Assembly: GCA_002366565.1 (NCBI GenBank)
Contig: DFBJ01000012.1
Span: forward strand, 494,950-558,949
Reading direction: 5' to 3'
Length of the DNA: 64,000 nt
Origin: Bacteriovoracaceae bacterium UBA3083
GTDB taxonomy: Bacteria; Bdellovibrionota; Bacteriovoracia; Bacteriovoracales; Bacteriovoracaceae
Shown here: positions 1 to 64,000 of the stretch, piece after piece
Layout of the letters: the number at the start of each line of letters is the position of its first letter
How positions within the stretch are numbered: position 1 is the first letter of the stretch
Position numbers and translations under genes: made by a program
The notes under the pieces: generated by a model
What the model saw: only the letters and a program-made list of their open reading frames with translations
Told to the model about the DNA's origin: nothing
Databases searched by the model: none

Positions 1-9
1 ATCAAAAGA

Positions 10-933
10 ATGAATACAAGAAAAGTTGTAATTATTGGATCGGGCCCTGCTGGATACACTGCTGCACTTTATGCCTCTAGAGCAAACTTAAACCCTCTAG
101 TAATTGAGGGGCACGAGCCAGGTGGTCAATTAACAACGACAACTGACGTTGATAACTTCCCAGGTTTTCCAGAAGGAATCATGGGTCCAGAATTAATGGC
201 CAACATGAAAAAGCAAACATTGAGATTTGGAACTGAATATCTTCAAACTCATGTAACTGCTGTTGACTTAAGTAAGAGACCATTCAAAATTACTTGTGAA
301 AATGGTGATGAGATGATGGCCGAATCAGTTATTATTTCAACTGGTGCTAGTGCTAAGTATTTAGGTCTTCCTAATGAAAAAGAATTAATCGGTAAAGGTG
401 TTAGTGCTTGTGCTACTTGTGATGGTTTCTTCTATAGAGATCAAATTGTACACATTGTTGGTGGTGGAGATACTGCCATGGAAGAAGCGACATTCTTAAC
501 TAAGTTTGCAAAGAAAGTTTACGTTGTTCATAGAAGAGACTCTTTAAGAGCATCTAAGCCTATGCAAGAACGTGCTTTTAATAATGAAAAAATTGAATTT
601 GTATGGAATAGTGCAGTTTCAGAAATTATCGCTGACGAGACAGGTGTTACTTCTATAAAGGTAACAAATACTGAAACAGGTGAAGTTACTGAACGTCCAA
701 CAAATGGTCTATTTATGGGAATTGGGCACACGCCAAATACTGGTTTCCTAAACGGACAAATTGATACAGATGAGCACGGTTTCATTATCACTAAAGGTGA
801 GCATCCTGATACAAATATTCCGGGTGTTTTTGCTTGTGGTGATGTTCAAGATAGTTACTACCGCCAAGCAATTAGTGCTGCGGGAAGTGGTTGTCAGGCA
901 GCAATTAGAGCTGAAAGATTTTTAGAAGAATAG
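10..933 (+). CDS. trxB: thioredoxin-disulfide reductase
   Basis: 307 aa. It has an N-terminal FAD-binding GSGPAG motif and the redox-active CATC motif (…SACATCDGFF…). Length and motif layout are typical of low-Mr TrxR. Confidence 0.9.
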   Translation: MNTRKVVIIGSGPAGYTAALYASRANLNPLVIEGHEPGGQLTTTTDVDNFPGFPEGIMGPELMANMKKQTLRFGTEYLQTHVTAVDLSKRPFKITCENGDEMMAESVIISTGASAKYLGLPNEKELIGKGVSACATCDGFFYRDQIVHIVGGGDTAMEEATFLTKFAKKVYVVHRRDSLRASKPMQERAFNNEKIEFVWNSAVSEIIADETGVTSIKVTNTETGEVTERPTNGLFMGIGHTPNTGFLNGQIDTDEHGFIITKGEHPDTNIPGVFACGDVQDSYYRQAISAAGSGCQAAIRAERFLEE

Positions 934-942
934 ATAATATAT

Positions 943-966
943 AAAGAGCTGGTTTAACCAGCTCTT
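943..966. terminator. rho-independent terminator (bidirectional hairpin) after trxB
   Basis: The hairpin is agagctgg-tttaa-ccagctct followed by tttattattt. It lies between the convergent trxB and the 970..2712 gene. Confidence 0.5.
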
Positions 967-969
967 TTA

Positions 970-2712
970 TTATTTACTTGCCCTTTGTCCAAATCTCTTA
1001 TTAATTCTAAGCACATTATATCTATTACTAATAACTTGAAAAATTGAGACTTCAGGTTTTTCTACAATTTGATTATCATCATAAATATACTCTTCACCTT
1101 CAGCTAAACCACTCTGAACATCAAGCTCATCACCAAGTGAACTATCATTATCACCTTCTAATTCAAGCCCCAAAGTTCCGAGAGAACTTTTCATATTAGA
1201 TAGATTTTTCAAACTACTCATTGATGATGAGAGTTTTTTCTTATCTTCTTTAAGCTCATTTGGAACATCTCCCTTATCAATAAGAGACGATATTCTGTCC
1301 ACATCAGGAAGGGCCATACTTTCTCCAAAAGATGAAGATAGGCTAGCATTTTCATTACCATAATTCTTTTTCAAAAAGGCCTTCATTTGTTTATTCTCAT
1401 CAAACATCTCGGCCTGAGCATCGCTTAATCTTCCTTTATCTTTTAATTGTTGAAGAACTCTCTGCTTAAAAGCACCTGCTCGATTTAAGTCCTTATCAAT
1501 GGCTAAACTAACACCACTATCAGAAAGGTTTAAATCTCCACTTAATCTCGCATCAGCTCTTTCTAATGCTCCAGTTAACCCAGATTTTCCAACGGCACTC
1601 GAGACAGTAGGACTTCCAAAAGAAACATTAAATGTTGGACAAGTTTTCCCAGAGTCATTACAACATTCTGTTGTAGGAACAGCTTCACACATATCAACTT
1701 CTGCAGCAGTTAAGTTCTTATTTGAAAAGCTATTGGCCTCACCATTAGCTTTAACATTTATAGGAGCTCCAGTACTGCCGTTAATAGCAAGTTGTGTAGA
1801 CAATGTCGTACTATCAATATGCTTCTTATTAAAAAAGTCCATATACTTATTAAGTATATTTTCTAGCTTTTCAGCTTCACTTTCATATTTATCTCTTGCA
1901 CTTGAAGCTGCATTTTTCATTTTTGTTCCAAGCACAAGTGATACAGTTGCACTTGCAGCAACCCAGCCTGCACACTTAACCTTATCCATTTGAACATTAG
2001 GTGGAATTGCATAAACTACGGCTTCAATAGCGGCAATTCCTAGAGATAATGAATACATAGTAACTTCTTGCTTATAACCATCTTCTCTAATTTTTGCAGA
2101 CTGTGCTCCTGCTAATAAAATTTGCCTATAGGCCTGCATTAACTTTATTTGCATTTCATAAGACGTACCCTTTGTACGCTCATTCTCCTCAATTAATGCA
2201 TCAAGGTTTTGTTTTGAAATTTTTAAAGTTTCCTTAACTTGTTTTTCCATATTTCTGTCATTCATAAATGACATTACACCTGTAGCAATTGACATCATTC
2301 CAGAAATACACATATTACTAAAAACATCTTTGGCGCTCTTAGCTGCACTATAAGCTTCATACAACTTATATGCTGCAATACCTGCACTAACAACAGATTT
2401 TGCAGTACCAACTTTTTGAATAGCTTTTTCTTTTTTGGATAGTTCAATATCTGTTGAATCAACTTGAGACTTAGGGTCCTGATCAAAACTTTGAACCATT
2501 TCATTACAAGAGTCTTTTCCGGCACCATCTGCTTTAGAGTCACACATCTTCTGCTTTTCATTAACTCTATTATCGTCTGCAGCATTTAGACATTGCTCTA
2601 CGGTTTCGTTCCAAATTAGTCCATCAGTACATTCTTCAGCAAGTCCAGAAGAGCTAGTACCAAAGAGGAGAACTAGTAAGAACGGGTAAATGAATCGTTT
2701 ACTAATTTTCAT
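970..2712 (-). CDS. secreted hypothetical protein (signal peptide, Cys-rich N-terminal region, coiled-coil/low complexity)
   Basis: 580-aa ORF. It has an N-terminal hydrophobic signal-like segment (MKISKRFIYPFLLVLLFGTSSSGLA) and several Cys in the first 100 aa. I recognise no conserved catalytic motifs. Confidence 0.5.
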   Translation of the reverse strand: MKISKRFIYPFLLVLLFGTSSSGLAEECTDGLIWNETVEQCLNAADDNRVNEKQKMCDSKADGAGKDSCNEMVQSFDQDPKSQVDSTDIELSKKEKAIQKVGTAKSVVSAGIAAYKLYEAYSAAKSAKDVFSNMCISGMMSIATGVMSFMNDRNMEKQVKETLKISKQNLDALIEENERTKGTSYEMQIKLMQAYRQILLAGAQSAKIREDGYKQEVTMYSLSLGIAAIEAVVYAIPPNVQMDKVKCAGWVAASATVSLVLGTKMKNAASSARDKYESEAEKLENILNKYMDFFNKKHIDSTTLSTQLAINGSTGAPINVKANGEANSFSNKNLTAAEVDMCEAVPTTECCNDSGKTCPTFNVSFGSPTVSSAVGKSGLTGALERADARLSGDLNLSDSGVSLAIDKDLNRAGAFKQRVLQQLKDKGRLSDAQAEMFDENKQMKAFLKKNYGNENASLSSSFGESMALPDVDRISSLIDKGDVPNELKEDKKKLSSSMSSLKNLSNMKSSLGTLGLELEGDNDSSLGDELDVQSGLAEGEEYIYDDNQIVEKPEVSIFQVISNRYNVLRINKRFGQRASK

Positions 2713-2879
2713 AACTTACTCACATTCAAAGTGGTATTACATCTACTATTTTCGCTCAAAAGAGAGATATTAAAGAGTAATAATTGATTCTTTTGCTAAT
2801 TACATGTCTTTTCGGTAGGTTAAATAATTTCCGTAGCCAAAATCTCATATTTATAGCGTCAACAAGTATGGGCACTTAC

Positions 2880-4745
2880 TTAAGAAGCTATCTTTCTAAG
2901 AATAAGAGATTCGTCTAAGTCAGCATAAGATTTATCGTACTCCTCTCTCGTTATCCCTTGAGCTTTACAGTAAGAGGCAATAACACCCTCTTTTATCGCT
3001 ACAATATCTAAATCCTGAGTCGCATCTTTGAGAATATTGTGAAAGATTCCGCTTTGTCTTGGATACTCTCCAATTATTGGAAATTCTTTTTGAGGTAGAT
3101 CATCCAAAAATCTTAAATATGGATAATAGTTAATGAGCCTCTCTGTTGTAACTTTGAGCTCCTCAATATTTCCAGGCCAACTATAACTTTCAAATGTATG
3201 CATTACAAATTCAGAAACCCTCTTAGATGGTAGTCCATACTGTGAACAAAGAAGGTCTAGAAAATGATTAACTAAACATGGTATGTCCTCTCTTCTATCT
3301 TTGAGATCAGGTACATGAAAATAGTTCTCAGAAAGAAAGCTATACAAACGTGTATCAAATTTTTCTTTTTCACATAAGTTCATCAGAGAGTTTGTTGATG
3401 TTGTAATAAGTCTAATATCTTCTCTATTTTTAAGTATGCTAAATAGTAAACTTTGACTCTCTATACTCAATTCTGATGGCTCATGGATAATTAGTGAGCC
3501 TCCAGAATAAAGTTCTATTTTTCCAACGTGATCAGAATCCCCTATCAACTGAACTTCTAAGTCCTTCTCATCAATAATAGACTCACAAAAAAGTGCTCCA
3601 ACAGGCATCTTACTTCTCGCACTACTGTGGTGTATCTTCTTACCAATATGTATCTTACCGACTCCGTGACTTCCTTCAATTAGGACATTTTCAACATGAG
3701 CACCCTGGCCATGAATAAATTCATTAACATTATCCATACCTTTACTACGTCCAATAATTACAGAATTATCAACATAACCTATATTATCTTCGAGGTGAGA
3801 AACAAACTCAGTTTTATCGAGATCACCAAAACAGAGTGTAAATATATTACTAAAAAGCTCTATGACAGAAAGATCTCTTTCACTATAGTTCTTAGATTTA
3901 TCAAAATTAATAAATTCAAAGAAGCCACATGCTTTGCCTTGCGAGTCTAAAACAGGAAAGTATAGAGCACTAGAGTAATCCTCCCCGCTTTTATTTAGTG
4001 GCATAGATGGAAAATTATCTAAATTTAAATCTCCAGACGATCTAATAATCTTGAAGGACTTCTTAGTTAAAACATCATTAGCGAGTTCTTGATTTTCAAG
4101 AGATGAATATTTATGAAACTCTTCATTATCAATATCATAACTATATAAATGGTCTCTTTTCTTATTTAGTAAAAATATTCTTCCAACTTCTGATTTAGAA
4201 AACCTACAACTCTCTTTAAAAATCATTTTAAGAAAATCGCTAATTCCTTTAAACTGCTTCATATCTAAAAATAGAGACAGAGACAAAGATAGTTTTTGTC
4301 CATCAGTAAATGTATTTATACGACTTTCATTAATAAGAAGAGTTATTAAGTGTTTTTTTAATCTACGGGTGCTAAAGCTAGATATAAATGAAGAAATGAA
4401 TTCCTTCCCATTATCTTGATCTTCAGTAAAGAATTCAATCCCATAGAGATAACTCTCAATTTCACCGAAAACATTATACTTAGGAATAAACCTTGCGACC
4501 TTTGAAGAGACATGAAAATGGTGGCCTTTGAATTTAAACTCTAACTCTAATATACCATCCTTCTCGAATGTCATACCAGACTCGAATGCTACACCAGAGA
4601 GGCTCACATTTGTTAATTTCCAAGAACTACTATCGTAATGAACAGGGTTCCCATTGTACTTAATTATATCCATAGTAATCTTGTCACTTTCAGTGACAGG
4701 AATTCGAAATGATCGATAAGACTTAAGTTTTACAATGTTATTCAT
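2880..4745 (-). CDS. PilZ-like N-terminal domain protein with GAF-like middle and degenerate sigma54-activator-type AAA+ domain (putative c-di-GMP effector)
   Basis: 621 aa. The N-terminus has YRSFR followed by NVSLSGVAF, matching the PilZ RxxxR…(D/N)xSxxG pattern. The C-terminal half aligns to the NtrC-family sigma54-interaction domain: GSHGVGKI resembles the Walker A GESGTGKE, and RREDIPCLVNHFL…WPGNIEEL resembles RxEDI…WPGNVREL. The GAFTGA loop is absent. It is a paralog of the divergent neighbour at 4835..6541. Confidence 0.6.
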   Translation of the reverse strand: MNNIVKLKSYRSFRIPVTESDKITMDIIKYNGNPVHYDSSSWKLTNVSLSGVAFESGMTFEKDGILELEFKFKGHHFHVSSKVARFIPKYNVFGEIESYLYGIEFFTEDQDNGKEFISSFISSFSTRRLKKHLITLLINESRINTFTDGQKLSLSLSLFLDMKQFKGISDFLKMIFKESCRFSKSEVGRIFLLNKKRDHLYSYDIDNEEFHKYSSLENQELANDVLTKKSFKIIRSSGDLNLDNFPSMPLNKSGEDYSSALYFPVLDSQGKACGFFEFINFDKSKNYSERDLSVIELFSNIFTLCFGDLDKTEFVSHLEDNIGYVDNSVIIGRSKGMDNVNEFIHGQGAHVENVLIEGSHGVGKIHIGKKIHHSSARSKMPVGALFCESIIDEKDLEVQLIGDSDHVGKIELYSGGSLIIHEPSELSIESQSLLFSILKNREDIRLITTSTNSLMNLCEKEKFDTRLYSFLSENYFHVPDLKDRREDIPCLVNHFLDLLCSQYGLPSKRVSEFVMHTFESYSWPGNIEELKVTTERLINYYPYLRFLDDLPQKEFPIIGEYPRQSGIFHNILKDATQDLDIVAIKEGVIASYCKAQGITREEYDKSYADLDESLILRKIAS

Positions 4746-4771
4746 AAGTTATACACCCTAAAGTAGACCTT

Positions 4772-4831
4772 TTATTTATCGGAAAAATTCTCTTTTTACT
4801 TAAACTATTAGAGATAAAAAACCGATAAATA
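4772..4831. promoter_or_regulatory. 10-bp perfect inverted repeat (tatttatcgg … ccgataaata) in divergent promoter region
   Basis: The arms are at 4772-4781/4782 and 4822-4831, separated by about 39 bp. They sit between the start codons of the two PilZ/sigma54-like paralogs, making this a candidate shared operator. Confidence 0.4.
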
Positions 4832-4834
4832 GCC

Positions 4835-6541
4835 ATGGGAAATGGTATAAATAACTTTAAATTCTATAGGTCCTTCAGAGTACGTTCAGAAATGAACGAT
4901 AAAATCTTTTTAAAGATTTCACTTATTGGAGAGAATAATATTCCAAGAACATTGAGTACTGACACTCGTTTAGTAGACTTCAATCTCTTTAGTCTTTCAT
5001 TTAAATCAAGTGTTCAAATTCCAATTGGTTCAAAAATTAAAATAGAAATATTCACCAAAAAGATTTTTAATAAATGGGACCTTGAAGTTGAAGGTATCGT
5101 AATAAGAAGTTTTCAAGAAAACACAGAAAAAAGAACCTATAATTATGGTGTAGAACTTATTGATCAATCTGAAGAGTCTGAACTTAAGTATTTTATAACA
5201 GACTATATCTCGGGTTTCTCTGGAAAGAAGCTCAAAGATTTTCTAGTTAAGTCTTCACTTTCAGTGAGAGAAATAAATGTTGATGATGGAGTGGAACTCT
5301 TTGGCCTTCTAACAGTTCTCTATCGAGAGTTTAGCACAGCTAATATAAATGATATTCTAGATCAGTGCGCACAGATTCTTCACTGTGAAGAAGTCAGAGT
5401 GTGGAAAATAAATGTTGAAAAAGACAAATTAGAAAATATCTACCATGACTCTAATTGTACTCATATAAAAGACAATTCTTTTAATAAGGGAGAACTAGGA
5501 AAGTGCTTTACTACATCTAGGTGTATTAATACTTTTTTGAAAGAGCCCAAAGAAAGAGAAGAAGATAAATTCACACTTGAAAATACACTATGCCTACCTC
5601 TTTTAAATAAAGAAAGAAAATGCATAGGAGTACTGCAATTCAACAATAAAAAAGGCGGTCAATTCTCAATTGCTGATGAGAATATGGGAAACTTCCTCTC
5701 TCTTGTTGTTGCTAAGAAGTTTTTTAACTTTGTAGTTAAAAGTAAATCAACCTCCATTGCACATTTAAACCCAGAGTTAAAAGATGTCTTTATCTACTTC
5801 GGCTCTACACAAAAGTCTTCGGCCATTAGATCTACTTTAAAAAAGCTTAAGTATGGAAAAACAAATGTAAATATTGTTGGAGAGAAAGGTCTAGGAAAAG
5901 ACTTCTTTGCAAAGTACTTATCTAATAATTCTGAAAAAGATATATTTAACTGTGAAGATCCAAAACAACTGAATAAAATAATCAACGAAACGCCACAATT
6001 CTCAAGCAGTCAAACATTGATCTTAAAAAACATAGATAAGCTCTCAGTCGACGATCAAAAGTCACTTTATAACTGGATACAATTCCAGGACTGTAAATTT
6101 ATCACTACAAGCTGTAGAGATTTAATTTATGAAGTTCAGATCGGTAAATTTAATAAATTACTTTTTAAGAAGTTAACACAATCTAGGTTTCATCTAACTC
6201 CTCTCAGAAATAGAAGAGAAGATATATTAACGATTGCAAAATATTTTATAAAAATAGAATGTAGAAAAAGAAATCTACCATTAAGAGAGCTTAGCCCTGA
6301 AAGTATGCAATTTGTAATGACTCATAACTGGCCAGGAAACATAACAGAGCTAGAGAAACTTATTAAGAAAAGCTTTATGACATCAAATAACAATACAGAG
6401 AACATTGAGTTAGAAGTAAAAGATATTCGAGGCTTTAAAAGTATAGAAGAAAAGTTAATCTTCTCATCAGACAATAGTATTCATCCAGATAAAATAATGG
6501 AAATGATAAATAACTCAATAAAGACAGGAAAAGCATCCTGA
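4835..6541 (+). CDS. PilZ-like/degenerate sigma54-activator-type AAA+ domain protein (paralog of 2880..4745)
   Basis: 568 aa. The N-terminus has the same FKFYRSFRVRSEM motif. The C-terminal region has VNIVGEKGLGKDF (Walker-A-like) and RREDILTIAKYFI…WPGNITELEKLI (sigma54-activator signature). GAFTGA is absent. Confidence 0.6.
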   Translation: MGNGINNFKFYRSFRVRSEMNDKIFLKISLIGENNIPRTLSTDTRLVDFNLFSLSFKSSVQIPIGSKIKIEIFTKKIFNKWDLEVEGIVIRSFQENTEKRTYNYGVELIDQSEESELKYFITDYISGFSGKKLKDFLVKSSLSVREINVDDGVELFGLLTVLYREFSTANINDILDQCAQILHCEEVRVWKINVEKDKLENIYHDSNCTHIKDNSFNKGELGKCFTTSRCINTFLKEPKEREEDKFTLENTLCLPLLNKERKCIGVLQFNNKKGGQFSIADENMGNFLSLVVAKKFFNFVVKSKSTSIAHLNPELKDVFIYFGSTQKSSAIRSTLKKLKYGKTNVNIVGEKGLGKDFFAKYLSNNSEKDIFNCEDPKQLNKIINETPQFSSSQTLILKNIDKLSVDDQKSLYNWIQFQDCKFITTSCRDLIYEVQIGKFNKLLFKKLTQSRFHLTPLRNRREDILTIAKYFIKIECRKRNLPLRELSPESMQFVMTHNWPGNITELEKLIKKSFMTSNNNTENIELEVKDIRGFKSIEEKLIFSSDNSIHPDKIMEMINNSIKTGKAS

Positions 6542-6585
6542 AACGAGTACTACTATTTATAATTCTCATTCAGGCCAAAGCAGTC

Positions 6586-7113
6586 ATGGCCTCGATTACA
6601 CTTACGAGTGTTGAAGGATCGTCCTTTAAATACTCTCCTATAAGTAATAAATTTTCTAAGATAAAAGTACAAACTCCCCTTTATGAAAATGAAGTGATAA
6701 CAACCAGTAAAAAAGGGCTCACAGTCATCGACTTCAATGATGAAGTGATTGGCACAGTAGTGCTTGCTCCAAATACACAAGTGATATTAAGAAAGTCTAA
6801 TAGCGATGGTGTCAGACTGCTAAGTTTGATACGTGGACATATTAGACTTTATAGAGATAAAGAGTATGAGCAAAAAAAGGTTGGAGTACTCATTAATATA
6901 AGAGATAACCCTACCGCTTACCATGGTACTCATTATGAAATTCAATACTCTGAATCGACTAAATTAGTTACTAGTTTTAACAGTGATTTAAAAAAATATA
7001 AGCTAAATAAGAGCACTGTAACTTCAAAAGTTAATAAACCTGATACAGAGAAGACCGAGCAGCTCGATCAAGAGTTAGATGAAGATCTAAAATTCTTACT
7101 CGAAAATACCTAA
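6586..7113 (+). CDS. hypothetical protein
   Basis: 175-aa ORF, 44 bp downstream of and co-directional with the 4835..6541 gene. No recognisable motifs. Confidence 0.4.
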   Translation: MASITLTSVEGSSFKYSPISNKFSKIKVQTPLYENEVITTSKKGLTVIDFNDEVIGTVVLAPNTQVILRKSNSDGVRLLSLIRGHIRLYRDKEYEQKKVGVLINIRDNPTAYHGTHYEIQYSESTKLVTSFNSDLKKYKLNKSTVTSKVNKPDTEKTEQLDQELDEDLKFLLENT

Positions 7114-7261
7114 AAGAATATAAACCAAGTAGTAGAAATCACTTAAAATGGCCATTTATATGGTCCTATATTGCATTTTTTTTTGACAGAGTTCCTCGAT
7201 GTTTGAAAAAATTTATACATAGAATCACGGATCGATTCTGAAAGATACCAAGGAAGGTAAA

Positions 7262-8095
7262 ATGTCATTATTCAGCTATAACACTTTAAGTGTTGAACTA
7301 AGCAAAGAAACGCGAAGTATAAGTATAAAGCTAAATAGACCTGAGGTTCAAAATGCCATCAATACTGAGATGATTTTTGAACTCGAAACACTATTCACGT
7401 GGATATCAACTCACTTAGAAATTAAATCGATCTATCTTACTGGAGCAGGAGAATATTTCTGTAAAGGACTAGATGATAAAGAATTATCAACATGGACTGA
7501 AGAGAAGAGACAGAAGAATTTTGAAAAGCTTCAAAAGCTTATTTATAGTATGTTCTTCTTACCTCAAACTATCATTGCTGACCTAAAAAAAGGGTGTGCC
7601 GGACTAGGACTTGAATTGGCAATGGGAGCAGACGTAAGAGTTGCTCACTCAGATACAAAAGTTGAATTCAACCATCTTTCAAAAGGAATCGTTCCAAGCT
7701 GTGGAGGGATTAGCTTCACAAGTGCTGTTACAAATAACTCAACAGCAAGACAATGGTTACTACTTTCAAAAACTTTAAATGCAAAAGACTTAGTTACTCA
7801 TCATATTACAGTAGAGTCTTACGAAGACTTCTCCCCTGTCCAAAACTATCTAAAAACAATAAACTCACAGCCAGACATTGCGAGAATACAAGCAAAGAGA
7901 AGTCTACTTGAGCCAATTTTAAAGAACCTAGATCAAGGTCTAGAGTGGGAAAAGAAATTTAGTATCGCAGGAATGTGCACTAAGGACTGGAAAGAAATTG
8001 CCATACATGGAGATAGTGCTGAGACAGTTAGTGCTAAAGAGCTCTCATCAAGACTTAAGCGAGAGAGAGCAGAACAAATGAGTAGTGGTCAATAA
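7262..8095 (+). CDS. enoyl-CoA hydratase/isomerase (crotonase) family protein
   Basis: 277 aa. Its N-terminal pattern (…LNRPEVQNAIN…, GAGEYFCKGLD, GCAGLGLELAMGADVRVA) is typical of the crotonase fold. Confidence 0.7.
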   Translation: MSLFSYNTLSVELSKETRSISIKLNRPEVQNAINTEMIFELETLFTWISTHLEIKSIYLTGAGEYFCKGLDDKELSTWTEEKRQKNFEKLQKLIYSMFFLPQTIIADLKKGCAGLGLELAMGADVRVAHSDTKVEFNHLSKGIVPSCGGISFTSAVTNNSTARQWLLLSKTLNAKDLVTHHITVESYEDFSPVQNYLKTINSQPDIARIQAKRSLLEPILKNLDQGLEWEKKFSIAGMCTKDWKEIAIHGDSAETVSAKELSSRLKRERAEQMSSGQ

Positions 8096-8096
8096 T

Positions 8097-8999
8097 TTAA
8101 AATCTATAAAGGGGGCGAATCTCATGAGTCTTAAGCTCTTCCATCGCCTCTTTAAGATTCATTGTCATACCTAGGAGAAAGCCTCCTCCACCAGCACCAC
8201 ATAATTTTAAATAGAAATTATCATGCTCTAAACCAGTTTTCCATAACTCACTATAGAGGTTAGGAATCATCGGTCCAAAGTGTTTAAATTGAAAATCAGA
8301 CAGCTCTCTAAAGTTTTTAAAGAGGTTTTCTTTGTCATTGCTTAAAAATGATTCAATACAGCTATTTGTAATTGGAGCAAGAACGTTGTCACATAGGTTT
8401 TCAAAAGACTCTGTTTTGCACTTCTCTAAAAATAAATTCACTAGAGGTTCAGTTCTTCTAGGTCTACCAGTATTTAATAAAAAGATAGCACCTTCTCCAC
8501 TGCTCTTAGGTATATCTACCTTTTGATACTCACGAGATGCTGTCGTTAAAATAGGGCTATTAAAGTAACTAATAAGAGGATCAAAACCACTACTAGAGCC
8601 ATGAAAGTGTGATTCAAATTGAGCAAACACATTCTTTAAGTATCCAAGATTGGCACACTCTTGCTCACTGCAGGTAGAATAGTTCGCAAATATAGAAGCA
8701 ACAACGGCCCCAGAGCTACCTACTCCATAACCTTGTGGAATAGATGAATCAAAGAAGATTCCCTGCCCGATATCAAACTCAAAACTAGAAAGATCCATAG
8801 GGCATAGAAGCTCGCCTCTAGATTCTAGGTTTTTTAAATACTGACAAAAAGCACGAAGCTCACCATCTACCCTATCTTTCTTCTCTCGTGGAAAAGTTAG
8901 CTTTCCTTCAAAGAGCTGATACGGAACGGCCAATGCCATTGAATTTCTAATAATAGAATACTCTCCAAATAGGAGCACCTTGGAATAGAATGAGTCCAT
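8097..8999 (-). CDS. GHMP-family kinase, candidate mevalonate kinase
   Basis: 300 aa. It has a GHMP ATP-binding Gly/Ser-rich loop (GYGVGSSGAVVASIF) and an N-terminal LLFGEYSII motif. It is the last gene of the mevalonate operon. Assignment as MK versus PMK is by length and position only. Confidence 0.55.
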   Translation of the reverse strand: MDSFYSKVLLFGEYSIIRNSMALAVPYQLFEGKLTFPREKKDRVDGELRAFCQYLKNLESRGELLCPMDLSSFEFDIGQGIFFDSSIPQGYGVGSSGAVVASIFANYSTCSEQECANLGYLKNVFAQFESHFHGSSSGFDPLISYFNSPILTTASREYQKVDIPKSSGEGAIFLLNTGRPRRTEPLVNLFLEKCKTESFENLCDNVLAPITNSCIESFLSNDKENLFKNFRELSDFQFKHFGPMIPNLYSELWKTGLEHDNFYLKLCGAGGGGFLLGMTMNLKEAMEELKTHEIRPLYRF

Positions 9000-10088
9000 C
9001 TATAAAAACCTTTCGGGACCAGAACCTACTTTGTCATGAATTATTAATCCACCTTGAGCAAGAGGAGTTAATTCATTTATCATAAACTCATTAATTTCAT
9101 TTTTTATACTTTCTGGATAAAGAATATGTACATTTGGACCTGCATCCAACGTAAAGCAAATAGGTAAACCTGTTTCACTTCTAAATGCTCTTATCTTTTC
9201 TATAACTGCTAAAGTATTTGGTCTCATCAGTGTATAACTAGGAGATGAATTCATCATCAACCCATGAAGCTCGAGAGCTTCAGTTTCAACGATTTCACAA
9301 AATTGATCAACATCTCCAGATTTCATAACCTCAACGAGTAAGGCAAGTTGATCATTAGCATGCTTAAATCTTACGTCTCTAAAAGGGTGCGCCTCCATTA
9401 AAGCATGTCCGGCCCTAGAGCTAACCGCTTTTTCACCAGCATCAACAATTACAATAGAGTCTTGATACGTTTTAAATACGTCAGCAATACCTTCAACTGT
9501 TGCGGCCTTCTCATCAGTAGACTTAATATCTTCAAGATCCGATTTTCCCCAACTCACGATTCCAGGAAATACAGAACGTGAAGCACTACCTGAAGCTAGC
9601 CTTGCAATATATGTGGCCTTATCTAATATTTCTTCTTCACTTTGATTTAAGTCAAATGCCTGATCTTCGATTGTACATAATCCAAGAGCTAGAGCAGACA
9701 TACTTGAGGCACTAGAAGCGATTCCAGCAGAATGAGGAAATGAGTTCGTTGACTCAATCTCTAGACTTAAATATTTTAAGAATGGAAAGAGTTCAAAGTT
9801 ATCTTCTAAAAATTTTCTAATTTTATTTTCGAAGGCTTCATTTTTCTTATTTTCAAAATAGAAGTCTAAAACAATTTCATCTTTACCACCGTCTTTAATA
9901 GACCATGAAAAATCCATAGTTGTTTTTGATTCATTTAGAGTAAAACTAATAGATGGATTACAAGGTAATTGCTTACCATGTTTACCCCAATACTTAATTA
10001 GAGCAATATTTGATGGAGAGGTCCAAGAGACTCTTCCCGTGTCTTCTATTAATTCTTTCTTCGTATACTTTTTAATGTAGGAATTCAT
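9000..10088 (-). CDS. mvaD: diphosphomevalonate decarboxylase
   Basis: 362 aa. The N-terminal …SPSNIALIKYWGK… and GIASSASSMSALA are GHMP-fold MVD signatures. It lies within the mevalonate operon. Confidence 0.8.
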   Translation of the reverse strand: MNSYIKKYTKKELIEDTGRVSWTSPSNIALIKYWGKHGKQLPCNPSISFTLNESKTTMDFSWSIKDGGKDEIVLDFYFENKKNEAFENKIRKFLEDNFELFPFLKYLSLEIESTNSFPHSAGIASSASSMSALALGLCTIEDQAFDLNQSEEEILDKATYIARLASGSASRSVFPGIVSWGKSDLEDIKSTDEKAATVEGIADVFKTYQDSIVIVDAGEKAVSSRAGHALMEAHPFRDVRFKHANDQLALLVEVMKSGDVDQFCEIVETEALELHGLMMNSSPSYTLMRPNTLAVIEKIRAFRSETGLPICFTLDAGPNVHILYPESIKNEINEFMINELTPLAQGGLIIHDKVGSGPERFL

Positions 10089-11106
10089 TCTTTTGATCTT
10101 GTTTACTAGTATTTAATATCATTTCATCATAAGGGATAAAAACTTCAAGTCCTTTATCTAAAAAGTACTTACGTGTCTCTTCCTTAGGTCTATCACTTGT
10201 CACAAGAACGAAATCTCCCCCCCAAGCTCCAAGAGATTTAACTTCTCCCCAGTAATTAGAGAAAAGTTCATCTTTCACAGGTTTAAGATCGAGAGTTTTT
10301 GAAATAATCTTTTCATGAGCCCCAATTAAGAATTCAAACTCTTTTAAACTCTTTGATTTAGAGATCTCATTTGTAATATCAGAGATACTTAGAATTATAC
10401 CTGGGTCAATTGGTCTTAAGCTATTGTAATACTCAATCGCCTTTCTAGAGTCCTGTTTTTGACCTCTATAAACAAAGTAAAGATTTTCACTATACTTTGG
10501 TTCAAACACAGTAGGAGACCACTTAGGTCCATTTGTATTTCGAGAGTAGAAAATAGGACCATCAGATTGAGCGCAAGCAACATCGTAACCAGATCCACCA
10601 TAAGTCTCAAACTGAAGTTCAAATGGGCTCACATACGCCCATTGTGCCATATTATGAACAAGAGTAGAGCTAGAACCTAGCCCCCACTCCAGTGGAAACC
10701 CTAAGTGAGTTTCAACGTGCACATCAATATCATCTCTTAAGAAGTGAGGGTTTTGCTTTCTTGCTTGTCTTAATATCTTTTGAAGAACGAGCTCTTTAGG
10801 AGTTGGATTAACACTAGTTATTTCAAATCTCCAAAACTCAAATACAGTCTCAAACCATAAATTCCCTGCTACATCAAAACTCTTCCAATATAGTTTTGGA
10901 GAAAAAGATGGAGAATATTTAACATTAAGTGATTGTCCGACCGTTGTAGGAAGCGCTAATGACTGAGCACCATCTAAAACGAAATACTCTCCAGTTAAGA
11001 GAAGCTTTCCATGACCGTAGAATGTGTGGTCATTTGTCTTATCATTAATATTTCTATTAGATTTTATTTCCCTGATTAATTCAGGTTCTTTATTTTCTAA
11101 AATCAC
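10072..11106 (-). CDS. GHMP-family kinase, candidate phosphomevalonate kinase
   Basis: 344 aa. It has HGKLLLTGEYFVLDGAQSLALP and a GLGSSSTLV GHMP loop. It overlaps mvaD by 17 nt, and its start overlaps the HMGR stop. Confidence 0.55.
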   Translation of the reverse strand: MILENKEPELIREIKSNRNINDKTNDHTFYGHGKLLLTGEYFVLDGAQSLALPTTVGQSLNVKYSPSFSPKLYWKSFDVAGNLWFETVFEFWRFEITSVNPTPKELVLQKILRQARKQNPHFLRDDIDVHVETHLGFPLEWGLGSSSTLVHNMAQWAYVSPFELQFETYGGSGYDVACAQSDGPIFYSRNTNGPKWSPTVFEPKYSENLYFVYRGQKQDSRKAIEYYNSLRPIDPGIILSISDITNEISKSKSLKEFEFLIGAHEKIISKTLDLKPVKDELFSNYWGEVKSLGAWGGDFVLVTSDRPKEETRKYFLDKGLEVFIPYDEMILNTSKQDQKNEFLH

Positions 11107-12425
11107 TGATAGTTCCTTAGACCTGCGATAAAGTCTCTAACACTATTAAAAGAGATCACTTGAGTTTCAAATTCGATTCTTGCTTTTTCTCTCTCTTCAT
11201 CATTTGCTTCTAAATGATTAAGAATATTCATAAGGTGCATTTTCATATGCCCCTTTTGGATCCCTGTCGTTACAAGTGATCTTACCGCTCCAAAGTTTTG
11301 AGCAAGCCCGATCGCTGCAGTGATCATCATTAACTCCTTAGCATTTGGAGCACCAAGCATATCTAATGAAATTTTAGACATTGGGTGAAGAGAAGTCAGT
11401 CCACCTACTGTACCAAGGGCAAGAGGGATCTCAATTTCAAATTTAAATTTGTCACCTTCTATAGAACAACTACTTAAGCTTGAGTACTGACCATTTCTTG
11501 CAGCATAGGCATGTCCACAGGCCTCAATAGCTCTAAAGTCATTACCTGTCGCCAAAACAACAGCATCAATACCATTGAAGATACCTTTATTATGAGTAAC
11601 AGCTCTATTAACATCTTTCTGAGCTATTCTTACAGCTCTTGAAAACTTATGTGCAAACTCTTGCGCACTCATTCCAAGACCACTTTCTTCAAGGTCTTTT
11701 ATATCACACTCAACCCATGCTTTTACTAAGCACTTAGGCGTGTAATTAGATAGAATACACATAACAATTTGAACATCTCTATGTGCTTCTTCAAATTTAT
11801 CATTAAGAAGAATTTGTTCTTCCCATTTTTTTCCTAGGGCCTCTAATACACTATTAATAAAGTTAGCACCCATTGCATCACAAGTTTCAAACTCACCGTG
11901 TAGCTGGTAATAACCTTCTTCCATATCAGAGCAATCTTTTAGCTCTAAAGAAAGTAGCCCTCCGCCTCTCTTATTCATATTTACGACAAGAGGCTCAATA
12001 CTTTGGATTAGCTCTTCCTTAGATTCTTCAAATAAATTAAAGAGGTCTTCAGACCTTCCATTCCAAATAAAGTGAACCTGTCCTACTTTAGTCGTAGAGA
12101 TAACTTCAGCCTTAAAACCACCACGCTCTAACCAAAACTTTGCAGCTTTAGCACTAGCAGCAACTACAGAAGACTCTTCTATAACCATTGGTATGCAGTG
12201 TATTTTATTATTTAATAGAAAATTAGGAACTACTCCGTATGGAGCATAAAAATTTGTAATTGTATTTTCTGAAAAGTCGTCAAAAACTTTCTGCTCAACT
12301 TCACTGTCGTGCCAAAAACTCTTAATCTTATCTTTAGAAAACCTGCTACCATTTAAAAAGTTATCAACTAGATAGTTGATTTTTTCTAACTTAGTAAGTT
12401 TTGAAAAACCGCTGATTATATTCAA
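11103..12425 (-). CDS. mvaA: hydroxymethylglutaryl-CoA reductase (class II, degradative/bacterial type)
   Basis: 440 aa. Length is typical of class II HMGR, with the DAMGANFIN motif and a C-terminal GT…GL…G region. Confidence 0.85.
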   Translation of the reverse strand: MNIISGFSKLTKLEKINYLVDNFLNGSRFSKDKIKSFWHDSEVEQKVFDDFSENTITNFYAPYGVVPNFLLNNKIHCIPMVIEESSVVAASAKAAKFWLERGGFKAEVISTTKVGQVHFIWNGRSEDLFNLFEESKEELIQSIEPLVVNMNKRGGGLLSLELKDCSDMEEGYYQLHGEFETCDAMGANFINSVLEALGKKWEEQILLNDKFEEAHRDVQIVMCILSNYTPKCLVKAWVECDIKDLEESGLGMSAQEFAHKFSRAVRIAQKDVNRAVTHNKGIFNGIDAVVLATGNDFRAIEACGHAYAARNGQYSSLSSCSIEGDKFKFEIEIPLALGTVGGLTSLHPMSKISLDMLGAPNAKELMMITAAIGLAQNFGAVRSLVTTGIQKGHMKMHLMNILNHLEANDEEREKARIEFETQVISFNSVRDFIAGLRNYQ

Positions 12426-12437
12426 GTCTTAGACCCC

Positions 12438-13454
12438 TTATCTCAGTTTTAAAAATGCCTTTGCCATTTTTAACGTTTCAATTTGACCAGATACAAATGC
12501 TCTAAGTTCTTCAAGATCAGTTGCATGATCTAGATAGCCCTTAGCTCTTCCAACAACATTATTCAGAGCACACTTTTCACTTAGCCAATGGCCATAAAGC
12601 GTGTCTGAAATTCCACCTGAAATAATAATATCTCTGCAAAGGCAGTTGTCGCCTAATTCACTCTGTAATAGGTTTATCTGATCTACCATTTCTAGTGCAG
12701 TATGTCCAACAAACATTAGATCATGTAACTTTGAGCTATATTTAGAATTCTCTCGTAATTTCTCTAACTTAGAGAAGTTAGTCCCACCAAAAGATGCTAG
12801 CTCTAGGCCTTTTAATGGTAGTTCTAAGAGCTTTTTAATAGATCTTGGACCCATGCCCTGACCTACTTCTTTCACGACAACAGGAATCTGCGCTACAACT
12901 ACCGTTTCAATAGTTTCTAGAGCTGGTTTTTTATAAGTATCACCTTCAGGTTGAAACCATTCCTGGAGTGGGTTCACATGTATAATTAATCCGTCAGCAT
13001 CGAGTTTAGTAATTAGTTCTCTAACTCTATTCAACTCATTTGCTTCAATTAGCTCCTCTAGTTGAGCGATACCTAAGTTGGCCCAAAATGGTAAATCTTT
13101 ACCCAGAATTGGTCTTAGATTAAAGTCCTCAAAGTCACGATCACTTTCTAACAGTGGGCGACATGATCCTAGCGCCATACCAAGTCCAAATTCTGCTGCA
13201 ACCTTGGCAAGATTTTGATTAATGATACGAGCTTCACCTGTACCACCTGTCATACTAGAGATCCACAGAGGAGCTGATACGCGTTTTCCGAGAAATTCCT
13301 TAGATAAGTCTATACTCTCAGGGTGAGCTGAAAATATAGGCTCATAATCAAAGAGTTGATTTAAGTTATCTTTTTCGATCTGAGCATCATTGGCCAATTG
13401 AATATGTGCATATTTTCTATCTGATAAATTTCCCATAGAAGCTAGGTAGCACAA
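12438..13454 (-). CDS. fni: isopentenyl-diphosphate delta-isomerase, type 2 (FMN-dependent)
   Basis: 338 aa. It has the IDI-2 signature …SAPLWISSMTGGTG… and a TIM-barrel FMN-binding region (GLELASFGGTNF, IISGGI). Confidence 0.85.
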   Translation of the reverse strand: MCYLASMGNLSDRKYAHIQLANDAQIEKDNLNQLFDYEPIFSAHPESIDLSKEFLGKRVSAPLWISSMTGGTGEARIINQNLAKVAAEFGLGMALGSCRPLLESDRDFEDFNLRPILGKDLPFWANLGIAQLEELIEANELNRVRELITKLDADGLIIHVNPLQEWFQPEGDTYKKPALETIETVVVAQIPVVVKEVGQGMGPRSIKKLLELPLKGLELASFGGTNFSKLEKLRENSKYSSKLHDLMFVGHTALEMVDQINLLQSELGDNCLCRDIIISGGISDTLYGHWLSEKCALNNVVGRAKGYLDHATDLEELRAFVSGQIETLKMAKAFLKLR

Positions 13455-13495
13455 AGCAGATAGCTAGTCTATAAAGGGAGTCGAGATTTGCTCAG

Positions 13496-14188
13496 TTAAG
13501 CACCTAGAATTAGAATAAATTCACGCTTAAAGTCTTTAACTTTCTTGAGAATATTCTCTAATTTTCCAAAGTGTAGCTCTTCGCTTGGACAGTTAAGGTC
13601 CATCGCTAAGAAAGCAGTTCTACCAGTTTTTAAAGAAATAACTTCCTCAAGTAACTTCTTCATTCTGTAGGGAGTGTCCATAAGAATGATTGTTTCTCTT
13701 CGATTAAGTAAACTTTTGAGCTCATCTGTTCTTTCTGGAGACTTTATTGGAAGAAAACCACCAAAAGTAAACTTGGAGTGATCAATTCCACTAAGGGCCA
13801 AGGCCAACGAAATAGAGTTTGAAAATGGGGTTGCAGTAACTTTAATTGAGTTTTTATGACACGCCCTTACGAGCTCTACTCCAGGGTCACAAAAAGCGGG
13901 AAGACCACCGTCACTCATGATGAAAGCATTCTTACCAGATTTAAGCGCCTCCATAATAGAAGGAAGATTTTTAGAACGAGAGTGCTCATTGAAGAGTACA
14001 AAGTCTTCTACTAAATCTCTAGTTAGTCCAAACTTTAGCCATCTCTTTCTTCCAGGCTTAAGGTCTTCAATAATAAATATATTTTGAGAAGGGTTTTCAG
14101 TAGCCTTTTTAAGCAAATCAAAAGCAACTTGTTCAAGAGGACTTTCCTCATCTATTGGTGTAGGTATTAAAGTTAATACGCCCTTCAC
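13496..14188 (-). CDS. SAM-dependent methyltransferase of tetrapyrrole-methylase fold (RsmI-like rRNA 2'-O-methyltransferase candidate)
   Basis: 230 aa. The N-terminal LTLIPTPIDEES…FIIED pattern resembles RsmI (LYxVxTPIGN…EDTR). Confidence 0.5.
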   Translation of the reverse strand: MKGVLTLIPTPIDEESPLEQVAFDLLKKATENPSQNIFIIEDLKPGRKRWLKFGLTRDLVEDFVLFNEHSRSKNLPSIMEALKSGKNAFIMSDGGLPAFCDPGVELVRACHKNSIKVTATPFSNSISLALALSGIDHSKFTFGGFLPIKSPERTDELKSLLNRRETIILMDTPYRMKKLLEEVISLKTGRTAFLAMDLNCPSEELHFGKLENILKKVKDFKREFILILGA

Positions 14189-14272
14189 TATTTTCTCCTA
14201 AGAATAATACTAATTTGTACTTACATAATTTCTAAGCTAGATTTGTAAGATTGATCCAACTATAATATCACA

Positions 14273-15400
14273 ATGTCAGAAGATAAAAATATGAATTTTA
14301 GCCTAACAATTCTCCCAGGAATAGAAGATATAGCCCAGAGAGAATTTGAAAAAAAATGGAAACAATTAAATACCTCAGAGCTTCCTACCATCCAACAAAA
14401 GAAGGGTAAGCTATTAGTCAAAGCAGAAGTATCAGACTTTTGTACACTCATTCCCTATTTGAGAATTCCCACTGATGCATACGTTATTCTAGAAGAATTT
14501 ACAGGAAAAGATCGTCCTAAGATTTATAATAAGATTTCAAAGATCCCTTGGCACAACTACTTGCGTGGAGACTTCCCACTAGTCCTTGTTACAACTAAAG
14601 AATCTAAGATTATAAATTCAACATTAGTAAAAGAATCTGTTGAAAGTGGAATAAAGCTAGCTTTAAAAAAGGCCCCTATAAAGAAAGTACCAAAGGGTAA
14701 AGAGTCGATAAGTAATAAGATCCACATAGACCTATATCAAGATAGACTTAGAGTCTCACTTAGTCTTTGTGGTACAAGAATGGATAAGCGTGGAATAAAG
14801 CTCTATACGGACGTTGCACCTCTCAGAGAGAGTATTGCAGCCGCTATGATATTTAGGTTAAGTGAGCTATGCACTGATCAGAGCTTAATTGACCCAATGT
14901 CTGGAACAGGGACATTTAGCCTTGAAGCTATACTTTTCAACCAGTACAACTCTTACAGAGATTTTGATTACCAATTGGCTCCATTCTTTATTAGTTTACC
15001 TCTGAGAAAAAGACAAAAGATAGAACAAAACCTATTTAAAACCGTATCCACTTATGATATTTCCCCTAAGTCGGTTGAGTCAATCAAGCATAACTTTAAG
15101 CCATTTCAAGGTAGTTTTGAGGAAATAAAAGTACAAGATTTTTTTAAGTTAGATCAGATAAGCGAAACAGTTGCAGCTATAAATCCACCGTATGGAAAAA
15201 GAATTAAGTTAGAGCAAGATCTAGATATATTTGTTGATAAACTTATTACTCATGCAAAAGAAAATATAAAACTAAAAAAACTAGCACTTATCTTCCCAAC
15301 ATGGGCCTTTCACAAACTTAAGAACCTAAAGTTAGAAGAAAAGAGATTCATTACAAATGGTGGAATTGACGTCGCATTTATTATCATAGATTTATCATAA
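14273..15400 (+). CDS. class I SAM-dependent RNA methyltransferase with THUMP-like N-terminus (RlmL/UPF0020 family)
   Basis: 375 aa. It has an NPPYG catalytic motif (…AINPPYGKRI…) and a DPMSGTGTF SAM-binding motif. Confidence 0.6.
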   Translation: MSEDKNMNFSLTILPGIEDIAQREFEKKWKQLNTSELPTIQQKKGKLLVKAEVSDFCTLIPYLRIPTDAYVILEEFTGKDRPKIYNKISKIPWHNYLRGDFPLVLVTTKESKIINSTLVKESVESGIKLALKKAPIKKVPKGKESISNKIHIDLYQDRLRVSLSLCGTRMDKRGIKLYTDVAPLRESIAAAMIFRLSELCTDQSLIDPMSGTGTFSLEAILFNQYNSYRDFDYQLAPFFISLPLRKRQKIEQNLFKTVSTYDISPKSVESIKHNFKPFQGSFEEIKVQDFFKLDQISETVAAINPPYGKRIKLEQDLDIFVDKLITHAKENIKLKKLALIFPTWAFHKLKNLKLEEKRFITNGGIDVAFIIIDLS

Positions 15401-18340
15401 AGGTACGGGCGAGTGCCCTACCTTTAAAAGATCAATTAAGTTCTGATGTCTCATTTTCTTATTCTTTCTCTTTATATCTTCATTTTTATTCTTCAGTTTC
15501 TTCTCTTCTTTTAATTTATTCTTAACTATAATTTTCTCACCTTCTAAAGTTAAGATAACTATTTCATCTTCTCCTTCTACAAAAAGAGATTCAAGAACCT
15601 CTTCTTGATTTGCTATATCTTCAGAAGAAAGATTGAAATCAACTTTAACAAGTCTAGTATCTAAGTCCTTAATGTCCCCTTGAAACGTTACTATCTCTAG
15701 TTTTTTAGATAGATTGTTACCTAAAGCACTATCTAGTGAAACTATACTACTTTTATCAAAGTTACTATTTCCACCGGTTTCACTTCTTGATTCTGACACA
15801 CCCTTAGCTGTTTCATTGCCAGCTATAGAGGTAGGACTTGAAGATGTACTAGGTGCAAAGTTACTTGAACTTGACGCTGTAGAGACACCACTTCCACTAG
15901 AGTGCCCTGAACTTCTACTTACTGAACTAGGAGATCGAGAACTCTTTGATGATACATAATTAGCTAGCGGAGAGCTTGAAGTCTTGGCTTGAGCTACAGC
16001 ACTATCAGTCACATTTTCCTTTGTTTTAGATACTTTTAAATCATTAAGCTCTTTTGTTATTTTTAGTTTTTCTGATCTTATTTTCTCGATATTTATTTTC
16101 TCTTTTAACTCAGCAATTTTATTGTCTATAGAACTTGATTCTTCAGGAGTACTAGCCTCCTCATTCTGACTCATTAGTTCTTCTAATTCTCTAATCTTAT
16201 TTTCAAGTTCATTACTTTCTGATTGCTTCACAGTCTTCTTTGTTTCAACAGCCTTCTTCACCTGAGAAGGAATATCTTTCTTTCCAACAACCATATTATT
16301 AGTGAATCTATTTGAGACTGATACATTACTTGGAGCACTATAGTCATTTGAAGGTGCGACCTCAGCTGTAACCTGAACAGGATCTTTATTAGAAATTACA
16401 CTCTCGGTATTACTTAGTGCAGGAGTAGCAGTAGGCTCGATATGTGACTCATTAATTGAAGTCGCTATAGATAAGACTTCATTCGAAAATCTTTCGGCTC
16501 TAGACTTCTTTGATGTCCCTCTTTCTTCTTTTCGTTGCTCATTTTCAAGTACTAAATCATAACCACTTTTCAAACCAAGCTCATCATCAATCTGCTTTTG
16601 AGTCTTTGCAACGATTGCTAAAGCACTTGAAGAACCAACTGCCTTTTCAAGTTTAGCAATAACCCCTTTCTGAGAGATCTCTAATTGTCTAACCAGCTCG
16701 GCTGAGCCTCTATATTTTTGATCTGCGGTGGTAAACTTTTCTTTAACTGCCCCACTTTCTGACTTTATATGTTTTAGTTCTTGTTCATCTCTAGCAATAA
16801 CATTTTTAATATCATCGTAAGTAAGGTTTATTTCACTTCCATATTTACGTGAGTGCTCTATCATCACGGCAAGATTTGGAGCATATGTAAGGGATAGCTC
16901 GTAAAGCTCATCATCACCAATATCAATACTCTCTGCCCCCTCACCTTCTACAGCATATTTTCCAGCTACAATGTCTTTCAAAAGCTTAATCTTTTCTTTT
17001 TTGTCTTCTTCTAATTTAATGTGTTCCTTAAAGTCATTATTACTCTTAATGAATAGATTATAGTCTCTCTCTTTATCTTTCTTTGCCATTTCTAATTTTG
17101 TAGAAATAACGAGTACATCTCTTTTTAAATCTTTAACAACATTATTCTCAGCTGTTTTGCCGCTATCAAGCTCTCTATTTTTACAATAAAGAATATCCAT
17201 ATTGAAAATAAATTCCTGTCCTCTTCGTCTCTCTTCGATACTCTCACTATTTCCCAATTTAGTAGCAATATCTTTTTCTATAATTTTAAATGTTGCTTTC
17301 TCATCATCAGAAACAGGATTAAAGGCAGCGGCTTTAATACTTCTAACACTTTTTTCAACATCAGACTTTCGTATCAATTTATCTATAGCAGACCTAACTC
17401 TCCCACAAGCAGAAACAACTGCAGAATCAACCATCATAGTATCGTAACCATCAGAACCATAGAACTTTTGCTTTTGATAGATATTCGCTACTCCACCAAT
17501 TTGAACTTTTGGACTACTACTAGCGAATGGTAGTTTTTTTTCCGTATAGTTTGATTGCATACTCTGTGTAATCAAATGAGAAAGATTTTCATCTTTTTTC
17601 AATAATCTAATAACTGGTGTTTCTTCAATGCGGTCCCAATCGATATTGGAAATATCATATGTATCTTTTTGTAATAAATTTACTTTCATTGACGGCTTGT
17701 ACCCTACTTTTGATGCTAAATCTTTAACATATGAAGCATCAGAGAGAACACTTTCTAGACTCATCTTATTAGTATTATTCTTGATGTCAGAATAAATCTT
17801 GTCATAAATACTTAGTGCTAACTTATCTTTAGTCGTTAACAATTCACCTCTTCTTTGCTTTCTTTGAAACGAACCAAAAAGGCTATCATTTGGATTGTCT
17901 GTAATTAAACACTTTGGAACGATATTTTCAGACGAAAGAATATCCACTAAATCTTTATACTCGTCTAAATCTTCAATAGATCCTGCGATTGATTCCAAAA
18001 CTTTTCTTTCAGACACTTTATCAATCATAAGATCAATCTTTACAGACTCTTTCTCTGAAATAGAAAGTCCCTTATTAGAAATTGCGCTTACACATTTACA
18101 AAACTTCTCAGGGTCCGTAAGTTTGTTACAGTTCATTTGATTCATGAATTCAGCAATTCTCTCTAATCCAACATCTGCAGTTGGTCTAGTTTGACAGTTA
18201 ATTGCAGCTTGAGAAAATACTTCACTATTTAAAGAAAAGTCATAAGAAACTGTGCTCATGCCTGGCAGTGCAAAAATATTTAAATTTACAAATAAAAACA
18301 AGAATAATTTAGCAGCACATTTATTCACGATTTCTCCCAA
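15395..18340 (-). CDS. large secreted protein with coiled-coil segments and Ser-rich low-complexity linker
   Basis: 981-aa ORF with a hydrophobic N-terminal segment (LFLFLFVNLNIFALPG). Long K/E-rich heptad-like stretches are followed by an S/T-rich tract (…SSKSSRSPSSVSRSSGHSSGSGVSTASSSS…). Confidence 0.5.
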   Translation of the reverse strand: MGEIVNKCAAKLFLFLFVNLNIFALPGMSTVSYDFSLNSEVFSQAAINCQTRPTADVGLERIAEFMNQMNCNKLTDPEKFCKCVSAISNKGLSISEKESVKIDLMIDKVSERKVLESIAGSIEDLDEYKDLVDILSSENIVPKCLITDNPNDSLFGSFQRKQRRGELLTTKDKLALSIYDKIYSDIKNNTNKMSLESVLSDASYVKDLASKVGYKPSMKVNLLQKDTYDISNIDWDRIEETPVIRLLKKDENLSHLITQSMQSNYTEKKLPFASSSPKVQIGGVANIYQKQKFYGSDGYDTMMVDSAVVSACGRVRSAIDKLIRKSDVEKSVRSIKAAAFNPVSDDEKATFKIIEKDIATKLGNSESIEERRRGQEFIFNMDILYCKNRELDSGKTAENNVVKDLKRDVLVISTKLEMAKKDKERDYNLFIKSNNDFKEHIKLEEDKKEKIKLLKDIVAGKYAVEGEGAESIDIGDDELYELSLTYAPNLAVMIEHSRKYGSEINLTYDDIKNVIARDEQELKHIKSESGAVKEKFTTADQKYRGSAELVRQLEISQKGVIAKLEKAVGSSSALAIVAKTQKQIDDELGLKSGYDLVLENEQRKEERGTSKKSRAERFSNEVLSIATSINESHIEPTATPALSNTESVISNKDPVQVTAEVAPSNDYSAPSNVSVSNRFTNNMVVGKKDIPSQVKKAVETKKTVKQSESNELENKIRELEELMSQNEEASTPEESSSIDNKIAELKEKINIEKIRSEKLKITKELNDLKVSKTKENVTDSAVAQAKTSSSPLANYVSSKSSRSPSSVSRSSGHSSGSGVSTASSSSNFAPSTSSSPTSIAGNETAKGVSESRSETGGNSNFDKSSIVSLDSALGNNLSKKLEIVTFQGDIKDLDTRLVKVDFNLSSEDIANQEEVLESLFVEGEDEIVILTLEGEKIIVKNKLKEEKKLKNKNEDIKRKNKKMRHQNLIDLLKVGHSPVPL

Positions 18341-18558
18341 AACATTACAATACTTATTTCGTCAGTTTCTTTAAATCACTTAACCATTTTAAGAGATAAA
18401 TGCGCTTAAATTGTAGTAAAGAAAAGTTAACGGAGGTAAAGATAAATATTTGCTATTTAAGTGTTAATGGGCTTTCAGGAGCTTATAAGAATAATAAGCT
18501 CCAATCATAAACAAAAGACATCTAATAAAATTTTAATATTTTTATTTTTTTGTGCAAC

Positions 18559-19770
18559 TTATTCTTGGCGATAAACTCGAGTCTTAACACTTACGCCAGA
18601 AACGTGATTAATAAAGGCAATACTATTTATAGAGGCGCGTTCAATACTTTCACCATTTGAATTCTTAAGTTCAGTTACAACCAAACTTTTCTCCTTACCA
18701 TCTGGAGTTTTCAAAATTAGGTTTTCCCCTACTTCAAGTGCTATCTCTTTAGACTTAACCATAACACCTAGATGTTTCTTCTTTTTTACATCTAAAATAT
18801 CACCAATATAATTAACATCATTTCTCTGCGTTCTTTGATTTTTTAATTTCTTAAAGAGCACATCAGATTTATTAACATGGAAGAATCCACGGATGATTGG
18901 ATTTGGATAATCATCTTTTAATGGATGTAATGAAGTTCCTAGTGGTGAACGAAGTGCATTTACGGCCTTAACTAAAAAACTAGAATCCTTAATATGTCTA
19001 AAATCTACTCTTGCAACAGACAACTTCATTTCTTGTAACTCAACACAATGATCAAGAAGAAATTGGTCTTTAGTATTAAACATAAAAGTACCATGCAGGT
19101 TCTCTAGAAGTGGAAATCCCTTATGTGGACTCTCCTCACTAGAGCCTTCAAGCTCATATGAGCTCTCCATTGCGGCCTTTGTCTTATCATCATCGTGATC
19201 AAGAATATAAGGAGAGATTAGATTTCTTGGAGTATAAAAAAGAAGAATTCTTCCTGCGACTAATATTTCAACAGGAATTTCGAGGGCCTCTATATACTCA
19301 GAAAGCTTCTGCTTAGGCAGCTCAATAGAAAGGATCATTCTCTCTAACTTAGGGCCTGCGATCTCTTTCCATTTCTTTAAACCAATTAAGTTATGGTTTC
19401 CAGTCTCTGTTAGTAACTGGATAGGCATATCTGGAAGATTACTCTTTATCCAATAAAGAGCTCCAGGGTCTTGGACTCTAATTGCATCAATACAGTCCCA
19501 ATTTATATTTTTTATTTCTGTTTTTCTTTCTTGGAAAACTTTCTCAGTCATAAGAATGTCCCAATCAAAAACAATTCTTAAACCTAGCTTTTTCACTTCT
19601 TGGCAAAATTCAGAATATCGTTTAGGCGAAATCTTCCCAAATCTCGAAAATAACATATTTCCAAGAATCACTTCATTGACACCAGCTTCTTTAGCTAGAA
19701 TAGCTTCATCTAAATGATCTACATATGTACAAACAATCATTGCATTACCTTCGCTCGAATAATATTCCAC
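18559..19770 (-). CDS. peptidase U32 family protein (YhbV/UbiV-like partner)
   Basis: 403 aa with a U32-like TIM-barrel N-terminus. It is immediately downstream of, and overlaps by 34 nt, a second U32 gene, as in ubiU-ubiV and yhbU-yhbV pairs. Confidence 0.65.
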   Translation of the reverse strand: MEYYSSEGNAMIVCTYVDHLDEAILAKEAGVNEVILGNMLFSRFGKISPKRYSEFCQEVKKLGLRIVFDWDILMTEKVFQERKTEIKNINWDCIDAIRVQDPGALYWIKSNLPDMPIQLLTETGNHNLIGLKKWKEIAGPKLERMILSIELPKQKLSEYIEALEIPVEILVAGRILLFYTPRNLISPYILDHDDDKTKAAMESSYELEGSSEESPHKGFPLLENLHGTFMFNTKDQFLLDHCVELQEMKLSVARVDFRHIKDSSFLVKAVNALRSPLGTSLHPLKDDYPNPIIRGFFHVNKSDVLFKKLKNQRTQRNDVNYIGDILDVKKKKHLGVMVKSKEIALEVGENLILKTPDGKEKSLVVTELKNSNGESIERASINSIAFINHVSGVSVKTRVYRQE

Positions 19771-20945
19771 TGCTCAGCACCTTTAACGTAAGGAGTTTTT
19801 AGCAATATGCCTGGACGACTTTTTTCACACTTGCTTCCATCAGTCTCAGTTAAAAAGTCTGCTTTAAATTCAATGCAAGGGTCATTGAACGGAACGAGTT
19901 CAAGTGTACTACCTGGATAAAAAGCAGATCTAACCTCTACTAGTAAATGGCTACCTTCAACTACTTCAAGAACAATTCCAGCAACAACATAATCAGGTGT
20001 CTCATGTTCTCTTTCAGTATAGATAGAGTCAGCTCCTGCCGGCTCTTTTAATGAACCTAAAGTATAATCTCTGTGGGTAATCTTTCGAAGCTCTTCTTCC
20101 CACTCTAAAATATTTTTAGAAATGATATCTCCACTTTTTTGGTATTGAGCTAAAGCGTCTGAATATACTTTGCTGATAGTTCCAGCGTAATGATGACTTT
20201 TCATACGGCCTTCAACTTTTACAGAATCGATACCTGCTTCTATAAACTCAGGCAGTGCTCTAATTCCTTCTAAATCTTTAGAAGACATAAAGTAGGCCTT
20301 TACTTCTTCATTGCTCGCATTCTCGATATTATTAAAATCTAGAGAATATTCAAAACGACAGCTATGTGCGCATCCACCACGGTTACTATCTCTTCCTTGT
20401 GTATAATTTGAAATAACACAATTTCCAGAGTAGGCCATACACATAGAACCATGTATAAACATTTCAATTTCAAGTCCAGATGCCTCTCTAATCTCTTTAG
20501 CGTCTGCAAGTGAAATCTCTCTTCCAAGAACAATACGCTTTACACCCATCTCTTTCCATAAAAGAGCTGCCTCTGTGTTTAAGCAACTTGCTTGAGTTGA
20601 TAAGTGGATTTCAATATCTGAATATTGTTTAATAGTTTCAATAACACCTAAGTCAGAAACAATTACTGCATCAATTTTTAATTCATCTAAAAGTTCTAAG
20701 AAAATAGGTAGCTCAGTTAAGTCTGAGTCATGCAGGAAACTATTTAGGACAACATAAACCTTCGCACCACGTTCATGGGCAAATATAGCTCCCTCTTCAA
20801 GCTCAGCACTCGTAAAGTTATCCGCAGCTGTTCTAAGACCAAACTTCTGGCCACCTAGATAAACAGCATTTGCACCATATAGAATGGCCACTTTCAATTT
20901 CTCTAAGCTCCCCGCAGGTGCTAATAATTCTGGAACGCTATGCAT
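19737..20945 (-). CDS. peptidase U32 family protein (YhbU/UbiU-like) with conserved Cys cluster
   Basis: 402 aa. It has an N-terminal ELLAPAG motif and the U32 signature …HGSMCMAYSGNCVISNYTQGRDSNRGGCAHSCR… (four-Cys cluster). Confidence 0.75.
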   Translation of the reverse strand: MHSVPELLAPAGSLEKLKVAILYGANAVYLGGQKFGLRTAADNFTSAELEEGAIFAHERGAKVYVVLNSFLHDSDLTELPIFLELLDELKIDAVIVSDLGVIETIKQYSDIEIHLSTQASCLNTEAALLWKEMGVKRIVLGREISLADAKEIREASGLEIEMFIHGSMCMAYSGNCVISNYTQGRDSNRGGCAHSCRFEYSLDFNNIENASNEEVKAYFMSSKDLEGIRALPEFIEAGIDSVKVEGRMKSHHYAGTISKVYSDALAQYQKSGDIISKNILEWEEELRKITHRDYTLGSLKEPAGADSIYTEREHETPDYVVAGIVLEVVEGSHLLVEVRSAFYPGSTLELVPFNDPCIEFKADFLTETDGSKCEKSRPGILLKTPYVKGAEQWNIIRAKVMQ

Positions 20946-21059
20946 AAACTCGCCTATTACAATTTTCCTAACATATCAAAGCTTTTATGTAGCAGAATTT
21001 TTATATACAATAAAGAAAACAGAGAAATTTTTACTTATATAACTGTTTAAAAGTACATA

Positions 21060-22193
21060 ATGATTAAAAAACTACTTATTTTACTTACCTTTGTTGCAAT
21101 TGGTGTTTCATCACTCTTATTTATTCGCTTCAAGAATAAACCTACGTCCATCTACCCTTTTCCCTATTTTGTAGATGCTACTCAATATAAGTCTCCGGAG
21201 CTAAAAGAGATTAGCTCTAGCGATATACTAATTGTCGGGGATCGCTTGGGAGTGAACTTAGACAAATATATTCCCGAAATGAATGAAGAGCTTTCTAAAA
21301 ACCTTAGAAATCAATTAAAGATTTATAATTGGTCTACTAAGGGAGAAGGACTTCATAGAACATTGAAAAAATTAAAGATGCTAAAGAAACTTCCACCAAT
21401 AGTTATTTATGCTGGAGGAAGTGAAGAGTTTTACGAAGAAAGACTACTTACTGCTGATAAAGAAATACACGACTATAATATGAAGGTCTTTAGAGATGAC
21501 CGCTACTCTAGTCTACTTATGACATTCCCAGATATTAGTAAAATTCTCTACAAAAAGCCTATAAAGTATTTTTATCTAAATCAAATGATCGTTCCATTTC
21601 CAAAAGCCTCATCTGCAGCAGTATCACAAACTAGAGCAGAGCTTATCTATAACTACTTTTCTATTCAACTAGACACTCTTGCAACTCTCTCAAGAGAGAA
21701 AGGTTCAACATTCATCTATATTACAGCACCAGTAAATTTAGAGATTCCTCCTAGAATTGTTTGTGATAACGCTGTTTCCAACACAATTATTACAGAGCAG
21801 TCTGATATTAAGAAATTAATAGAATCAGGACAATCTAAAGAAGCTACTGCAAGGCTTAAGAAGCTTCTCTCGCAATCTATTGGAAATGCTCAAACATATT
21901 ATCTTCTTGGTAAGGCACAGTTAAATCAGGGTCTTTTAAAAGACGCTAAAGAGAATTTAAGTATGGCCGCTACATATGATTGTGGAAATTGGAGAAGTAA
22001 CTCAATCTTTAATAAGCTAATTATTAAAAATGCAAAAAAGAATGGAATAAAGTCTATCGATTTCTCTGAGATTGTAACGAGAGGATTAGGAAGAAATATC
22101 ACTTTCGAAGACGAATATTATCCACAAAGTATTTACTACAATAAATTACAAAAAGAGCTTATGCTAACTATTAAAAGTATATTTAAAATCTGA
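21060..22193 (+). CDS. membrane-anchored hypothetical protein with C-terminal TPR-like repeat
   Basis: 377 aa with an N-terminal TM/signal segment and a TPR-like stretch (AQTYYLLGKAQLNQGLLKDAKENL). A possible SGNH-like ILIVGD motif is weak. Confidence 0.4.
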   Translation: MIKKLLILLTFVAIGVSSLLFIRFKNKPTSIYPFPYFVDATQYKSPELKEISSSDILIVGDRLGVNLDKYIPEMNEELSKNLRNQLKIYNWSTKGEGLHRTLKKLKMLKKLPPIVIYAGGSEEFYEERLLTADKEIHDYNMKVFRDDRYSSLLMTFPDISKILYKKPIKYFYLNQMIVPFPKASSAAVSQTRAELIYNYFSIQLDTLATLSREKGSTFIYITAPVNLEIPPRIVCDNAVSNTIITEQSDIKKLIESGQSKEATARLKKLLSQSIGNAQTYYLLGKAQLNQGLLKDAKENLSMAATYDCGNWRSNSIFNKLIIKNAKKNGIKSIDFSEIVTRGLGRNITFEDEYYPQSIYYNKLQKELMLTIKSIFKI

Positions 22194-22200
22194 GGCATAC

Positions 22201-22659
22201 ATGAGTGAAATATCTGGACCACTAACATTAAATTTAAAGAAAGGTGACATTGTTTGTGCTGAAGGACAGATTGATCATGACCTTTTCATTATACACTCAG
22301 GAAAAATCCTTATCTTTGTTAATAGTGGAACTAAAGTTACACCACTTGCTCATTTAGAAGATGGGGAATACTTAGGGGAATTAAGTTTTTTTGATAAAAC
22401 AAATAGAAGTGCCAGTGCCATCTGCTTAGAAGATACAACTCTAATAAAAGTCCCTGTTGAAGAAGTAGATAAGCAATTCCCTCCGTGGCTTGTAACTATT
22501 GCTAAAAATATTACGACTAAGCTTAGAGCTGCTGATGGTATTCTCGCCGAAAAGGGTATAAGAAAAAAGAATGTAAAAACAATGTCTTCCCTATCTATTG
22601 AAGAACAGCGTGAATATTATCAAGCTCTTGTTAAATTCCGAGAAGAAAATAGTCTCTAG
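22201..22659 (+). CDS. cyclic nucleotide-binding domain protein
   Basis: 152 aa. It contains a cNMP-binding cassette signature (…GEYLGELSFFDKTNRSASAICLEDTTLIKV…). Confidence 0.65.
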   Translation: MSEISGPLTLNLKKGDIVCAEGQIDHDLFIIHSGKILIFVNSGTKVTPLAHLEDGEYLGELSFFDKTNRSASAICLEDTTLIKVPVEEVDKQFPPWLVTIAKNITTKLRAADGILAEKGIRKKNVKTMSSLSIEEQREYYQALVKFREENSL

Positions 22660-22753
22660 CCCTTGTACGCAAGCCATTGAAACTATGGTCATTACTTAAT
22701 AAAACTCAAGTGAATCAACAAATATACCGTATAATCGAGTAAGGAGCTCAACT

Positions 22754-22912
22754 ATGAAAAGAAGTATATTTCTATTCCTATTTTTAACATTAACTGTAGT
22801 TACTTCCTGTACTACAAATTCAAGATATCCGAATTCTGAGTTAGAAGAAAAGAGAATGGATAAACAAATTGAAAGGTTGAACCATCACTTGCATAGATCA
22901 GGTGCTATTTAA
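22754..22912 (+). CDS. small lipoprotein (52 aa), not in the supplied ORF track
   Basis: An aaggag RBS lies 7 nt upstream of the ATG. The product has a signal peptide plus lipobox (LTVVTSC), is preceded by a TATAAT-like -10 element at about 22724, and is followed by a GC hairpin terminator. Confidence 0.45.
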   Translation: MKRSIFLFLFLTLTVVTSCTTNSRYPNSELEEKRMDKQIERLNHHLHRSGAI

Positions 22913-22915
22913 AAA

Positions 22916-22938
22916 GAGGGCCGAGTAGGCCCCCTTTT
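22916..22938. terminator. bidirectional rho-independent terminator (small lipoprotein / mdh)
   Basis: The hairpin is gggcc-gagta-ggccc. It is flanked by an A-run upstream and CCTTTT downstream on the plus strand, and by a T-run on the minus strand. Confidence 0.55.
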
Positions 22939-22952
22939 GAGTATTAATTTAA

Positions 22953-23939
22953 TTAAATAAGACCCATCTCTTTAACAGAAGCTTTTTCGTTTCTTAGCTC
23001 TTCTAAAGTAGTCTTGAATTTCTCTTGTCCAAAAGTATTGTGCTCAACACCTTCAACAACTTTTAATTGTCCATTCTCAACTCTACATGGGTAAGAGAAA
23101 ATTAACCCTTCATCAACACCGTACTCACCTTTAGAAGCAAGACACATTGAGAAAGTTTCTCCAGCAGGAGTGTCGTGTGTAAGGCTATGAACACCTTGAA
23201 CACAAGCATTAGCAGCAGAAGCAGCAGAGCTAGCTCCTCTAGCTTTAATAATTGCAGCACCTCTTTTTTGAACTACAGAGATAAACTCTCCTGTTAGCCA
23301 ATCAGTATCTGTAATTACTTCAGCAGCACTCTTTCCATTAATTTTAGCATTGTAAAAATCTGGATATTGAGTTGCTGAGTGATTTCCCCAGATAGTCATA
23401 TTAGTTACTGAAGTTACATCAACACCAGCTTTCATTGCTAATTGACTCTTAGCTCTGTTTTCATCAAGAGCAGTCATTGCAAAGAATCTATCTCTTGGAA
23501 GACCTGAGTTTTCCATAGCGATAAGACAGTTTGTATTACATGGGTTACCAACTACAAATAATTTACAGTCGTCTGCACCATGAGCGGCCATAGCTTTTCC
23601 AAGTGGACCAAAGATTCCACCATTAACCTTAAGAAGGTCAGCTCTTTCCATTCCATCTTTTCTTGGAACTGCACCAATTGCTAGGATCCAGTTAACACCT
23701 TCAAATGCTTCTTCCATTTTATCAGTACATTTAATATTCTTTAATAGTGGAAAAGCACAATCATCTAATTCCATCTTAACACCTTCAAGGGCACCAAGAG
23801 CTTGAGGAAGTTCTAATAAGCTTAATTCAACTTCAGTGTCCATTCCAAACATTTGTCCAGAAGCAATTCTGAAAAGTATTGCATAACCAATTTGACCAGC
23901 AGGACCTGTTACTGCGACTCTAACGCGTTTCGTTGTCAT
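22953..23939 (-). CDS. mdh: malate dehydrogenase (LDH-like type 2 MDH)
   Basis: 328 aa. The N-terminal [21 protein letters not shown] is the NAD-binding signature of type-2 MDH. Length fits. Confidence 0.85.
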
Positions 23940-24126
23940 ATATTTCTCCTTATTATTATAGGTAAGTACTCATATTTTTAATCGTTTTTGAACGTTTTTC
24001 AAAGTTTTATTGTGTTAACATTGCGACAAATTATACAAAATTGACTAACAACACTGCACTCTATAAAATTAAACTTTTAAAGATCCAATAATATATGATC
24101 TACCTTTAAGAATCTATGAGGAATCA

Positions 24127-24681
24127 ATGTCCGAAAATCAGGCAAAACCAAGACCTAACCGCAATAAGAGATATCGCGGAAAACCAAAGAAGAAAAACCC
24201 TAATGCTCAAGCATCAGCTGGTTCAAAACCAAATAATAACAAAAAAAAGAGATACAATAATAGAAAAGGTCCGAAGTTATCTTTAGAAGACCAAGTAACT
24301 CTAAAGTATAACAACCTTCTCGAGCAGCATTTACTAGCACGTAGAAAGTATTTTGCACTCTTCCATAGAGCTGATCCTAAGCAAAAGGCCAAGCTTGAAA
24401 GAATTTACTATAATACAATTACAAAACTAAGAGAGTTTGAGAGAGGCTTAACAGGCGATAAGCAAGAGATCTTTCAAAAACATTTCAATTCTCTAAAAGA
24501 AGATCATAAGTATTCTTTCAATCATGAAATTGATCCACTAGCTGAGCATGTCTCTCACCAGGGAGAATTTGCAGATCCACACTTTCTTGAAATTCAAAAA
24601 GAAGCGAGAAGTGAATATGCTGATGACTCAGAAGAGAGTGTTGGCTCAATTGATGACTACAAGCAATACAAAGGTCTTTAA
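24127..24681 (+). CDS. hypothetical protein with highly basic disordered N-terminus
   Basis: 184 aa. The first about 50 residues are K/R/N/P-rich (…KPRPNRNKRYRGKPKKKNPNAQ…KKKRYNNRKGPK…), followed by an acidic/helical C-terminus. Confidence 0.4.
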   Translation: MSENQAKPRPNRNKRYRGKPKKKNPNAQASAGSKPNNNKKKRYNNRKGPKLSLEDQVTLKYNNLLEQHLLARRKYFALFHRADPKQKAKLERIYYNTITKLREFERGLTGDKQEIFQKHFNSLKEDHKYSFNHEIDPLAEHVSHQGEFADPHFLEIQKEARSEYADDSEESVGSIDDYKQYKGL

Positions 24682-24838
24682 AAGATTTAAATGATATTTT
24701 GTCACCGATAAAATCAGTGGCAAAATATCTCTAGTTCCACTTTGCCCCTCACCCATTTTCCTAATTCCAACAAGAAGACGCATCGCAAATCCTTAAATTC
24801 TTTGGCATAATTCTTGCTCATTTCAATCTACTATTTAA

Positions 24839-26092
24839 ATGAAATGGGAGAATATTTTGAAACACATCTTATGTTTGCTAGGACTAGCCCTGGTATTTGT
24901 AAATCACACACACGCTCAAGACAATGTACAAATCGATTATAACCTTCAAGGTTCTGAGCAAGTAACTCTTCAGGATACTCGAGAAGTGACTCTTTATAGA
25001 ACTGAGTATGTAAACAGTACTTGCTCAAGGCAAGAACCATATACTGATACAGAGTGTGGCAATGAAACACGCTACAGAAATGAGTGTACATGGGTTCCTG
25101 GAAGGAATGTATGTAGGACAGAGAATGACTATCAATGCCGTAATGTTAGAAGAACAAGAAGGGAATGTACTGCGGGAAGAACGCGTAGAGAATGCGTTAA
25201 TGAACCTGCAAGAAGAGTATGTAGAACAAGAAATGGTGTCGAAAGATGTACTAACGTCCCAGGAAGACAAAGATGTAGAGACGTAAGTGGTCCACAGACA
25301 TGTAGAAACGTTCCTTATACTGAGAGAGAATGTAATAATGTTCCACGTCGTGTATGTGACTACATCCCAGGTGGTAATGAATGTAGAAATGTACCTTACC
25401 AAGAATATGTTTGTAGAGATGTTACAAGATATAGAACTGTAGACTATGCCTGTAAAAAGCCTGTTCAAGTTCCATATCAAGTTGAAAAAAGTTTTACTTA
25501 TGAAGTGAACTTCAACTTCAAAGATGTAGATCAACTTGGTAGAGCGACAATCAAAGCAGTAATAGATAAAGAAGGTCTACTTAAATTACATTACACAAAC
25601 TTAAATACATCAGAGACTTATATTAACCTTCTAAGTGATAACCAAGAAGCTCTTATAAATAGTGATTCTGAGTATAAAGGTTTAAGAAATATAGAAATTA
25701 ACTTTGGAAATCTTGAAAAATTAACAGCTCCAATGAAGACAAATATGAAGTCGTTATGGATGAATAAATCTGGTGATTTTAAATTAACGCTCACTCAGCC
25801 TGACTTACTAGAAAATGCCAAGATCAAAGTAAGAGTTTTTAAAAGATCTAATAACAATTTACACTTTTCAAAAGAGCTTGAGTTATCTGACTTTAGAGTT
25901 TCAAATAAAGATATAAAAGCTGACTTTTCTACTTTTGGATTTGACACACTGAAAGGTTTATTTGGAAAAGGAGTAAAACTAAAAGTAGAAGTATCAGTAA
26001 TGGCAGAAGAGCCAGAAAACCTACTTGTTCCAATAGAAAATGAACTTAAAAAGAGTAAGAGTTTTAATATAAAGGTTTATAAAAATAAATAA
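24839..26092 (+). CDS. secreted protein with about 14 tandem Cys-spaced short repeats (C-R/T-N/D-V-P…)
   Basis: 417 aa with a signal peptide (LCLLGLALVFVNHTHA). Residues about 70-200 consist of 9-11-aa units each containing one Cys (CRNVPYTERE / CNNVPRRV / CRNVPYQEYV / CRDVSGPQT …). The C-terminal about 200 aa is non-repetitive. Confidence 0.5.
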   Translation: MKWENILKHILCLLGLALVFVNHTHAQDNVQIDYNLQGSEQVTLQDTREVTLYRTEYVNSTCSRQEPYTDTECGNETRYRNECTWVPGRNVCRTENDYQCRNVRRTRRECTAGRTRRECVNEPARRVCRTRNGVERCTNVPGRQRCRDVSGPQTCRNVPYTERECNNVPRRVCDYIPGGNECRNVPYQEYVCRDVTRYRTVDYACKKPVQVPYQVEKSFTYEVNFNFKDVDQLGRATIKAVIDKEGLLKLHYTNLNTSETYINLLSDNQEALINSDSEYKGLRNIEINFGNLEKLTAPMKTNMKSLWMNKSGDFKLTLTQPDLLENAKIKVRVFKRSNNNLHFSKELELSDFRVSNKDIKADFSTFGFDTLKGLFGKGVKLKVEVSVMAEEPENLLVPIENELKKSKSFNIKVYKNK

Positions 26093-26104
26093 GCACTAAA
26101 TAAA

Positions 26105-26128
26105 AAGGCCGCAAAAAATTGCGGCCTT
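26105..26128. terminator. bidirectional rho-independent terminator
   Basis: The hairpin is aaggccgc-aaaaaatt-gcggcctt followed by tatatat. It lies between convergent genes (24839..26092 + and 26156..26479 -). Confidence 0.55.
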
Positions 26129-26155
26129 TATATATAAATAGATTTTTTCTTTAAA

Positions 26156-26479
26156 TTAAATCTGAGCAGAAACAGCAGCAACTTTCTTAACTGTATTAGG
26201 CATCATTTCAGAAGCGCCTTCAAGCTTAAGGTAGTTATCAAGTGTTTGATCATGATCTTTTAAAATTGCATCTTTTAGTTCATCAGCATTGATGTCTAAA
26301 ACTTCAGAAACTTTCTTAAGCATTTTTAAAGGAATATTACAAAGAGCTCTCTCAACGTTTGAGATGAACTGACCATTCTTGTACCCAAGTAGGTGTGATA
26401 GCTCAGATTGAGAGTATCCTTTTGGGTGGTTAATTCTTTTAGTTCTAATTAATTTAGCAATATTTGCAAAGCAGCGCAT
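26156..26479 (-). CDS. XRE-family helix-turn-helix transcriptional regulator
   Basis: 107 aa. It has an HTH_3-like segment (…KGYSQSELSHLLGYKNGQFISNVERA…). A 315-bp AT-rich untranslated region lies upstream. Confidence 0.6.
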   Translation of the reverse strand: MRCFANIAKLIRTKRINHPKGYSQSELSHLLGYKNGQFISNVERALCNIPLKMLKKVSEVLDINADELKDAILKDHDQTLDNYLKLEGASEMMPNTVKKVAAVSAQI

Positions 26480-26795
26480 GATGTTCTCCTGTGTTTAAAT
26501 CATCACATTTGTTTATAAATAAAATACCAAACAATTATGGTAAATTCCAAATAACTTTTGGTTATATTTATCAAGATTCCTTAACTTTCATCTATTTTCA
26601 ATCACTTAAATCTAAATAAACTATATAATTTTTATTATCTAACCTTTAATTTTCTTTAGAAATAGGAAACAAATACCACTTAGTTTAAGTTTTCTTAATT
26701 TTTATGAAGATAAATTATTATGTAGTTAAACGACTTAACTAAAGAGAACCTCAAAGAACATGAGATTCTCCAATATGTATTATTTAATGAGCTGA

Positions 26796-28172
26796 CTAAA
26801 TCCTAGAAAAGACACATTCTCCACGATAGAACGTCTGCTCAACCATTTTGTCATACTTCTTTCTAGACTTTTTATTTACAGAAACTATTCTTTCTAGAAT
26901 TTTTTCGGAAGATCCAGTTAAGTCTTTCGGGCTATTTACAACAATAAAATTAGCAAACTTACCTGCTTCAAAGTTACCTGAGCTTTTTTCCATTTTTAAT
27001 GCTCTTGCTCCAGCTACAGTTGCTCTGTATAGCGCTTTCACATATGTTGCACCTTTTACGCCTGCTTCCTTATTTTGAGAGACAAATGATTGCATTACAT
27101 CAAACATTGAAACAAATGGACCACCACCAATATCACTAGCTAGAGACCAATCTACTCCCTGCTTCTCTGCAAATTTAAAATTAAATAAACCAGACCCAAG
27201 CCCTAGCTTCTTAACTGGAGCGTTTGATGTAGGACAGTGTGCGATAGAAGTCTTTGTCTTACTAAGAGTCTTTAACTCATCTTTAGATAAATAAATTCCA
27301 TGTCCCATAATTGTTTTAGAACCGAGGACTTTAGCTTTTTTATAAATATCAGTATATGTCTTAACGTTTTCGTAACCTTTAATATTCTTGTAAATACTCA
27401 TTACATAGTCGATTTCATTTTCAGTTTCACTCAAGTGAGTTTGAATAAATGACTTATTCGCTCTGGCCATCTTGCTGGCCTCTTGCATAACGTCTGGGTG
27501 AGTCGTTGGAGCAAACCTAGGTGTTACTGCATATTCATTTCCAAACTTCTTAGTTTGTTTATCCACAAGCTTTAGGGCCTGTTTCTTAGTTTGTGTTAAG
27601 TAATCTGGAGACTCCATTGTCATAAGAACATTTCCTACAACAAAATCACCTACAAAGTACTTAAGAGCGTGGTCAACTGTATGTGCGTGAATTGAAGCGT
27701 AACAAGCTCCACCTAAAGTACCAACTGATGTTAATTCTTTAGCAAACTTCTCGGCCTTCATTTTAGAGTATTTCTTATCTTTAAACTTTGCTTCATATGG
27801 CCAAGTGTAGTTGATAAGCCACTGAAGTAAGTTTTTCTTAGGCATTAGCCTTACATCGTCTTGTACCCAGTGAAAGTGTGTATCAAAGAATGAAGGCATA
27901 ATAGTCTTCCCCATAGTATCCATCACTTCAATAGACTTTTTAGTAGCATACTTAGGAAGGATAGCTTTCTCTTTTCCGTATTCAACGACTTTATATCCTG
28001 AATTTGATCTTTTTAGGACAAGTGCTCCATTTTTAACGAATTCACATGACTTATCTGTTTTAGGGTTTAAAATGTGACATAATAGTATTTTAAATAGTGG
28101 TTGCAATGATAACTCCAAAGAATTTGAGGATAAAAAGTATGAAAACCTATCAAATACTTCTAATCTTAACAA
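26796..28172 (-). CDS. amidohydrolase-superfamily metal-dependent hydrolase (guanine/cytosine deaminase-like); start uncertain
   Basis: The ORF is 458 aa. An HxH metal-binding motif (FFDTHFHWVQ) lies about 95 aa from the listed start, and the C-terminal region is typical of amidohydrolases. The listed start is a TTG that overlaps the divergent NfeD N-terminus, so the true start is probably internal or non-ATG. Confidence 0.55.
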   Translation of the reverse strand: MLRLEVFDRFSYFLSSNSLELSLQPLFKILLCHILNPKTDKSCEFVKNGALVLKRSNSGYKVVEYGKEKAILPKYATKKSIEVMDTMGKTIMPSFFDTHFHWVQDDVRLMPKKNLLQWLINYTWPYEAKFKDKKYSKMKAEKFAKELTSVGTLGGACYASIHAHTVDHALKYFVGDFVVGNVLMTMESPDYLTQTKKQALKLVDKQTKKFGNEYAVTPRFAPTTHPDVMQEASKMARANKSFIQTHLSETENEIDYVMSIYKNIKGYENVKTYTDIYKKAKVLGSKTIMGHGIYLSKDELKTLSKTKTSIAHCPTSNAPVKKLGLGSGLFNFKFAEKQGVDWSLASDIGGGPFVSMFDVMQSFVSQNKEAGVKGATYVKALYRATVAGARALKMEKSSGNFEAGKFANFIVVNSPKDLTGSSEKILERIVSVNKKSRKKYDKMVEQTFYRGECVFSRI

Positions 28173-29437
28173 TATCTCTATTTAGTTTTTTTAAAGAAAC
28201 TAAGGCACAAGATATTCATCTAAATAAAGTTCTAGAATTAAACATAGACTCTCCTATTACTCCTGCAACTTTTAACTATATTTCTCAAGGCTTTAAAAGA
28301 GCAGATAAACAAAATAGTGATGCTATTTTAGTAAAACTGAACACTCCTGGTGGACTTGTGTCTACAACGAAAGAGATACTTTCACTTATAGGGGAAAGCT
28401 CAATACCTATCATTGTATGGGTCACGCCAGAAGGTTCAAGTGCTACAAGTGCGGGTGCTATTATAGCCAGTGCAGCACATATACTTTTGATGTCAGAAGG
28501 AACAAATATTGGAGCAGCAACTCCTATTCAGATGACTGGGGATATTGAAAAGACCGATGTGAGATCAAAGTCTGTCAATGACCTGAAGGCCCTTGTTCAA
28601 AGCTTAGCTCAAACGAGAGGGAGAAATGCAACTCTCTTTGGAGATATGATTGAGAAGGCCTCTAGCTTTGAAGCAAACTTAGCGAAAAAAGAAAACTTAA
28701 TTGACGATATTTTAAATAAGAAAGAAGACCTATCTTCATTAATAAATGAGAGAGTAATTCATATTCAAGGTGAAGATCGTAAAATTATTTCAGAAAGTAT
28801 TAACTACTCTGTTTATGAAATGGACTTAGGACAACAATTACTGAATATATTTGCTAATCCAAATACTGCATATGTTTTATTCCTTATTGGTGCCGCACTT
28901 ATTTATCTAGAGTTCCAGGCTCCTGGTGGCCTAATTGCTGGTTCAGTGGGTACTCTTGCCTTGTTACTTGCAGCAATTGGCTTTCAAGTACTTCCACTAA
29001 ACTTTGGAGCAATGGCACTTATCATATTGGGTTTTGTATTATTTATAATAGAAATCTATGTAACAAGTTACGGTATATTATCTTTAGCTGGTCTAGGCAG
29101 TTTTGTCTCTGGCTCGCTATTCTTATTAAGAACAGAAGATAGTTATATCATGATTAGCCAAACACTTATTTATTCTGCAGCCTTAGCAATTGCATTCTTT
29201 TTAATGCTTATAGGTTATGTCATTGTAAAAGACCATAAGAATATCGGCAAAATGAAATTCAACTCACAGGTTGGTGAGTCCGCTACGATAATAGCATTAA
29301 TGGGAAATGAATCTGGAATAAATAAATATCAAGTTAAACTACATGGAGAAGTTTGGAATTTAGAAAGCTCCAAAGATTATAAAATGGGTGAGGCCGTCGT
29401 TATCTTAGAACAAACTGAGCTATGTCTAAAAGGCTAG
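28139..29437 (+). CDS. NfeD-family membrane-bound serine protease (ClpP-class)
   Basis: A signal/TM start at MKTYQILLILT… is preferred over the upstream ATG at 28097. The ClpP-like region is …LNTPGGLVSTTKEI…SSATSAGAIIASAAHILLMSEGTNIGAATPI…. Multiple TM helices and a C-terminal OB-like domain follow. Confidence 0.7.
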   Translation: MKTYQILLILTISLFSFFKETKAQDIHLNKVLELNIDSPITPATFNYISQGFKRADKQNSDAILVKLNTPGGLVSTTKEILSLIGESSIPIIVWVTPEGSSATSAGAIIASAAHILLMSEGTNIGAATPIQMTGDIEKTDVRSKSVNDLKALVQSLAQTRGRNATLFGDMIEKASSFEANLAKKENLIDDILNKKEDLSSLINERVIHIQGEDRKIISESINYSVYEMDLGQQLLNIFANPNTAYVLFLIGAALIYLEFQAPGGLIAGSVGTLALLLAAIGFQVLPLNFGAMALIILGFVLFIIEIYVTSYGILSLAGLGSFVSGSLFLLRTEDSYIMISQTLIYSAALAIAFFLMLIGYVIVKDHKNIGKMKFNSQVGESATIIALMGNESGINKYQVKLHGEVWNLESSKDYKMGEAVVILEQTELCLKG

Positions 29438-30643
29438 TTCGTAACGTAACCACGCCTCTTTCTCTCCATATCTCTCGCCTACAATTTGGAAGCTTACCAT
29501 TTGAGACTCACCGAATTTCTGAGTTCGGCTGAGTTCAGCCGAGGTTCCACTAATATCATTTTTTAGAACTAAACTTGTACTGGCTCCCTTCTCTCCGTCT
29601 AAAGAGAAGTAGACCTTTTGTTCTTTATTGCTAGTAATAGAATACTTAGTCTTTAGTTTTAAGCCACTATCTAAAATATCAATACTCATAGGTATCTGGA
29701 GTTCAGCGTGATCTTTTTCTAAATCAATCTTCGCAAAATCATCACCTTCTCTAGATGCTATACTCATTGAAACTTGTTGCTTCTTTGTACTAATTTCTGA
29801 TTCAGTTTTGACAGCAAAGATTTCGGCAACACTAGTGAAAGATTTCCCTTTAACTAGTGTTAACTTCTTTGGGATATTATTTTTATGCTCTATAGATATA
29901 CCAACACCATAGTCTACTTTATCACTAGAGCTATCAACGACTTCTTCGTCCTCGTCAGAGCTACTCGCCCAGAGTTCCCAACTATCTTCCTTATCACTCT
30001 TTTTCTTTTTTTCTTTATTGGAATTATCAATCAACTTTTTCTTAAGCCTGTAGTAAGTTACCTTTGCTTTCTCTGAGTCATGGACATCTATACGAATAAT
30101 AATATTTTTATCCTCACCTTCTCCTCTATAAAAATATGTTCTCTTTTTTTTATCTCTTATTTGGATGGCGTTAATTTTCTCTATAGGTATTTGATCACTA
30201 ATTAAAATTGTTGATTTTTCAAGATCAATATCTTCAACATTTTCATTATTTATTGAATCATCAAAACGCTCACAGGTAGATTCACCAGTTAAGTAGTTTT
30301 CACTAAATGTATAGTGGTATAAAGCATCAAACCCAGAGACCTGTTCCAACGTGCGATTTTCAGGATTTTTAGCATCTTCAATTTCTGCTGTCTTAAGAAT
30401 GATTTCATTTACATCTTCAATGAGTGGCGTAAGAGAGTCGCAATAAATACAAAGCTTTTCATCAGTCCTCTGCAGCTCAGGGAGTGGAACTACTTCAAAA
30501 CCTCCGGCCTTCTTAATTTCTTTATATGTTTCATACGCTTCCATTATTTCATTCTTCAAATCAGTATCAATATCAATATCTAAAGTTTGGCCAAAACTAT
30601 TTGAAGCTATTAAAAATATAAGAAAACAAAGCTTATTCAACAT
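29426..30643 (-). CDS. secreted hypothetical protein
   Basis: 405 aa with a signal peptide (LIFLIASNSFGQ) and an acidic/K-rich middle. No recognisable domain. Confidence 0.45.
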   Translation of the reverse strand: MLNKLCFLIFLIASNSFGQTLDIDIDTDLKNEIMEAYETYKEIKKAGGFEVVPLPELQRTDEKLCIYCDSLTPLIEDVNEIILKTAEIEDAKNPENRTLEQVSGFDALYHYTFSENYLTGESTCERFDDSINNENVEDIDLEKSTILISDQIPIEKINAIQIRDKKKRTYFYRGEGEDKNIIIRIDVHDSEKAKVTYYRLKKKLIDNSNKEKKKKSDKEDSWELWASSSDEDEEVVDSSSDKVDYGVGISIEHKNNIPKKLTLVKGKSFTSVAEIFAVKTESEISTKKQQVSMSIASREGDDFAKIDLEKDHAELQIPMSIDILDSGLKLKTKYSITSNKEQKVYFSLDGEKGASTSLVLKNDISGTSAELSRTQKFGESQMVSFQIVGERYGEKEAWLRYELAF

Positions 30644-30733
30644 AGGTGACTTATCGGATAAACTTAAAATAACTATGAATGTTTTCTTGCATATTCCACA
30701 GATATCATTTAATAATATTAAAAAGAGGAACTT

Positions 30734-30883
30734 ATGACATTACCAAGAAAGAAATTATCCAACGTTTTCACTCTACTTTTTGCTTTAAATAATCATGGAA
30801 TTGTAAAATTTGATGACGTTCATTGGCTTAGATCAGAATTCGCACAATGGGCAGACTCTCTATTAAAGAAAGTAAACCTATAA
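30734..30883 (+). CDS. small hypothetical ORF (49 aa), not in supplied track
   Basis: An aaaagaggaa RBS lies just upstream of the ATG. It is followed by an 8-bp stem-loop (gcgacctc-tttc-gaggtcgc) and sits in a gap between convergent genes. Speculative. Confidence 0.3.
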   Translation: MTLPRKKLSNVFTLLFALNNHGIVKFDDVHWLRSEFAQWADSLLKKVNL

Positions 30884-30915
30884 TCAGCGACCTCTTTCGA
30901 GGTCGCAATCATTAC

Positions 30916-31308
30916 TTAATTCATATTTTGTTTTTCAAGAATTTTTCTTTCAGTTTCAAGATCACGGTTTTCAGCTTTCTCTTCTGAAAACTTTTCTCCA
31001 TATCTTGCTTTTAATTTCTCAATATTTCGTTCCATAACATCGCTCATCTCAACACCTAGCTCATCAGAAACAATTGCTAAGTACCAAAATAAGTCCCCCA
31101 TCTCTTCTGCAAGATTTACTCTATCAAGTTCTTTTCCATAAAAGATATGCTTCTTTAAGGCATCAAGAAACTCTCCAGCTTCTGTAGATAAACCAATACC
31201 TGCATGAAGAAGTCTCTTAACTCCATCATTTTCTAATCTAGTATTCATAGATTTAAAATCAGTTGATTCAGTCTTAATTGCTAATTTTACATAATCTTGT
31301 GTGTTCAT
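30916..31308 (-). CDS. MazG-like nucleotide pyrophosphohydrolase (small all-alpha NTP-PPase)
   Basis: 130 aa. It has the EExGDxxWY MazG signature (LAEEMGDLFWYLAIV) and an upstream E…E helix (GLSTEAGEF). Confidence 0.7.
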   Translation of the reverse strand: MNTQDYVKLAIKTESTDFKSMNTRLENDGVKRLLHAGIGLSTEAGEFLDALKKHIFYGKELDRVNLAEEMGDLFWYLAIVSDELGVEMSDVMERNIEKLKARYGEKFSEEKAENRDLETERKILEKQNMN

Positions 31309-31615
31309 ATATCCCCCATTTGAAACTAACTTCTCAATTAGCTCCTAAACAGTCAATACCCCGAAGGGTCCGGACACTTAGGATAATTATAGGAGGGAAT
31401 ATTTAGGTAGGATTTCTGGAGGATGTCTTGAATTTTTAACTCAGTGGTCTCTAAGTGTCCTTCTCAATTATCATCACATTATGCCAATCAAAAAATGTCA
31501 CAATTATGTAAACTTTAAGTCAAATCGAACAATATTTAAGTCGCAATGCAATGAGCACCTGATATTCTTGATGTCTGAATATATTGAGATAGAATACCTA
31601 CTAAATTAATATTTT

Positions 31616-32374
31616 TTGGAGAAAAAAATGAACATTATGCCATTCGTCCCGTTTATTGTTATCTTACTAATTCTCTTATTTAACACTATTAAAGTATTAA
31701 ATGAATATGAGAGAGCTGTAGTTTTCAGACTAGGTAGATTCTCAGGAGTTCGAGGCCCAGGGCTAATAATCCTGATCCCTGGAATTGAAAAGATGAGTAG
31801 AGTTGATCTAAGAACAGTAACAATGGATATTCCATCTCAAGATATTATCTCGAAAGATAACGTTACACTTAAAGTAAATGGTGTCGTTTACTTCAGAGTT
31901 AACAATCCAGAAAAAGCAATTATTGCAGTTGAAGACAGCTTACAAGCAACAGCACAAATAGCTCAAACAACTCTTAGATCAGTAATTGGTCAATTTGAAC
32001 TAGATGAAATCCTTTCACAAAGAGAAGAGATTAATCAAAAGTTACAAACAATTCTTGATGATCAAACTGAACCTTGGGGAATTAAAGTCTCAGCTGTAGA
32101 AGTTAAAGCAATTGACCTACCTATAGAAATGCAAAGGGCCATGGCGAAGCAAGCTGAAGCAGAAAGAGATAAGAGAGCAAAAGTTATCTCTGCAGATGGT
32201 GAACTACAAGCATCTAAAAAATTAGCTGAAGCTGCTGAGATACTAGGAAGTCAAAAAGACGCAATCACACTAAGATACTTAGATACAATGAAAGAAATAT
32301 CAACAGGAGATGGAAAGACTACGACATTCTTCCCTCTACCAGTAGACTTCTTAAATATGCTTACTAAGAAATGA
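31616..32374 (+). CDS. SPFH/band-7 (stomatin/prohibitin-family) membrane protein
   Basis: 252 aa. An N-terminal TM is followed by the classic stomatin motif …[12 protein letters not shown]…[12 protein letters not shown]…VDLRT… and a coiled-coil A/E/K-rich C-terminus. Confidence 0.8.
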
Positions 32375-32901
32375 TTTACAAACTCACTCCATTTACAAAA
32401 ATGAACACCTCGCTAGATCTTCTAGCGAGTGCTCTTCTAGAGAAGAATAGCCTTTATTTAAACTACAAACTAACTGGAGATCTAAGTAAAATAAAGATCC
32501 CCAAACAACTTGAACATAAAAGAGAAATAGGACTCTGGGAGTCTACTTGCTTTGAATTTTTCTTTTTAAATGAGGAAGATCATTCATATTATGAATTTAA
32601 CTTTTCTCCTTCTGGAAAATGGAATTGCTTCTTTTTTAATAAGCAAGGTGATCAGCTCAAAGAAACAGAATGTAATGTTTTAAACTTTAATTGTAATAGA
32701 GAAGACAACTTCTTTGAACTGCAAATAGAGATAGATATGAACTCTCTTAAGGAGTCATTTAGAAATTTAGATGAATTTAAAATGAATCTAACTACAGTTA
32801 TTGAGGCTGATGATCTTTCTTACTGGGCCTTAGATCATGGAAAGGAAAAACCTAATTTTCACGACTTTAAATACTTTCGTAAAAATAAAAAAGTCAGGTA
32901 A
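32371..32901 (+). CDS. hypothetical protein (translationally coupled to SPFH gene)
   Basis: 176 aa. Its ATG overlaps the SPFH stop codon (ATGA). No recognisable domain. Confidence 0.45.
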
Positions 32902-32945
32902 CAAGCCGAAACTTGTTACCTGACACCCACACACTACACATCTTA

Positions 32946-33362
32946 CTACTGGCACAACCCAGTAGCAGAAGAAATATCTATTTTCATTAATTCTTTAAAA
33001 CTTGGATTTGAACTAGTCTCAATTAAAACTTCAACTGTTTCAAAAGCATCTTCATCACTAACAGCATCAAAATTTCTAAATTCAAAAGAGATATAAATCT
33101 TCGTATCAAAAGAAGTCTTTGAATTTTCTGGTACATGAACCACATCTGTAAAAGAATCAGTCATCAGTATATCTAGACGTTGGTCTAAAGAATCATCTCC
33201 ACCACCAAAACATCTGTTTAAAAGAGTCTTACTAATAAGTCTTTCCATTCTATTATCAAACTTCCCTGCCAAGTCATCATTTAAATAACGATAAACAACT
33301 TGTGTATCCGCCATTACAGAAACAATTGTAAGCAAGCAAATAATTGATAAAAACTTTTTCAT
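32946..33362 (-). CDS. small secreted hypothetical protein
   Basis: 138 aa with a signal peptide (LLTIVSVMA). Acidic. Confidence 0.45.
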   Translation of the reverse strand: MKKFLSIICLLTIVSVMADTQVVYRYLNDDLAGKFDNRMERLISKTLLNRCFGGGDDSLDQRLDILMTDSFTDVVHVPENSKTSFDTKIYISFEFRNFDAVSDEDAFETVEVLIETSSNPSFKELMKIDISSATGLCQ

Positions 33363-33539
33363 AAAACTTTCTCCAAATTCTTTAATTTGTTGTAGGACTT
33401 TCTAGAATGTTTATTTTCCTTTTACAATTGCTTGAAACTAAACGTGTTAAGTTTTCCTGCGCAAACTTTGTGAAACATTCGCAAAAAGTGCGAATTTTAT
33501 TTAAGAATTTGAAATAAAGCACGATAAGCTTATAGAATT

Positions 33540-34373
33540 ATGGAAAAAGAAAAGAGATTGAATATATTCGAATACGCCGATTATCGTGAGTTTCTTAGAG
33601 ACTTTAACGAGATGAAGAAGCGTGTAAATCCTTCATGGTCTTTTGGCCTGTGGGCATCCAAACTTGGACTTAATAGTATCTCTTCAATAACAATGATTAT
33701 TAATGGGCAAAGACATGCTGGTAAGAAGATTCAAGCCTCACTAATTAAGTATTTTAATTTTAATTCAAAAGAAACTTACTATTTTGAGGAATTAGTTAAA
33801 ATTGCCAAAAGTAGCAAGAACGACCCTAGCCTAACAATTCTAATGTTAGAACAGAACGATGACCTAAAATCTCTTAGAGAAGAAAATACTGAACAAGTAG
33901 ACCTCTTCTTTAACTGGAAGGCACATTGTGTGAAAGAACTCACTCAATTAAAGGACTTTGTCCCAGATGGTGAATGGATAGAAAAAAGAACTAATTCACT
34001 TATCAAAAAAGAAGAGGCCAATAAGCTTTTGACGGCATTATTAAAAAGTAACTTCATAGAGACAAGTAACCTTAATGGAAAAGAGTCACTAGTTGCTGTT
34101 AGTGCTATTCACCCAACTAAAGAAGTGACGATGGAAGCTGCTAAGGCCTATCACAAAGGGTTAATGGATAACTCCTATGAAGCAATTAATACTAATAAAG
34201 AAAAAAGATCTTTAAACGCTACAACACTCTCAGTATTAAAAGATGATATTCCAAAAGCAAAAGAGCTTATAAGAGAGTTTCAAATTCATTTTTCTGAGGA
34301 AATTGAACAAAACCCTGCTGATGAAGTCTATCAATTAAATATTCAATTCTTCCCTTTAACTAATAAAGATTAA
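33540..34373 (+). CDS. hypothetical protein (possibly the Fibrobacter/Bdellovibrio 'TIGR02147'-type paralogous family; tentative)
   Basis: 277 aa. The N-terminal IFEYADYREFLRDF… resembles, from memory only, a conserved hypothetical family seen in Bdellovibrio-like organisms. This cannot be verified here. Confidence 0.35.
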   Translation: MEKEKRLNIFEYADYREFLRDFNEMKKRVNPSWSFGLWASKLGLNSISSITMIINGQRHAGKKIQASLIKYFNFNSKETYYFEELVKIAKSSKNDPSLTILMLEQNDDLKSLREENTEQVDLFFNWKAHCVKELTQLKDFVPDGEWIEKRTNSLIKKEEANKLLTALLKSNFIETSNLNGKESLVAVSAIHPTKEVTMEAAKAYHKGLMDNSYEAINTNKEKRSLNATTLSVLKDDIPKAKELIREFQIHFSEEIEQNPADEVYQLNIQFFPLTNKD

Positions 34374-34537
34374 TCTAGTCACTACCACTAAAAAGTATTT
34401 ACCAAATATAATATTAGAAACTTAACGCACATCTCATACCTAAGAATAACTATTCTGTAAGTTTTTCGTGACGAATTCCGACTTCTCTGGTCAAATATTT
34501 TCACACACACAACAACACATTTTCTCGGAGACTCACT

Positions 34538-35440
34538 ATGGACTTGATGCCAATCAATGACATCATCGTTAACAATAAATATCTAAGAACTAATACAAAT
34601 GTAGACAATTTAATAGAGAGTATTGAAAACATAGGCTTAATAAGCCCTCTTATAATCAATCTAGAAAACAAGTTAATTGCTGGTGGTCGTCGCTACTCTG
34701 CTCTAAAAAAACTAGGAAAAGAAGAAGTTCCAGTTATCAAAGTTGACGAGGGTGAACTTAAAGAAGAACTTATTTCTATCGATGAAAACCTTGTTAGAAA
34801 AAACCTTACAGATTTAGAATTTGAAAATTGTCTCAATAGAGGTAAAGAGATTTACGAAAAACTTAATCCTAATTTAAAAGAAGAAATTACGATCAAGGAT
34901 CTAGCAAGACCTTCTAAGAAGAAAGCTTCTGAAGAGGACTTAAATGATGAATTAAGTGCTGCTGTAGAGCAAGCTGAGATAAGAACATTCGTAAAAGATA
35001 CGGCCGATAAAACGGGTCTAAGTGAGCGAGCAATCAAGGCCGCAATTTTAAGAGATAGAGACTCTTCAAATAGTGTTAAGAATGCAAGACTAAATGGTGA
35101 ACTTGGGGCAACTCAAGCTAACGAGCTCATCAAGTTACCTCAAGAGGTACAAGAAGAGATTCTTCCTTTCATAAGAGAGAAAGCAGCTAATGTTGTAAAA
35201 GATCTCGTAAAAGAAGTTCAAAACGTTGGTGCAAAAGAAGCGATTGAAAAAGTACTTGCTAAAGATCCACTTATTACAGATTTTAAAGCAATTAAAAATA
35301 CAACGAAGAGACTTAACAGAACACTTATTAAAGTTATTACAGAGAATAGATCTGTAGAGGGAAAAGAAAGAGAAGATGCTATGAAAGAGCTAATTTCTCT
35401 AAAATCTTCTATCGATGAGCTAATCGAATTCTACCAATAA
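34538..35440 (+). CDS. ParB/Srx-like N-terminal domain protein (orphan ParB-like)
   Basis: 300 aa. The N-terminal domain has an Arg-rich GGRRY motif (…KLIAGGRRYSALKKLG…), analogous to the GERRxRA CTP-binding box of ParB. The C-terminus is helical. No parA is adjacent. Confidence 0.55.
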   Translation: MDLMPINDIIVNNKYLRTNTNVDNLIESIENIGLISPLIINLENKLIAGGRRYSALKKLGKEEVPVIKVDEGELKEELISIDENLVRKNLTDLEFENCLNRGKEIYEKLNPNLKEEITIKDLARPSKKKASEEDLNDELSAAVEQAEIRTFVKDTADKTGLSERAIKAAILRDRDSSNSVKNARLNGELGATQANELIKLPQEVQEEILPFIREKAANVVKDLVKEVQNVGAKEAIEKVLAKDPLITDFKAIKNTTKRLNRTLIKVITENRSVEGKEREDAMKELISLKSSIDELIEFYQ

Positions 35441-35557
35441 TAAATATATGCCCTAAGTAGCTGATACTTAGGGCAATTTGACGCATACTTTCTAGTCACA
35501 CTCCGGCCATTTTTATACACTACACCTCAAAATAAGTTAATCAATACAAGGATATAT

Positions 35558-37597
35558 ATGAAGTTACAAAGCTACGCCCATGGACAATGGATTGAAGGAA
35601 AAACTGAAGGTGCTAAACTACTAGACGCCTCTAACGGTAATCTAATAGGGACGGCCTGTTCTAAAGGTTTAGACTTTGGAGAGATGTTAGATTTTGGTAG
35701 AAGAATTGGTAATAAGAATCTTCGTTCTATGACATTTCATGAAAGAGCAAGAGCATTAAAAGCACTTGCACTACACCTGCTTGAGCATAAAGATAAATTC
35801 TACCAAGTTTCATTTCAAACTGGAGCGACAAAAGTAGATAGCTGGATTGATATTGAAGGTGGTATTGGAAACTTATTTGTATACTCTTCAAAGGGACGTA
35901 GAGAACTACCAAATGAGAAATTTCTTGTAGACGGCGCTCCTGAACATTTAAGTAAAGGTGGAACATTTCTAGGTCACCATATTTGGACTCCTAAGAGAGG
36001 TTGTGCTGTTCATATTAATGCATTCAACTTCCCTGTTTGGGGAATGCTAGAGAAAATAGCAGTAAATATTCTTGCGGGAATGCCTGCTATTGTTAAGCCA
36101 GCAACTGCAACAAGTTATTTAACAGAAGTTGTATTTAGAGAAATTATTGCATCAAACATTCTTCCAGAAGGCTCACTTCAGCTAATATCAGGTAGTGCCT
36201 CAGGGATTCTAGATCATGCAACATCACAAGATGTTATTACGTTTACGGGATCTGCATCTACAGGAAAAATGCTTAAATCTCACAAGAATATCCTTGAAAA
36301 TAATATCCCATTCAATATGGAAGCTGATTCATTAAACGCATCAATCCTAGGTCCTGATGCAAAAGTAGGAACAGAAGAGTTTGATTTATTCGTAAAAGAA
36401 GTTTCTAGAGAAATGACAGTAAAGGCCGGGCAAAAGTGTACGGCAATTAGAAGAATTATCATTCCTAGAGATAGTGTTGAAGAAGTACAAAAAGCATTAA
36501 TTGCAAGACTTGAGAAAGTTACAATTGGAGACCCAAGAGAGAAAGATGTTCGAATGGGACCTCTTGCAAGTATATCTCAAAAAGAAGAAGTTCTAGCTAA
36601 GATAGCTGAGCTTAGAAAAGATAGTGAATTATTATATGGTGGGGGTCTTCCTCAGAGTACTATCGGTGGAGACTTAGAGAAGGGTGCTTTTGTGTCTCCT
36701 ACTCTCCTATTATGCAAAACTCCAATGACAACAAGTTCAGTTCACAATATAGAGGCCTTTGGTCCAGTGAGTACAATCCTACCTTATGATTCGACAGAAG
36801 AAGCAATTGAATTAAGTCATAAAGGTGAAGGTTCCCTAGTAAGTTCAATCGTTACAAACGATAATGAATTTGCAACTGAAGTTGTACTTGAGACGGCCTC
36901 TAGTCATGGTAGAGTTCTCGTTCTAAATAGACATTGTGCTAAAGAGTCTACTGGACATGGATCTCCTATGCCTCAGTTAGTTCACGGAGGACCAGGTAGA
37001 GCTGGTGGTGGTGAAGAAATGGGCGGAATTAGAGGTGTTAATCACTATATGCAAAGAACTGCAATTCAAGGTCATCCAACAACTCTTACGGCCATTACAA
37101 ATGTATTTCAACCAGGGAGTGAATTAAAAGAATCTGCAATTCATCCTTTTAGAAAACATTTTGAAGAAGTTCAAATTGGAGATACTCTAACAACTCATAA
37201 GAGAACAGTTACTGAAACAGATATAGTAAACTTCGCAAATGTTAGTTGGGATCACTTCTACGCTCACACAGATGATACTTCATTAGAGGGAACAATTTTT
37301 GAAAGAAGATGTGCCCACGGTTATTTCGTAATATCTGCGGCGGCGGGACTATTTGTTGATCCAGGTAAGGGTCCAGTTCTTGCAAACTATGGTTTAGATG
37401 AACTTAGATTTACTAAGCCAGTATATGTCGGATCAACAATTCAAGTACAATTAACTTGTAAAGAAAAAATAGATCAAGAAGCTAGAGAGGGAGAAGACCC
37501 TCGTGGTGTAGTAAAATGGCAAGTAAATGTAATAGATGAAACGGGTGAAACGGTTGCTTTAGCGACTATTCTCACTCTAGTGGCAAAGTTAAAATAA
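35558..37597 (+). CDS. paaZ: bifunctional aldehyde dehydrogenase / MaoC-like enoyl-CoA hydratase, PaaZ-type (oxepin-CoA hydrolase / 3-oxo-5,6-dehydrosuberyl-CoA semialdehyde dehydrogenase)
   Basis: 679 aa, matching E. coli PaaZ (681 aa). Long conserved blocks appear to match E. coli PaaZ as I recall it: AVHINAFNFPVWGMLEKIA, KAGQKCTAIRRIIIP (catalytic Cys), ESTGHGSPMPQLVHGGPGRAGGGEEMGG, and a C-terminal MaoC hot-dog (…HGYFVISAAAGLFVD…). Confidence 0.8.
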   Translation: MKLQSYAHGQWIEGKTEGAKLLDASNGNLIGTACSKGLDFGEMLDFGRRIGNKNLRSMTFHERARALKALALHLLEHKDKFYQVSFQTGATKVDSWIDIEGGIGNLFVYSSKGRRELPNEKFLVDGAPEHLSKGGTFLGHHIWTPKRGCAVHINAFNFPVWGMLEKIAVNILAGMPAIVKPATATSYLTEVVFREIIASNILPEGSLQLISGSASGILDHATSQDVITFTGSASTGKMLKSHKNILENNIPFNMEADSLNASILGPDAKVGTEEFDLFVKEVSREMTVKAGQKCTAIRRIIIPRDSVEEVQKALIARLEKVTIGDPREKDVRMGPLASISQKEEVLAKIAELRKDSELLYGGGLPQSTIGGDLEKGAFVSPTLLLCKTPMTTSSVHNIEAFGPVSTILPYDSTEEAIELSHKGEGSLVSSIVTNDNEFATEVVLETASSHGRVLVLNRHCAKESTGHGSPMPQLVHGGPGRAGGGEEMGGIRGVNHYMQRTAIQGHPTTLTAITNVFQPGSELKESAIHPFRKHFEEVQIGDTLTTHKRTVTETDIVNFANVSWDHFYAHTDDTSLEGTIFERRCAHGYFVISAAAGLFVDPGKGPVLANYGLDELRFTKPVYVGSTIQVQLTCKEKIDQEAREGEDPRGVVKWQVNVIDETGETVALATILTLVAKLK

Positions 37598-37608
37598 TTA
37601 AGAAAAGT

Positions 37609-37627
37609 ACCCCTCATTTTGAGGGGT
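37609..37627. terminator. bidirectional rho-independent terminator between paaZ and convergent OMP gene
   Basis: The hairpin is cccctca-ttt-tgagggg, followed by tatatatttt. Confidence 0.55.
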
Positions 37628-37634
37628 ATATATT

Positions 37635-38846
37635 TTAGAAAGTAAGTTCTAAACCAAAGTCAATTCTATCTTCCTTAAACTGATATCCGTCAGTACTATA
37701 CTCAAATTCTTTTTTTCCAAGCTTTAATTTTAACTGACTACTTTCATGTAAGAAACTTAGTGGTCTATTCTTTGAGTATGTTGCGCCAAAGAACTCTTCT
37801 GTAATTGAAGTATTAGAACCCATAGTCCAACTCTCATACTCATAAGTCACCTCATAAGTCTCTTCAAACGATAAGTTAAAATCAAATTTAGTCCCAAGAG
37901 AAAAACCTCTCTCTTTCTTATCAATTGAATTAAAATTCAATTGCTCATAAGCAATACCAACACCAGCATTTACATCAAACTGTATTTGCTCATTAATGTT
38001 ATAAATTAATCCATAACTAGCTTGCCATGAACTTACCTTACTTCTAACTATATCTAAAATTTTGTTATGATCATAACTTAAGTATTCCTGTGATGTTTTA
38101 ATTTGCCATCTAAGATCTTGCTCACCACCTAGGTAGAGATAGATATTATCGACGATTAAATTTAACTCCTTTTTAAGAAGATCAAACTCAATGATTGGCA
38201 CACTTTCGATATCACTTCTTTTATCAACTAGAGGAATCACTACATTTGTATTAAACCACTTATAAACCTTTTCACTTTCAAGCCCATAACCTTTAGCTAT
38301 CTGCTCTTCATTAAGGCTATATTTAAAAGCTACAACATTATATTCTTTATCTTCTATTTTAATTTGCCCAGGGCTAACGGTAAAATCACTCATCATCGTG
38401 TACCCATCACCTGATGACTCTAAATCTGCCCAACCTTCAACAAAACTATTACTATGTCCTTCGAATAGATAAGAGAGACCAACGGTAGGTAGATACATAG
38501 GTCCAATAGTTGCACTAGCAACAGAGTGACCACCCTCGTGATCGTGAGCATAACCTCCGACTTGAAATAATCCTAAAGAATATGCTCCACTATGAAATGG
38601 TGGGGCATTCTCTATTCCCATCTGAATCACTTCAGTTTCTTCATTATTATGTAATTGAAGCTGAGCTCCATCCCTATCAAAAATCATGTACCAGAGAATA
38701 TGAGTTGCTCCTATGACAGTCTGGACGGCTCCGACTGTTGCATTATCAAATAAGTGAACAACTTTCTTAGCTGTATTACTTTTTTGATCAGCGAAAGAAT
38801 TTAAAGGCAGCAGTGTAATTAATAATGATAACATTAAGTATTTCAT
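37635..38846 (-). CDS. putative outer-membrane beta-barrel protein (hypothetical)
   Basis: 403 aa with a signal peptide (MKYLMLSLLITLLPLNSFA). It has an alternating amphipathic beta-strand character and a C-terminal aromatic residue (…GLELTF), typical of OMPs. Confidence 0.45.
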   Translation of the reverse strand: MKYLMLSLLITLLPLNSFADQKSNTAKKVVHLFDNATVGAVQTVIGATHILWYMIFDRDGAQLQLHNNEETEVIQMGIENAPPFHSGAYSLGLFQVGGYAHDHEGGHSVASATIGPMYLPTVGLSYLFEGHSNSFVEGWADLESSGDGYTMMSDFTVSPGQIKIEDKEYNVVAFKYSLNEEQIAKGYGLESEKVYKWFNTNVVIPLVDKRSDIESVPIIEFDLLKKELNLIVDNIYLYLGGEQDLRWQIKTSQEYLSYDHNKILDIVRSKVSSWQASYGLIYNINEQIQFDVNAGVGIAYEQLNFNSIDKKERGFSLGTKFDFNLSFEETYEVTYEYESWTMGSNTSITEEFFGATYSKNRPLSFLHESSQLKLKLGKKEFEYSTDGYQFKEDRIDFGLELTF

Positions 38847-39157
38847 GATTCTCCCATTTGTTTGTACTACTAAACAAGCAAATTTGAGGCCATAAAATAT
38901 CTGTAATATTAAGCAGTTAAAAAATATAAGCTCGCGTAAAAATCATGCACCTGTATAAATAGTTAACAGAATGTACCTAAAATAGAATGATAGACAGAAT
39001 TCAAGGGCCAACCCATCTCCAAAAGTCTTCGTATAAAGATATTAACTCTTCCCTAATGGCAAATTAACGCACAACTAGAAATAAAAGATGTTTCATTAAT
39101 CCACTATTCATTGACGAAATGAGAAGCTGGCCCTAGTCTAATATTTTCAAAATTATA

Positions 39158-39179
39158 TATATTACATATTTGTAATATA
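39158..39179. promoter_or_regulatory. 9-bp perfect inverted repeat (tatattaca-tatt-tgtaatata), candidate MarR-type operator
   Basis: It ends 22 nt upstream of the regulator ATG (39202), overlapping the AT-rich -10 region of the lipid/ole operon promoter. Confidence 0.4.
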
Positions 39180-39201
39180 ACTTAATTTACAGGAACTTAT
39201 A

Positions 39202-39861
39202 ATGGATAATGGCCAAATTATAGAGCAAGCTTTGTTAGATGAGCTACCTGCCTTTGAGAACTTTCTTAACAGGATTGGTTTTAAAAGAATAGAAGGTTCA
39301 GTTTATGGACTTCTTGTTCTATCTCCTAACCCATTAACAAGTGTCGAAATTGAAAATACATTACAACTCTCTCAACCTGCAGTTTCAAATGCATTGAAAG
39401 TACTCACGCACTACGGAGCAGTAATATCTAGAGATACTAAAAGAGAAGGTCTAGATCGTCGTATAAAAGTTCACAGCGTAAAAGAAGACAGTCTCTCAAT
39501 TGTAGCTAGCGTTTTTAGAAAAAGAGAACAAGAAACAATTCAAGACTTTAAGCAAATGGCGATTAGACTTGAGAAGATATCAAGGGACCTATCATCGGAG
39601 AATGACCCTAGAAATAAGAGACTCAAATCAATTGTATCAACATGTGAAATTGCAGAGAGTGTCATAAGCTTTGTTGTTGAATTAACAAAGAGCAAGCTTC
39701 CAGAAGAATATCCACAAGTAATTAAACAACTCCCAAGGACATTACAACTGCTAACAAGTGGAGTTGTTCCTATGGCGAATTTAACAGATCAAGTCAAGAA
39801 AAGTTTAACAAGTAAATTAAAAGGTGGTCTTGAGAGACTATCAGGAGAAGTGACAAAATGA
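39202..39861 (+). CDS. winged-helix transcriptional regulator (MarR/GbsR-like)
   Basis: 219 aa. It has a wHTH segment (…LTSVEIENTLQLSQPAVSNALKVLTHYGAVISRDTKREGLDRRIKVH…). It is the first gene of the operon, and its stop overlaps the KAS start. Confidence 0.55.
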   Translation: MDNGQIIEQALLDELPAFENFLNRIGFKRIEGSVYGLLVLSPNPLTSVEIENTLQLSQPAVSNALKVLTHYGAVISRDTKREGLDRRIKVHSVKEDSLSIVASVFRKREQETIQDFKQMAIRLEKISRDLSSENDPRNKRLKSIVSTCEIAESVISFVVELTKSKLPEEYPQVIKQLPRTLQLLTSGVVPMANLTDQVKKSLTSKLKGGLERLSGEVTK

Positions 39862-41087
39862 AGCATAGAATTGTCATCACAGGTATCGGGCTAACAGCTC
39901 CAAATGGAAATAACCTAGAAGAGTTCAGAACTGCCCTCCTTGAAGGTAAGTCTGGTATTACTCATACAGAAGTAAGGCACATGGGAATCAAGGCCGCAGG
40001 ACTTTGTGATTTCGATGAGTCTAAGTACCAGTCACGTAAGACGAGAAAGAGAGGAACGAGAGTTGGAGCAATATCTATCTATTGTGCTAATGAGTCGATT
40101 GTTAATTCAAAACTAGACTGGGAAAATATAGATAAAGACAGAGTTGGTGTCTATCTTGGAATCACTGAACACGGAAACGTAGAAACAGAAAATGAAATCC
40201 ATGATCTATATCAAAATGATCTAAATACAGAGTTTTGGTCTCATCATCACAACCCTAGAACTGTTGCAAATAACCCTGCTGGTGAAGTAACTCTGAATCT
40301 AAGTATTACAGGCCCGCACTACACTATTGGTGCCGCTTGTGCTGCTGGTAATTTAGGAATTATTCAAGCTTGTCAGATGCTTCAACTCGAAGAAGTAGAT
40401 GTTGCTCTTGCGGGTGGAGTAAGTGAGTCACCTCAAACTTTTGGAATATTTGCCGCATTTGCAGCTCAAGGTGCTCTAGGTGAACACGAAGACCCTACCC
40501 TAGCAACACGTCCATTGGATATCGATAGAAACGGTATTGTAATCTCTGAAGGCGGAGCTATTTATACTCTTGAAAGATTAGATGACGCAATTAAGAGAGA
40601 CGCAGATATTATAGCTGAAGTTGTAGGCTTCCATTCTAATAGTGATGCGAGTGATTTTGTTCTTCCTAATACGGAAAGACAAATTCAGTGTATGAACAAA
40701 GCAATAGAAAAAGCAGGATTAAAAGTAGATGACATAGACATCGTAAGTCTTCATGCTACTGGAACAAAAATGGGAGATATCCAAGAGTGTGAAGCTGTTA
40801 GCCAAGTTTTTGGTTATAGCGAGAATACACATATCAACTGTGCAAAAGGATTTATTGGCCATGCTATGGGTGCAGCAGGTGCTCTTGAGCTTGCAGGGAA
40901 CATTCCGAGCTTCAAAGATGGTTATATACACCCATGTAAAAAGATCGAAAATATTGACCCAAAGTGTGACCTAAAGAATTTAGTTAATGGAGAAAAAGTA
41001 GAGAAAGAAGTCAACTACATCCTTAACAACTCTTTTGGAATGCTTGGGATAAACTCATCATTAATAGTTAAAAAATATACCCATTAG
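39858..41087 (+). CDS. beta-ketoacyl-ACP synthase, elongating type (FabF/FabB-like KAS I/II)
   Basis: 409 aa. It has an active-site Cys in GPHYTIGAACAAGN and the two His of the C-H-H triad (LHATGTKMGD, GHAMGAAGALE), with an N-terminal RIVITGIG. Confidence 0.85.
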   Translation: MKHRIVITGIGLTAPNGNNLEEFRTALLEGKSGITHTEVRHMGIKAAGLCDFDESKYQSRKTRKRGTRVGAISIYCANESIVNSKLDWENIDKDRVGVYLGITEHGNVETENEIHDLYQNDLNTEFWSHHHNPRTVANNPAGEVTLNLSITGPHYTIGAACAAGNLGIIQACQMLQLEEVDVALAGGVSESPQTFGIFAAFAAQGALGEHEDPTLATRPLDIDRNGIVISEGGAIYTLERLDDAIKRDADIIAEVVGFHSNSDASDFVLPNTERQIQCMNKAIEKAGLKVDDIDIVSLHATGTKMGDIQECEAVSQVFGYSENTHINCAKGFIGHAMGAAGALELAGNIPSFKDGYIHPCKKIENIDPKCDLKNLVNGEKVEKEVNYILNNSFGMLGINSSLIVKKYTH

Positions 41088-41097
41088 GAGGATCACA

Positions 41098-41352
41098 ATG
41101 GAAAAAGAACTAGTAAGAGAACATGTACTAAATATTATTGCTGACGTTGCACTAGATGACGACGTTACAACAATTGACGATGCTGTAGCACTAAGAGACC
41201 AATTAGATCTAGACTCTATGGACTTCTTAGACATCGTAATGGAACTCAAGAAAAGACATAAGATTGAGGTTCCTCAAGAAGATTATCCACAATTAGCAAG
41301 CATGAATAGTTGTGTAGAATACCTAACACCAAAGTTTGCAGCACACGCATAA
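41098..41352 (+). CDS. acyl carrier protein (dedicated)
   Basis: 84 aa, acidic, with a phosphopantetheine-attachment motif LDLDSMDFLDIV. Confidence 0.8.
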   Translation: MEKELVREHVLNIIADVALDDDVTTIDDAVALRDQLDLDSMDFLDIVMELKKRHKIEVPQEDYPQLASMNSCVEYLTPKFAAHA

Positions 41353-41404
41353 TTGATTTAAAGGCCACTTTCATAGTGGCCTATTCTTTTAGGAAGATGT
41401 TTAG

Positions 41405-42784
41405 ATGGAAAAGTACGACGTTATAATAATTGGAGCAGGAATGAGTGGAATGGCAGCTGCCATACGACTTGCAATGTTCGATAAAAAAGTTCTACTCCTA
41501 GAAAAACATGTCATTACAGGTGGCCTAAATAGTTATTACAAAAGAGCAAAAAGAGACTTCGACGTCGGTCTACATGCTCTGACAAACTATATGGAAAAGG
41601 GAGAAAAAAGAAAGCCTCTCTCAAAGCTTTTAAAACAATTAAGAGTTCCATATGATGACTTAAAGCTTTCACCGCAAAGACATTCCAAAATACTTTTTCC
41701 AGAAAAGTCACTTACATTCACAAATGACTTGAATGACTTTGCTCAAGAGATAGCGGACAATTTTCCTGACCAAGTAGATGGATTTAATAAACTTGTATCT
41801 CACATCACAGATTTCAGTGAAACAGCATTAGATAATGAACATATTCTAGCAAAAGATGTTGTTAGAAAATATATAACCAATGAAGAATTACTAGAAATGA
41901 TATTTTGTCCCCTATTGATCTATGGATCAGCTTGGGAAAATGACATGGACTTCTCTCAATTTGTAATCATGTTCAAAAGTATTTACATCGAAGGTTTTTC
42001 AAGACCTGAAGGTGGAGTTAGGACGATTATAGATATCTTATTAAAGAAACTTGAAGCTTTAGGCCAAGAGATTCGCTTTAGAAGTGAAGTTCAAAGTATT
42101 GAAACAGCAAATGGGAAAGTTGCAGGTGTTAGATTAAAGAATGGGGACTTCTTACAAGCAGATAAAGTTATCTCAAGTATGGGTTATCCTGAAACACTTA
42201 GCGTAGTTAGCGGTATAGCCCCTAAACAAAAGCCAGCAGTTGGAAAAATGACTTTCTGTGAGAGTATTCTAGTCCTTGATAAGAAACCTAAAGACCTTGG
42301 ACTTGATAGCACGATTATTTTCTATAACGATAGACCAAAGTACTTATACCGAGAACCAAAAGAACTATACGACCCTAAGTCAGCAGTGATTTGTTTTCCA
42401 AATAACTTCACTCATGATGACTTTGATGAAGGTTGGGTTCGTATTACAAATATGGCAAACTTTGATCTTTGGAATAAATTAGAGAGACCAGAGTATAAAG
42501 AGAAGAAGGAAGAGGTTTTTAAAGATGCCTGTTCATTAACAAAGAAGTTAATACCTTCTTGGGACGAAGAAGTTGTCTTTAAAGATATCTTCTCACCTAC
42601 TACCATAAAGAAATACACAGGGCACTTTGGCGGTACAGTGTACGGATCAACAGATAAAAGTCGAGACGGTTCTACTGAAGTACCTGGACTTTACCTTTGT
42701 GGAACAGATCAAGGATTTCTTGGAATTGTTGGCTCTATGTTATCTGGGATATCAATGGCCAACCTATATGGATTAATGGATTAA
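41405..42784 (+). CDS. FAD-dependent oxidoreductase of the phytoene-desaturase (CrtI/CrtD/retinol-saturase-like) family
   Basis: 459 aa. It has an N-terminal Rossmann dinucleotide motif (YDVIIIGAGMSGMAAA…LLLEKHVITGGLNSYY) and a C-terminal GT…G motif. It is paralogous to 52465..53880. Confidence 0.7.
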   Translation: MEKYDVIIIGAGMSGMAAAIRLAMFDKKVLLLEKHVITGGLNSYYKRAKRDFDVGLHALTNYMEKGEKRKPLSKLLKQLRVPYDDLKLSPQRHSKILFPEKSLTFTNDLNDFAQEIADNFPDQVDGFNKLVSHITDFSETALDNEHILAKDVVRKYITNEELLEMIFCPLLIYGSAWENDMDFSQFVIMFKSIYIEGFSRPEGGVRTIIDILLKKLEALGQEIRFRSEVQSIETANGKVAGVRLKNGDFLQADKVISSMGYPETLSVVSGIAPKQKPAVGKMTFCESILVLDKKPKDLGLDSTIIFYNDRPKYLYREPKELYDPKSAVICFPNNFTHDDFDEGWVRITNMANFDLWNKLERPEYKEKKEEVFKDACSLTKKLIPSWDEEVVFKDIFSPTTIKKYTGHFGGTVYGSTDKSRDGSTEVPGLYLCGTDQGFLGIVGSMLSGISMANLYGLMD

Positions 42785-42788
42785 AAAT

Positions 42789-43820
42789 ATGAAATATGAA
42801 AATGTAGCAATACACAGTTTTGATTACCTAGAGCCTGATGAGTTTCTAACATCAGACGACATTGAATCAAAGCTCTCACCTGTATACAAAAGACTCAATC
42901 TTCCATCAGGAAGACTAGAACTTATGACAGGAATTAAATCAAGAGGAATTTGGCCAAATGGAACGAGACCAAGTGACTTGTCTACACAGTCAGCTCAAAA
43001 ACTCCTCTCTAAGTCCAATGTAGATAAATCAGAGATAGGCCTACTAATTCATGCAAGTGTTTGTAGAGATTTTTTAGAACCATCAACTGCATCAGTTGTT
43101 CACCACAATTTAGAATTAAATGAAGACGCCATGATTTATGATCTATCTAACGCATGCTTGGGTGTTGTAAACGCAATGTCTATGGCCGCGAATATGATTG
43201 AACTAGGTCAGATAAAGTATGCTTTAATAGTTTCTGGTGAGAATGGAGGACCTCTCTTAACTCAAACCATTGATCATTTGAACACAGATTCAACTCTAAC
43301 GAGAAAATCAATTAAAAAGTACATTGCAAACTTAACAATTGGTTCAGCTTCAGTAGCATACTTACTTTGCCATAAAGACTTAGCCCCTGATGCCCCAAGA
43401 ATAATAGGAGGCGCTGTCTGTACTGATTCAAGTGCAAATATTCTATGTCAAGGAGATGGAGACACGACTTCTTTAATGATGGAAACAGACTCGGAAGAGT
43501 TATTAAAGCACGGACTAGAACTAGCGAAGAAGAATTGGAATAAAACAAAAGAAGCACTTGGCTGGAATAACTCTGATGTTGATTGGGTCATTGGACATCA
43601 GGTAGGAACAGCTCATGAGACACTCACAATGAAGGCGATGGAATTAAGTCAGCACAAAACTTATACAACATATGAAACATTAGGAAATACTGGTTCTGCA
43701 GCATTACCTATTACACTAGCAAAATTAAAAGAAACAAATAAAATTCAAAAGGGTGAGAAAATTGCTCTATTAGGCATTGGAAGTGGTTTAACTTCTATTA
43801 TGTTAGGAGTTGAATGGTGA
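42789..43820 (+). CDS. oleA: OleA, FabH-like thiolase catalysing head-to-head (non-decarboxylative Claisen) condensation of acyl thioesters
   Basis: 343 aa. Blocks match the Xanthomonas-type OleA as I recall it: LEPSTASVV, DLSNACLGVVNAM (active Cys), YALIVSGENG, APRIIGGAVCTDS, DWVIGHQVGTAHE, and the C-terminal GEKIALLGIGSGLTSIMLGVEW. Gene order is oleA-B-C-D. Confidence 0.8.
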   Translation: MKYENVAIHSFDYLEPDEFLTSDDIESKLSPVYKRLNLPSGRLELMTGIKSRGIWPNGTRPSDLSTQSAQKLLSKSNVDKSEIGLLIHASVCRDFLEPSTASVVHHNLELNEDAMIYDLSNACLGVVNAMSMAANMIELGQIKYALIVSGENGGPLLTQTIDHLNTDSTLTRKSIKKYIANLTIGSASVAYLLCHKDLAPDAPRIIGGAVCTDSSANILCQGDGDTTSLMMETDSEELLKHGLELAKKNWNKTKEALGWNNSDVDWVIGHQVGTAHETLTMKAMELSQHKTYTTYETLGNTGSAALPITLAKLKETNKIQKGEKIALLGIGSGLTSIMLGVEW

Positions 43821-44692
43821 AAGCAATAACAATACCAAGTAATTTAAAATCAGAGTATCCATTTACTCCAAAAACACTCACTCTAAAGTCAGGTCACAAA
43901 TTATCATATATTGATGAAGGGACAGGACCCGTTGTAATTATGGCCCATGGAAACCCTACTTGGTCATTTTATTATAGAAATGTAATCAAGAAGCTAAAAA
44001 ATAACTTCCGAGTAATTGTTCCAGATCATATCGGTTGTGGCCTATCAGATAAACCACAAGATTATGATTACACACTTAAGAATCATATCGATAATCTTGA
44101 AGAGTTAACTCAATCATTAAATATTAAAGACTTTAATATTATTGTTCACGACTGGGGTGGAGCAATTGGTATGGGTCTAGCGACAAGATACCCTGAAAAC
44201 TTAAAAAAAGCAGTCATATTAAATACTGCTGCTTTTACTTCAGATCTAATTCCAAAAACAATTAATATTTGTAAAAATCCTATCTTTGGTGAATGGCTTG
44301 TCAGAAAGTTTAATGCTTTTGCATGGCCTGCAACATTTATGGCAACCAATGTGGGATTAAGTAAAGAAGCAAAGCAAGGCTACCTACTTCCATATAATAA
44401 CTATAAGAATAGAATTGCCACAGCAAGATTTGTAAAAGATATTCCCATGACAAGTACACATCCAACTTGGAATACTCTTAAAGATATTGAAAATAAACTT
44501 CAATCTCTAGATTGTCCAAAGCTTATCCTCTGGGGGGAGAAAGACTTTTGTTTCAATATGAACTTCTATAACCGATGGGTTGAAATTTTCCCAAAGGCTT
44601 CTAAGAAAGTATTTAAGAATGCTGGACACTATGTTCTTGAAGATGCCAGAGATGAAATCAACGAAGATATTTTAAACTTCCTAAGTGAGTAA
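43814..44692 (+). CDS. oleB: OleB, alpha/beta-hydrolase (haloalkane-dehalogenase-like) beta-lactone decarboxylase
   Basis: 292 aa. It has the HGNPTWSFYY motif (haloalkane dehalogenase/epoxide-hydrolase HGxP), a nucleophile elbow VHDWGGAIGM, and a C-terminal GHY. It overlaps oleA by 7 nt. Confidence 0.75.
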   Translation: MVKAITIPSNLKSEYPFTPKTLTLKSGHKLSYIDEGTGPVVIMAHGNPTWSFYYRNVIKKLKNNFRVIVPDHIGCGLSDKPQDYDYTLKNHIDNLEELTQSLNIKDFNIIVHDWGGAIGMGLATRYPENLKKAVILNTAAFTSDLIPKTINICKNPIFGEWLVRKFNAFAWPATFMATNVGLSKEAKQGYLLPYNNYKNRIATARFVKDIPMTSTHPTWNTLKDIENKLQSLDCPKLILWGEKDFCFNMNFYNRWVEIFPKASKKVFKNAGHYVLEDARDEINEDILNFLSE

Positions 44693-44694
44693 CT

Positions 44695-46326
44695 ATGAAT
44701 ATTGCAGACCTATTAGTTAAAAGAGCAAATGAACAACCAGATAAACTGGCAATAAAAGCTCCGATTAGTAGAAATGCGGATGGAAGTTATAATTATGAAA
44801 GTAAAACTTTCAAAGAACTTCTAGCAACTACAAGATCTATCGCTAACGGTCTTAAGTCTAAAGGATTAGTTAGTGGAGATAAAGCAGTTGTCTTTGTAAA
44901 GCCAGGACTAGATTTTCCTGCTATCACCTTCGCACTCTTTTCGTTAGGGATTGTCCCTGTATTCATTGACCCAGGAATGGGTAAAGAGAACCTATTAAGA
45001 TCAATCAAGCAAGTTCAACCTCAGGCCTTAATCGCAGTACCGATTGTGCATTTTCTCAGGTTATTTAAAAGGGATACTTTTAAGTCTGTTAAGTGCTTTA
45101 TTACAACAGGATCTTTAACATGGCCTGGAATGTTTTCACTCAAGTCATTAAAAAAACTTCCGCCTGCAGAAATACAAACTAAAGTAAATGAAAATGAATT
45201 AGCAGCAATACTCTTTACTTCAGGAGGAACTGGAATACCTAAGGGTGTTGAATATACTCATAAGATATTTTCAAAACAAACAGAACTACTTCAAAACATA
45301 TTTTCATTAACTAGTGAAGACATAGATATTCCAGGATTCCCTCTCTTTGCTCTTTTTACAATTGCTATGGGAATGACTAGTTGTATTCCAGACATGGATC
45401 CATCTAGACCAGCTGATGCTGACCCGGCCAAACTTGTCCAAAACATACTTGATAATCAAGCTACTTTTGTTGCAGGTTCTCCAGCGATTTGGGAAAAGGT
45501 AGCTTCATATTGTAACGATAAAAAAATAACATTACCAAGTGTTAAGTATCTTGTGATGTTTGGTGCACCAGTAAGAAAAGAAGTTCACCAAAATTTTTCA
45601 AAAGTACTAACTAATGGAACAACCTATACTCCATACGGAGCAACAGAATCACTACCTGTAGCAAATATTTCAGGAAAGTACTTACTTGAAAAAACAGTTG
45701 ATCTATCTTCTAAGGGACGTGGGACATGTGTAGGGAAACCTATATCATCAATGGAAGTAAAAATAATTTCAATTACTGATGAAATACTCTCTACAGTAGA
45801 AGAAATGAAAGAGCTTAGAAATGGTCAGATTGGAGAAATTATTGTTCAAGGAGACACTGTTACTAAAAGTTATTTTGGTATGCCTGAAAAAACCGCTGAA
45901 GCTAAAATATTTGATGGAGATAAATTCTGGCACAGGATTGGAGATATAGGCTACCTAGATGATCAAGGGTATCTATGGTTCTGCGGAAGAAAGACTCATA
46001 GAGTGGAAACTGAAAATGAACTAATGAGTTCAATACAATGCGAATCAATATTTAATGAGCACCAGCTTATTGAAAAGACTGCCCTAGTTGGTGTCTATAG
46101 AGGCAAGAAATATCAAACTCCTGAATTAGTAGTTCAACTAAAAGATCCATCTAAGAAAAGTGCACAATTGAAAGAAGAACTAATAAGCATGGCAAGTACT
46201 CACCCTCATACAAAGAATATAAAGAAAATCTGGTACCACGATAAGTTCCCTGTAGATGTACGTCACAATATTAAAATTGATCGTCTAAAACTTCGGGATC
46301 TTGCTGAGAACGGAGATCTAACATGA
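44695..46326 (+). CDS. oleC: OleC, AMP-dependent synthetase/ligase (beta-lactone synthetase)
   Basis: 543 aa. It has the adenylation core motif FTSGGTGIPKGVEYTH and further ANL-superfamily motifs (YGATE, GDIGYLDDQGYLWFCGRKT). It starts 2 nt after oleB. Confidence 0.8.
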   Translation: MNIADLLVKRANEQPDKLAIKAPISRNADGSYNYESKTFKELLATTRSIANGLKSKGLVSGDKAVVFVKPGLDFPAITFALFSLGIVPVFIDPGMGKENLLRSIKQVQPQALIAVPIVHFLRLFKRDTFKSVKCFITTGSLTWPGMFSLKSLKKLPPAEIQTKVNENELAAILFTSGGTGIPKGVEYTHKIFSKQTELLQNIFSLTSEDIDIPGFPLFALFTIAMGMTSCIPDMDPSRPADADPAKLVQNILDNQATFVAGSPAIWEKVASYCNDKKITLPSVKYLVMFGAPVRKEVHQNFSKVLTNGTTYTPYGATESLPVANISGKYLLEKTVDLSSKGRGTCVGKPISSMEVKIISITDEILSTVEEMKELRNGQIGEIIVQGDTVTKSYFGMPEKTAEAKIFDGDKFWHRIGDIGYLDDQGYLWFCGRKTHRVETENELMSSIQCESIFNEHQLIEKTALVGVYRGKKYQTPELVVQLKDPSKKSAQLKEELISMASTHPHTKNIKKIWYHDKFPVDVRHNIKIDRLKLRDLAENGDLT

Positions 46327-47300
46327 AAATATTAGTTACAGGTGCTGGTGGATTTCTTGGTTACTATATTGCTAGAGATTTAAAGGCTCTAGGCCATGAA
46401 GTATATAATTTTTCTAGATCTCATCATAAAGACCTAGATGAACTGGCCATTACAACTAGACTTGGAAACTTAAACGACCCAGACTCAATCGACAAAGCAC
46501 TCGATAAAATAGAAGCCGTTTTTCATGTTGCTGGCAAAGTAGCGATGTGGGGAAAATGGGAAGACTTCTATCAAACCAATACTATTGGAACAAAAAATCT
46601 AGTAGATGCGTGCCTAAAAAAAGGTATACAAAAATTCATTTACACATCAACACCTAGTGTTGTCTTTGGAAGTGGAGATATAGAAAATGGTGATGAAACA
46701 CTAGAGTACCCAAATGAATTTCTTAGCCTCTATGCTAAATCGAAAATGTTAGCAGAGAAATATGTACTTCAGAAAAACTCTAAAGAGTTTCTAACATGTG
46801 CAATAAGACCACATCTTATTTTTGGTCCTAGAGATAAGAATATTATTCCAAGACTACTTGAGGCAGCTAAAAAAGAGAAATTAAAGAAAATAGGAAGCGG
46901 TAATAATCTAGTTGATATTATTTATGTAGAAAATGCGGCCAAAGCACATATTCAGGCATTTCAAAGTATTACACCAGACTCTCCTATTTCGGGATCACCT
47001 TACTTCATAGGACAAGAAGCTCCTGTTAATCTATGGGACTTTATCAACAAAATTCTTAAGGCCCATGGTCAAAAAACTGTATCAAAAAGTATTTCTGTTA
47101 AATCTGCTTATTCAATAGGAGCTGTAATAGAATTTATATTAAAGTTTCTTAGAGTCTGGAACGTTCATCCACCCATGACAAGATTTGTCGCTCTTCAATT
47201 AGGGAAGAGTCATTACTTTTCTCATAAGAAAGCAAAAAATGACTTTGACTATAGTCCAGACATAACTATAGATGAGGCAATTTCAAGAATCACTCCATAG
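46323..47300 (+). CDS. oleD: OleD, NAD(P)-dependent 3beta-hydroxysteroid-dehydrogenase/epimerase-family reductase (2-alkyl-3-ketoacid reductase)
   Basis: 325 aa. It has an N-terminal Rossmann motif (MKILVTGAGGFLGYYIARDL) and an SDR-extended YxxxK (YAKSK). It overlaps the oleC stop (ATGA). Confidence 0.75.
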   Translation: MKILVTGAGGFLGYYIARDLKALGHEVYNFSRSHHKDLDELAITTRLGNLNDPDSIDKALDKIEAVFHVAGKVAMWGKWEDFYQTNTIGTKNLVDACLKKGIQKFIYTSTPSVVFGSGDIENGDETLEYPNEFLSLYAKSKMLAEKYVLQKNSKEFLTCAIRPHLIFGPRDKNIIPRLLEAAKKEKLKKIGSGNNLVDIIYVENAAKAHIQAFQSITPDSPISGSPYFIGQEAPVNLWDFINKILKAHGQKTVSKSISVKSAYSIGAVIEFILKFLRVWNVHPPMTRFVALQLGKSHYFSHKKAKNDFDYSPDITIDEAISRITP

Positions 47301-49407
47301 AGGCGGGACTTCTTAGATTGTTGTCTCGTCTGAAATTATCAACAATACCTAGCCCATCAAAACGACCTTCATTAAAGTATGTGATAAATGGTGAACCTTC
47401 ATTCGTATAAGCTTCGAAGTTTCCATAATAATAAACATTGTCATAACCAAAGAAAGAAAGAATTTGTGTCTTATTCTTATGTTCTAAATAAATAGTTTGA
47501 ATAATATCTTTCAGTCTCCATAGAGGAACAGCGGCCATATCTTGTGCAACTGATTTCTTAGAATATTCCTCCATACACTTTCTTCTCTTACGGCTTCGTT
47601 TAAAAAAGCTATATTTCTTAGTTTTATTTTTGCAGTAAGTATAGAGGCTTGCAGTAAAGTCATTAAATGCCCACTCAGCGTAGAACTTATTTGAAGAAAC
47701 TTTCATTTCTCTAAGACAACTATTAAAAAGATTTCTAAACCACTTAAAAAAACCACTCTTCTTAGCTCCACACATACTCTCATAACGAGATTTCATCTCT
47801 GACTGCGAGTACCCTAATAAATGATATAGGCCATCCCTATTAATTTTATAGTCACCATTAATCTTAACAGGTCCAATCAATTGGTCTTGTTCAAAAAGTT
47901 TTATCGCTAAGGGATCAACCCCTGAGTAATTATTAAGAACTTCAAGTGCTGCATTCTTATGAGACTTCTTTGTTACTGTATTTGTTTTGGCCGTATAAAA
48001 ATTATGAGAGAATCCGATAGAAACAGATTCTTCTTTTTTCATATCTATATCACCCTCATTAGCAATGAGGTTCTCATTAGCAGAATACTCAACAATCACT
48101 TTCTTAGAGTCACTACTATCTTTATTAATTATAGAATCTAACTTTAAAAGAGATTTAACTAAGACAGCAACAAGTCTTGAAAAGACATTTTGCTTATATT
48201 TTATTTTTTCAAAGTAATGCTTGAAAAATCTATGAACATTCCCATCTTTAACAATTTCTATTTGTTGAGTACTTGCCTCTTTTTGGCCTCCCCAAAATAA
48301 AAGGCCATACTTAGATTCTTTTTGCTCAGATTTTCTCTGTTCTAAAGAGACGATATTATCTCGAAGAGCATATACATCTGACTTTTGCCCATTAAGTATT
48401 CTTTCAACCTGTTGGGAGTAGTAAGTATCTTTCTTAAGTTTCTCAAAGTCTTCTTCATAAAAAGTTAAATACGTTTTTTCAGAATCCTCAAGAGTGTAAT
48501 TGAAATCATATTTAAGCAATGTCATTTGTAATAATTTTAAGAACTCTATCCCAACGCTTGCTGAAACGCCGACACTAGCAGACTTAACTTTTTCCATAGT
48601 TATACGAAGTCGTTCTTTCTCAGTAGATTTCTCTTCATCATGTATTGCTTGAATATCCACACGTGCTAAATTTTCATAACTAGCTAGAACGCCAGCACTT
48701 CCAAATATTGGCCCATAGATAGGTGCTCCAGCGATAGCACCTGCTTTTAGAGATATTGCATCTTCTTTTTGAAGAAATTCATACTCATTTAAATTTAAAT
48801 ATTCTTTATTAGAGAATTTAGTGAAGGCCAGAAATAACTTATCAAAGTTGAGAGTTAAACCTTCCATATAGCTATTAGCGAAGTGAACTGACCTAAAAGT
48901 TCTCCTAAATGAGATTCCTGCGAAAGCAGCATATTGCGCTTCAGAGAAATCAACTATGCCCTGATCCTTTAGGTTAGTTAATAAATTTGCGGCATTGATA
49001 TCAATAATAAATTCATCTGAAACAATCCACTTATCATCACTAAATAAATCTGGAGCAACAGTTCTTCCAGCAATTACTGTAAAATCAAGAAAGTCGTGAT
49101 TGTACTTAATCCCGATATTATTAAGGCCACCAAATACTGTAGTATTCTGACTACTGAGAACGTTAGCGGCCTGCCTCTGCCCTATAGAGTCATAGGTCGT
49201 AGAGAATTCATTAAGAATACTTCGATAAAGAGCATTATCACTTGAGAGCTCGTAACCAGAACTCTTCAAGCCGATAGAATAGTCTCCATATAGAGAATGG
49301 AGCTTTTCTTCATCTAAAATTTGAAAATGTTCGAATTTCTCACCAGCTAATACTTTAGTGGATAGATATAAGACCACACTTATAAGAACATAATGCACCA
49401 ATTTCAT
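47290..49407 (-). CDS. large secreted hypothetical protein (start placed at MKLVHYV… signal peptide)
   Basis: The ORF runs to 49476, but a signal peptide begins at the internal Met (MKLVHYVLISVVLYLSTKVLAG). No recognisable catalytic motifs. Its 3' end overlaps the oleD 3' end convergently by 11 nt. Confidence 0.45.
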   Translation of the reverse strand: MKLVHYVLISVVLYLSTKVLAGEKFEHFQILDEEKLHSLYGDYSIGLKSSGYELSSDNALYRSILNEFSTTYDSIGQRQAANVLSSQNTTVFGGLNNIGIKYNHDFLDFTVIAGRTVAPDLFSDDKWIVSDEFIIDINAANLLTNLKDQGIVDFSEAQYAAFAGISFRRTFRSVHFANSYMEGLTLNFDKLFLAFTKFSNKEYLNLNEYEFLQKEDAISLKAGAIAGAPIYGPIFGSAGVLASYENLARVDIQAIHDEEKSTEKERLRITMEKVKSASVGVSASVGIEFLKLLQMTLLKYDFNYTLEDSEKTYLTFYEEDFEKLKKDTYYSQQVERILNGQKSDVYALRDNIVSLEQRKSEQKESKYGLLFWGGQKEASTQQIEIVKDGNVHRFFKHYFEKIKYKQNVFSRLVAVLVKSLLKLDSIINKDSSDSKKVIVEYSANENLIANEGDIDMKKEESVSIGFSHNFYTAKTNTVTKKSHKNAALEVLNNYSGVDPLAIKLFEQDQLIGPVKINGDYKINRDGLYHLLGYSQSEMKSRYESMCGAKKSGFFKWFRNLFNSCLREMKVSSNKFYAEWAFNDFTASLYTYCKNKTKKYSFFKRSRKRRKCMEEYSKKSVAQDMAAVPLWRLKDIIQTIYLEHKNKTQILSFFGYDNVYYYGNFEAYTNEGSPFITYFNEGRFDGLGIVDNFRRDNNLRSPASME

Positions 49408-49720
49408 CTCACTACCTTTAACAGAAATCGTGGGACTGATGATTAGTGATCTTACGTGCAGTTTAACAATCAGCAATTCTTGAATTCTATCACAGACTTT
49501 TCGGTAAGCTCAATTGTTGACTTAATAGATAAGATACTCAAAATGAGAAAATCCTACGTTTTAAACTATTTACACAATTGTCTGCTAAAATAATGAATAA
49601 GAATTCAGAGACTTACGTGATAGAAATTATCTATCGAAACTTAAATAAAACCGATTTTATATATATTGCCAATTCGAGTAACCTATTCAAAGAAACAAAC
49701 GCAAACCTTAGGAGGCGAAA

Positions 49721-50452
49721 ATGAGTTTTGAAAACAAAGAAGGACAGAACGTTCCATCAGCATCATTCAAAGTTATAAATGAAAAAGGACTACAGAGTGT
49801 AGATTCAGATAGCTTATTCAAAAATAGAAAAGTTATTGTCTTCTCACTACCAGGTGCTTTTACACCAACTTGTTCATCAACACACTTACCAAGATATAAC
49901 CAACTAGCAAAAACTTTTGCTAAAGAAGGAGTTGATGAAATAGTTTGTCTTTCAGTTAACGATGCATTCGTTATGAAGTCTTGGGGAGAAAGCCAAGAAG
50001 CAGATAAAGTAACTCTACTTGCAGATGGTAATGGTGAGTTTACTGAAAAAATGGGATTACTAGTTGATAAGTCAGACTTAGGTTTTGGAAAAAGATCATG
50101 GCGTTATTCAATGTTAGTTAATAACGGTGTTATTGAAAAGATGTTCATTGAGCCAGATAAGCCAGGTGACCCATTTGAAGTAAGTGATGCAAATACGATG
50201 TTAGATTACATCAATAAAGATGCAAAACTACCACATGCGATTACAGTTATTACAAAACCAGGTTGTTCTTACTGCAAAAAAGCAAAAGAATTACTTGCGA
50301 GTAAAGAGTTAGATTTTGAAGAAATTATTCTTGGAAAGGACGCTACAAGTGTATCACTTGCTGCTCTTTCTGGATCAGGAAAAGTTCCTCAAGTATTCAT
50401 CGATGGTAATAGAATTGGTGGAAGTGAAGAGCTAGAAAAATACTTCGCTTAA
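49721..50452 (+). CDS. hybrid peroxiredoxin-glutaredoxin (Prx5-type peroxiredoxin fused to Grx)
   Basis: 243 aa. The N-terminal domain has the Prx5 motif PGAFTPTCS. The C-terminal domain has the glutaredoxin CxxC (KPGCSYCKKAKELL) and GG motif. A strong RBS (aggagg) is present. Confidence 0.8.
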   Translation: MSFENKEGQNVPSASFKVINEKGLQSVDSDSLFKNRKVIVFSLPGAFTPTCSSTHLPRYNQLAKTFAKEGVDEIVCLSVNDAFVMKSWGESQEADKVTLLADGNGEFTEKMGLLVDKSDLGFGKRSWRYSMLVNNGVIEKMFIEPDKPGDPFEVSDANTMLDYINKDAKLPHAITVITKPGCSYCKKAKELLASKELDFEEIILGKDATSVSLAALSGSGKVPQVFIDGNRIGGSEELEKYFA

Positions 50453-50462
50453 GATTTAGACC

Positions 50463-50492
50463 CTCGCCTTTACAGGCGAGGTTTTCTTTTAG
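50463..50492 (+). terminator. rho-independent terminator of Prx-Grx gene
   Basis: The hairpin is cctcgcc-tttacag-ggcgagg followed by ttttctttt. The U-tract overlaps the stop codon of the convergent fabI-like gene. Confidence 0.6.
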
Positions 50493-51283
50493 AGATTATC
50501 AGCAACAGTATTAACCACATCACTATCAAAATGATTGCAGCTCATGCCAGCATCTACCTTTATCCCAGTAGCATTTATTCCACTAGAAAGAGGGCTTAGT
50601 AAAAAAGCTATAGTATTTGCAACTTCTACTGTTTTTAAATTTTCTTTTCTTAAAGTTAATTTTTCTGCAAATAAGTAGTTATTTATATAACCTGGAATTC
50701 CAGCAGAAGCAGAAGTTTTAAGTGGCCCAGAACAAACCGCATTACATCTGACTCTTGATTTTAAACTAAGAGACTTTGCAAGGTATGCTACAGTTGCATC
50801 TAATGTTGCCTTTATAGGTCCCATATATCCATAGCTTGTTGCTCTAGTATCTGAAATAGATACTGTTACAATAGATGCATTTTCATCAAATGACGATGAA
50901 AGGGCATTTGATAGAGACACTAATGAGAATGAAGAGATATTTGTTGCTTGAAGGTAGTCAGCAAGTTTAGTTTCATGAAATGGTTTGATCCCTTCAGAAT
51001 AATTCGCAAAAGCAATTGAGTGAAGAAAGCCATTAATCTTTACACCTAGTTCACTAATACTTTTTCCAAAATCTTCAATGGCCTGAGAATCCTCAACATC
51101 AAGAATATATATTTGAGATTCGGGAAATAGTTTTTGAACTTTCTCTTTATGATCAGGAGATTGAACTGTGAAAATTAAATTAGATCCTGCATCACTAAGT
51201 ATTTTTGCACTGTGATAGGCAACACTCTTTCTATTTGCAACTCCTGAAATAACAAAAGTTTTATTTTTAAATCCAAAATCCAT
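50489..51283 (-). CDS. fabI: enoyl-[ACP] reductase, FabI-type (NADH)
   Basis: 264 aa. The N-terminal VISGVANRKSVAYHSAKIL resembles E. coli VTGVASKLSIAYGIAQAM. The catalytic Tyr/Lys segment YGYMGPIKATLDA resembles YNVMGLAKASLEA. Confidence 0.8.
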   Translation of the reverse strand: MDFGFKNKTFVISGVANRKSVAYHSAKILSDAGSNLIFTVQSPDHKEKVQKLFPESQIYILDVEDSQAIEDFGKSISELGVKINGFLHSIAFANYSEGIKPFHETKLADYLQATNISSFSLVSLSNALSSSFDENASIVTVSISDTRATSYGYMGPIKATLDATVAYLAKSLSLKSRVRCNAVCSGPLKTSASAGIPGYINNYLFAEKLTLRKENLKTVEVANTIAFLLSPLSSGINATGIKVDAGMSCNHFDSDVVNTVADNL

Positions 51284-51708
51284 TATTTTTCCTCAATTAA
51301 AGCGCAGCTAAACTCAATGGCCATAACAACTTTACCATTAACTGTAGAGCGAGCTTTCATATAGTACGCATTTGAAATTTGATCTATTAATGAAACATCC
51401 ATGATGAGTTCATCACCAGGTTTTACAAAATTTTTAAATTTTGCACTATTAACTTTAGTAACAACACCAAGCCCACTTCCTTCCATTGTCGCCATTAGTA
51501 GTGCTCCAGACTGAAAAGATGCTTCTTGCAGTAAAACACCTGGCATAATAGGATTTCCAGGAAAATGTCCTTTGAAGAAATCTTCATCACCAGTTAAAGT
51601 TAATGATGTCTTTATTGAACCTTCGCCTCTTTCAATAACTTTATCAACAAAGAGAAATGGAGGTTTTTGCGGTAAAAGCTCTAGTACTTCATTTGAAAAT
51701 TTACTCAT
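51283..51708 (-). CDS. 3-hydroxyacyl-ACP dehydratase, FabZ/FabA-like hot-dog
   Basis: 141 aa. It has the GHFPGNPIMPGVLLQEASFQ motif (catalytic His…Glu of FabZ). Its start overlaps the FabG stop. Confidence 0.75.
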   Translation of the reverse strand: MSKFSNEVLELLPQKPPFLFVDKVIERGEGSIKTSLTLTGDEDFFKGHFPGNPIMPGVLLQEASFQSGALLMATMEGSGLGVVTKVNSAKFKNFVKPGDELIMDVSLIDQISNAYYMKARSTVNGKVVMAIEFSCALIEEK

Positions 51709-52454
51709 TACAGTCCACCAGTTATTTCTAAAGAAGTCCCTGTAATATAACCTGCATGCTCACTACTAAGAAATAAAACAGCGTTGGCCACTTCTTCAAC
51801 TTTACCAAATCTTCTTAAAGGAACTTGTTTTTTATATTCCTTAACTTGATCCGCTGGTAGATCTGCAATCAACTCTGTCTCTATGAACCCAGGACAGATA
51901 TTATTTACTGTTATTCCTTTTTTACCAACTTCCTTTGAGAGTGATTTAGAGAGTGCTACTTGACCTGCTTTTGAAGCTGCGTAATTTGCTTGACCTGAAA
52001 GTCCAAGAGCTCCACCTACTGAACTCATATTTACAACTCTACCGTAACGATTCTTCATCATTAAAGGTATAGACATTTTAGTCATTAGGAATGTTCCTTT
52101 TAAGTTTACATCCATAACACTATTCCAATCTTCTGTTGGCATAAGAGCTAAGACATTATCCTTTCTAATTCCAGAGTTATTAACAAGGATATCAACTTTT
52201 TGATATTCTGATTCAACATAGCTGTAAAACTCTTGAACTTGCTCTTCTTTTGAAACATCAAACTTACGAAGGTCAATATTCTTTCCAAGTTCTCCAAGAG
52301 ACTCCTTAAAGTTATTTGCTGCTTCATCATTAGAAGTATATGTAGCAATTACAGTTGCACCATGCTCAAGAAAAGCTGTAGTCACACCTCTTCCAATACC
52401 TCTTGTTCCACCTGTTACGATTACGACTCTATTTTCAAAATTAAAATTCATCAT
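51708..52454 (-). CDS. 3-oxoacyl-ACP reductase (FabG-type SDR)
   Basis: 248 aa. It has TGGTRGIGRG, NNSG, and the catalytic S…YAASKAG motif (YxxxK). Confidence 0.8.
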   Translation of the reverse strand: MMNFNFENRVVIVTGGTRGIGRGVTTAFLEHGATVIATYTSNDEAANNFKESLGELGKNIDLRKFDVSKEEQVQEFYSYVESEYQKVDILVNNSGIRKDNVLALMPTEDWNSVMDVNLKGTFLMTKMSIPLMMKNRYGRVVNMSSVGGALGLSGQANYAASKAGQVALSKSLSKEVGKKGITVNNICPGFIETELIADLPADQVKEYKKQVPLRRFGKVEEVANAVLFLSSEHAGYITGTSLEITGGL

Positions 52455-52464
52455 TATTTATCAC

Positions 52465-53880
52465 CTATTTAGAAAGAAACGTTTCTACTTCATGGGACTG
52501 AATTATCCCGTAATTTGCAGCACCAAGCCACCCTGACATTATTATCCCTACTGAACCGGAGTGAAAAAGCCCTTCTACCTGCTTATGCATCTCCATACTT
52601 ATAGGGAGCCCTTCAAACTTTGTTCCAAAGCTTGCACCTTTATTGTGATGTGTATACTTCTCAACAGTGAGAGGAGTTGAGCAATCAATGTAGTCTATTT
52701 TATCTCGTACTCCTGGAATAATTTTCTCTAGAGTTACAAGAGCTCTCTCGATCGTAAATTGCTTTTTTTCTAGATACTCTTCCTTAGATAGGTTAACCCA
52801 ATCTTCATAACGAGCATTACTAGATGAGACAACAGCATACCTTCCATCTCTATCCTCTCTCATCTCAGGATAATAAACAGAGAAAGTCTGACTTCCTACC
52901 TTTGGCGAAAGAATCAAATCAGTATTAAAGTCTTTGTCATCAGAATAGAAAACAAGCTCACCAATGTCTGGTATAGACTCACCTTTCTTAATTCCCATAA
53001 AGACTTGGCAACTTGAAGTGTTTAATCTAACTTTCTTTGCTTTCTCTACATAAGTCGGATCAAAATTCTCTTCCCCAGCTAACTTAAAAACTGTACTTAA
53101 GAGATTAGAATTAGAAAGAACAGATTTTGCCTTTATTAACTTTCCACCAAGAGTAACGCCTTGAACTTTTTTATTCTCAACAACAATTTCATCAACTTTT
53201 GAATGAAGCTTTATATCGACTCCATTTTTAACAAGCTCATCTTTCATCATCGAAATAAGCTTATCAGTACCACCTTGGAATATATAAACACCTTTGCTCA
53301 TAAAATTTGAGAAAACGATCCCATAAGTAATCGCAGGATCTTCAAGGGTAGAACCATTTGCATAAACAATTGGCTCCATCAGAAATCTGTGTACATCATT
53401 TCGACCAGGAAAGAACTTTTCAAAGAGCTCTCTATTAGTCATACCACTATCGTCATAAAAATTCATGGCAGCGAGATAATCAAAGAACCCGACAACAACG
53501 TCTTTTTCTAGATTAAAAGTCTCTGTTAATGTTTTTATATAATGATCTTTAGTGAAATCTGTTTCAATATTAAACTGAGGATTAGAGAATTTAACACTTT
53601 TAACTTGAACTATTCGACTAGCAATTTCTTTTGACCAATACTTTCTACATGTCTTAATCATTCCGACAGGAAATCCATGAAGAGAAACATCAAAGATATG
53701 ATCTCCGGCCTGCCTCTTAAACCAAGTAGCAAAACCACCAAGCTTATTATGTGATTCAAGAAGTAGAACACTTCTTCCATTACGAGCTAATTTATTTGCG
53801 GCAGTCATCCCTGCAAGGCCTGAACCAACAATAATAACTTCGTAATCTTTTGTAATTTGATCTTTCTTTTTGAGTAGCAT
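52465..53880 (-). CDS. FAD-dependent oxidoreductase, phytoene-desaturase-like (paralog of 41405..42784)
   Basis: 471 aa. The N-terminal YEVIIVGSGLAGMTAANKL…LLLESHNKLGG aligns with the paralog, and a C-terminal FAD motif is present. Confidence 0.7.
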   Translation of the reverse strand: MLLKKKDQITKDYEVIIVGSGLAGMTAANKLARNGRSVLLLESHNKLGGFATWFKRQAGDHIFDVSLHGFPVGMIKTCRKYWSKEIASRIVQVKSVKFSNPQFNIETDFTKDHYIKTLTETFNLEKDVVVGFFDYLAAMNFYDDSGMTNRELFEKFFPGRNDVHRFLMEPIVYANGSTLEDPAITYGIVFSNFMSKGVYIFQGGTDKLISMMKDELVKNGVDIKLHSKVDEIVVENKKVQGVTLGGKLIKAKSVLSNSNLLSTVFKLAGEENFDPTYVEKAKKVRLNTSSCQVFMGIKKGESIPDIGELVFYSDDKDFNTDLILSPKVGSQTFSVYYPEMREDRDGRYAVVSSSNARYEDWVNLSKEEYLEKKQFTIERALVTLEKIIPGVRDKIDYIDCSTPLTVEKYTHHNKGASFGTKFEGLPISMEMHKQVEGLFHSGSVGIIMSGWLGAANYGIIQSHEVETFLSK

Positions 53881-53992
53881 TTGTGACCCTAAATATTAGT
53901 ATTATAAGGCCACTAGCTTACCAAGAATAGTACATAAAAACCATTCTACATGGTCATTTTCGGAGCATTTAACACTATGCTCCCTTCATTTT

Positions 53993-55159
53993 TTAAGGAG
54001 TCACTCTCAGCACAGCAGTACCAAGTACCTCATCCTTATATTTTGTATAAATCTTAGCCTGCAGTACAATTTCATCATCACTATTAAGAGTGATTCCACC
54101 ACCAAAGGCAGGTCCATTTGCAGAGTGAATAACCGCTGTAGATTGGTCTGTATTGATTAATTCACCCTCTGTTAAGACTTCTTTAAAAATAAAACCATCA
54201 TAAAAGAAGATTGCTCGTTTTTGACTAGCATTAATTGCTCTAAACGCAACATTCCCTTTCTCATTTACTGAAGGTGAAAAATACTCAAGATTTGATATTC
54301 CACCTTGTCCTTCTGTTGCAATAACTTGGTACTGATCACCTATCTGACGAACAAGTACTCGAACTCCACTTTTTAATGTTGCAATAAAAGCAATATACTT
54401 AGAGTTAAAGTGACTACCTATAGAATTGTTAAATTGAGAAAAAATAGAATCTTCACTTAAGTCATGATCAGAATTTAAACGAACAAAGCCACCATTTTTA
54501 TCATATAGACGAATTGAATCTGGCTGAGACTCAGAAAGTGAACTGCCTTCTCTAACTTTTAAAACAATATTATTTCCATCAAAGAAAGAGGCTCCAAATA
54601 GGTATGCAATCTCAGGGTCTTTATTTGTAGCAATTGTATTTAGCTCCTTGTTCTTCAAGGTTATTATTGCCTTTTCACCAGTCTTAAAGCTTACTCTAAA
54701 AAGAATTGTCCCAGAGTTATTAACTTCTGGATCACGAAGAGATGAGAACATTGATGTTTCTTCACTATTTAACACCTTCTCTAAAGTGTTCTTTTTATTT
54801 TTGTATAAATAAAGTGCTTCTACGCTCATTTCATCAAAGACAGAAAAAATGACATCTCCTTTTTCATTTATAAAAGGATCGCTTATATACTTACCTACTT
54901 CAGATAAGTAAATTGTAGTTCCATCTGGATAATGATCATTCTTTAGCCATAGTCCCATTTTAACTTCTTCTTCAACAACAGTTGAAAAGTTAAAAGCAAT
55001 AGAACCTCTACTATTATTTTTTATTGTTGAGTTGAGTACAAAACTTGCGTCAGGCATATTAAACGAACCATAGTTATGTGCACGTGCAACAAGGTCAACG
55101 TTTGAAGCAAGTAAACTTGCTGAAAAGAGTAATGGGATTAAGAATTTAATTAAAATCAT
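53993..55159 (-). CDS. secreted/periplasmic hypothetical protein (beta-rich, repeated strand motifs)
   Basis: 388 aa with a signal peptide (LIPLLFSASLLASN). It is translationally coupled to the upstream RND gene (ATGA overlap). Confidence 0.45.
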   Translation of the reverse strand: MILIKFLIPLLFSASLLASNVDLVARAHNYGSFNMPDASFVLNSTIKNNSRGSIAFNFSTVVEEEVKMGLWLKNDHYPDGTTIYLSEVGKYISDPFINEKGDVIFSVFDEMSVEALYLYKNKKNTLEKVLNSEETSMFSSLRDPEVNNSGTILFRVSFKTGEKAIITLKNKELNTIATNKDPEIAYLFGASFFDGNNIVLKVREGSSLSESQPDSIRLYDKNGGFVRLNSDHDLSEDSIFSQFNNSIGSHFNSKYIAFIATLKSGVRVLVRQIGDQYQVIATEGQGGISNLEYFSPSVNEKGNVAFRAINASQKRAIFFYDGFIFKEVLTEGELINTDQSTAVIHSANGPAFGGGITLNSDDEIVLQAKIYTKYKDEVLGTAVLRVTP

Positions 55160-58100
55160 TCATCCTCCAGATGGATGTGGGCCTTATTTAGAATAAAAAG
55201 CCTTATGCTAAAAAAATATGAATACATACATGGAATTAAAAATAGAGTGACAGCAGTTGCAAGTAGTAATCCCCAGCCAAGAGAGAGCATCATCTCAGCA
55301 AGCATTGAATCATAACCAGCAACCCCATAGGCAGTAGGAAGGACACCAGCGACAGTAGTCAGCGTAGTAACAACAATTGGCCTAAGTCGTGTAGATGAAA
55401 CCTTAGCAATTTTTCCCATTGCTTCTTCATCATCATAGTGAATATCTTCTTCAAGCTTAGAGATCATAATAATAGCATCATTTACAACGACACCAATCAT
55501 TCCAAGCGCTCCAACGGCAGCAAAGAATCCATATACAAACATTCCGTGTGCAAGTAATGCATAAACAACACCAGTAAGTCCAAAGGGAACAATTGCCATG
55601 ATTAAAAGTGGCGCTCCTAAAGAATTGAACATTATAACTAATATTATATAGATAACTCCGATTACCATAATTAGAGAGATAAGGAAGTCACCACCTGATT
55701 CACGTGTATCTTGAACTTCTCCAATGAATGTTATTACTGAACTTGGATAATCTTTAATTATCTTAGGAAAAACATTTGCTTCAAAATTCTCAGCAACCTC
55801 TACAGGAGTAATCGCAACACCATCTTTAATATTCCCATATACGATCGTAGTTCTCTTATAGTCTTTTCGTTCAATTTTTGCAGGTTTCATAAATTCTTCA
55901 ATAGTGACAACTTTATCTAAAGTAATGAAACCGCCTGAATTATTTTCTATTTTTAATTTTCGAAGATTTACTAAATCAAACTTATTTTTTGCATCAACAG
56001 TGAGTCTTACCTCGACATCTTCATCACCTTTACTAACAGTATAAAGAATAGCACCTTCAATAAAGGCGCGAAGAGAAGTTGTAATATGTTGAGGAGATAG
56101 ATTAAAGCGAACTAACTTTTCTTGATTGATTTTAAAATTATACTCTCTCTTTGTCAGAGGCTTTTCAATCTCAATATCTTTTAATGCTGAATCTTCAGTC
56201 ATATATTGCTTGATAAGCTTTGTAATCTCATCTCGTTTTTTATCATCATTTTCTTGAACTTGAATCTCTAAAGCAGAACCACTGCTTCGTCCCCACCTAG
56301 ACTTAAGAAAACTTACTCTAACAAGACCTTCTATTTTGCTAGATTCCTTCTTCCATTTCGAGATAAAGTCATTAAGCCCCATTTCCCTATCATCTTTATT
56401 AACTAGTTCAACATTTATACTGGCCTGATTCTCTAGAGCACTAGACCCTCTTCGACTTTCACCAATCTTTGACTGAACAGCTACAACACCATTTACAGTA
56501 TCTGCAAGAAGCATCTCCTCAAGAGGTTCAATCAGTTTCGACATTTCGAATCGATTAATCCCTTTAGGCCCTATAACTTTTAAATTAACTTCTTTACCTT
56601 CTTCCCTAGGGAACATCACAAATTTCATCTTCGATTTGAATAAGTAACCAGAAAGACAAGAAATCAAAACAGCTGCAACTAGAACTAAGAATCTAAATCT
56701 AAGTAGTTTCTCTAATAGAACTGAAAACTTTTCTTCATACTTAAAAAACCAATCGGAGCTGAATCCTTTAATTTTGAATTTAGAAAAATAGCTTTTTCTT
56801 TCAAGTAAATGAGATGGCAGAATTGTTGTCGACTCTATAAGAGATGCAACTAACATAATAATTACTACAAATGGAATATACTCAACAAACTTACCAAAGA
56901 AACCTTCAAAGAATAATAGAGGGACAAAGGCCACACAGGTAGTTAATATACTTCCAAATACAGGCTTGAGTATTTCATATGTTCCGCCTACAGCAGACTC
57001 AATAGGAGATTCTCCAAGGTATCTTTTTCTTGAAATATTTTCTGCTACAACAATTGCATCATCTACAACAATCCCCATAACAATAATTACTGCAGCAAGA
57101 GTCATATTATTTATCGTATAACCTACAAGGGTCATACTTATTACTGCAAAAGCAAGAGTGAACGGAATCCCCATACCAACCCATAGCCCTGATTTGAAGT
57201 CCAAAAATATAAAAAGAACTATAAATATAAGAACAAAACCAATTAGACCATTTGAAGCAACAATAGAAAGCCTATTCTTTACGTCGTAAGATTCATCATC
57301 CATGAGAATCACTCTTAATCCACTTTTTGAGTGTGTTCTCTTAAATTCCTCAACAAACTTAACAACACTCTCTTGAGCCGTCAGGATATCTGTAGAGTAT
57401 TTCTTTTTTACATTTATAACGATACCTTCATGACCTTGAAGTTTTCTAATAGTAGTAGACTTTGTAAACTTAGGCTCTACGTTTGCAACTTCACCAAGAC
57501 GAACTCCTTTACCGGCATAGTTTCCCTGTAGGTAAAGCTCATCAAGACTTTTTTTATCTTCGAGTTCGTGAATCGCTGTTACTTTTGATTGCTCTTTATC
57601 TTCTAATGTTCCAAGAGGAACCCTAATATGGTTATTTTTTATAGTGCTAACTAGCCTATCAATTGAGAGGTCATGTTGGTCAATCTTTATTGGGTCTAAG
57701 AGAATATGTAATTCAGGATCTTCATAGCCACTCTTATCAATGCCACTGACATCACTAAGAGTTTTTATTTGATTTTCGAAATTTAAAACCATACTCTGTA
57801 GCTTTTTTCTAGATTCGTAGTCAAGAGCACGAACACCTTCAAGGTAAAAGCCTACATCTATAATTGCTTTTTCAGTGGATTTAAACTGTCTAAAATTTGG
57901 AGTATCAACCTCCATAGGTAGATTTGCTCTCAGAGTAGCATCTTTAATGTCTTGTACTACTTCTCTATAATCAGCAGCATCTTCATCAATAACAACACTA
58001 AAAGAAGAAGACCCTGTAGAGGAAGTTGTTAATATCTCCTCTATGCCAGAAACTTCTTTTAACTCGTCTTCAATTGGTTTTGTAACGAATAGTTCAACAT

Positions 58101-58275
58101 CTTCAGCAGCTGCACCTGGATATGAGGCACTGATACGAATCCAGTTACTTTCAAATTCTGGCATCTCTTCTTTACCTATTTGGTTCCAAGCAAAGATGGC
58201 CATTAGAAATGTACCAATGAAGAGTATATTTGATACAAGGTGATTTTGAGTAAAGTAGTTTATTATAGATTTCAT
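55156..58275 (-). CDS. RND-superfamily efflux transporter permease (AcrB/HAE1-like, 12-TM)
   Basis: 1039 aa. The N-terminal TM1 is followed by the …ISASYPGA… motif as in AcrB. It has two large periplasmic loops and 6+6 TM segments. No adjacent MFP or OMF gene. Confidence 0.8.
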   Translation of the reverse strand: MKSIINYFTQNHLVSNILFIGTFLMAIFAWNQIGKEEMPEFESNWIRISASYPGAAAEDVELFVTKPIEDELKEVSGIEEILTTSSTGSSSFSVVIDEDAADYREVVQDIKDATLRANLPMEVDTPNFRQFKSTEKAIIDVGFYLEGVRALDYESRKKLQSMVLNFENQIKTLSDVSGIDKSGYEDPELHILLDPIKIDQHDLSIDRLVSTIKNNHIRVPLGTLEDKEQSKVTAIHELEDKKSLDELYLQGNYAGKGVRLGEVANVEPKFTKSTTIRKLQGHEGIVINVKKKYSTDILTAQESVVKFVEEFKRTHSKSGLRVILMDDESYDVKNRLSIVASNGLIGFVLIFIVLFIFLDFKSGLWVGMGIPFTLAFAVISMTLVGYTINNMTLAAVIIVMGIVVDDAIVVAENISRKRYLGESPIESAVGGTYEILKPVFGSILTTCVAFVPLLFFEGFFGKFVEYIPFVVIIMLVASLIESTTILPSHLLERKSYFSKFKIKGFSSDWFFKYEEKFSVLLEKLLRFRFLVLVAAVLISCLSGYLFKSKMKFVMFPREEGKEVNLKVIGPKGINRFEMSKLIEPLEEMLLADTVNGVVAVQSKIGESRRGSSALENQASINVELVNKDDREMGLNDFISKWKKESSKIEGLVRVSFLKSRWGRSSGSALEIQVQENDDKKRDEITKLIKQYMTEDSALKDIEIEKPLTKREYNFKINQEKLVRFNLSPQHITTSLRAFIEGAILYTVSKGDEDVEVRLTVDAKNKFDLVNLRKLKIENNSGGFITLDKVVTIEEFMKPAKIERKDYKRTTIVYGNIKDGVAITPVEVAENFEANVFPKIIKDYPSSVITFIGEVQDTRESGGDFLISLIMVIGVIYIILVIMFNSLGAPLLIMAIVPFGLTGVVYALLAHGMFVYGFFAAVGALGMIGVVVNDAIIMISKLEEDIHYDDEEAMGKIAKVSSTRLRPIVVTTLTTVAGVLPTAYGVAGYDSMLAEMMLSLGWGLLLATAVTLFLIPCMYSYFFSIRLFILNKAHIHLEDE

Positions 58276-59136
58276 CTACGCTTCTTTAATAATATGAATA
58301 TCGCGTTGTGGAAAAGGAATAGAAATATTCTCTTCTCTGAATCTCTTATCTATTGCTAATCTAACATTTGAAAGAGTCCCTCTATTGTCCCAGATATCAT
58401 TAATCCATACAGCTAGACTAAAGTCGAGAGAAGAGTCTCCAAAGTTTTCAAAGAAAACCTTAGGTGGAGGGTCTGCTAAAACCCCTGTTGAGTTGGAAGC
58501 TATTTCAAGAAGAATATCTTTAACTTTTTCAGTATCACTTCCGTAAGCAACACCAACATTTACTGTCATTCTCATATTTGAGCCAGTAAAACTTTGATTG
58601 ATAACTTGCTCAGAAATAAACTGACTATTTGGAACAATAATGGCCACATCGTCTCTTGTATGAATAAGAGTTGATCTTGCTCCTATTTCAACAACCTTTC
58701 CAGATGTGTCCTTAACAGAAACAAAGTCTCCTACCTTTATTGGTCTTTCTAAAAGAATAATAAGACCTGATATGAAGTTTTGAGTAATATTCTGAAGACC
58801 AAACCCAATCCCAACCATCAACACAGCTCCAAGAGCAGCTAATGATGAAAATGAAATACCAACAGTATCTAATGTGATCATAATACCTATGAAAAGTACT
58901 ATATAACGGCTAATCCTAACAATAGAGCCTCTTACTCCAGAGTCTATATGCTTATCGATAAGTAATTTATCAATAAAACGCTCAGTCATTTTTGCTAGAG
59001 TCGTTGTTAAGAAGAAAACACCGACAGCGAGAAAAATAGACATTAAAGAAATCTTATTACCACTAATTTCAAAGAGAGACATTGATAAGTATTCAAATGT
59101 TGTTTTTATCCAATCCATTCCTATTCCTTTAGACAA
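58276..59136 (-). CDS. small-conductance mechanosensitive channel (MscS family)
   Basis: 286 aa. It has 3 TMs followed by the MscS beta-domain signature (PIKVGDFVSV…G.VVEIGARSTLI…IIVPNSQFISEQVIN). Confidence 0.8.
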   Translation of the reverse strand: MSKGIGMDWIKTTFEYLSMSLFEISGNKISLMSIFLAVGVFFLTTTLAKMTERFIDKLLIDKHIDSGVRGSIVRISRYIVLFIGIMITLDTVGISFSSLAALGAVLMVGIGFGLQNITQNFISGLIILLERPIKVGDFVSVKDTSGKVVEIGARSTLIHTRDDVAIIVPNSQFISEQVINQSFTGSNMRMTVNVGVAYGSDTEKVKDILLEIASNSTGVLADPPPKVFFENFGDSSLDFSLAVWINDIWDNRGTLSNVRLAIDKRFREENISIPFPQRDIHIIKEA

Positions 59137-59789
59137 ATAACCCTCATTCTATCGGGGTCAGTTGGACGACTTTCACTTCTGTGTGAGTTAGGTATAAATT
59201 TTATAATTTCATCGACTCGTAAGTAAACAATTTTCAGGCCAGATTCGATAATTAATTCCTCTACAATTCTTGACGGAAGAATTGTCCTGAAAGCGTAATT
59301 ATCTTGGTAAAGAATATGTGTTTCGTCATCAAAGAACTGATTATCTTCAAAGCTCATCTCCTTTGACTCACACATGACTTCGAGGAGAAATGAACCACCA
59401 TGCTTTAATATATTGAATACATTCTTAAAAAATTCTTTAAAGGATTCTATCCCAATAGTGCAATGGAGTAAGTGAGAGTCTAAAATGAGATCCCAAGATT
59501 TAGAAGGCTTAAACTCTAAAAAATCACAATGGTAAATATGACAACCTGTGGCCTTACAAAGATGGTCTGCAGCACTCTTGCTTAACTCTAGTCCTTCCAC
59601 TTCCCAGTCGCTATCTTTAGAATTTACGTGAATGCCAAGACCACAGCCAATTTCTAAATAAGAAATCACCTGTAAGTCCCCTTGAAAGTTAGACTTGTAT
59701 AAATCTAAGAGACCTAATAATGATTCATTTGGTATAAACTTGTAACCTTCTGAAATTAGGCATTCATAGTGTTCATTATATTTATGCAT
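59121..59789 (-). CDS. class I SAM-dependent methyltransferase
   Basis: 222 aa. It has motif I LEIGCGLGIH and motif post-I LDSHLLH. It overlaps the MscS gene by 16 nt. Confidence 0.6.
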   Translation of the reverse strand: MHKYNEHYECLISEGYKFIPNESLLGLLDLYKSNFQGDLQVISYLEIGCGLGIHVNSKDSDWEVEGLELSKSAADHLCKATGCHIYHCDFLEFKPSKSWDLILDSHLLHCTIGIESFKEFFKNVFNILKHGGSFLLEVMCESKEMSFEDNQFFDDETHILYQDNYAFRTILPSRIVEELIIESGLKIVYLRVDEIIKFIPNSHRSESRPTDPDRMRVICLKE

Positions 59790-60015
59790 TAGAGAATTAT
59801 AACAGAAGGTATTCTATAATAATTACGCAATGCGTAACAATAACTTCAATTGTCTCCTTAAAAGTGGCATAGTCATTGCTATATACCCACACACACCCTC
59901 CAAAAAAGAAACGGACATCTTTATTAGGGACAGAATGAAACTAAACTGGTGTCTATTTGTTACTACAAGTCATTTTTTAGACTTATTGGCACCAAACTTC
60001 AGGAGAAAAAAAGTA

Positions 60016-63000
60016 ATGAAGAATCTAAGCACGCTAAAGAACTCAAAGCTAACTACATCAATTACACTTGCATTGCTTTTTGCTCTATCTCCACAAGTAT
60101 TGGCCGCAAACCCTAGTTGGGCCAAAGGTTATATAGGCAAAGTAAGTTTCAAAATAAACGATGATACCAATCTTCAACAAAGAATTAGAAAGGTCGAGGC
60201 GACAAAAACTGCATACAACCAGTCTAAACAACAACTAAATAAGCAACAAAAAGTTGTTGATCAATTACAAAAGAGTAAACAAGCTTTAACAAAAGAAATA
60301 AAAAAGCTGACTGATGAAATCTCAAGTAAAATAACACTTAAGTCTAAAACAGAAACAGACCTTAAGAAAAATAAATTGAATATCACAAAAGTAAATAAGA
60401 ACTTAGAAAGTACTACTACTCAACTAACAAAAAAACAAAATGAACTTACTAAATCAAAGAAAACGTTAGCCAGTAAAGAGAATAAGCTAAAAAAGCAAGA
60501 AGAGTCTTGCGCAGCTTCTCCTTCTGCAGCCTGTAAGAGCAAAGTAAAAGAATTACAACAAGATATAAAAGTCTATAAAACAATTATTGCTCAACAAAAG
60601 AAGCAAGCGACAACAATAGCAGCAAAAGTTAAAAGTATAAAAAATAACTTAAATGCATTAAAAACAAAGGTTTCAAATCAAACTAAGCAAATTGCCAAGC
60701 TTAACTCAGAAATAATAGCCAAAAATAAAAAGGTAACTAGCAATAAGAACCAGCTAAAGAAAAGTGCTCAACAAATAAAGACAGCAAAAAGCAAGTTGAA
60801 TGTTATTCAAAAAGAAACAAAAAACCTAGCTGCTGCACTAGAGTACGCAGAGATAGATAAAGATACATATAAAAAGAGAATTATCGCTAGAGTTCTAGAT
60901 GCAAATAAGAAAGGAGCTCATGAAGGTTCACTAGATGGAGAATCTGATGGAAGATTCCTATCAAACAGACTCGGAACTTACCACGGTTCAAGAGATGGTG
61001 AAAATGACGGACTCATAGACGGAACTAGAGATGGAAGAGAAAGGCAGAGAGCTATTGGCTATCAACAAGGTCAGCTCGACGGTTCTGTTAGAGCAGAACA
61101 AGAAGGAACAACAACAGGAACCCTTGAAGGTACATACGCAGGAAATATTGATGCGGCTAAAAAAGCAGCTACAACAGATGGTACAAATAGAGCAAATGCT
61201 TCTGATGCTATAAGTGTTGGTACTACTCAAGGGGCAGCAGCAGGAATGCAAAGAGCTGTTGATACAGGAAAGCAAGTAGGTACACAAGCTGGTGAGCAAG
61301 AGGCTGTTAATAAATTTGAATCAAGGGCCTTAGACCAAAAAACTGTTTCTGGTTCTTTTGCCGGTGCATTCGCAAGGGTCATTCCAACATTTCCAAGAAA
61401 TCACCAAGGAAGAAACTATAATCCATCAGGTAACTACACAATAAAGGTAGCCGAACTAGCATTTAAGGATGGCTATAAGACTAGATATAAAGGAAGAGTA
61501 CGTTCAACATATGAAACTGTTATTCCAAGAATCTACAATGATACTTATACTAACAACTATGAAGAGAATTACGAAGAGACATACTCTAGAGAATACCCAA
61601 ATGATAGACAGGCTGGATATAATCAGGGAGAGATTAATGCATTTAATAGAGATTATGGAATGCACTATGATAACGCTTACAATCGCTCAAGAACTGAGTT
61701 TAGCCTAAACCCGAACACATCTTCTACTGAATACCAATCAACTTATAGAAATGTAGAAGAGAGCGTATATCAGTCTCAGTATGAAAACTTAAGAATTTCT
61801 CAATACCAACAAGTTGAAGCCGATACATTCAACTCTAACATTGAAGAGCAAACAGAACTATTTAGATCTAAAAGACATGCATCAGTTACAAGTATATACA
61901 AGAGCAATCCTGTATTAAAATTTGTATCATCTTCAATTGTTGATGGAGGAATCAACGGAGTTGCTGCTAATGACGGTATTTTCCAGCCAGGAGAAACAAC
62001 TATACATAACTTAGTTATACAAAACTTTGGAGACAAAGAAGCTAAAAATGTTGTTGTAGTTATGGAGGATGGTTCGAAATCTGTAATTGACTCAATCCCT
62101 GCAAAATCAATAACTACAGTAAAGGGAGCAGCGAAATCAAAGGTACAAGCAACTCTAGGATCTACTGATATAAAGATATTAAATGTATACTCTCCACTAA
62201 CTGCAGAGGCGTCGATACAAGGTAGGCATTTTTCAAATAGATCACAAGGAAAAGTAAACTCAGGTGATAGAAAATCACAAAGAGTAAGCTACCCTCTTTC
62301 TCTTACAGGGTTATCAACTAATGGAACTTTAATCATTGGGAAAAATAACACTTTAAGCGTCAACCTAATCAACAACTCTAAAAGAAATTATACAGGAGAA
62401 CTTAAAGTTGAAGTTAAAGAGAATGCTAAATCAAAGATAATAACAAAAGAGTTTAGCCCTATCGCAAGTCTTAACTCATCTACAACTTTAAAAGATTCAG
62501 TAGTAAAGGTAGTTAATGAAGAAGACGTTTATACACCAATTACTTTTACTGCAACAGTAAGTAAGAATGGAGTAACTCTTGGAACACTGGATAATAAACT
62601 TGTGACAATGGCGAAGTCTCCATATGTAGAAAAGGCCGGTAAACCTGTTGTTGTAGTTAACTCTGAATATTCTTCGAGAGATCTAGTAGACTTACTTTCA
62701 ACAATGGGTGGATTAAATGGCGCTAGTGTATTAGACACATCTCTTGCATCTTTAAATAAAAATACTCTGACTAAAGGAGTTAATGGAAAAACATTACTAC
62801 TTCTAGAAAAAGGTACTTTAAAAGATGTAGATGGCCTACTTAAAAAGTCTACGGCAACTTCTGTTGTTCTTCTAGATGAATTACAAAATGGCTTAGGTAG
62901 CGTGAAATCTATCTCAACATTTAAAGATGCTGAAATGTTTGACTTCAATGTTTCTGGTGTAACTTCAAATACAAAGGTTATGTTTGCAAATCCAATGAGA

Positions 63001-63606
63001 TCTTCAGGACTAAAAACTGCAGTCCCAGTAATGGCATCAGACATCAAGTCATACAAGAAATACTTAGCACTTGCAGAGTTAATGAAACTATCTAATGACC
63101 AAATTCTAAAAAAGATCGAGTCATCAGTAACAAAAAGCTCATTCTTCTCACCTACCGTAGCAAACAAGCAACTTATGCAAGCTGGTATAATTAGAGGAAT
63201 TGATGAAACAATGAGAATTAACAAGCACTATGATCTAAGTGGAAGTGGACTTAGTAGAGACAAAGATATTGCGAATCTATTGAAAGATGACAAATCTCTT
63301 TTTCATAATAAACTTGGAGACTTAGTTGACGGAAAAGCTAAAGATAAAAATATTTCGCTATTTCTTTTTGCACACGATTTCTACTATACTATGAGAAATG
63401 CTCTTAAGTCTTACTCTCCAATTGAAGACAGAGTTAAATTTGCAATACAAAATAGAATGTTTGGTGCATTATTTATCTCTGCAGCATTAAAAGATGTTGA
63501 TAAGAGTTACAAAGCATTAAAGAAATACGATAAGAATCTTTATAAAAGAGTCTCAAATAGCAAAGGTATGCATGCTCCTTTTAAAATGGCACCAGAAAGA
63601 GATTAA
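60016..63606 (+). CDS. very large secreted protein with N-terminal coiled-coil region (hypothetical)
   Basis: The start is placed at MKNLSTL… with an aggag RBS 10 nt upstream and a signal peptide (LALLFALSPQVLAANP); the ORF extends upstream to 59830. Residues about 60-330 are K/Q/T-rich coiled coil, followed by a Gly/Asp-rich region (DG repeats) and a beta-rich C-terminal part. Confidence 0.5.
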   Translation: MKNLSTLKNSKLTTSITLALLFALSPQVLAANPSWAKGYIGKVSFKINDDTNLQQRIRKVEATKTAYNQSKQQLNKQQKVVDQLQKSKQALTKEIKKLTDEISSKITLKSKTETDLKKNKLNITKVNKNLESTTTQLTKKQNELTKSKKTLASKENKLKKQEESCAASPSAACKSKVKELQQDIKVYKTIIAQQKKQATTIAAKVKSIKNNLNALKTKVSNQTKQIAKLNSEIIAKNKKVTSNKNQLKKSAQQIKTAKSKLNVIQKETKNLAAALEYAEIDKDTYKKRIIARVLDANKKGAHEGSLDGESDGRFLSNRLGTYHGSRDGENDGLIDGTRDGRERQRAIGYQQGQLDGSVRAEQEGTTTGTLEGTYAGNIDAAKKAATTDGTNRANASDAISVGTTQGAAAGMQRAVDTGKQVGTQAGEQEAVNKFESRALDQKTVSGSFAGAFARVIPTFPRNHQGRNYNPSGNYTIKVAELAFKDGYKTRYKGRVRSTYETVIPRIYNDTYTNNYEENYEETYSREYPNDRQAGYNQGEINAFNRDYGMHYDNAYNRSRTEFSLNPNTSSTEYQSTYRNVEESVYQSQYENLRISQYQQVEADTFNSNIEEQTELFRSKRHASVTSIYKSNPVLKFVSSSIVDGGINGVAANDGIFQPGETTIHNLVIQNFGDKEAKNVVVVMEDGSKSVIDSIPAKSITTVKGAAKSKVQATLGSTDIKILNVYSPLTAEASIQGRHFSNRSQGKVNSGDRKSQRVSYPLSLTGLSTNGTLIIGKNNTLSVNLINNSKRNYTGELKVEVKENAKSKIITKEFSPIASLNSSTTLKDSVVKVVNEEDVYTPITFTATVSKNGVTLGTLDNKLVTMAKSPYVEKAGKPVVVVNSEYSSRDLVDLLSTMGGLNGASVLDTSLASLNKNTLTKGVNGKTLLLLEKGTLKDVDGLLKKSTATSVVLLDELQNGLGSVKSISTFKDAEMFDFNVSGVTSNTKVMFANPMRSSGLKTAVPVMASDIKSYKKYLALAELMKLSNDQILKKIESSVTKSSFFSPTVANKQLMQAGIIRGIDETMRINKHYDLSGSGLSRDKDIANLLKDDKSLFHNKLGDLVDGKAKDKNISLFLFAHDFYYTMRNALKSYSPIEDRVKFAIQNRMFGALFISAALKDVDKSYKALKKYDKNLYKRVSNSKGMHAPFKMAPERD

Positions 63607-63616
63607 AACTATATTC

Positions 63617-64000
63617 ATGGGGGGATTAATATCCCTCCTATTTTTTTCTCATCATGCTTTTGCTTCTCCTTTAAAAATTGCAATTCTAGATACCGGCTTC
63701 TGCTTAGACAAATTAAGTCCCTCAAAAAACATAACTATCCATAAGAGTATAGATTTAACAAAGAGTAATAACTTTAAATGTAGTACTTTAAAGAGAAGTG
63801 ATAGAAGGCTTCACGGGAATTGGGTTCTTACACAATTTCTAAAAGAGATAAAAAATAAAGCGCCAATAGAAATCACTCCATTTATTGTTTTTGATAAAAA
63901 TGCAAAGCAGGACTCTAAGTCATGGATTGAGGCATTTAAAAGACAAGAAGAATTCAACTTATTTATAATTGCTGCAGGGATTAGAGAAATAAAGAAGTTA
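63617..64000 (+). CDS. subtilisin-like serine peptidase (S8), 5' partial (runs off window)
   Basis: It has a signal peptide, then IAILDTGF (subtilase catalytic Asp motif) and …RLHGNWV… (His motif region). There is no stop codon before the window end. Confidence 0.45.
   Translation, partial: MGGLISLLFFSHHAFASPLKIAILDTGFCLDKLSPSKNITIHKSIDLTKSNNFKCSTLKRSDRRLHGNWVLTQFLKEIKNKAPIEITPFIVFDKNAKQDSKSWIEAFKRQEEFNLFIIAAGIREIKKL

What the first reader, a model, noticed from the sequence alone, without database searches (positions are those of the whole stretch)
2880..6541. Divergent pair of paralogous PilZ-like / degenerate sigma54-activator AAA+ proteins sharing a promoter region with a perfect 10-bp inverted repeat
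Both proteins start with a PilZ-like segment (YRSFR … NVSLSG, i.e. RxxxR and (D/N)xSxxG). Both end with a domain clearly derived from the NtrC-family sigma54-interaction module (Walker-A-like GxxGxGK, RREDI…WPGN(I/V)xEL). The GAFTGA sigma54-contact loop and conserved catalytic residues are missing, and no obvious DNA-binding HTH is present. This looks like a c-di-GMP-sensing ATPase-dead 'pseudo-enhancer-binding protein'. It has been duplicated and placed head-to-head with a 10-bp perfect inverted repeat (tatttatcgg/ccgataaata) between the two starts. The FleQ AAA+ domain is known to bind c-di-GMP. A PilZ plus dead-AAA+ fusion is an unusual combination worth characterising as a signalling hub, for example in predatory lifestyle switching.
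Basis: partly seen in the sequence, partly recalled or inferred. Interest (0 to 1): 0.6.

Follow-up and report, generated by a model that had tools for sequence, protein, structure and literature searches.

The report
Paired PilZ–GAF pseudo-activators with FliA promoters
A marine predatory bacterium (Halobacteriovorax) carries two ancient back-to-back sister genes for signalling proteins built from a c-di-GMP-receptor-type domain, a GAF sensor and a disabled sigma-54-activator ATPase, and the 'inverted repeat' between them is best read as the two -10 boxes of a pair of flagellar-sigma-factor (attack-phase type) promoters, not as a regulator binding site.

Summary
There are two divergent ORFs, A (2880-4745, minus strand, 621 aa) and B (4835-6541, plus strand, 568 aa). 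They are paralogues (25% identity, E 4e-29) and flank a perfect 10-bp inverted repeat.

Both have the architecture PilZ-like barrel, GAF, then a sigma54-type AAA+ domain with lid. The GAFTGA loop is deleted. Walker B, the arginine fingers and the sensor-II arginine are lost. No HTH_8 is detected.

Two motif claims are wrong:
- YRSFR is RxxR, not RxxxR, and no family member has RxxxR.
- NVSLSG occurs only in A; B has DFNLFS and no PilZ HMM match.

The inverted repeat is not an operator. Each arm reads CCGATAAATA toward its own gene. With a shared central TTAAG/TTAAA, the arms match the Bdellovibrio attack-phase FliA (sigma28) consensus TTAAG-N16-CCGATA. These are the only two matches in 64 kb, and they are conserved in orthologous loci. 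B has CCGATA-N7-ATG, the geometry of mapped leaderless FliA promoters.

Also found:
- Distant relatives keep a full HTH_8.
- Nearly the whole family ends in ...[AV][SA], which resembles a ClpX degron.

Verdict: an uncharacterised, lineage-specific variant of GAFTGA-less activator-like regulators, probably attack-phase signalling proteins. Function is inferred.

The parts
2880..4745 (-). Gene A, 621 aa: PilZ-like, GAF, degenerate sigma54-type AAA+ with lid, C-terminal tail. Orthologues are 91-51% identical in Halobacteriovorax.
4392..4745 (-). A residues 1-118: PilZ-fold beta-barrel plus C-terminal helix. It has an N-terminal KSYRSFR (RxxR) arm and an intact N46-V-S-L-S-G51 motif.
3828..4304 (-). 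A residues 148-306: GAF domain.
   Evidence: Pfam GAF_2 E 3.8e-5, below the gathering score. Profile positions about 150-310 hit multi-GAF proteins at E down to 1e-67. The model shows a GAF-like alpha/beta fold.
3126..3758 (-). A residues 330-540: sigma54-activator-type AAA+ domain plus lid. Walker A is kept (GSHGVGK). The GAFTGA loop is deleted. Walker B is IIHE. The arginine fingers are lost (FDTRLYSF). Sensor II is WPGNIEEL.
2883..3125 (-). A residues 541-621. Contains the conserved YYPYLRFLDxLPQKEFPIIG segment, a vestigial acidic remnant of HTH_8 (VIASYCKAQGITREEYDKSY), and the extreme C-terminus ...RKIAS.
4777..4803 (-). Predicted FliA/sigma28-type promoter of A: TTAAG (4803-4799), 16-nt spacer, CCGATA (4782-4777). 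It matches the Bdellovibrio attack-phase consensus exactly. The predicted TSS is near 4768, giving a leader of about 23 nt with an AGGGTG SD-like box.
4800..4827 (+). Predicted FliA/sigma28-type promoter of B: TTAAA (4800-4804), 17-nt spacer, CCGATA (4822-4827). Seven nucleotides separate the hexamer from the ATG at 4835, so the mRNA is predicted to be leaderless. No SD is present.
4773..4782 (.). Left arm of the 10-bp inverted repeat (TATTTATCGG). On the minus strand it reads CCGATAAATA and is the -10 box of promoter A.
4822..4831 (.). Right arm of the 10-bp inverted repeat (CCGATAAATA). It is the -10 box of promoter B.
4835..6541 (+). Gene B, 568 aa: degenerate PilZ-like domain (residues 1-122), GAF (about 150-297), degenerate AAA+ (322-457), lid (458-521), short tail ending ...TGKAS. 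Walker A is GEKGLGK. Walker B is LILKN. The GAFTGA region has a larger deletion than in A.
6586..7113 (+). 175-aa ORF 44 nt downstream of B. It is a probable operon partner in part of the family: it abuts or overlaps B's stop in L004 and L006 and is absent in L005. No family match.
970..2712 (-). 580-aa ORF downstream of A on the same strand. It has a signal-peptide-like N-terminus and no family match. It is syntenic in L003, L004 and L006 and absent in L005.

Best explanation
A and B are an anciently duplicated pair of lineage-specific signalling proteins of Halobacteriovorax and its relatives.

Origin (inferred from the family). They derive from a GAFTGA-less, sigma54-independent activator-like transcription factor with the architecture PilZ-GAF-AAA+-HTH_8. 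Both have lost DNA binding.

Shown by sequence or structure prediction:
- Each protein has an N-terminal PilZ-fold domain, a GAF domain, and an AAA+ module with lid.
- The AAA+ module keeps the P-loop lysine.
- It lacks the sigma54-contact loop and the catalytic residues (Walker B aspartate, arginine fingers, sensor-II arginine).
- It therefore cannot remodel sigma54-RNA polymerase and almost certainly cannot hydrolyse ATP.
- The two genes are preceded by back-to-back promoters with overlapping -35 boxes. These match the FliA/sigma28 attack-phase consensus of Bdellovibrio (TTAAG-N16-CCGATA).
- B has the -10-to-ATG spacing of experimentally mapped leaderless FliA transcripts.

Inferred:
- Both proteins are made together in the motile attack phase.
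- They assemble through the AAA+ and GAF domains, plausibly as A/B hetero-oligomers.
- A integrates a nucleotide signal through its PilZ domain, possibly c-di-GMP bound in a non-canonical way. A second ligand or a partner acts through GAF. B is a degenerate, non-sensing partner.
- Output is by protein-protein interaction (scaffolding or sequestration), not by binding DNA or activating sigma54.
- The family-wide C-terminal ...[KR]x[AV][SA] tail acts as a ClpXP-type degron that removes the proteins when FliA-driven synthesis stops.
For: Architecture and dead ATPase:
- Pfam, PDB and alignment results.
- AAA+ fold match to PspF/NtrC1/FleQ/NtrX/VpsR.

PilZ fold:
- for A.
- B's N-terminus is homologous to A's.

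GAF.

Pair conservation and synteny:
- The same contigs carry both families.
- Divergent pairs are seen in L003-L006 and L008.

Promoters:
- The published consensus TTAAG-N16-CCGATA occurs in 92/140 attack-phase promoters (PMC3627812).
- A matches it exactly; 0.05 matches are expected per window.
- A and B give the only two matches to TTAAR-N15-17-CCGAYA in 64 kb; 0.33 are expected.
- Both are conserved in L001-L004, and A's also in L006.
- TTAAG and CCGA.A are invariant at fixed spacing while the flanks diverge.
- No sigma70-like site lies in the spacer.

Leaderless geometry:
- 21 FliA promoters in Table S2 of PMC3627812 have their TSS at the first nucleotide of the start codon.
- Their spacing is CCGAxA-N8 (18 cases) or N7 (3 cases).
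- B and its orthologues have N7 or N8.

Loss of the HTH: distant relatives carry a full HTH_8, and A has a deleted remnant.

C-terminal tail:
- 63/72 family members end in [AV][SA].
- Only A and B do so among 50 ORFs of the window.
- The ssrA (..LAA) and MuA (..RRKKAI) degron classes are described in PMC12723719.
- The clpP operon itself has a FliA promoter in Bdellovibrio.
Against: - No experimental data exist for Halobacteriovorax: no TSS map and no proof that its FliA uses the Bdellovibrio consensus. The only support is a statement that FliA sites are predicted in other BALOs (PMC5430801).
- The window holds no flagellar gene that could calibrate the motif.
- B's -35 box has one mismatch and a 17-nt spacer. 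In the most distant pairs (L005, L008) only the CCGA core is recognisable.
- The first arginine of RxxxR is Tyr or Phe in every family member, so c-di-GMP binding is doubtful.
- Hetero-oligomerisation, ClpXP targeting and the output are inferences with no direct test.
- A retains a two-helix remnant that could conceivably still touch DNA.
- Retention of the Walker A lysine shows constraint but not which nucleotide binds, if any.
Confidence: 0.6

Rival explanations
1. First reader's model. The 10-bp inverted repeat is an operator through which A and/or B autoregulate their shared promoter region. Both proteins are c-di-GMP-sensing PilZ receptors.
For: - The inverted repeat is real and its core is conserved in orthologous loci.
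- A has a PilZ fold and an intact [D/N]hSxxG motif.
Against: - Neither protein has a detectable DNA-binding domain. A's remnant is acidic and lacks one helix.
- The arms are 49 bp apart centre to centre. Each, together with a conserved TTAAG at 16-17 nt, forms a complete FliA-type promoter pointing at its own gene.
- B lacks both PilZ motifs and any PilZ HMM match.
Confidence: 0.07
2. A, and perhaps B, still work as sigma70-dependent DNA-binding transcription factors of the NtrX/VpsR/TyrR type. They would use the C-terminal helices, or DNA-binding partners, with PilZ and GAF as sensory inputs.
For: - The closest solved relatives by sequence are NtrX, NtrC1 and VpsR.
- Distant family members have a bona fide HTH_8, and the roughly 648-aa A-like proteins have an HTH-like C-terminus.
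- The model of A has helices at 581-596 and 600-607.
- bd1891, an NtrC-family regulator in B. bacteriovorus, is also attack-phase-specific with a FliA promoter.
Against: - No HTH_8 hit in A or B.
- A has a deletion of about 20 residues in that region. Its putative recognition helix is acidic (ITREEYDKS) and poorly conserved among orthologues.
- B's tail has no counterpart at all.
Confidence: 0.15
3. The PilZ-like domains are ligand-blind adaptor domains, like type II PilZ proteins such as Xanthomonas PilZ. The proteins sense only through GAF or through partner proteins, and c-di-GMP is irrelevant.
For: - Canonical RxxxR is absent in all 72 family members: Tyr or Phe sits at the first arginine position, and R11 varies among R, K, Q and H.
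- B has lost motif II.
- PilZ domains lacking these motifs are reported not to bind c-di-GMP (bioRxiv 10.1101/814665).
Against: - The A-type and HTH-bearing clades keep [D/N]hSxxG strictly.
- All keep the last arginine (R14) and a disordered N-terminal arm. That pattern of constraint is what a nucleotide-binding site would show.
- A PilZ with an altered second motif (PA2989) still binds.
Confidence: 0.35
4. A and B are dominant-negative 'anti-activators'. Being ATPase-dead subunits, they co-assemble with genuine sigma54 activators (for example the flagellar FleQ/FlrC-type regulators) and poison their rings. This would shut early sigma54-dependent genes once FliA is active.
For: - The AAA+ fold and lid are well preserved although the catalytic residues are gone.
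- Predicted FliA-dependent expression would give the right timing.
Against: - This is purely inferential. No interaction data exist and no sigma54 activator is linked in the locus.
- NtrX-type GAFTGA-less domains are not known to form mixed rings (my knowledge).
Confidence: 0.12

Closest known systems
GAFTGA-less, sigma54-independent activator homologues (NtrX of Brucella, VpsR of Vibrio cholerae, TyrR)
   Same: - Sigma54_activat-type AAA+ domain plus lid without the GAFTGA loop.
- They are the best sequence and structure matches (NtrX 5m7n E 3.6e-19; VpsR 7v2b).
- N-terminal sensory domains.
- VpsR responds to c-di-GMP (PMC6158489, listed).
   Different: - Those proteins keep a C-terminal HTH and act on DNA with sigma70-RNAP. 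A and B have none.
- Their sensors are REC or ACT/PAS domains, not PilZ plus GAF.
- A and B also lack the Walker B aspartate, the arginine fingers and sensor II.
- They occur as a conserved divergent pair.
FleQ (Pseudomonas aeruginosa)
   Same: Activator-type AAA+ domain that serves as a c-di-GMP receptor and controls flagellar and biofilm genes (PMC7288161). It is a structural match.
   Different: - FleQ has GAFTGA, ATPase activity and an HTH.
- It binds c-di-GMP in the AAA+ domain, not through a PilZ domain.
- The FleQ binding residues were not tested here.
PilZ-domain effectors of the flagellar regulon (YcgR of E. coli, MotI/DgrA of B. subtilis)
   Same: - The N-terminal arm aligns to YcgR's RRRYFR (my recollection of the YcgR sequence).
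- E. coli ycgR is a FliA class-3 gene (my knowledge), like the FliA-type promoters here.
   Different: - YcgR and MotI are small PilZN-PilZ proteins with canonical RxxxR. They act on the flagellar motor.
- A and B carry GAF plus a dead AAA+ domain and have RxxR.
MrkH (Klebsiella), a PilZ-containing transcription factor
   Same: A PilZ domain serves as the sensory module of a regulator. It gives the best TM-score (0.64) to the N-terminal model.
   Different: MrkH binds DNA through its PilZ-like domains and has no AAA+ or GAF domain.
FliA/sigma28 attack-phase promoters of Bdellovibrio bacteriovorus (Karunker et al. 2013)
   Same: - Same -35/-10 sequence and spacing.
- Same -10-to-ATG distance as the mapped leaderless members.
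- The regulon there also includes an NtrC-family regulator (bd1891), GGDEF genes and clpP.
   Different: - The organism belongs to a different family (Halobacteriovorax) and no TSS data exist for it.
- The back-to-back arrangement with overlapping -35 boxes is not described in that paper.

Membership tests
Bacterial enhancer-binding proteins (sigma54 activators) | AAA+ domain of the Sigma54_activat type with its lid | tested here: met
   - Pfam PF00158/PF14532/PF25601 hits in A and B.
- Foldseek TM about 0.8 to PspF, NtrC1 and FleQ.
Bacterial enhancer-binding proteins (sigma54 activators) | GAFTGA loop that contacts sigma54 | tested here: not met
   - A has a 9-residue gap at that position against NtrC1.
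- B has a larger deletion.
- The loop is absent in all 72 family members.
Bacterial enhancer-binding proteins (sigma54 activators) | Catalytic set: Walker B hhhhDE, arginine fingers, sensor-II arginine | tested here: not met
   - Walker B: A has IIHE, B has LILKN.
- Arginine-finger region: FDTRLYSF in A, FNKLLFKK in B.
- Sensor II: WPGNIEEL in A, WPGNITEL in B.
- Only the Walker A GxxGxGK is kept.
- ATPase activity itself was not assayed.
Bacterial enhancer-binding proteins (sigma54 activators) | C-terminal Fis-type HTH (HTH_8) | tested here: not met
   - No PF02954 hit in any A- or B-type member.
- A retains a vestige.
- HTH_8 is present only in a distant clade.
PilZ domain c-di-GMP receptors (PF07238) | Six-stranded beta-barrel with a C-terminal helix | tested here: met
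   - Model of A residues 1-118 has pLDDT 76.
- The top 15 Foldseek hits are all PilZ domains.
- B is assigned by homology only (hhalign 98.4%).
PilZ domain c-di-GMP receptors (PF07238) | Pfam HMM match above the gathering score | tested here: inconclusive
   - The isolated N-terminus of A scores 24.3 bits against GA 22.5 (E 4e-5).
- Orthologues score up to 33.5 bits.
- 12/19 A-family members match.
- B family: 0/17, and none even at E<=10.
PilZ domain c-di-GMP receptors (PF07238) | RxxxR motif in the N-terminal arm | tested here: not met
   - The family-wide motif is [KQ]-h-[YF]-[RKQ]-S-F-R. Only the last arginine is invariant.
- Tyr or Phe occupies the first-arginine position.
- Register taken from the HMM coordinates 13-116 to 6-96 and my knowledge of the PilZ consensus.
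PilZ domain c-di-GMP receptors (PF07238) | [D/N]hSxxG motif | tested here: inconclusive
   - Met in A (NVSLSG; S48 and G51 invariant) and in the HTH-bearing clade.
- Not met in B (DFNLFS; the B clade has D-h-N-L-x-[SG]).
PilZ domain c-di-GMP receptors (PF07238) | Binding of c-di-GMP | not testable with these tools
   Needs DRaCALA, ITC or MST with purified domains.
GAF domain | Profile match and fold | tested here: met
   - A: GAF_2 E 3.8e-5, sub-threshold.
- B family: 8/17 match GAF, best 3.3e-7.
- The family profile hits multi-GAF proteins at E as low as 1e-67 over positions about 150-310.
GAFTGA-less sigma70-type activator-like regulators (NtrX/VpsR/TyrR) | Degenerate AAA+ domain combined with a functional HTH that binds promoter DNA | tested here: not met
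   - The AAA+ part fits.
- The HTH is missing in A and B.
- The distant clade P0130/133/139/140/141/146/147/149/151 (HTH motif found), and P0177 by alignment, would qualify.
FliA/sigma28-dependent promoters (BALO attack-phase consensus TTAAG-N16-CCGATA) | -35 and -10 sequences at the right spacing upstream of the gene | tested here: met
   - A matches exactly.
- B is TTAAA-N17-CCGATA.
- These are the only two matches in 64 kb.
- Consensus taken from PMC3627812.
FliA/sigma28-dependent promoters (BALO attack-phase consensus TTAAG-N16-CCGATA) | Conservation of the elements in orthologous loci | tested here: met
   - Both promoters are present in L001-L004, and A's in L006.
- TTAAG and CCGA.A are invariant in alignment A6.
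- Only the CCGA core is kept in L005 and L008.
FliA/sigma28-dependent promoters (BALO attack-phase consensus TTAAG-N16-CCGATA) | Transcription start at the predicted place and dependence on FliA | not testable with these tools
   Only the geometry could be compared: N7/N8 between the hexamer and the ATG, as in 21 mapped leaderless Bdellovibrio promoters.
ClpX C-terminal degrons (C-motif 1 ssrA ..LAA; C-motif 2 MuA ..RRKKAI) | Exposed C-terminal basic/small-aliphatic tail recognised by ClpX | tested here: inconclusive
   - 63/72 family members end in [AV][SA], and 51/72 have K or R at position -3 or -4.
- The tail has low pLDDT.
- 0/48 other ORFs in the window end this way.
- This is resemblance only. 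Degradation was not tested.

The most novel reading that the evidence does not exclude
A and B form an attack-phase-specific heteromeric pseudo-AAA+ assembly.
- Its synthesis is set by FliA. One subunit is translated from a leaderless mRNA.
- Its removal is set by a ClpXP degron.
- It is gated by a cyclic dinucleotide bound through a non-canonical (RxxR) PilZ site and by a GAF ligand.
- It acts as a timer or checkpoint for the predator's switch from attack to growth phase, for example by sequestering sigma54 activators or flagellar/pilus components.

This would be a new output mode for activator-derived proteins: no DNA, no sigma54, no ATP hydrolysis.
Probability: 0.15. Interest if true: 0.75.

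Novelty: new variant of a known kind. Interest (0 to 1): 0.5.

Why it matters
Predatory Bdellovibrio-like bacteria switch between a motile attack phase and an intracellular growth phase. FliA and c-di-GMP are the two known master inputs, but few effectors that connect them are known.

This locus offers a conserved, uncharacterised candidate. It is a pair of sensor proteins predicted to belong to the FliA regulon. They carry a PilZ-type domain and a GAF sensor fused to a catalytically dead activator module.

If the inferences hold, the family would show three things:
- How a DNA-binding, activator-like regulator was converted into a DNA-free signalling scaffold.
- That the FliA attack-phase promoter grammar, including leaderless transcripts, extends from Bdellovibrio to the marine Halobacteriovorax.
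- A natural RxxR variant on which the sequence rules for PilZ ligand binding could be tested.

It also corrects database annotation: these proteins are labelled 'sigma 54-interacting transcriptional regulator', which they cannot be.

Tried and rejected
Searches that gave nothing or little:
- Pfam on the full-length proteins gave no PilZ hit at E<=1. Only isolated N-termini and orthologues did.
- Profile searches of the N-terminal domain against PDB sequences found nothing. Fold comparison was needed.
- The genome-contig scan with the N-terminal profile returned only 2 loci.
- The third homologous-protein search, with the 28-sequence N-terminal profile, returned nothing. The taxonomy of the distant clades therefore remains unknown. 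The listing of cluster members gave no names.
- The afdb50 fold library was unavailable.
- NCBIfam gave only far-sub-threshold activator equivalog hits.
- Rfam and tRNA scans of the window were empty.
- Literature searches for PilZ fused to sigma54-type AAA+ domains found no described example.

Ideas considered and rejected:
- Inverted repeat as an RNA hairpin or terminator. Given the predicted start sites, neither transcript contains both arms, and no terminator-like site is there.
- Inverted repeat as sigma70 -10 boxes. The conserved bases are CCGAYA, not TAnnnT, and no sigma70-like match lies in the spacer.
- Inverted repeat as an operator. See the rival explanations.
- The E. coli-style pattern TAAA-N14-17-CCGATA gave one extra intragenic match (47996-48019), judged to be chance.

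Not resolved:
- The small ORF downstream of B was checked against Pfam, NCBIfam and PDB without result.
- The FleQ-type c-di-GMP residues in the AAA+ domain could not be checked reliably, because no reference alignment was available.

Full report
**What is there**

The window has about 34% G+C. It carries two divergent ORFs at the reported coordinates: A at 2880-4745 (minus strand, 621 aa) and B at 4835-6541 (plus strand, 568 aa). An 89-bp spacer separates them.

A and B align over about 550 residues at 25% identity, E 4e-29, so they are paralogues.

The closest database proteins are from Halobacteriovorax sp. and H. marinus. The A family is 91-51% identical. For B there is a 100% identical entry on a 1.8-Mb contig.

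The two families sit on the same contigs. In every locus fetched they are adjacent and divergent:
- L003 (H. marinus CP017414), L004 and L006.
- L005, where the pair is only about 35% identical to the window proteins.
- L008, a still more remote pair.

The duplication is therefore old, and the pair, not the single gene, is the conserved unit.

**Domain architecture**

*AAA+ module.* Pfam finds Sigma54_activ_2 / Sigma54_activat plus AAA_lid_14 in both proteins. B reaches E 6e-36 for Sigma54_activ_2. A has a sub-threshold GAF_2 hit. Neither has HTH_8.

*GAF.* GAF is supported in B's orthologues (8/17 members, best 3e-7). A family profile also hits multi-GAF proteins over positions about 150-310 at E down to 1e-67.

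*Full-length model of A* (pLDDT 76.7) shows these segments:
- barrel, residues 14-105;
- linker helices, 107-143;
- GAF, 148-306;
- a disordered linker;
- AAA+, 335-480;
- lid, 481-540;
- C-terminal helices.

Foldseek places the AAA+ part on PspF, NtrC1, FleQ, NtrX and VpsR, with TM about 0.8 relative to the target.

*State of the AAA+ motifs.* Alignment to NtrX and NtrC1 and the family alignments show:

| Feature | A | B |
|---|---|---|
| Walker A | GSHGVGK (kept) | GEKGLGK (kept) |
| GAFTGA loop | deleted, 9-residue gap | larger deletion |
| Walker B (DE) | IIHE | LILKN |
| Arginine-finger positions | not Arg | not Arg |
| Sensor II (WPGNxREL) | WPGNIEEL | WPGNITEL |

The G, G, G and K of Walker A are invariant across both families. 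None of the 72 family members has GAFTGA.

**The N-terminal domain**

An AlphaFold model of A residues 1-118 has pLDDT 76.
- With Foldseek, its top 15 PDB matches are all PilZ domains: Alg44, YcgR, MotI, BcsA, PlzA, MrkH and CeSA.
- Scanned on its own, it passes the Pfam PilZ threshold (24.3 against 22.5 bits). Orthologues score higher, and 12/19 A-family members match.

B's N-terminus gives no PilZ hit even at E<=10. It is nevertheless clearly homologous to A's (hhalign 98.4%, E 7e-15).

- 'YRSFR' is RxxR. HMM coordinates and comparison with YcgR's RRRYFR (my knowledge) place R14 at the last arginine of RxxxR and Tyr10 where the first arginine should be.
- Across 72 relatives the motif is [KQ]-h-[YF]-[RKQ]-S-F-R, with only R14 invariant.
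- Motif II ([D/N]hSxxG) is intact in A (NVSLSG) and in the HTH-bearing relatives. In the whole B clade it is replaced by D-h-N-L-x-[SG].

Binding of c-di-GMP is therefore possible but non-canonical for A, and unlikely for B.

**The inverted repeat**

The repeat is TATTTATCGG (4773-4782) and CCGATAAATA (4822-4831). It is real and perfect.

A repeat this long occurs in about 1% of shuffled or genomic 89-bp windows, so length alone does not make it remarkable.

Each arm reads CCGATAAATA in the direction of the nearest gene. Karunker et al. mapped 140 attack-phase promoters in Bdellovibrio bacteriovorus. They found the FliA/sigma28 consensus TTAAG-N16-CCGATA in 92 of them (PMC3627812).
- On the minus strand, 4803-4777 is TTAAG-N16-CCGATA exactly. 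0.05 matches are expected per window.
- On the plus strand, 4800-4827 is TTAAA-N17-CCGATA.
- These are the only two matches to TTAAR-N15-17-CCGAYA in 64 kb, where 0.33 are expected.
- The two -35 boxes overlap.

*Conservation.* Both promoters are present in L001-L004, and A's in L006. In the alignment of six spacers, TTAAG and CCGA.A are invariant at fixed spacing while the flanking bases drift. The most remote pairs keep TATCGG...GCCGATAA (L008) or CATCGG...ACGAAA (L005).

*Alternatives.* No sigma70-like promoter is predicted in the spacer.

The repeat is best explained as the two -10 boxes of back-to-back FliA-type promoters. It is unlikely to be an operator, and the proteins have nothing obvious to bind it with.

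**A leaderless B mRNA**

B has no Shine-Dalgarno sequence. Its ATG lies 7 nt after CCGATA. In the orthologues the distance is 7 or 8 nt.

In Table S2 of Karunker et al., 21 FliA-positive promoters have the mapped TSS on the first nucleotide of the start codon. Their spacing is CCGAxA-N8-A(+1) in 18 cases and N7 in 3.

B therefore has the geometry of experimentally defined leaderless FliA transcripts.

A is predicted to have a leader of about 23 nt with an AGGGTG box.

That FliA governs attack-phase genes, is essential in Bdellovibrio, and is predicted to act in other BALOs including H. marinus comes from PMC5430801. There is no direct evidence for Halobacteriovorax.

**Family history**

A sensitive profile search found about 45 cluster representatives (at 50% identity) with the full PilZ-GAF N-terminus and lengths of 550-680 aa. 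Their sequences show three groups:
- One clade has a complete Fis-type HTH_8 (..GNKSKAA..MGISREALRKK..): P0130, 133, 139, 140, 141, 146, 147, 149, 151 and 177.
- A-like proteins of about 648 aa have a divergent HTH-like C-terminus.
- The 621-aa A type has a deletion of about 20 residues, leaving an acidic remnant (VIASYCKAQGITREEYDKSY). The B type has nothing there.

The likely ancestor was a PilZ-GAF-AAA+(GAFTGA-less)-HTH regulator of the NtrX/VpsR kind. A and B are derivatives that lost DNA binding.

**A conserved C-terminal tail**

In 63 of 72 family members the last two residues are [AV][SA]. K or R is at position -3 or -4 in 51. Examples are ...RKIAS...GKAS...KKVA and ...KKAA. The preceding linker is variable.

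Among 50 ORFs of the window, only A and B end this way.

The tail resembles the ClpX C-motif degrons: ssrA ..LAA and MuA ..RRKKAI (PMC12723719). In Bdellovibrio the clpP operon itself carries a FliA promoter.

This suggests timed proteolysis but proves nothing.

**Most likely mechanism**

*Shown:* the architecture, the loss of the sigma54 contact and catalytic residues, the promoter matches, and the conservation.

*Inferred:*
- co-expression in the attack phase;
- assembly through the AAA+ and GAF domains, perhaps as A/B hetero-oligomers;
- sensing by A's PilZ domain and by GAF;
- output by protein-protein interaction;
- removal by ClpXP.

*Rivals:*
- residual DNA binding (0.15);
- ligand-blind PilZ domains (0.35, a sub-question);
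- ring-poisoning of genuine sigma54 activators (0.12);

**Comparison and novelty**

The nearest known kinds are:
- the GAFTGA-less activator homologues NtrX, VpsR and TyrR;
- FleQ as a c-di-GMP-binding AAA+ regulator;
- FliA-regulon PilZ proteins such as YcgR.

A and B fail the defining tests for a sigma54 activator (GAFTGA, catalytic residues, HTH). They also fail the tests for a canonical PilZ receptor (RxxxR; and for B, motif II and the HMM).

I found no described PilZ-GAF-AAA+ protein in the literature searched.

I rate this a new variant of a known kind with moderate interest. The database label 'sigma 54-interacting transcriptional regulator' is misleading.

Noticed in passing
window 6586-7113 (+): A 175-aa ORF lies 44 nt downstream of B. 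Its counterparts in L004 and L006 abut or overlap B's stop codon, which suggests translational coupling. It is shorter in L003 and absent in L005. It has no Pfam, NCBIfam or PDB match.
   Followed up: partly
window 970-2712 (-): A 580-aa ORF downstream of A has a signal-peptide-like N-terminus (MKISKRFIYPFLLVLLFGTSSSGLA) and no family match. It is syntenic in L003, L004 and L006 but missing in the distant locus L005.
   Followed up: partly
window 30651-30657 (-), upstream of ORF 29426-30643: CCGATAA lies 7 nt upstream of the ATG of an unannotatable 405-aa ORF. This is the same hexamer-to-ATG distance as in gene B. It may be another leaderless FliA-type promoter, but no TTAAG-like -35 box lies at 16 nt.
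   Followed up: partly
window 24705-24711 (+): CCGATAA lies in the intergenic region about 130 nt upstream of a 417-aa ORF (24839-26092) that has no family match. The sequence further upstream was not examined.
   Followed up: no
proteins P0130, P0133, P0139-P0141, P0146, P0147, P0149, P0151, P0177; locus L007 5001-6905: A distant clade of the same family keeps a full HTH_8 (PilZ-GAF-AAA+ without GAFTGA, then HTH). In L007 the gene is a singleton directly upstream of a cdaA (diadenylate cyclase)-ybbR-glmM operon. It has a CTAAA-N16-ACGATA site about 100 nt upstream of its start.
   Followed up: partly
all 72 family members; window 2883-2894 and 6527-6538: The extreme C-terminus ...[KR]x[AV][SA]-COOH is conserved in 63/72 members despite unconserved linkers. 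It is found in no other ORF of the window. It resembles a ClpX degron.
   Followed up: partly
locus L008 3181-6695: Another divergent pair (558 aa and 564 aa) occurs in an unnamed 2.4-Mb assembly (GCA_048267245.1). It has TATCGG...GCCGATAA in its 143-bp spacer and lies near enoyl-CoA hydratase and GHMP-kinase genes, as in the window.
   Followed up: partly
PMC3627812 Table S2 (B. bacteriovorus): - About a quarter of the mapped FliA-type attack-phase promoters (21) are leaderless.
- The Bd2102 promoter contains TATTTATCGG-N5-GCCGATAAG, i.e. a similar back-to-back pair of -10 boxes.
- bd1891 (an NtrC-family regulator) and clpP (bd3754) have FliA promoters.
   Followed up: partly
window 8097-13454 (-): A mevalonate-pathway gene cluster lies next to the pair. 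It includes a GHMP-kinase-like gene and a diphosphomevalonate decarboxylase gene; L005 shows HMG-CoA reductase upstream. The linkage is conserved in all fetched loci and shows no obvious functional connection to the pair.
   Followed up: no

Follow-up and report, generated by a model that had tools for sequence, protein, structure and literature searches.

The window, a stretch of 64,000 nucleotides of Bacteriovoracaceae DNA, carries eight plus-strand ORFs between 39202 and 47300 that encode, in order, a winged-helix regulator (Reg), a KAS, an ACP, a flavoenzyme (FAD1), OleA, OleB, OleC, and OleD (Table 1). Neighboring ORFs overlap or abut, with junctions from Reg to OleD of −4, +10, +52, +4, −7, +2, and −4 nt, and would form a single operon, with the caveat of a hairpin between ACP and FAD1. 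A sequence-only reading had described these eight co-directional, overlapping or near-abutting genes, and we found them at the coordinates that it gave, with intact catalytic motifs; as to the extent of the unit, however, it missed the FabG/FabZ/FabI/FAD2 half at 50489–53880. These minus-strand FAS-like genes and FAD2 belong to the same conserved module as KAS-ACP-FAD1.

Table 1. Features of the ole locus and its surroundings (window coordinates)
Feature	Position	Strand	Length	Remark
Candidate operator, 19-bp imperfect palindrome ATATTACATATTTGTAATA	39159..39177	+		inverted repeat
Winged-helix (TrmB/MarR/MreA-like) regulator	39202..39861	+	219 aa	4-nt overlap with KAS gene
FabF-like elongating beta-ketoacyl-ACP synthase (KAS)	39858..41087	+	409 aa	
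Stand-alone acyl carrier protein (ACP)	41098..41352	+	84 aa	PF00550 match
Terminator-like or stabilizing hairpin	41362..41382	+		in 52-nt ACP-FAD1 spacer
FAD1, CrtI/CrtD/CrtISO-superfamily FAD oxidoreductase	41405..42784	+	459 aa	
OleA, non-decarboxylative Claisen-condensing thiolase	42789..43820	+	343 aa	
OleB, beta-lactone decarboxylase, haloalkane-dehalogenase-like alpha/beta hydrolase	43814..44692	+	292 aa	
OleC, olefin beta-lactone synthetase, AMP-forming	44695..46326	+	543 aa	
OleD, 2-alkyl-3-oxoalkanoate reductase, 3beta-HSD-type SDR	46323..47300	+	325 aa	
Secreted, probably outer-membrane beta-barrel-like protein	47290..49410	−	about 705 aa	module membership uncertain
FabI-like enoyl-ACP reductase	50489..51283	−	264 aa	final gene of second half
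FabZ-like 3-hydroxyacyl-ACP dehydratase	51283..51708	−	141 aa	PF07977 match
FabG-like 3-oxoacyl-ACP reductase	51708..52454	−	248 aa	
FAD2, second CrtI-superfamily flavoenzyme	52465..53880	−	471 aa	

In profile searches, the regulator gave weak matches to Pfam TrmB and MarR_2 and to NCBIfam MreA, all below cutoff, and it is kept upstream of KAS in Bacteriovoracales loci only (n = 21). The palindrome ATATTACATATTTGTAATA lies 25 nt upstream of its start codon, and the window contains a single copy of the palindrome core, TATTACA-N4-TGTAATA, where 0.04 copies would be expected. Of 20 related loci, 17 have a variant with up to 4 mismatches in the 150 nt preceding the regulator gene, against a background rate of 0.002 per 150 nt. 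Judging from sequence, this candidate operator may be bound by the regulator, which as the first gene product would probably control the operon in Bacteriovoracales through the conserved palindrome. The spacer between ACP and FAD1 has a folding energy of −15.3 kcal/mol; comparably structured spacers occur at Halobacteriovorax-type, Nitrospinota, and Chloroflexota loci, and the junction is 15 nt or shorter in most other Bacteriovoracales.

The putative outer-membrane protein gene is convergent with oleD, which it overlaps by 11 nt. A Pfam search with the protein returned zero matches, and its 98 homologs, where named, are all from Bacteriovoracales. Its AF2 model (pLDDT 80) has long antiparallel strands and resembles outer-membrane barrels only weakly in fold (TM about 0.2). 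The gene follows oleD in one Bacteriovoracales subclade and is missing from another.

Gene identities and active sites

Family profile scores and catalytic residues agree with the gene identities proposed from sequence alone. OleA scores 428 bits on NF006720/PRK09258 (cutoff 285), and its best PDB match is Xanthomonas campestris OleA (251 bits, 39% identity), with which it has in common the Glu/Cys/His/Asn tetrad (E97/C123/H270/N300), including the OleA-specific Glu. We rejected FabH as an identity for this protein, whose score against any FabH does not exceed 85 bits and which groups with OleA, as had been proposed. OleB scores 168 bits on haloalkane-dehalogenase models, below cutoff, and best matches the alpha/beta-fold hydrolases 8CKP and 8OOH; its HGNP motif, Asp113 (in HDWGG), and His272 are intact, and in the compared loci, it always lies between OleA and OleC. 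OleC exceeds the NF006754 cutoff (617 versus 478 bits) and contains the adenylation motif TSGGTGIPKG, and OleD has the motifs GAGGFLG and Y137xxxK141 and scores 201 bits on PF01073. Because OleC (500 bits on OlefBLtnSynXan, 481 bits on OlefBLtnSynShew) and OleD (333 and 330 bits on its two models, where 580 is required) fall below the equivalog cutoffs of the Xanthomonas and Shewanella types and are about as far from one type as from the other, they form a third lineage. The OleA encoded at Halobacteriovorax marinus locus L004 is 85% identical to the one here, and a cloned H. marinus OleA proved active in vivo in 2020 (PMC7064751; strain not matched to L004). Through that activity, the ole part of the system is already known, and ole genes in this predator are not unexpected, contrary to the sequence-only reading.

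The FAS-like genes are more divergent from their reference models. KAS retains the catalytic triad C161/H299/H335, and its best PDB matches are FabF structures (about 200 bits); it scores 292 bits on TIGR03150 fabF against a cutoff of 494. ACP, with a phosphopantetheine site at Ser40 (DSM), reaches 41 of the 66 bits required and is below all NCBIfam ACP cutoffs, which puts both proteins well under the housekeeping FabF and AcpP cutoffs. The FabI-like protein scores 166 bits on FabI models (cutoff 370). FabG (290 versus 298 bits on TIGR01830; 260 bits on the flexirubin FlxB model) and FabZ (111.7 versus 113 bits on NF000582) nearly reach theirs; FabZ finds FabZ structures in the PDB, and its orthologs in related loci have a precomputed ApeI-like Pfam match.

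The best NCBIfam match of FAD1, a carotenoid-isomerase/CrtD-like protein, is carotenoid isomerase (124 bits, cutoff 587), and the top Foldseek PDB matches of its AF2 model (pLDDT 83) are CrtD 4REP and CrtI 4DGK, at 17–18% identity. FAD1 is 47–62% identical to orthologs in four other phyla and is a member of a discrete, uncharacterized family. FAD2, 27% identical to FAD1, scores 107 bits on carotenoid isomerase and 96 bits on CrtD, both far below cutoff, and likewise represents a discrete family (orthologs 38–55% identical, next full-length relatives at most 34%). Since both are only 17–18% identical to any solved CrtI-family enzyme, they may act as desaturases, isomerases, or saturases. Their location between ACP and FabG, together with a natural FAD2-FabZ fusion on one contig elsewhere, suggests that they work on ACP-bound chains.

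A widespread module and its linkage to ole

Module matches numbered several hundred across species genomes and about 8000 protein clusters. In Nitrospinota and Chloroflexota, KAS-ACP-FAD1-FAD2-FabG-FabZ-FabI is a contiguous seven-gene module, with FAD2 directly after FAD1 at 14 of 14 and 10 of 10 loci, respectively, and part of it is present on one Planctomycetota contig. Identity across the seven genes in Nitrospinota, Chloroflexota, and Smithella is 45–76%; between phyla, KAS is 59–76% identical and the FabI-like protein 43–68% identical to its module counterparts. A cross-phylum comparison of the neighbors of module loci yielded zero further conserved neighbors, and in Dehalococcoidales, the module is accompanied by its own PPTase. 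This contiguity, the lack of other cross-phylum neighbors, and the PPTase indicate that the module is a unit.

OleA directly follows FAD1 at all informative loci of the Bacteriovoracales type (45/45) and the Smithella type (7/7), an adjacency that locks KAS, ACP, and the flavoenzyme to ole in evolution. In Smithella, the module encloses oleABCD in a co-directional run of 11 genes (KAS-ACP-FAD1-OleABCD-FAD2-FabG-FabZ-FabI), upstream of which lie two additional KAS paralogs and a gene with a B12-binding domain. In a divergent genome, at about 40% identity, oleABCD likewise adjoins FAD2-FabG-FabZ-FabI. In Dehalococcoidia, an OleA-family gene (NF006720, 452 bits, ECHN tetrad) heads the module and is its entire ole part, and at locus L020, OleA alone is joined to the module. 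As a module, the FAS-like genes are widespread independently of ole, which is an optional addition. The conserved linkage is in line with the earlier suggestion of a FAS-like line dedicated to ole; the wider module had been overlooked.

Comparison with known systems

The oleABCD genes resemble those of X. campestris and Stenotrophomonas maltophilia in their four enzyme families and A-B-C-D order. A regulator, KAS, ACP, and flavoenzyme of their own precede them. To our knowledge, a KAS/ACP/flavoenzyme module beside canonical ole loci has never been described, and none was found in the literature searched. The closest functional analog is the Pfa plus OleABCD system of Shewanella and Photobacterium (C31:9 hentriacontanonaene), in which a dedicated ACP-linked synthase feeds OleA a special acyl-ACP: 31:9 arises when Pfa synthase hands 16:4-ACP straight to OleA (PMC6463001). 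Pfa, however, is of type I, a multidomain PKS/FAS whose FabA-like DH domains form cis double bonds, whereas the system here consists of discrete type II enzymes, with two CrtI-family flavoproteins as the only double-bond candidates. The pfa genes are absent from the 64-kb window.

Desulfotalea psychrophila produces C31:8 and C31:9 without Pfa, and its FASII clusters include phytoene-dehydrogenase-like genes (PMC2649909). Such clusters in Kuenenia stuttgartiensis and D. psychrophila, proposed as an anaerobic PUFA/PUHC route, combine FabF paralogs, ACP, and FabZ with amine-oxidase/CrtI-like flavoproteins (Rattray et al. 2009; Javidpour et al. 2016), the likeness of DP2405/DP2406 being by description; unlike the present locus, they include radical-SAM genes and have never been tied to ole genes. 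We rejected the anammox proteins Kuste3336 and Kuste3607 as FAD1/FAD2 orthologs (24–28% identity, no nearer than Pantoea agglomerans CrtI). CrtI, CrtD, and CrtISO have the fold and N-terminal FAD-binding motif in common with FAD1 and FAD2, which differ in scoring far below carotenoid equivalog cutoffs and in having ACP-dependent enzymes as genomic partners; carotenoid genes are absent near FAD1 and FAD2. UfaD, reportedly a CrtI-like fatty-acyl desaturase of Rhodobacter furan fatty-acid biosynthesis (Lemke et al. 2020, J Biol Chem), is a precedent for a phytoene-desaturase-like flavoprotein that desaturates a fatty acyl chain. It is said to act on phospholipid-bound methylated acyl substrates and not to be clustered with KAS/ACP or ole genes.

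A proposed route to a long-chain olefin

We moderately favor a dedicated type II synthase that would supply a flavoenzyme-modified, probably unsaturated acyl-ACP to OleABCD for conversion to a long-chain olefin; a special, polyene or otherwise unsaturated substrate for OleA is plausible. Against this, the second half lies on the opposite strand with two unrelated genes in between, the hairpin parts ACP from FAD1, and FabG and FabZ score near housekeeping cutoffs. A full KR/DH/ER set alone would yield saturated chains, and we know of no report of polyunsaturated fatty acids or hydrocarbons in Bacteriovorax, Halobacteriovorax, or Nitrospina, which also counts against it.

It is unlikely, though worth weighing, that the two parts are independent neighbors, the module making a modified fatty acid of its own that goes into membrane or other lipids and OleABCD turning bulk-pool acyl-CoAs into mono- to tri-unsaturated C27–C31 olefins as in Xanthomonas, so that co-localization reflects only co-regulation of envelope lipids. 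Module loci without nearby oleBCD in Nitrospinota (14) and Chloroflexota (10) imply that the module has its own function, one FAD2 homolog is solitary, and purified OleA enzymes accept acyl-CoA in vitro (PMC7064751). In Pfa systems, however, OleA uses acyl-ACP in vivo, and independence fits poorly with the ole genes inserted within the module's operon in Smithella, the FAD1-OleA junction unchanged at 52 of 52 loci, and the OleA genes joined to the module without other ole genes in Dehalococcoidia and L020. The near-cutoff scores of FabG and FabZ would suit a primary fatty-acid synthase of small-genome predators clustered with ole by chance, which we consider very improbable: KAS, ACP, and FabI fall far under their equivalog cutoffs, the cluster is without fabH, fabD, and acc, the same seven genes recur across Nitrospinota, Chloroflexota, and Smithella, and a dedicated PPTase is paired with the module in Dehalococcoidales.

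Two further possibilities concern the late steps. FAD1 and FAD2 could take the long-chain cis-olefin released by OleB, which is hydrophobic like phytoene, as their substrate, with desaturation or isomerization beside the central double bond giving a conjugated polyene. Their closest structural relatives work on C40 hydrocarbons, FAD1 abuts oleA, and FAD2 abuts oleD in Smithella, but such tailoring is quite unlikely, given that FAD1 and FAD2 are adjacent and ACP/FabG-flanked in lineages without ole genes within 10 kb and that the FAD2-FabZ fusion links FAD2 to the ACP-bound elongation cycle. The sequence-only reading had also named a beta-lactone lipid as a possible product. OleA, OleC, and OleD are indeed shared beta-lactone machinery (PMC7064751), and a pathway halting at OleC would give a lipstatin- or nocardiolactone-like lipid; this we find hardly credible because OleB is intact, with its nucleophile Asp113, His272, and HGNP, and is translationally coupled between oleA and oleC, whereas known beta-lactone clusters are without oleB.

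With a dedicated synthase feeding OleA, KAS, ACP, and FAD1 from the plus strand and FAD2, FabG, FabZ, and FabI from the minus strand, 3 kb downstream, would elongate an ACP-bound chain, while FAD1 and FAD2 would modify the intermediates, most likely by installing or isomerizing C=C bonds without O2. The Smithella and Dehalococcoidia lineages are strict anaerobes, and the occurrence of the module in them argues for this O2 independence. OleA would then join two module-made acyl thioesters by head-to-head condensation, giving a 2-alkyl-3-ketoacid for reduction by OleD; OleC would close the beta-lactone ring, and decarboxylation by OleB would yield a long-chain, probably polyunsaturated cis-olefin.

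Genes of the ole operon and of the module

Eight plus-strand ORFs form a putative operon encoding, in order, a winged-helix regulator, a FabF-like beta-ketoacyl-ACP synthase (KAS), an acyl carrier protein (ACP), a CrtI-superfamily FAD oxidoreductase (FAD1) and OleA, OleB, OleC and OleD, with successive junctions of -4, +10, +52, +4, -7, +2 and -4 nt. The sequence-only reading had proposed this operon with these gene identities, and ORF calls, profile searches of each ORF and a motif check, in which all catalytic motifs of the operon enzymes were intact, bear it out. The eight-gene run was right, but that reading overlooked a minus-strand half, beginning about 3 kb downstream of oleABCD, that encodes a second CrtI-superfamily oxidoreductase (FAD2) and FabG-, FabZ- and FabI-like proteins at junctions of +10, -1 and -1 nt. 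With KAS and ACP, the three Fab-like proteins make up a complete elongation cycle; below, the module denotes KAS-ACP-FAD1-FAD2-FabG-FabZ-FabI. GC content is about 35% (0.34–0.37 across the whole length), and we found no island signature in the base composition of the window.

Features of the operon, the second half of the module and their neighbors
Feature	Position	Strand	Remarks
PaaZ-type bifunctional aldehyde dehydrogenase/MaoC hydratase	35558-37597	+	upstream of operon
Palindrome	39159-39177		ATATTACATATTTGTAATA, 19 bp
Operon, regulator to oleD	39202-47300	+	eight ORFs
Hairpin	41362-41382		after ACP gene
~705-aa protein	47290-49476	minus	probable true start 49410 (728 aa if full ORF); signal-peptide-like N-terminus
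Peroxiredoxin-glutaredoxin hybrid	49721-50452	+	adjoins module
FabI-like	50489-51283	minus	166 bits vs 370 cutoff
FabZ-like	51283-51708	minus	111.7 bits vs 113 cutoff
FabG-like	51708-52454	minus	290 bits vs 298 cutoff
FAD2	52465-53880	minus	CrtI-family flavoprotein; 27% identical to FAD1
MXAN_5453-family protein, RND efflux permease, MscS/MscK-like channel	53993-59136	minus	directly upstream of FAD2

OleA scores 428 bits on NF006720 (cutoff 285) and 118 bits on the fabH model TIGR00747, below its cutoff of 292; it gives 251 bits against X. campestris OleA structures versus at most 85 bits against any FabH. Its E97, C123, H270 and N300 align with Glu117, Cys143, His285 and Asn315 (X. campestris numbering), of which Glu117 is OleA-specific, and this tetrad is kept in all 25 aligned sequences, so that the choice between OleA and FabH, on which the earlier interpretation hung, came out for OleA. 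The gene is directly trailed by oleB, oleC and oleD; a previous screen of 74 OleAs took flanking by at least two of these as its criterion and included the Halobacteriovorax marinus enzyme and one from Bacteriovorax (PMC7064751). The H. marinus OleA, 38% identical to XcOleA, was active there in hydrolysis of p-nitrophenyl hexanoate in E. coli, and the KAS, ACP and flavoenzyme neighbors of ole were not discussed (PMC7064751). The OleA encoded at a genome locus named H. marinus (L004) is 85% identical to that of the window, which is predicted to join two long acyl thioesters by a Claisen condensation of the non-decarboxylative kind.

OleB, encoded between oleA and oleC, is a haloalkane-dehalogenase-like alpha/beta hydrolase (HGNP at residue 45, Asp113 in HDWGG, His272 in GHY) whose nearest PDB relatives are two alpha/beta-fold hydrolases (8CKP, 8OOH), with haloalkane dehalogenases coming next. 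OleC exceeds the NF006754 cutoff (617 bits vs 478), falls below those of the Xanthomonas-type (500 vs 900) and Shewanella-type (481 vs 850) olefin beta-lactone synthetase models, and has intact adenylation motifs. OleD has a Rossmann motif and YxxxK, and two OleD models are by far its best matches (333 and 330 bits, cutoff 580); its gene context fits OleD.

Upstream of the operon, the PaaZ-type gene is kept in H. marinus, and the RND gene beyond FAD2 is not conserved beside the module in other loci. The regulator matches TrmB, MarR and MreA profiles, all weakly. The palindrome lies 25 nt upstream of its gene, and 17 of 20 related loci have a variant of it ahead of the regulator gene (background 0.002 per 150 nt), making it the candidate operator. 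After the ACP gene, the window and other Halobacteriovorax-type loci carry a stable hairpin (spacers of 45–80 nt); most Nitrospinota and Chloroflexota loci have structured ACP-FAD1 spacers of 95–400 nt, and most other Bacteriovoracales have junctions of at most 15 nt. This hairpin or spacer may be a point at which expression changes along the operon. No Rfam family matched at 35–56 kb of the window.

Convergent with oleD, overlapping it by 11 nt, is the gene for a ~705-aa protein with no Pfam match and 98 homologues, every named one from Bacteriovoracales. Its AF2 model (pLDDT 80) has many long antiparallel strands and weakly matches outer-membrane barrels (TM about 0.2). The gene follows oleD in one Bacteriovoracales subclade and is missing from another; a 707-aa ORF after oleD in a further locus (L085) proved unrelated. 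The protein could be an envelope protein tied to the lipid, or its position could be mere synteny.

Conservation of the module across phyla

A scan with the FAD1 alignment, using one genome per species, confirmed 576 of 600 stretches among the matches listed, which, with two peptide patterns used per gene, corresponds to at least ~290 loci. We mapped the window proteins onto the best 80 of these, reaching 10 kb to either side. Within this set, all 14 Nitrospinota loci hold the seven genes in one uninterrupted run on a single strand, and so do all 10 Chloroflexota loci, as far as FAD2 coming next after FAD1 shows; a Planctomycetota contig carries FAD1-FAD2-FabZ-FabI. Dehalococcoidia have an OleA-family gene (NF006720, 452 bits, ECHN tetrad) ahead of the module set, together with an AhpD-like gene and a PPTase, and in one metagenome-assembled genome (L020) oleA sits between FAD1 and FAD2. 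Neither has oleBCD within 10 kb, and a long-chain ketone or beta-keto acid is the predicted product there, or else OleA has another role. The full Glu/Cys/His/Asn tetrad is present in these module-attached proteins (L020, 11383-12677; a Dehalococcoidales locus, L066, 7193-8242; and other Dehalococcoidia loci).

The joining of KAS, ACP and flavoenzyme to ole recurs in other Bacteriovoracales and in Smithella, which answers the synteny question left by the sequence-only reading. In Smithella, oleABCD lies between FAD1 and FAD2, giving an 11-gene co-directional run. Bacteriovoracales carry the FabI-FabZ-FabG(-FAD2) half beyond the ole genes in opposite orientation; the layout of Bacteriovorax stolpii CP030035 is that of the window. 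In all 45 informative Bacteriovoracales-type loci and all 7 of Smithella type (again among the best 80 of at least ~290), the gene next after FAD1 is oleA. A more divergent genome (~40% identity) likewise has oleABCD together with FAD2-FabG-FabZ-FabI. Identities across phyla are 59–76% for KAS, 47–62% for FAD1 and 51–65% for FAD2. Clustering of all flanking ORFs yielded no further cross-phylum neighbor such as a thioesterase or acyltransferase. In a quick neighbor-joining tree, Smithella-type OleAs (L019-L026; 61–63% identical to window OleA) nest within the Bacteriovoracales clade, which suggests that the combined cluster moved laterally between Desulfobacterota and Bdellovibrionota.

Individual loci depart from these arrangements. 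In an uncultured bacterium (L081) the order is OleABCD-FAD1-FAD2-FabG without nearby KAS, ACP, FabZ or FabI, and oleD is separated from FAD1 by a Fic/HTH toxin-antitoxin-like pair (8689-9758) encoded on the opposite strand. Upstream of the module in one Smithella genome (L019, 1172-6008), on the opposite strand, are a B12-binding-domain protein and two more KAS paralogues, 25–30% identical to the module KAS, resembling the FabF-paralogue/B12-radical-SAM clusters of Kuenenia and Desulfotalea. Beside the peroxiredoxin-glutaredoxin hybrid of the window, we noted a rubrerythrin near the module of a Nitrospina (L059, 15269-15757) and, in L066, an AhpD/CMD-family gene (13986-14483) flanked by FabZ and FabI; such differing peroxide- and redox-defense genes may fit an oxidation-prone unsaturated product, or may be coincidence.

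The two flavoenzymes

FAD1 best matches the carotenoid isomerase profile, at 124 bits against a cutoff of 587, and FAD2 reaches 107 (cutoff 587) and 96 (cutoff 550) on carotenoid models. Neither protein classes as a carotenoid CrtI, CrtD or CrtISO: scores are far under the cutoffs, no crt genes were found near either gene in the window, and the fold alone is common. That fold is seen in the FAD1 model (pLDDT 83), whose best matches are CrtD 4REP, CrtI 4DGK and two structural-genomics oxidoreductases, at 17–18% identity. FAD1 shares 89% identity with its counterpart in Halobacteriovorax sp. JY17, which places the window in a Halobacteriovorax. A deltaproteobacterial FAD1, used to look for a link to Desulfotalea psychrophila DP2405 and DP2406, matches at least 7960 clusters (90% identity level) at E <=1e-50; the few organism-named ones among the matches listed are Dehalococcoidia or Chloroflexi. 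FAD2 is a discrete family, with orthologues 38–55% identical and the next full-length relatives at 34% or less.

We also compared the anammox "phytoene desaturases" Kuste3336 and Kuste3607, with sequences from Table S6 of PMC4790861, where neither gave lycopene in place of CrtI in vivo. At 24–28% identity they are not orthologues of FAD1 or FAD2, this being the distance between FAD1 and FAD2 as paralogues (27%) and to P. agglomerans CrtI (24–26%).

A single metagenome contig (JGI Ga0393997_0022012; L084, 2209-4086) encodes a 625-aa fusion of a FAD2 orthologue, at 52% identity, to a FabZ/ApeI-like dehydratase; FabI-like and radical-SAM genes come next. This Rosetta-stone-type evidence suggests that FAD2 works with an ACP-dependent dehydratase. 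FAD1 and FAD2 also stand between ACP and FabG in gene order, and the two observations combined suggest that the flavoenzymes act on ACP-bound cycle intermediates and not on the finished hydrocarbon. Smithella and Dehalococcoidia are strict anaerobes, and the presence of the module in both points to O2-independent chemistry.

A proposed acyl supply for OleABCD

We consider it somewhat better than an even call that the module builds an acyl chain, modified by its flavoenzymes, that OleABCD condenses to an olefin; the substrate channelling, flavoenzyme chemistry and product in this proposal we infer from the genes. The module, using an ACP of its own, would elongate the chain, double bonds would be introduced or isomerized by FAD1 and FAD2, and OleA would condense two such acyl thioesters; OleD would reduce the condensation product, OleC would lactonize it, and OleB would decarboxylate the lactone to a long-chain, probably polyunsaturated, olefin. 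That the lactone is instead the end product seems highly improbable, OleB being intact. We think it rather unlikely that module and ole genes are independent neighbors: Smithella has ole inserted within the module, and oleA comes next after FAD1 in all the informative Bacteriovoracales-type and Smithella-type loci above. Tailoring of the finished olefin by the flavoenzymes is unlikely too, since the fusion and the placement of FAD1 and FAD2 speak for ACP-bound substrates.

On the ground covered, the 64-kb window and 10 kb to either side of related loci, it seems improbable that the FAS-like genes are the housekeeping FAS. KAS (292 bits vs a 494 equivalog cutoff), ACP (41 bits vs 66–71) and FabI are under the cutoffs for housekeeping FabF, AcpP and FabI equivalogs, and FabG and FabZ fall just under theirs. 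The proposed route would differ from Pfa-Ole, in which the multidomain PKS/FAS pfaABCDE feeds OleA; in vivo, OleA receives 16:4-ACP from the Pfa synthase, and 31:9 results (Allemann et al., PMC6463001). We found no multidomain KS-AT-ACP-KR-DH genes in 86 related loci or, within the window, among the ORFs examined at 34.5–59.8 kb. The route would differ as well from the "ladderane-type" FASII clusters of anammox bacteria and Desulfotalea, which contain radical-SAM enzymes; we found no radical-SAM genes at 35–59 kb of the window, and such genes flank the loci L059 and L084.

More tentatively, FAD1 and FAD2 may be flavin-dependent enzymes that install or isomerize cis double bonds on ACP-bound intermediates, the module then being a third bacterial route to polyunsaturated acyl chains, independent of both O2 and Pfa; this we regard as possible but doubtful. 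For example, a trans-2 bond could be isomerized to cis-3 by one enzyme and to cis-2 by the other, or both could be quinone-linked desaturases. If so, hydrocarbons of the C31:8/C31:9 type in bacteria without Pfa would be accounted for by the module coupled to OleABCD, and an as yet unseen unsaturated lipid (a ketone where OleA stands alone) would be predicted in Nitrospinota and marine Dehalococcoidia. Both C31:8 and C31:9 were found in Pfa-less Desulfotalea psychrophila by Rattray et al. (PMC2649909), who in 2009 proposed FASII clusters with phytoene-dehydrogenase-like genes as an anaerobic PUFA route. Anammox bacteria had no pure culture or genetic system in which that proposal could be put to the test (PMC2649909), and the desaturase step of ladderane biosynthesis is still a proposal in a 2026 review (PMC13459092).

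The ole genes themselves are already known. What is new is the existence of the seven-gene module as such and the conserved wiring of ole to this widespread, uncharacterized type II synthase, whose two flavoenzymes belong to the CrtI family; our literature search found no paper on the module or its joining with ole. Among its carriers, Nitrospina and Dehalococcoidia are ecologically important groups. If the module does supply OleABCD, it would be a substrate-supply unit setting which hydrocarbon the Ole pathway makes, useful for engineering designer olefins, and an abundant unnamed enzyme set of at least about 8000 protein clusters would gain a testable role. The 2009 proposal that FASII, extended by an anaerobic desaturase-type step, makes polyunsaturated chains would be revived in an experimentally tractable form; Bacteriovorax stolpii and H. 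marinus are cultured organisms. More speculatively, a dedicated, regulated hydrocarbon could affect the predator's envelope during prey invasion.

Follow-up and report, generated by a model that had tools for sequence, protein, structure and literature searches.

Do two flavoenzymes encoded around an oleABCD cluster modify the hydrocarbon that the cluster makes, or do they serve a pathway of their own? The question is raised by a Halobacteriovorax locus within a 64,000-nucleotide stretch of DNA (here, the window). A preliminary description held that two phytoene-desaturase-class paralogues flank the ole genes and act as duplicate tailoring enzymes of the Ole hydrocarbon. Both open reading frames proved real, with coordinates exactly as given there; the strand of the second (−) was missing from that description.

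Flavoenzyme pair and neighboring genes

The features discussed are as follows:

39202..39861, +, HTH (MarR/TrmB-like) regulator; weak Pfam TrmB/MarR_2 matches; 4-nt overlap with the KS start
39858..41087, +, predicted dedicated FabF-like ketosynthase (KS); ketoacyl-synt N and C domains; Cys161/His299/His335
41098..41352, +, predicted dedicated acyl carrier protein (ACP), 84 aa; DSMD motif, Ser40; not listed in the preliminary description
41405..42784, +, Flavo1, CrtI/CrtISO-superfamily FAD enzyme, 459 aa; 4 nt upstream of oleA
42789..43820, +, OleA thiolase; PRK09258, 428 bits versus cutoff 285; Cys123, Glu97, His270, and Asn300 motifs
43814..44692, +, OleB alpha/beta hydrolase, beta-lactone decarboxylase type; Abhydrolase_1; HDWGG motif
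44695..46326, +, OleC beta-lactone synthetase; PRK09274, 617 bits versus cutoff 478
46323..47300, +, OleD 2-alkyl-3-oxoalkanoate reductase; OleD equivalogs, 333/330 bits versus cutoff 580; 3Beta_HSD Pfam domain
47290..49476, −, conserved 728-aa protein between oleD and the inverted module half
50489..51283, −, FabI-like enoyl reductase; Y151-x6-K158 motif
51283..51708, −, FabZ/ApeI-like 3-hydroxyacyl dehydratase; FabZ, 111.7 bits versus cutoff 113; His48, Glu62
51708..52454, −, FabG-like ketoreductase; TIGR01830, 290 bits versus cutoff 298; Ser-Tyr158-Lys162
52465..53880, −, Flavo2, paralogous CrtI/CrtISO-superfamily FAD enzyme, 471 aa; heads the Flavo2-FabG-FabZ-FabI operon, with a 10-nt gap to FabG

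Comparison of their sequences confirms Flavo1 and Flavo2 as true, full-length paralogues, with 27% identity over 486 columns in an end-to-end BLASTP alignment (E = 8e-33). Profile-profile alignment of the two ortholog sets gave a probability of 99.9% (E = 7.6e-33; 30% identity over 403 columns). The shared N-terminal dinucleotide-binding block reported earlier was borne out, as both proteins carry the GxGxxG FAD-binding Rossmann motif (G10-G15, GAGMSG, in Flavo1; G19-G24, GSGLAG, in Flavo2), and the similarity extends beyond this block. The sole family cutoff passed by the two proteins (19.8, Pfam) was that of PF01593 Amino_oxidase, a flavin amine-oxidoreductase superfamily that takes in CrtI/PDS; Flavo1 scored 60.2 bits (residues 13 to 452) and Flavo2 scored 53.9 bits (residues 22 to 372). 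The best-scoring NCBIfam families, though below their cutoffs, were carotenoid isomerase (TIGR02730 carot_isom, the top match, at 124/107 bits for Flavo1/Flavo2 versus 587), CrtD (TIGR02733, 62/96 bits versus 550), and crtI_fam (TIGR02734, 57/74 bits versus 238). The carotenoid equivalog cutoffs lie 4 to 10 times above the Flavo1 and Flavo2 scores. The HpnE model matched weakly (39 to 43 bits), and HpnE and RetSat-type models ranked below CrtISO and CrtD.

AF2 models of Flavo1 and Flavo2 (pLDDT of 85 and 82, respectively) retrieved 4rep as the top Foldseek match for both (E = 8e-23 and 4e-24; TM of 0.75 each), followed by CrtI (4dgk) or plant PDS; 5mog was also matched. Structural alignments to these CrtI-type structures showed 13 to 19% identity, and both proteins are predicted to adopt the CrtI/PDS-type three-domain fold. 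The earlier assignment to the CrtI class is therefore upheld by HMM, PDB, and Foldseek comparisons alike. Amine oxidases and protoporphyrinogen oxidases, the relatives that would have contradicted it, are absent from the best 25 NCBIfam matches listed for the pair. Past the Rossmann block, only the CrtI-type entries 4rep and 4dgk were matched by sequence in the PDB, and amine-oxidase matches were confined to that block.

The description of the pair as flanking the ole genes holds for Flavo1, whose 3′ end lies 4 nt from oleA in the same direction, but less well for Flavo2, which is encoded on the other strand, 5.2 kb past oleD. The interval contains five genes, encoding the 728-aa protein, a Prx-Grx fusion, and the FabI-like, FabZ-like, and FabG proteins, the last three in an operon with Flavo2. 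The 728-aa protein has no Pfam or NCBIfam matches; 13 Bacteriovoracaceae loci have its gene (34 to 63% protein identity) close to oleD but on the other strand, and whether it is part of the system is uncertain. The predicted oleA-oleB-oleC-oleD genes were confirmed to be contiguous. The top NCBIfam match of OleB is haloalkane dehalogenase (168 bits, under its cutoff), and OleC scored 500 and 481 bits against the olefin beta-lactone synthetase equivalogs, under their cutoffs. Activity of the H. marinus OleA has been shown in vivo (PMC7064751).

All seven module genes (KS, ACP, Flavo1, Flavo2, FabG, FabZ, and FabI) are present in the window, and the catalytic motifs of the five non-flavoenzyme proteins are intact. 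The KS/ACP/KR/DH/ER set has the predicted makeup of a type II fatty acid synthase (FAS)-like module. None of the five reaches its housekeeping FAS II equivalog cutoff: the KS (292 bits versus 494 for fabF TIGR03150), the ACP (41 bits versus 66 to 71), and the FabI-like protein (at most 166 bits versus 370) fall far under, and FabG and FabZ fall slightly under. Such scores mark the module proteins as putative divergent paralogues of housekeeping FAS in a dedicated module. Orthologs of the FabZ-like protein carry FabA/ApeI-like Pfam domains.

Arrangement of the module across phyla

A genome scan returned 80 loci from at least five phyla, each inspected over ±10 kb. Flavo1 orthologs in these loci are 49 to 62% identical to that of the window, with one Halobacteriovorax sequence at 78%, and FAS-type neighbors occur in all 80. 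KS orthologs (59 to 91% identity) occupy the equivalent position in 71 loci. An ACP gene was likewise found in 71; in B. stolpii, a PP-binding gene sits at the position of the window ACP. The FabI-like gene closes the module in 44 loci. The HTH regulator precedes the KS in 22 loci, all of them Bacteriovoracaceae cluster versions.

Flavo2 comes immediately after Flavo1 in 27/27 loci from Nitrospinota, Chloroflexota, Planctomycetota, and unclassified genomes, where Flavo2 orthologs are 51 to 65% identical to that of the window; contigs that reach far enough show an operon, and at least 17 of these loci have the full order KS-ACP-Flavo1-Flavo2-FabG-FabZ-FabI. In the three named phyla, the pair always lies beside FabG, FabZ, and FabI-like genes, and beside KS and ACP genes too wherever the upstream flank was covered. 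OleB and OleC were not found within the inspected ±10 kb in any of the Nitrospinota (10/10) and Chloroflexota (4/4) loci that offered 6 kb or more of downstream sequence; OleBCD genes may lie farther away in these genomes. The compact module is a single operon, with OleB, OleC, and OleD not nearby. Five Smithella/delta loci have the order KS-ACP-Flavo1-OleABCD-Flavo2-FabG-FabZ-FabI on one strand, so that oleABCD interrupts the Flavo1-Flavo2 pair. The split arrangement of the Halobacteriovorax window recurs in Bacteriovoracaceae, where the Flavo2-FabG-FabZ-FabI half is also inverted and moved by a few kilobases, and it is because of this displacement that the paralogues appear to flank the ole genes.

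A connection between the pair and Ole, as first proposed, is thus borne out in part. A functional link is supported by the five Smithella/delta loci, in which the pair encloses the ole genes, and by 42/42 evaluable Bacteriovoracaceae loci, in which these genes adjoin Flavo1. Within ±10 kb, however, the pair does not consistently co-occur with oleB, oleC, and oleD, which accompany it in Bacteriovoracaceae and Smithella-type loci but were not found in the Nitrospinota and Chloroflexota loci counted above. Chloroflexota versions carry an extra PPTase and, in 7/8 evaluable loci, an OleA-type thiolase (PRK09258, 456 bits) upstream of the KS, and the Nitrospinota module follows an rpsB-frr-uppS-cdsA-dxr-ispF housekeeping block. 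Near the module, Smithella loci also encode a KS/CLF-like pair and a radical SAM protein resembling kuste3608 (30% identity, E = 1e-43); the kuste3608-like gene occurs only near the Smithella and L083 versions, and the window cluster has no radical SAM gene.

Across 30 genomes, Flavo1 and Flavo2 pairwise identities correlate with r = 0.96 (reached in 0/999 Mantel permutations), although vertical co-inheritance alone would give a strong correlation between any two genes.

The Flavo1-Flavo2 pair is thus the conserved hallmark of a seven-gene module that recurs in several phyla and for which our literature search returned no description.

Proposed role of the pair

We assign a probability of about 50% to the reading that Flavo1 and Flavo2 are the anciently duplicated core pair of a seven-gene FAS-like module making unsaturated acyl chains, rather than stand-alone accessories of the ole operon. 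As only certain lineages have the ole genes between Flavo1 and Flavo2, the pair probably introduces double bonds into acyl chains destined for Ole instead of modifying the finished hydrocarbon. The Ole pathway gives polyene products only from acyl precursors that are already polyunsaturated. Since the partners of the pair are FAS-type enzymes and an ACP, the substrate is probably a straight acyl chain, possibly protein tethered. Its form (ACP-, CoA-, or lipid-bound, or free), the reaction type (desaturase, isomerase, or saturase), and the product are inferred from context, from which desaturation or isomerization of chains on the module ACP, with the product passing to OleA, is most likely. 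In such a pathway, the KS, KR, DH, and ER would assemble the chain on the module's own ACP. Flavo1 and Flavo2 would act on the tethered chain, likely at enoyl or allylic intermediates, and would add or shift C=C bonds through flavin-dependent dehydrogenation, isomerization, or both, without O2-dependent membrane desaturases. Two paralogues may have been retained because two distinct double-bond operations are required. In Halobacteriovorax, the unsaturated acyl product would pass to the neighboring OleA, and OleD, OleC, and OleB would then yield a long-chain olefin, probably multiply unsaturated; as the module has its own enoyl reductase, a largely saturated product is also possible. Neither olefins nor unusual unsaturated lipids are known to us from Halobacteriovorax, Nitrospina, or Dehalococcoidia.

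An unlikely alternative is that the module replaces FabA/FabB as a housekeeping route to ordinary monounsaturated fatty acids, with one or both flavoenzymes serving as a redox-neutral enoyl isomerase like CrtISO. Carotenoid isomerase is the top HMM for both proteins, cross-phylum conservation is very high (50 to 65%), the Nitrospinota module follows a housekeeping block, and the dehydratase is FabZ-type (His/Glu), not FabA-type. Such a route would hardly explain the need for its own ACP, KR, DH, and ER (and PPTase in Chloroflexota). A dedicated product stream is indicated by oleABCD within the Smithella operon and by the OleA-type thiolase before the KS in Chloroflexota. On the housekeeping reading, proximity to ole would mean only shared lipid metabolism.

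Tailoring of the finished olefin by two different desaturation or saturation steps, as the preliminary description had it, is improbable. It draws on the co-directional Flavo1 and oleA genes, on the Smithella-type loci, and on a family that acts on long lipophilic hydrocarbons, with carotene desaturases as the best structural matches. However, the pair is adjacent and FAS-linked in 27 loci of other phyla, with no OleB or OleC found where at least 6 kb downstream was available, and its constant partners within the covered flank are KS, ACP, KR, DH, and ER, not OleBCD. To our knowledge, such flavoenzyme genes are also missing from the canonical clusters published for Xanthomonas, Shewanella, and Micrococcus.

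Just as doubtful is a reductive pair, in which RetSat- or HpnE-type saturases or dehydroxylases strip double bonds or hydroxyls from a polyene-like intermediate made by the KS, KR, and ApeI-like DH. The superfamily does contain saturases and HpnE, and the ApeI-like Pfam matches of the dehydratase orthologs are typical of polyene-forming systems. Nevertheless, the module already includes a FabI-like reductase whose Y-x6-K motif is intact, is itself without the KS/CLF pair of aryl-polyene systems, and matches HpnE and RetSat-type models more weakly than CrtISO and CrtD.

Genuine carotenoid/isoprenoid enzymes, or amine or protoporphyrinogen oxidases, lying near lipid genes by chance would fit the Amino_oxidase cutoff and the database names ("phytoene dehydrogenase/desaturase family") but are extremely unlikely given the low carotenoid equivalog scores, the amine-oxidase matches limited to the Rossmann block, the FAS-type context invariant in at least five phyla, the lack of carotenoid genes (crtB, crtE, crtY, etc.) among ∼30 annotated window neighbors and of heme genes among the annotated neighbors of the pair, and the inability of related anammox proteins to replace CrtI (PMC4790861).

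Comparison with known systems

The four Ole enzymes of the window and their gene order match the canonical OleABCD systems of Xanthomonas and Micrococcus. Those systems rely on the housekeeping fatty acid pool, and, unlike in the window, we know of no KS, ACP, or flavoenzyme genes adjacent to them. In Shewanella, ole genes are frequently linked to the Pfa (PUFA) synthase, and, as proposed for the module, a secondary unsaturated-chain synthase feeds OleA to give a head-to-head polyolefin (PMC6463001; PMC3098273). Pfa is a multidomain type I system that forms cis double bonds through FabA-like DH/isomerase domains, whereas the module is a dissociated, predicted type II system that has two flavoenzymes in their place.

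CrtI, CrtD, and CrtISO share with Flavo1 and Flavo2 an FAD-binding Rossmann N terminus and, by the models, a three-domain fold (4rep; TM of 0.75), and all act on long lipophilic chains. They differ in structural-alignment identity (13 to 19%), in score (57 to 124 bits versus cutoffs of 238 to 587), and in partners, which are crtB and crtE rather than FAS-type enzymes and an ACP. UfaD of the Rhodobacter sphaeroides furan fatty acid pathway, which its authors relate to phytoene dehydrogenases/desaturases, has been demonstrated to introduce a double bond into a fatty acyl chain beside an existing one (PMC7380195); the phytoene desaturase superfamily can therefore act on fatty acids. UfaD, likened to Flavo1 and Flavo2 by description, takes phospholipid-bound 11Me-12t-18:1 as its substrate and depends on O2 in vivo (PMC7380195), and its partners are a methylase and an oxygenase instead of a KS/ACP/KR/DH/ER set.

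CrtI-like flavoenzymes amid fabF, acp, fabZ, and fabG paralogues, as in the module, are found in anammox bacteria (kuste3336 and kuste3607) and in Desulfotalea (DP1860 and DP2405/DP2406) (PMC2649909, PMC4790861). DP2405/DP2406 form a tandem pair that, by description, resembles Flavo1-Flavo2. D. psychrophila makes hydrocarbons of the C31:8 and C31:9 types, and the authors of that study state that it has no Pfa-type pathway (PMC2649909). FabI is missing from the anammox and Desulfotalea clusters, which include genes for radical SAM proteins and methylases, whereas the window module has a FabI-like gene and no radical SAM gene. Neither kuste3336 nor kuste3607 could replace CrtI (PMC4790861). Both are 24 to 28% identical to Flavo1 and Flavo2, hardly closer than Pantoea CrtI, and were rejected as orthologs on that ground; with this identity and no radical SAM gene, the window cluster probably falls outside the ladderane-type FASII group. 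The nearest published idea is nonetheless the untested proposal that the CrtI-like genes of the anammox and Desulfotalea FASII clusters encode phytoene-desaturase-like, anaerobic, O2-independent fatty acid desaturases for polyunsaturated hydrocarbons or ladderanes (PMC2649909).

Gene layout and family of the two flavoenzymes

The window has a G+C content of ~35%, and the proteins it encodes match those of Halobacteriovorax exactly or almost exactly. Its two CrtI/PDS-type FAD enzymes, here called Flavo1 (459 aa) and Flavo2 (471 aa), lie among the following genes.

Genes around Flavo1 and Flavo2 in the window
39202..39861 (+): HTH regulator
39858..41087 (+): FabF-like ketosynthase (KS), catalytic motifs intact
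41098..41352 (+): acyl carrier protein (ACP), 84 aa, between KS and Flavo1
41405..42784 (+): Flavo1, CrtI/PDS type
42789..43820 (+): oleA, NCBIfam/Pfam match, catalytic motifs intact
43814..44692 (+): oleB, NCBIfam/Pfam match, catalytic motifs intact
44695..46326 (+): oleC, NCBIfam/Pfam match, catalytic motifs intact
46323..47300 (+): oleD, NCBIfam/Pfam match, catalytic motifs intact
47290..49476 (-): 728-aa protein, TTG start, no family match
49721..50452 (+): peroxiredoxin-glutaredoxin fusion
50489..51283 (-): FabI-like reductase
51283..51708 (-): FabZ/ApeI-like dehydratase
51708..52454 (-): FabG
52465..53880 (-): Flavo2, CrtI/PDS type

The ACP gene was below the length used for the protein list of the preliminary description and was therefore missed there. 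Flavo2, FabG, FabZ, and FabI form a single minus-strand operon, with 10 nt between Flavo2 and FabG and 1-nt overlaps at the next two junctions. A promoter and terminator scan, which says nothing on operon boundaries, retrieved fewer promoter-like sites than shuffled sequences did (40 versus 56) and a single clear hairpin, between the ACP and Flavo1 genes. This G+C-rich hairpin (41362..41382), 3' of the ACP gene and just ahead of Flavo1, is followed by a T run and could be an attenuator yielding more KS/ACP transcript than downstream transcript. The 728-aa protein, for which Pfam and NCBIfam gave no match, has homologs (34 to 63% identity) in 13 Bacteriovoracaceae loci, where the gene lies close to oleD and opposite to it in strand; it may take part in the hydrocarbon system, perhaps in product handling or localization.

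Directly upstream of Flavo2, as in Bacteriovorax sp. PP10 (locus L004), is a gene for an MXAN_5453/DUF7453-like repeat protein (53993..55159, minus strand). It is overlapped by 4 nt by an RND permease gene (55156..58275, minus strand) that is not conserved there in other loci. A PaaZ-like fusion protein with an aldehyde dehydrogenase and a MaoC dehydratase domain (35558..37597, plus strand) is encoded 1.6 kb upstream of the HTH regulator; the B. stolpii cluster does not share this neighbor. A 222-aa SAM methyltransferase (59121..59789, minus strand), whose gene adjoins that of an MscS-type channel, weakly matches CMAS (cyclopropane/mycolic-acid synthases), at 26.5 bits against a cutoff of 27.

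Flavo1 and Flavo2 are true paralogues, as the preliminary description had claimed, and their similarity spans the full length. BLASTP aligned them at 27% identity across 486 columns (E = 8e-33), and profile-profile comparison gave a probability of 99.9%, with 30% identity over 403 columns. Within the amine-oxidase superfamily, both were placed on the CrtI/PDS side. The broad Amino_oxidase model was the only Pfam model that either passed, while the top NCBIfam models for both were those of carotenoid isomerase, CrtD, and the phytoene desaturase family, with scores 4 to 10 times under the curated cutoffs. Judged by sequence, both enzymes fall outside every characterized carotenoid equivalog, and the annotation "phytoene desaturase/dehydrogenase" misleads for their family. 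Outside the Rossmann block, matches in a PDB sequence search were limited to the CrtI-type structures 4rep and 4dgk. The AlphaFold models (pLDDT, 85 for Flavo1 and 82 for Flavo2) each matched 4rep best (TM, 0.75). CrtI (4dgk) came next for Flavo1; for Flavo2, the second-highest TM was that of plant PDS (5mog; 0.72), with 4dgk only 35th by E value. Amine oxidases, GDI, and PPOX gave lower TM values. The closest matches in sequence and structure are thus CrtI type. An amine-oxidase or protoporphyrinogen-oxidase (PPOX) identity, tested as the alternative to the preliminary family assignment, was rejected, as such matches were confined to the Rossmann block or ranked under CrtI-type structures.

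Conservation of the pair across related loci

One genome per GTDB species was scanned with the Flavo1 alignment as the query, and at least 576 Flavo1 relatives were found (576 of the 600 pattern matches listed). The neighborhoods of the best 80 of these were fetched with 10 kb on either side of each homolog (loci bearing L-numbers here), searched by tblastn with all window proteins, and subjected to clustering of all flanking open reading frames. The family comprises 235 clusters at 50% identity (E below 1e-30) and reaches Phycisphaerae, Lentisphaeria, and Auribacterota at 40 to 49% identity. Both proteins are very strongly conserved: in separate database searches with each, identity among the matches listed, mostly from Bacteriovoracaceae, was no lower than 60% for Flavo1 and 67% for Flavo2. 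The layout seen in the window, including the ACP and a 700-aa protein without a family, recurs in B. stolpii, Bacteriovorax sp. PP10, and metagenome-assembled genomes (MAGs).

The module is present in five or more phyla, and the loci show three architectures. The compact operon, KS-ACP-Flavo1-Flavo2-FabG-FabZ-FabI, was found in Nitrospinota (n = 14), Chloroflexota/Dehalococcoidia (n = 10), Planctomycetota (n = 1), and unclassified genomes (n = 2). Flavo2 immediately follows Flavo1 in all 27 compact loci, and at least 17 of them show the full seven-gene order, the rest being cut by contig ends. Within the 10-kb flanks, OleB and OleC were absent from every Nitrospinota (10/10) and Chloroflexota (4/4) locus with at least 6 kb of downstream sequence. 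In five loci from Smithella/deltaproteobacterial MAGs, the ole genes are inserted on the same strand, giving KS-ACP-Flavo1-OleA-OleB-OleC-OleD-Flavo2-FabG-FabZ-FabI; one more locus has OleA alone inserted. In the split and inverted form, characteristic of Bacteriovoracaceae, OleA follows Flavo1 in 42/42 evaluable loci, and an inverted Flavo2-FabG-FabZ-FabI block lies a few kilobases past oleD in every locus with sufficient flanking sequence.

Pairwise identities of Flavo1 and Flavo2 are correlated across 30 genomes (r = 0.96; Mantel, 0/999), indicating that the two are inherited jointly. Bacteriovoracaceae are the nearest neighbors of the Smithella Flavo1 clade, and a homolog search with the Smithella-type Flavo1 retrieved, among the matches listed, only Smithella/Syntrophaceae and Bacteriovoracaceae relatives, with no link to Desulfotalea DP2405/DP2406. 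The closeness of the two clades would fit one origin, or one transfer, of the version with Ole. The conserved unit is the Flavo1/Flavo2 pair, not the ole operon. That two paralogues flank the ole genes, as initially described, is confirmed; the two genes are, more precisely, halves of a split pair that is conserved elsewhere without OleB or OleC in the flanks inspected.

Several lineages carry further genes beside the module.

Lineage-specific neighbor genes
L064 (Chloroflexota), 7196..8245, 15017..15586, and 17023..18438: thiolase, PPTase, and WS/DGAT-like genes
L021 (Smithella), 1172..2434 (-), and L027 (Smithella), 19..1287 and 4828..7339 (-): radical SAM and KS/CLF-like genes

In Chloroflexota, an OleA-type thiolase is encoded ahead of KS; it qualifies as a full member of PRK09258 (456 bits) and shares the EP(S/A)TA and NACLG motifs with OleA, though no OleBCD is nearby. 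An Sfp-type PPTase is encoded behind FabI, with a WS/DGAT-like acyltransferase adjoining. Two Chloroflexota loci (L057 and L072) contain a second thiolase-KS(-ACP) set. A few kilobases upstream of the Smithella module are a B12-binding radical SAM gene, 29 to 30% identical to the anammox protein kuste3608 (E = 1e-43), and a pair consisting of a KS and a Cys-less, CLF-like KS. Two radical SAM genes (14598..16229 and 18139..19161) lie downstream in locus L083. Other neighbors in non-Ole loci are mostly unrelated housekeeping genes (IspF, Dxr, CdsA, UppS, MobB, and exonuclease); among the extra conserved neighbors, only the Chloroflexota PPTase, OleA-type thiolase, and WS/DGAT-like protein look relevant. 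In several Nitrospinota loci (L071, L079, and L082), an rpsB-frr-uppS-cdsA-dxr-ispF housekeeping block lies upstream of KS, which places the module in a core chromosomal region beside lipid/isoprenoid precursor genes.

Proposed role of the pair

The pair is constantly accompanied by its own KS, ACP, ketoreductase, dehydratase, and enoyl reductase, whose catalytic motifs are all intact. Against the cutoffs of the housekeeping equivalogs, FabG and FabZ score just below, and KS, ACP, and FabI well below. These FAS-type partners argue that the flavoenzymes act on acyl chains made by the module, not on the finished Ole hydrocarbon. Two observations, the placement of oleABCD exactly between the pair and the presence of an OleA-type thiolase with the module in three lineages, speak for the module product being the OleA substrate in Halobacteriovorax. 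We estimate a probability of roughly one-half that the pair performs double-bond chemistry on module-bound acyl chains feeding OleA. The substrate would be an acyl or enoyl chain on the module ACP, and the reaction would be flavin-dependent introduction and/or isomerization of C=C bonds. Isomerases of the CrtISO type depend on reduced flavin and cause no net redox change. Two enzymes may have been kept for two different double-bond operations, with the product undergoing head-to-head condensation to an unsaturated olefin. The functional link of the pair to Ole, also part of the preliminary description, is supported by the Flavo1-OleA adjacency and the insertion of ole inside the operon.

A bolder proposal, which we consider doubtful, is that Flavo1 and Flavo2 constitute the catalytic core of a dissociated, O2-independent "type II PUFA synthase" supplying polyunsaturated acyl chains. 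The two flavoenzymes would make even- and odd-position double bonds on ACP-bound intermediates, in the role of the FabA-like isomerase domains of Pfa megasynthases, and Halobacteriovorax, Bacteriovorax, and Smithella, which have Ole, would turn the chains into polyunsaturated hydrocarbons like C31:8 and C31:9. These two hydrocarbons were found in Desulfotalea, whose genome was reported to contain no Pfa-type pathway (PMC2649909); the organism is not among the entries of a survey of Pfa-like clusters (PMC3098273). In 2009, Rattray et al. (PMC2649909) put forward CrtI-like genes located in Kuenenia and Desulfotalea FASII clusters, among them the tandem pair DP2405/DP2406, as anaerobic fatty-acid desaturases. 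If the PUFA-synthase reading is true, that hypothesis becomes directly accessible to experiment; the compact seven-gene system makes it testable in the culturable Bacteriovorax stolpii, Halobacteriovorax, and Nitrospina.

It is unlikely that the module is a housekeeping route to unsaturated fatty acids. The original suggestion that duplicate enzymes tailor the finished Ole hydrocarbon is probably wrong, as the pair and its FAS-type partners are conserved without OleB or OleC in the flanks.

Relation to known systems

Bacterial fatty acids are known to gain double bonds through FabA/FabB-type isomerization, through membrane desaturases that depend on O2, through Pfa megasynthases, and through some special enzymes (such as FabM, FabN, FabX, and UfaD). 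A conserved CrtI-like pair working with its own KS/ACP/KR/DH/ER set would add another route, one that may not need O2. Full-text literature searches retrieved no description of the seven-gene module, the only relevant papers being those on the anammox/Desulfotalea hypothesis and UfaD. No lipid data were found for organisms with the module. The undescribed multi-phylum FAS-like module, defined by the flavoenzyme pair, is the more interesting result of this analysis. It suggests a source of Ole precursors in predatory bacteria and syntrophs; activity is on record for the Halobacteriovorax marinus OleA (PMC7064751).

UfaD is a phytoene-desaturase-like enzyme shown by experiment to desaturate a fatty acyl chain, but it acts on phospholipids, needs O2 (PMC7380195), and has partners different from those of the module. 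The Kuenenia proteins kuste3336 and kuste3607 cannot replace CrtI, and no function could be assigned to them (Javidpour et al., 2016; PMC4790861). Their truncated sequences (S6 Table of PMC4790861) are only 24 to 28% identical to Flavo1 and Flavo2; they were therefore rejected as orthologs, and the module family represents another branch. Compared with the anammox FASII clusters, the module has a different and simpler gene set and is much more widespread. The radical SAM genes of Smithella and L083 and the KS/CLF-like genes of Smithella provide a partial parallel to the anammox/Desulfotalea clusters. The Pfa-Ole linkage of Shewanella is a functional analogy, in which a secondary synthase feeds OleA.
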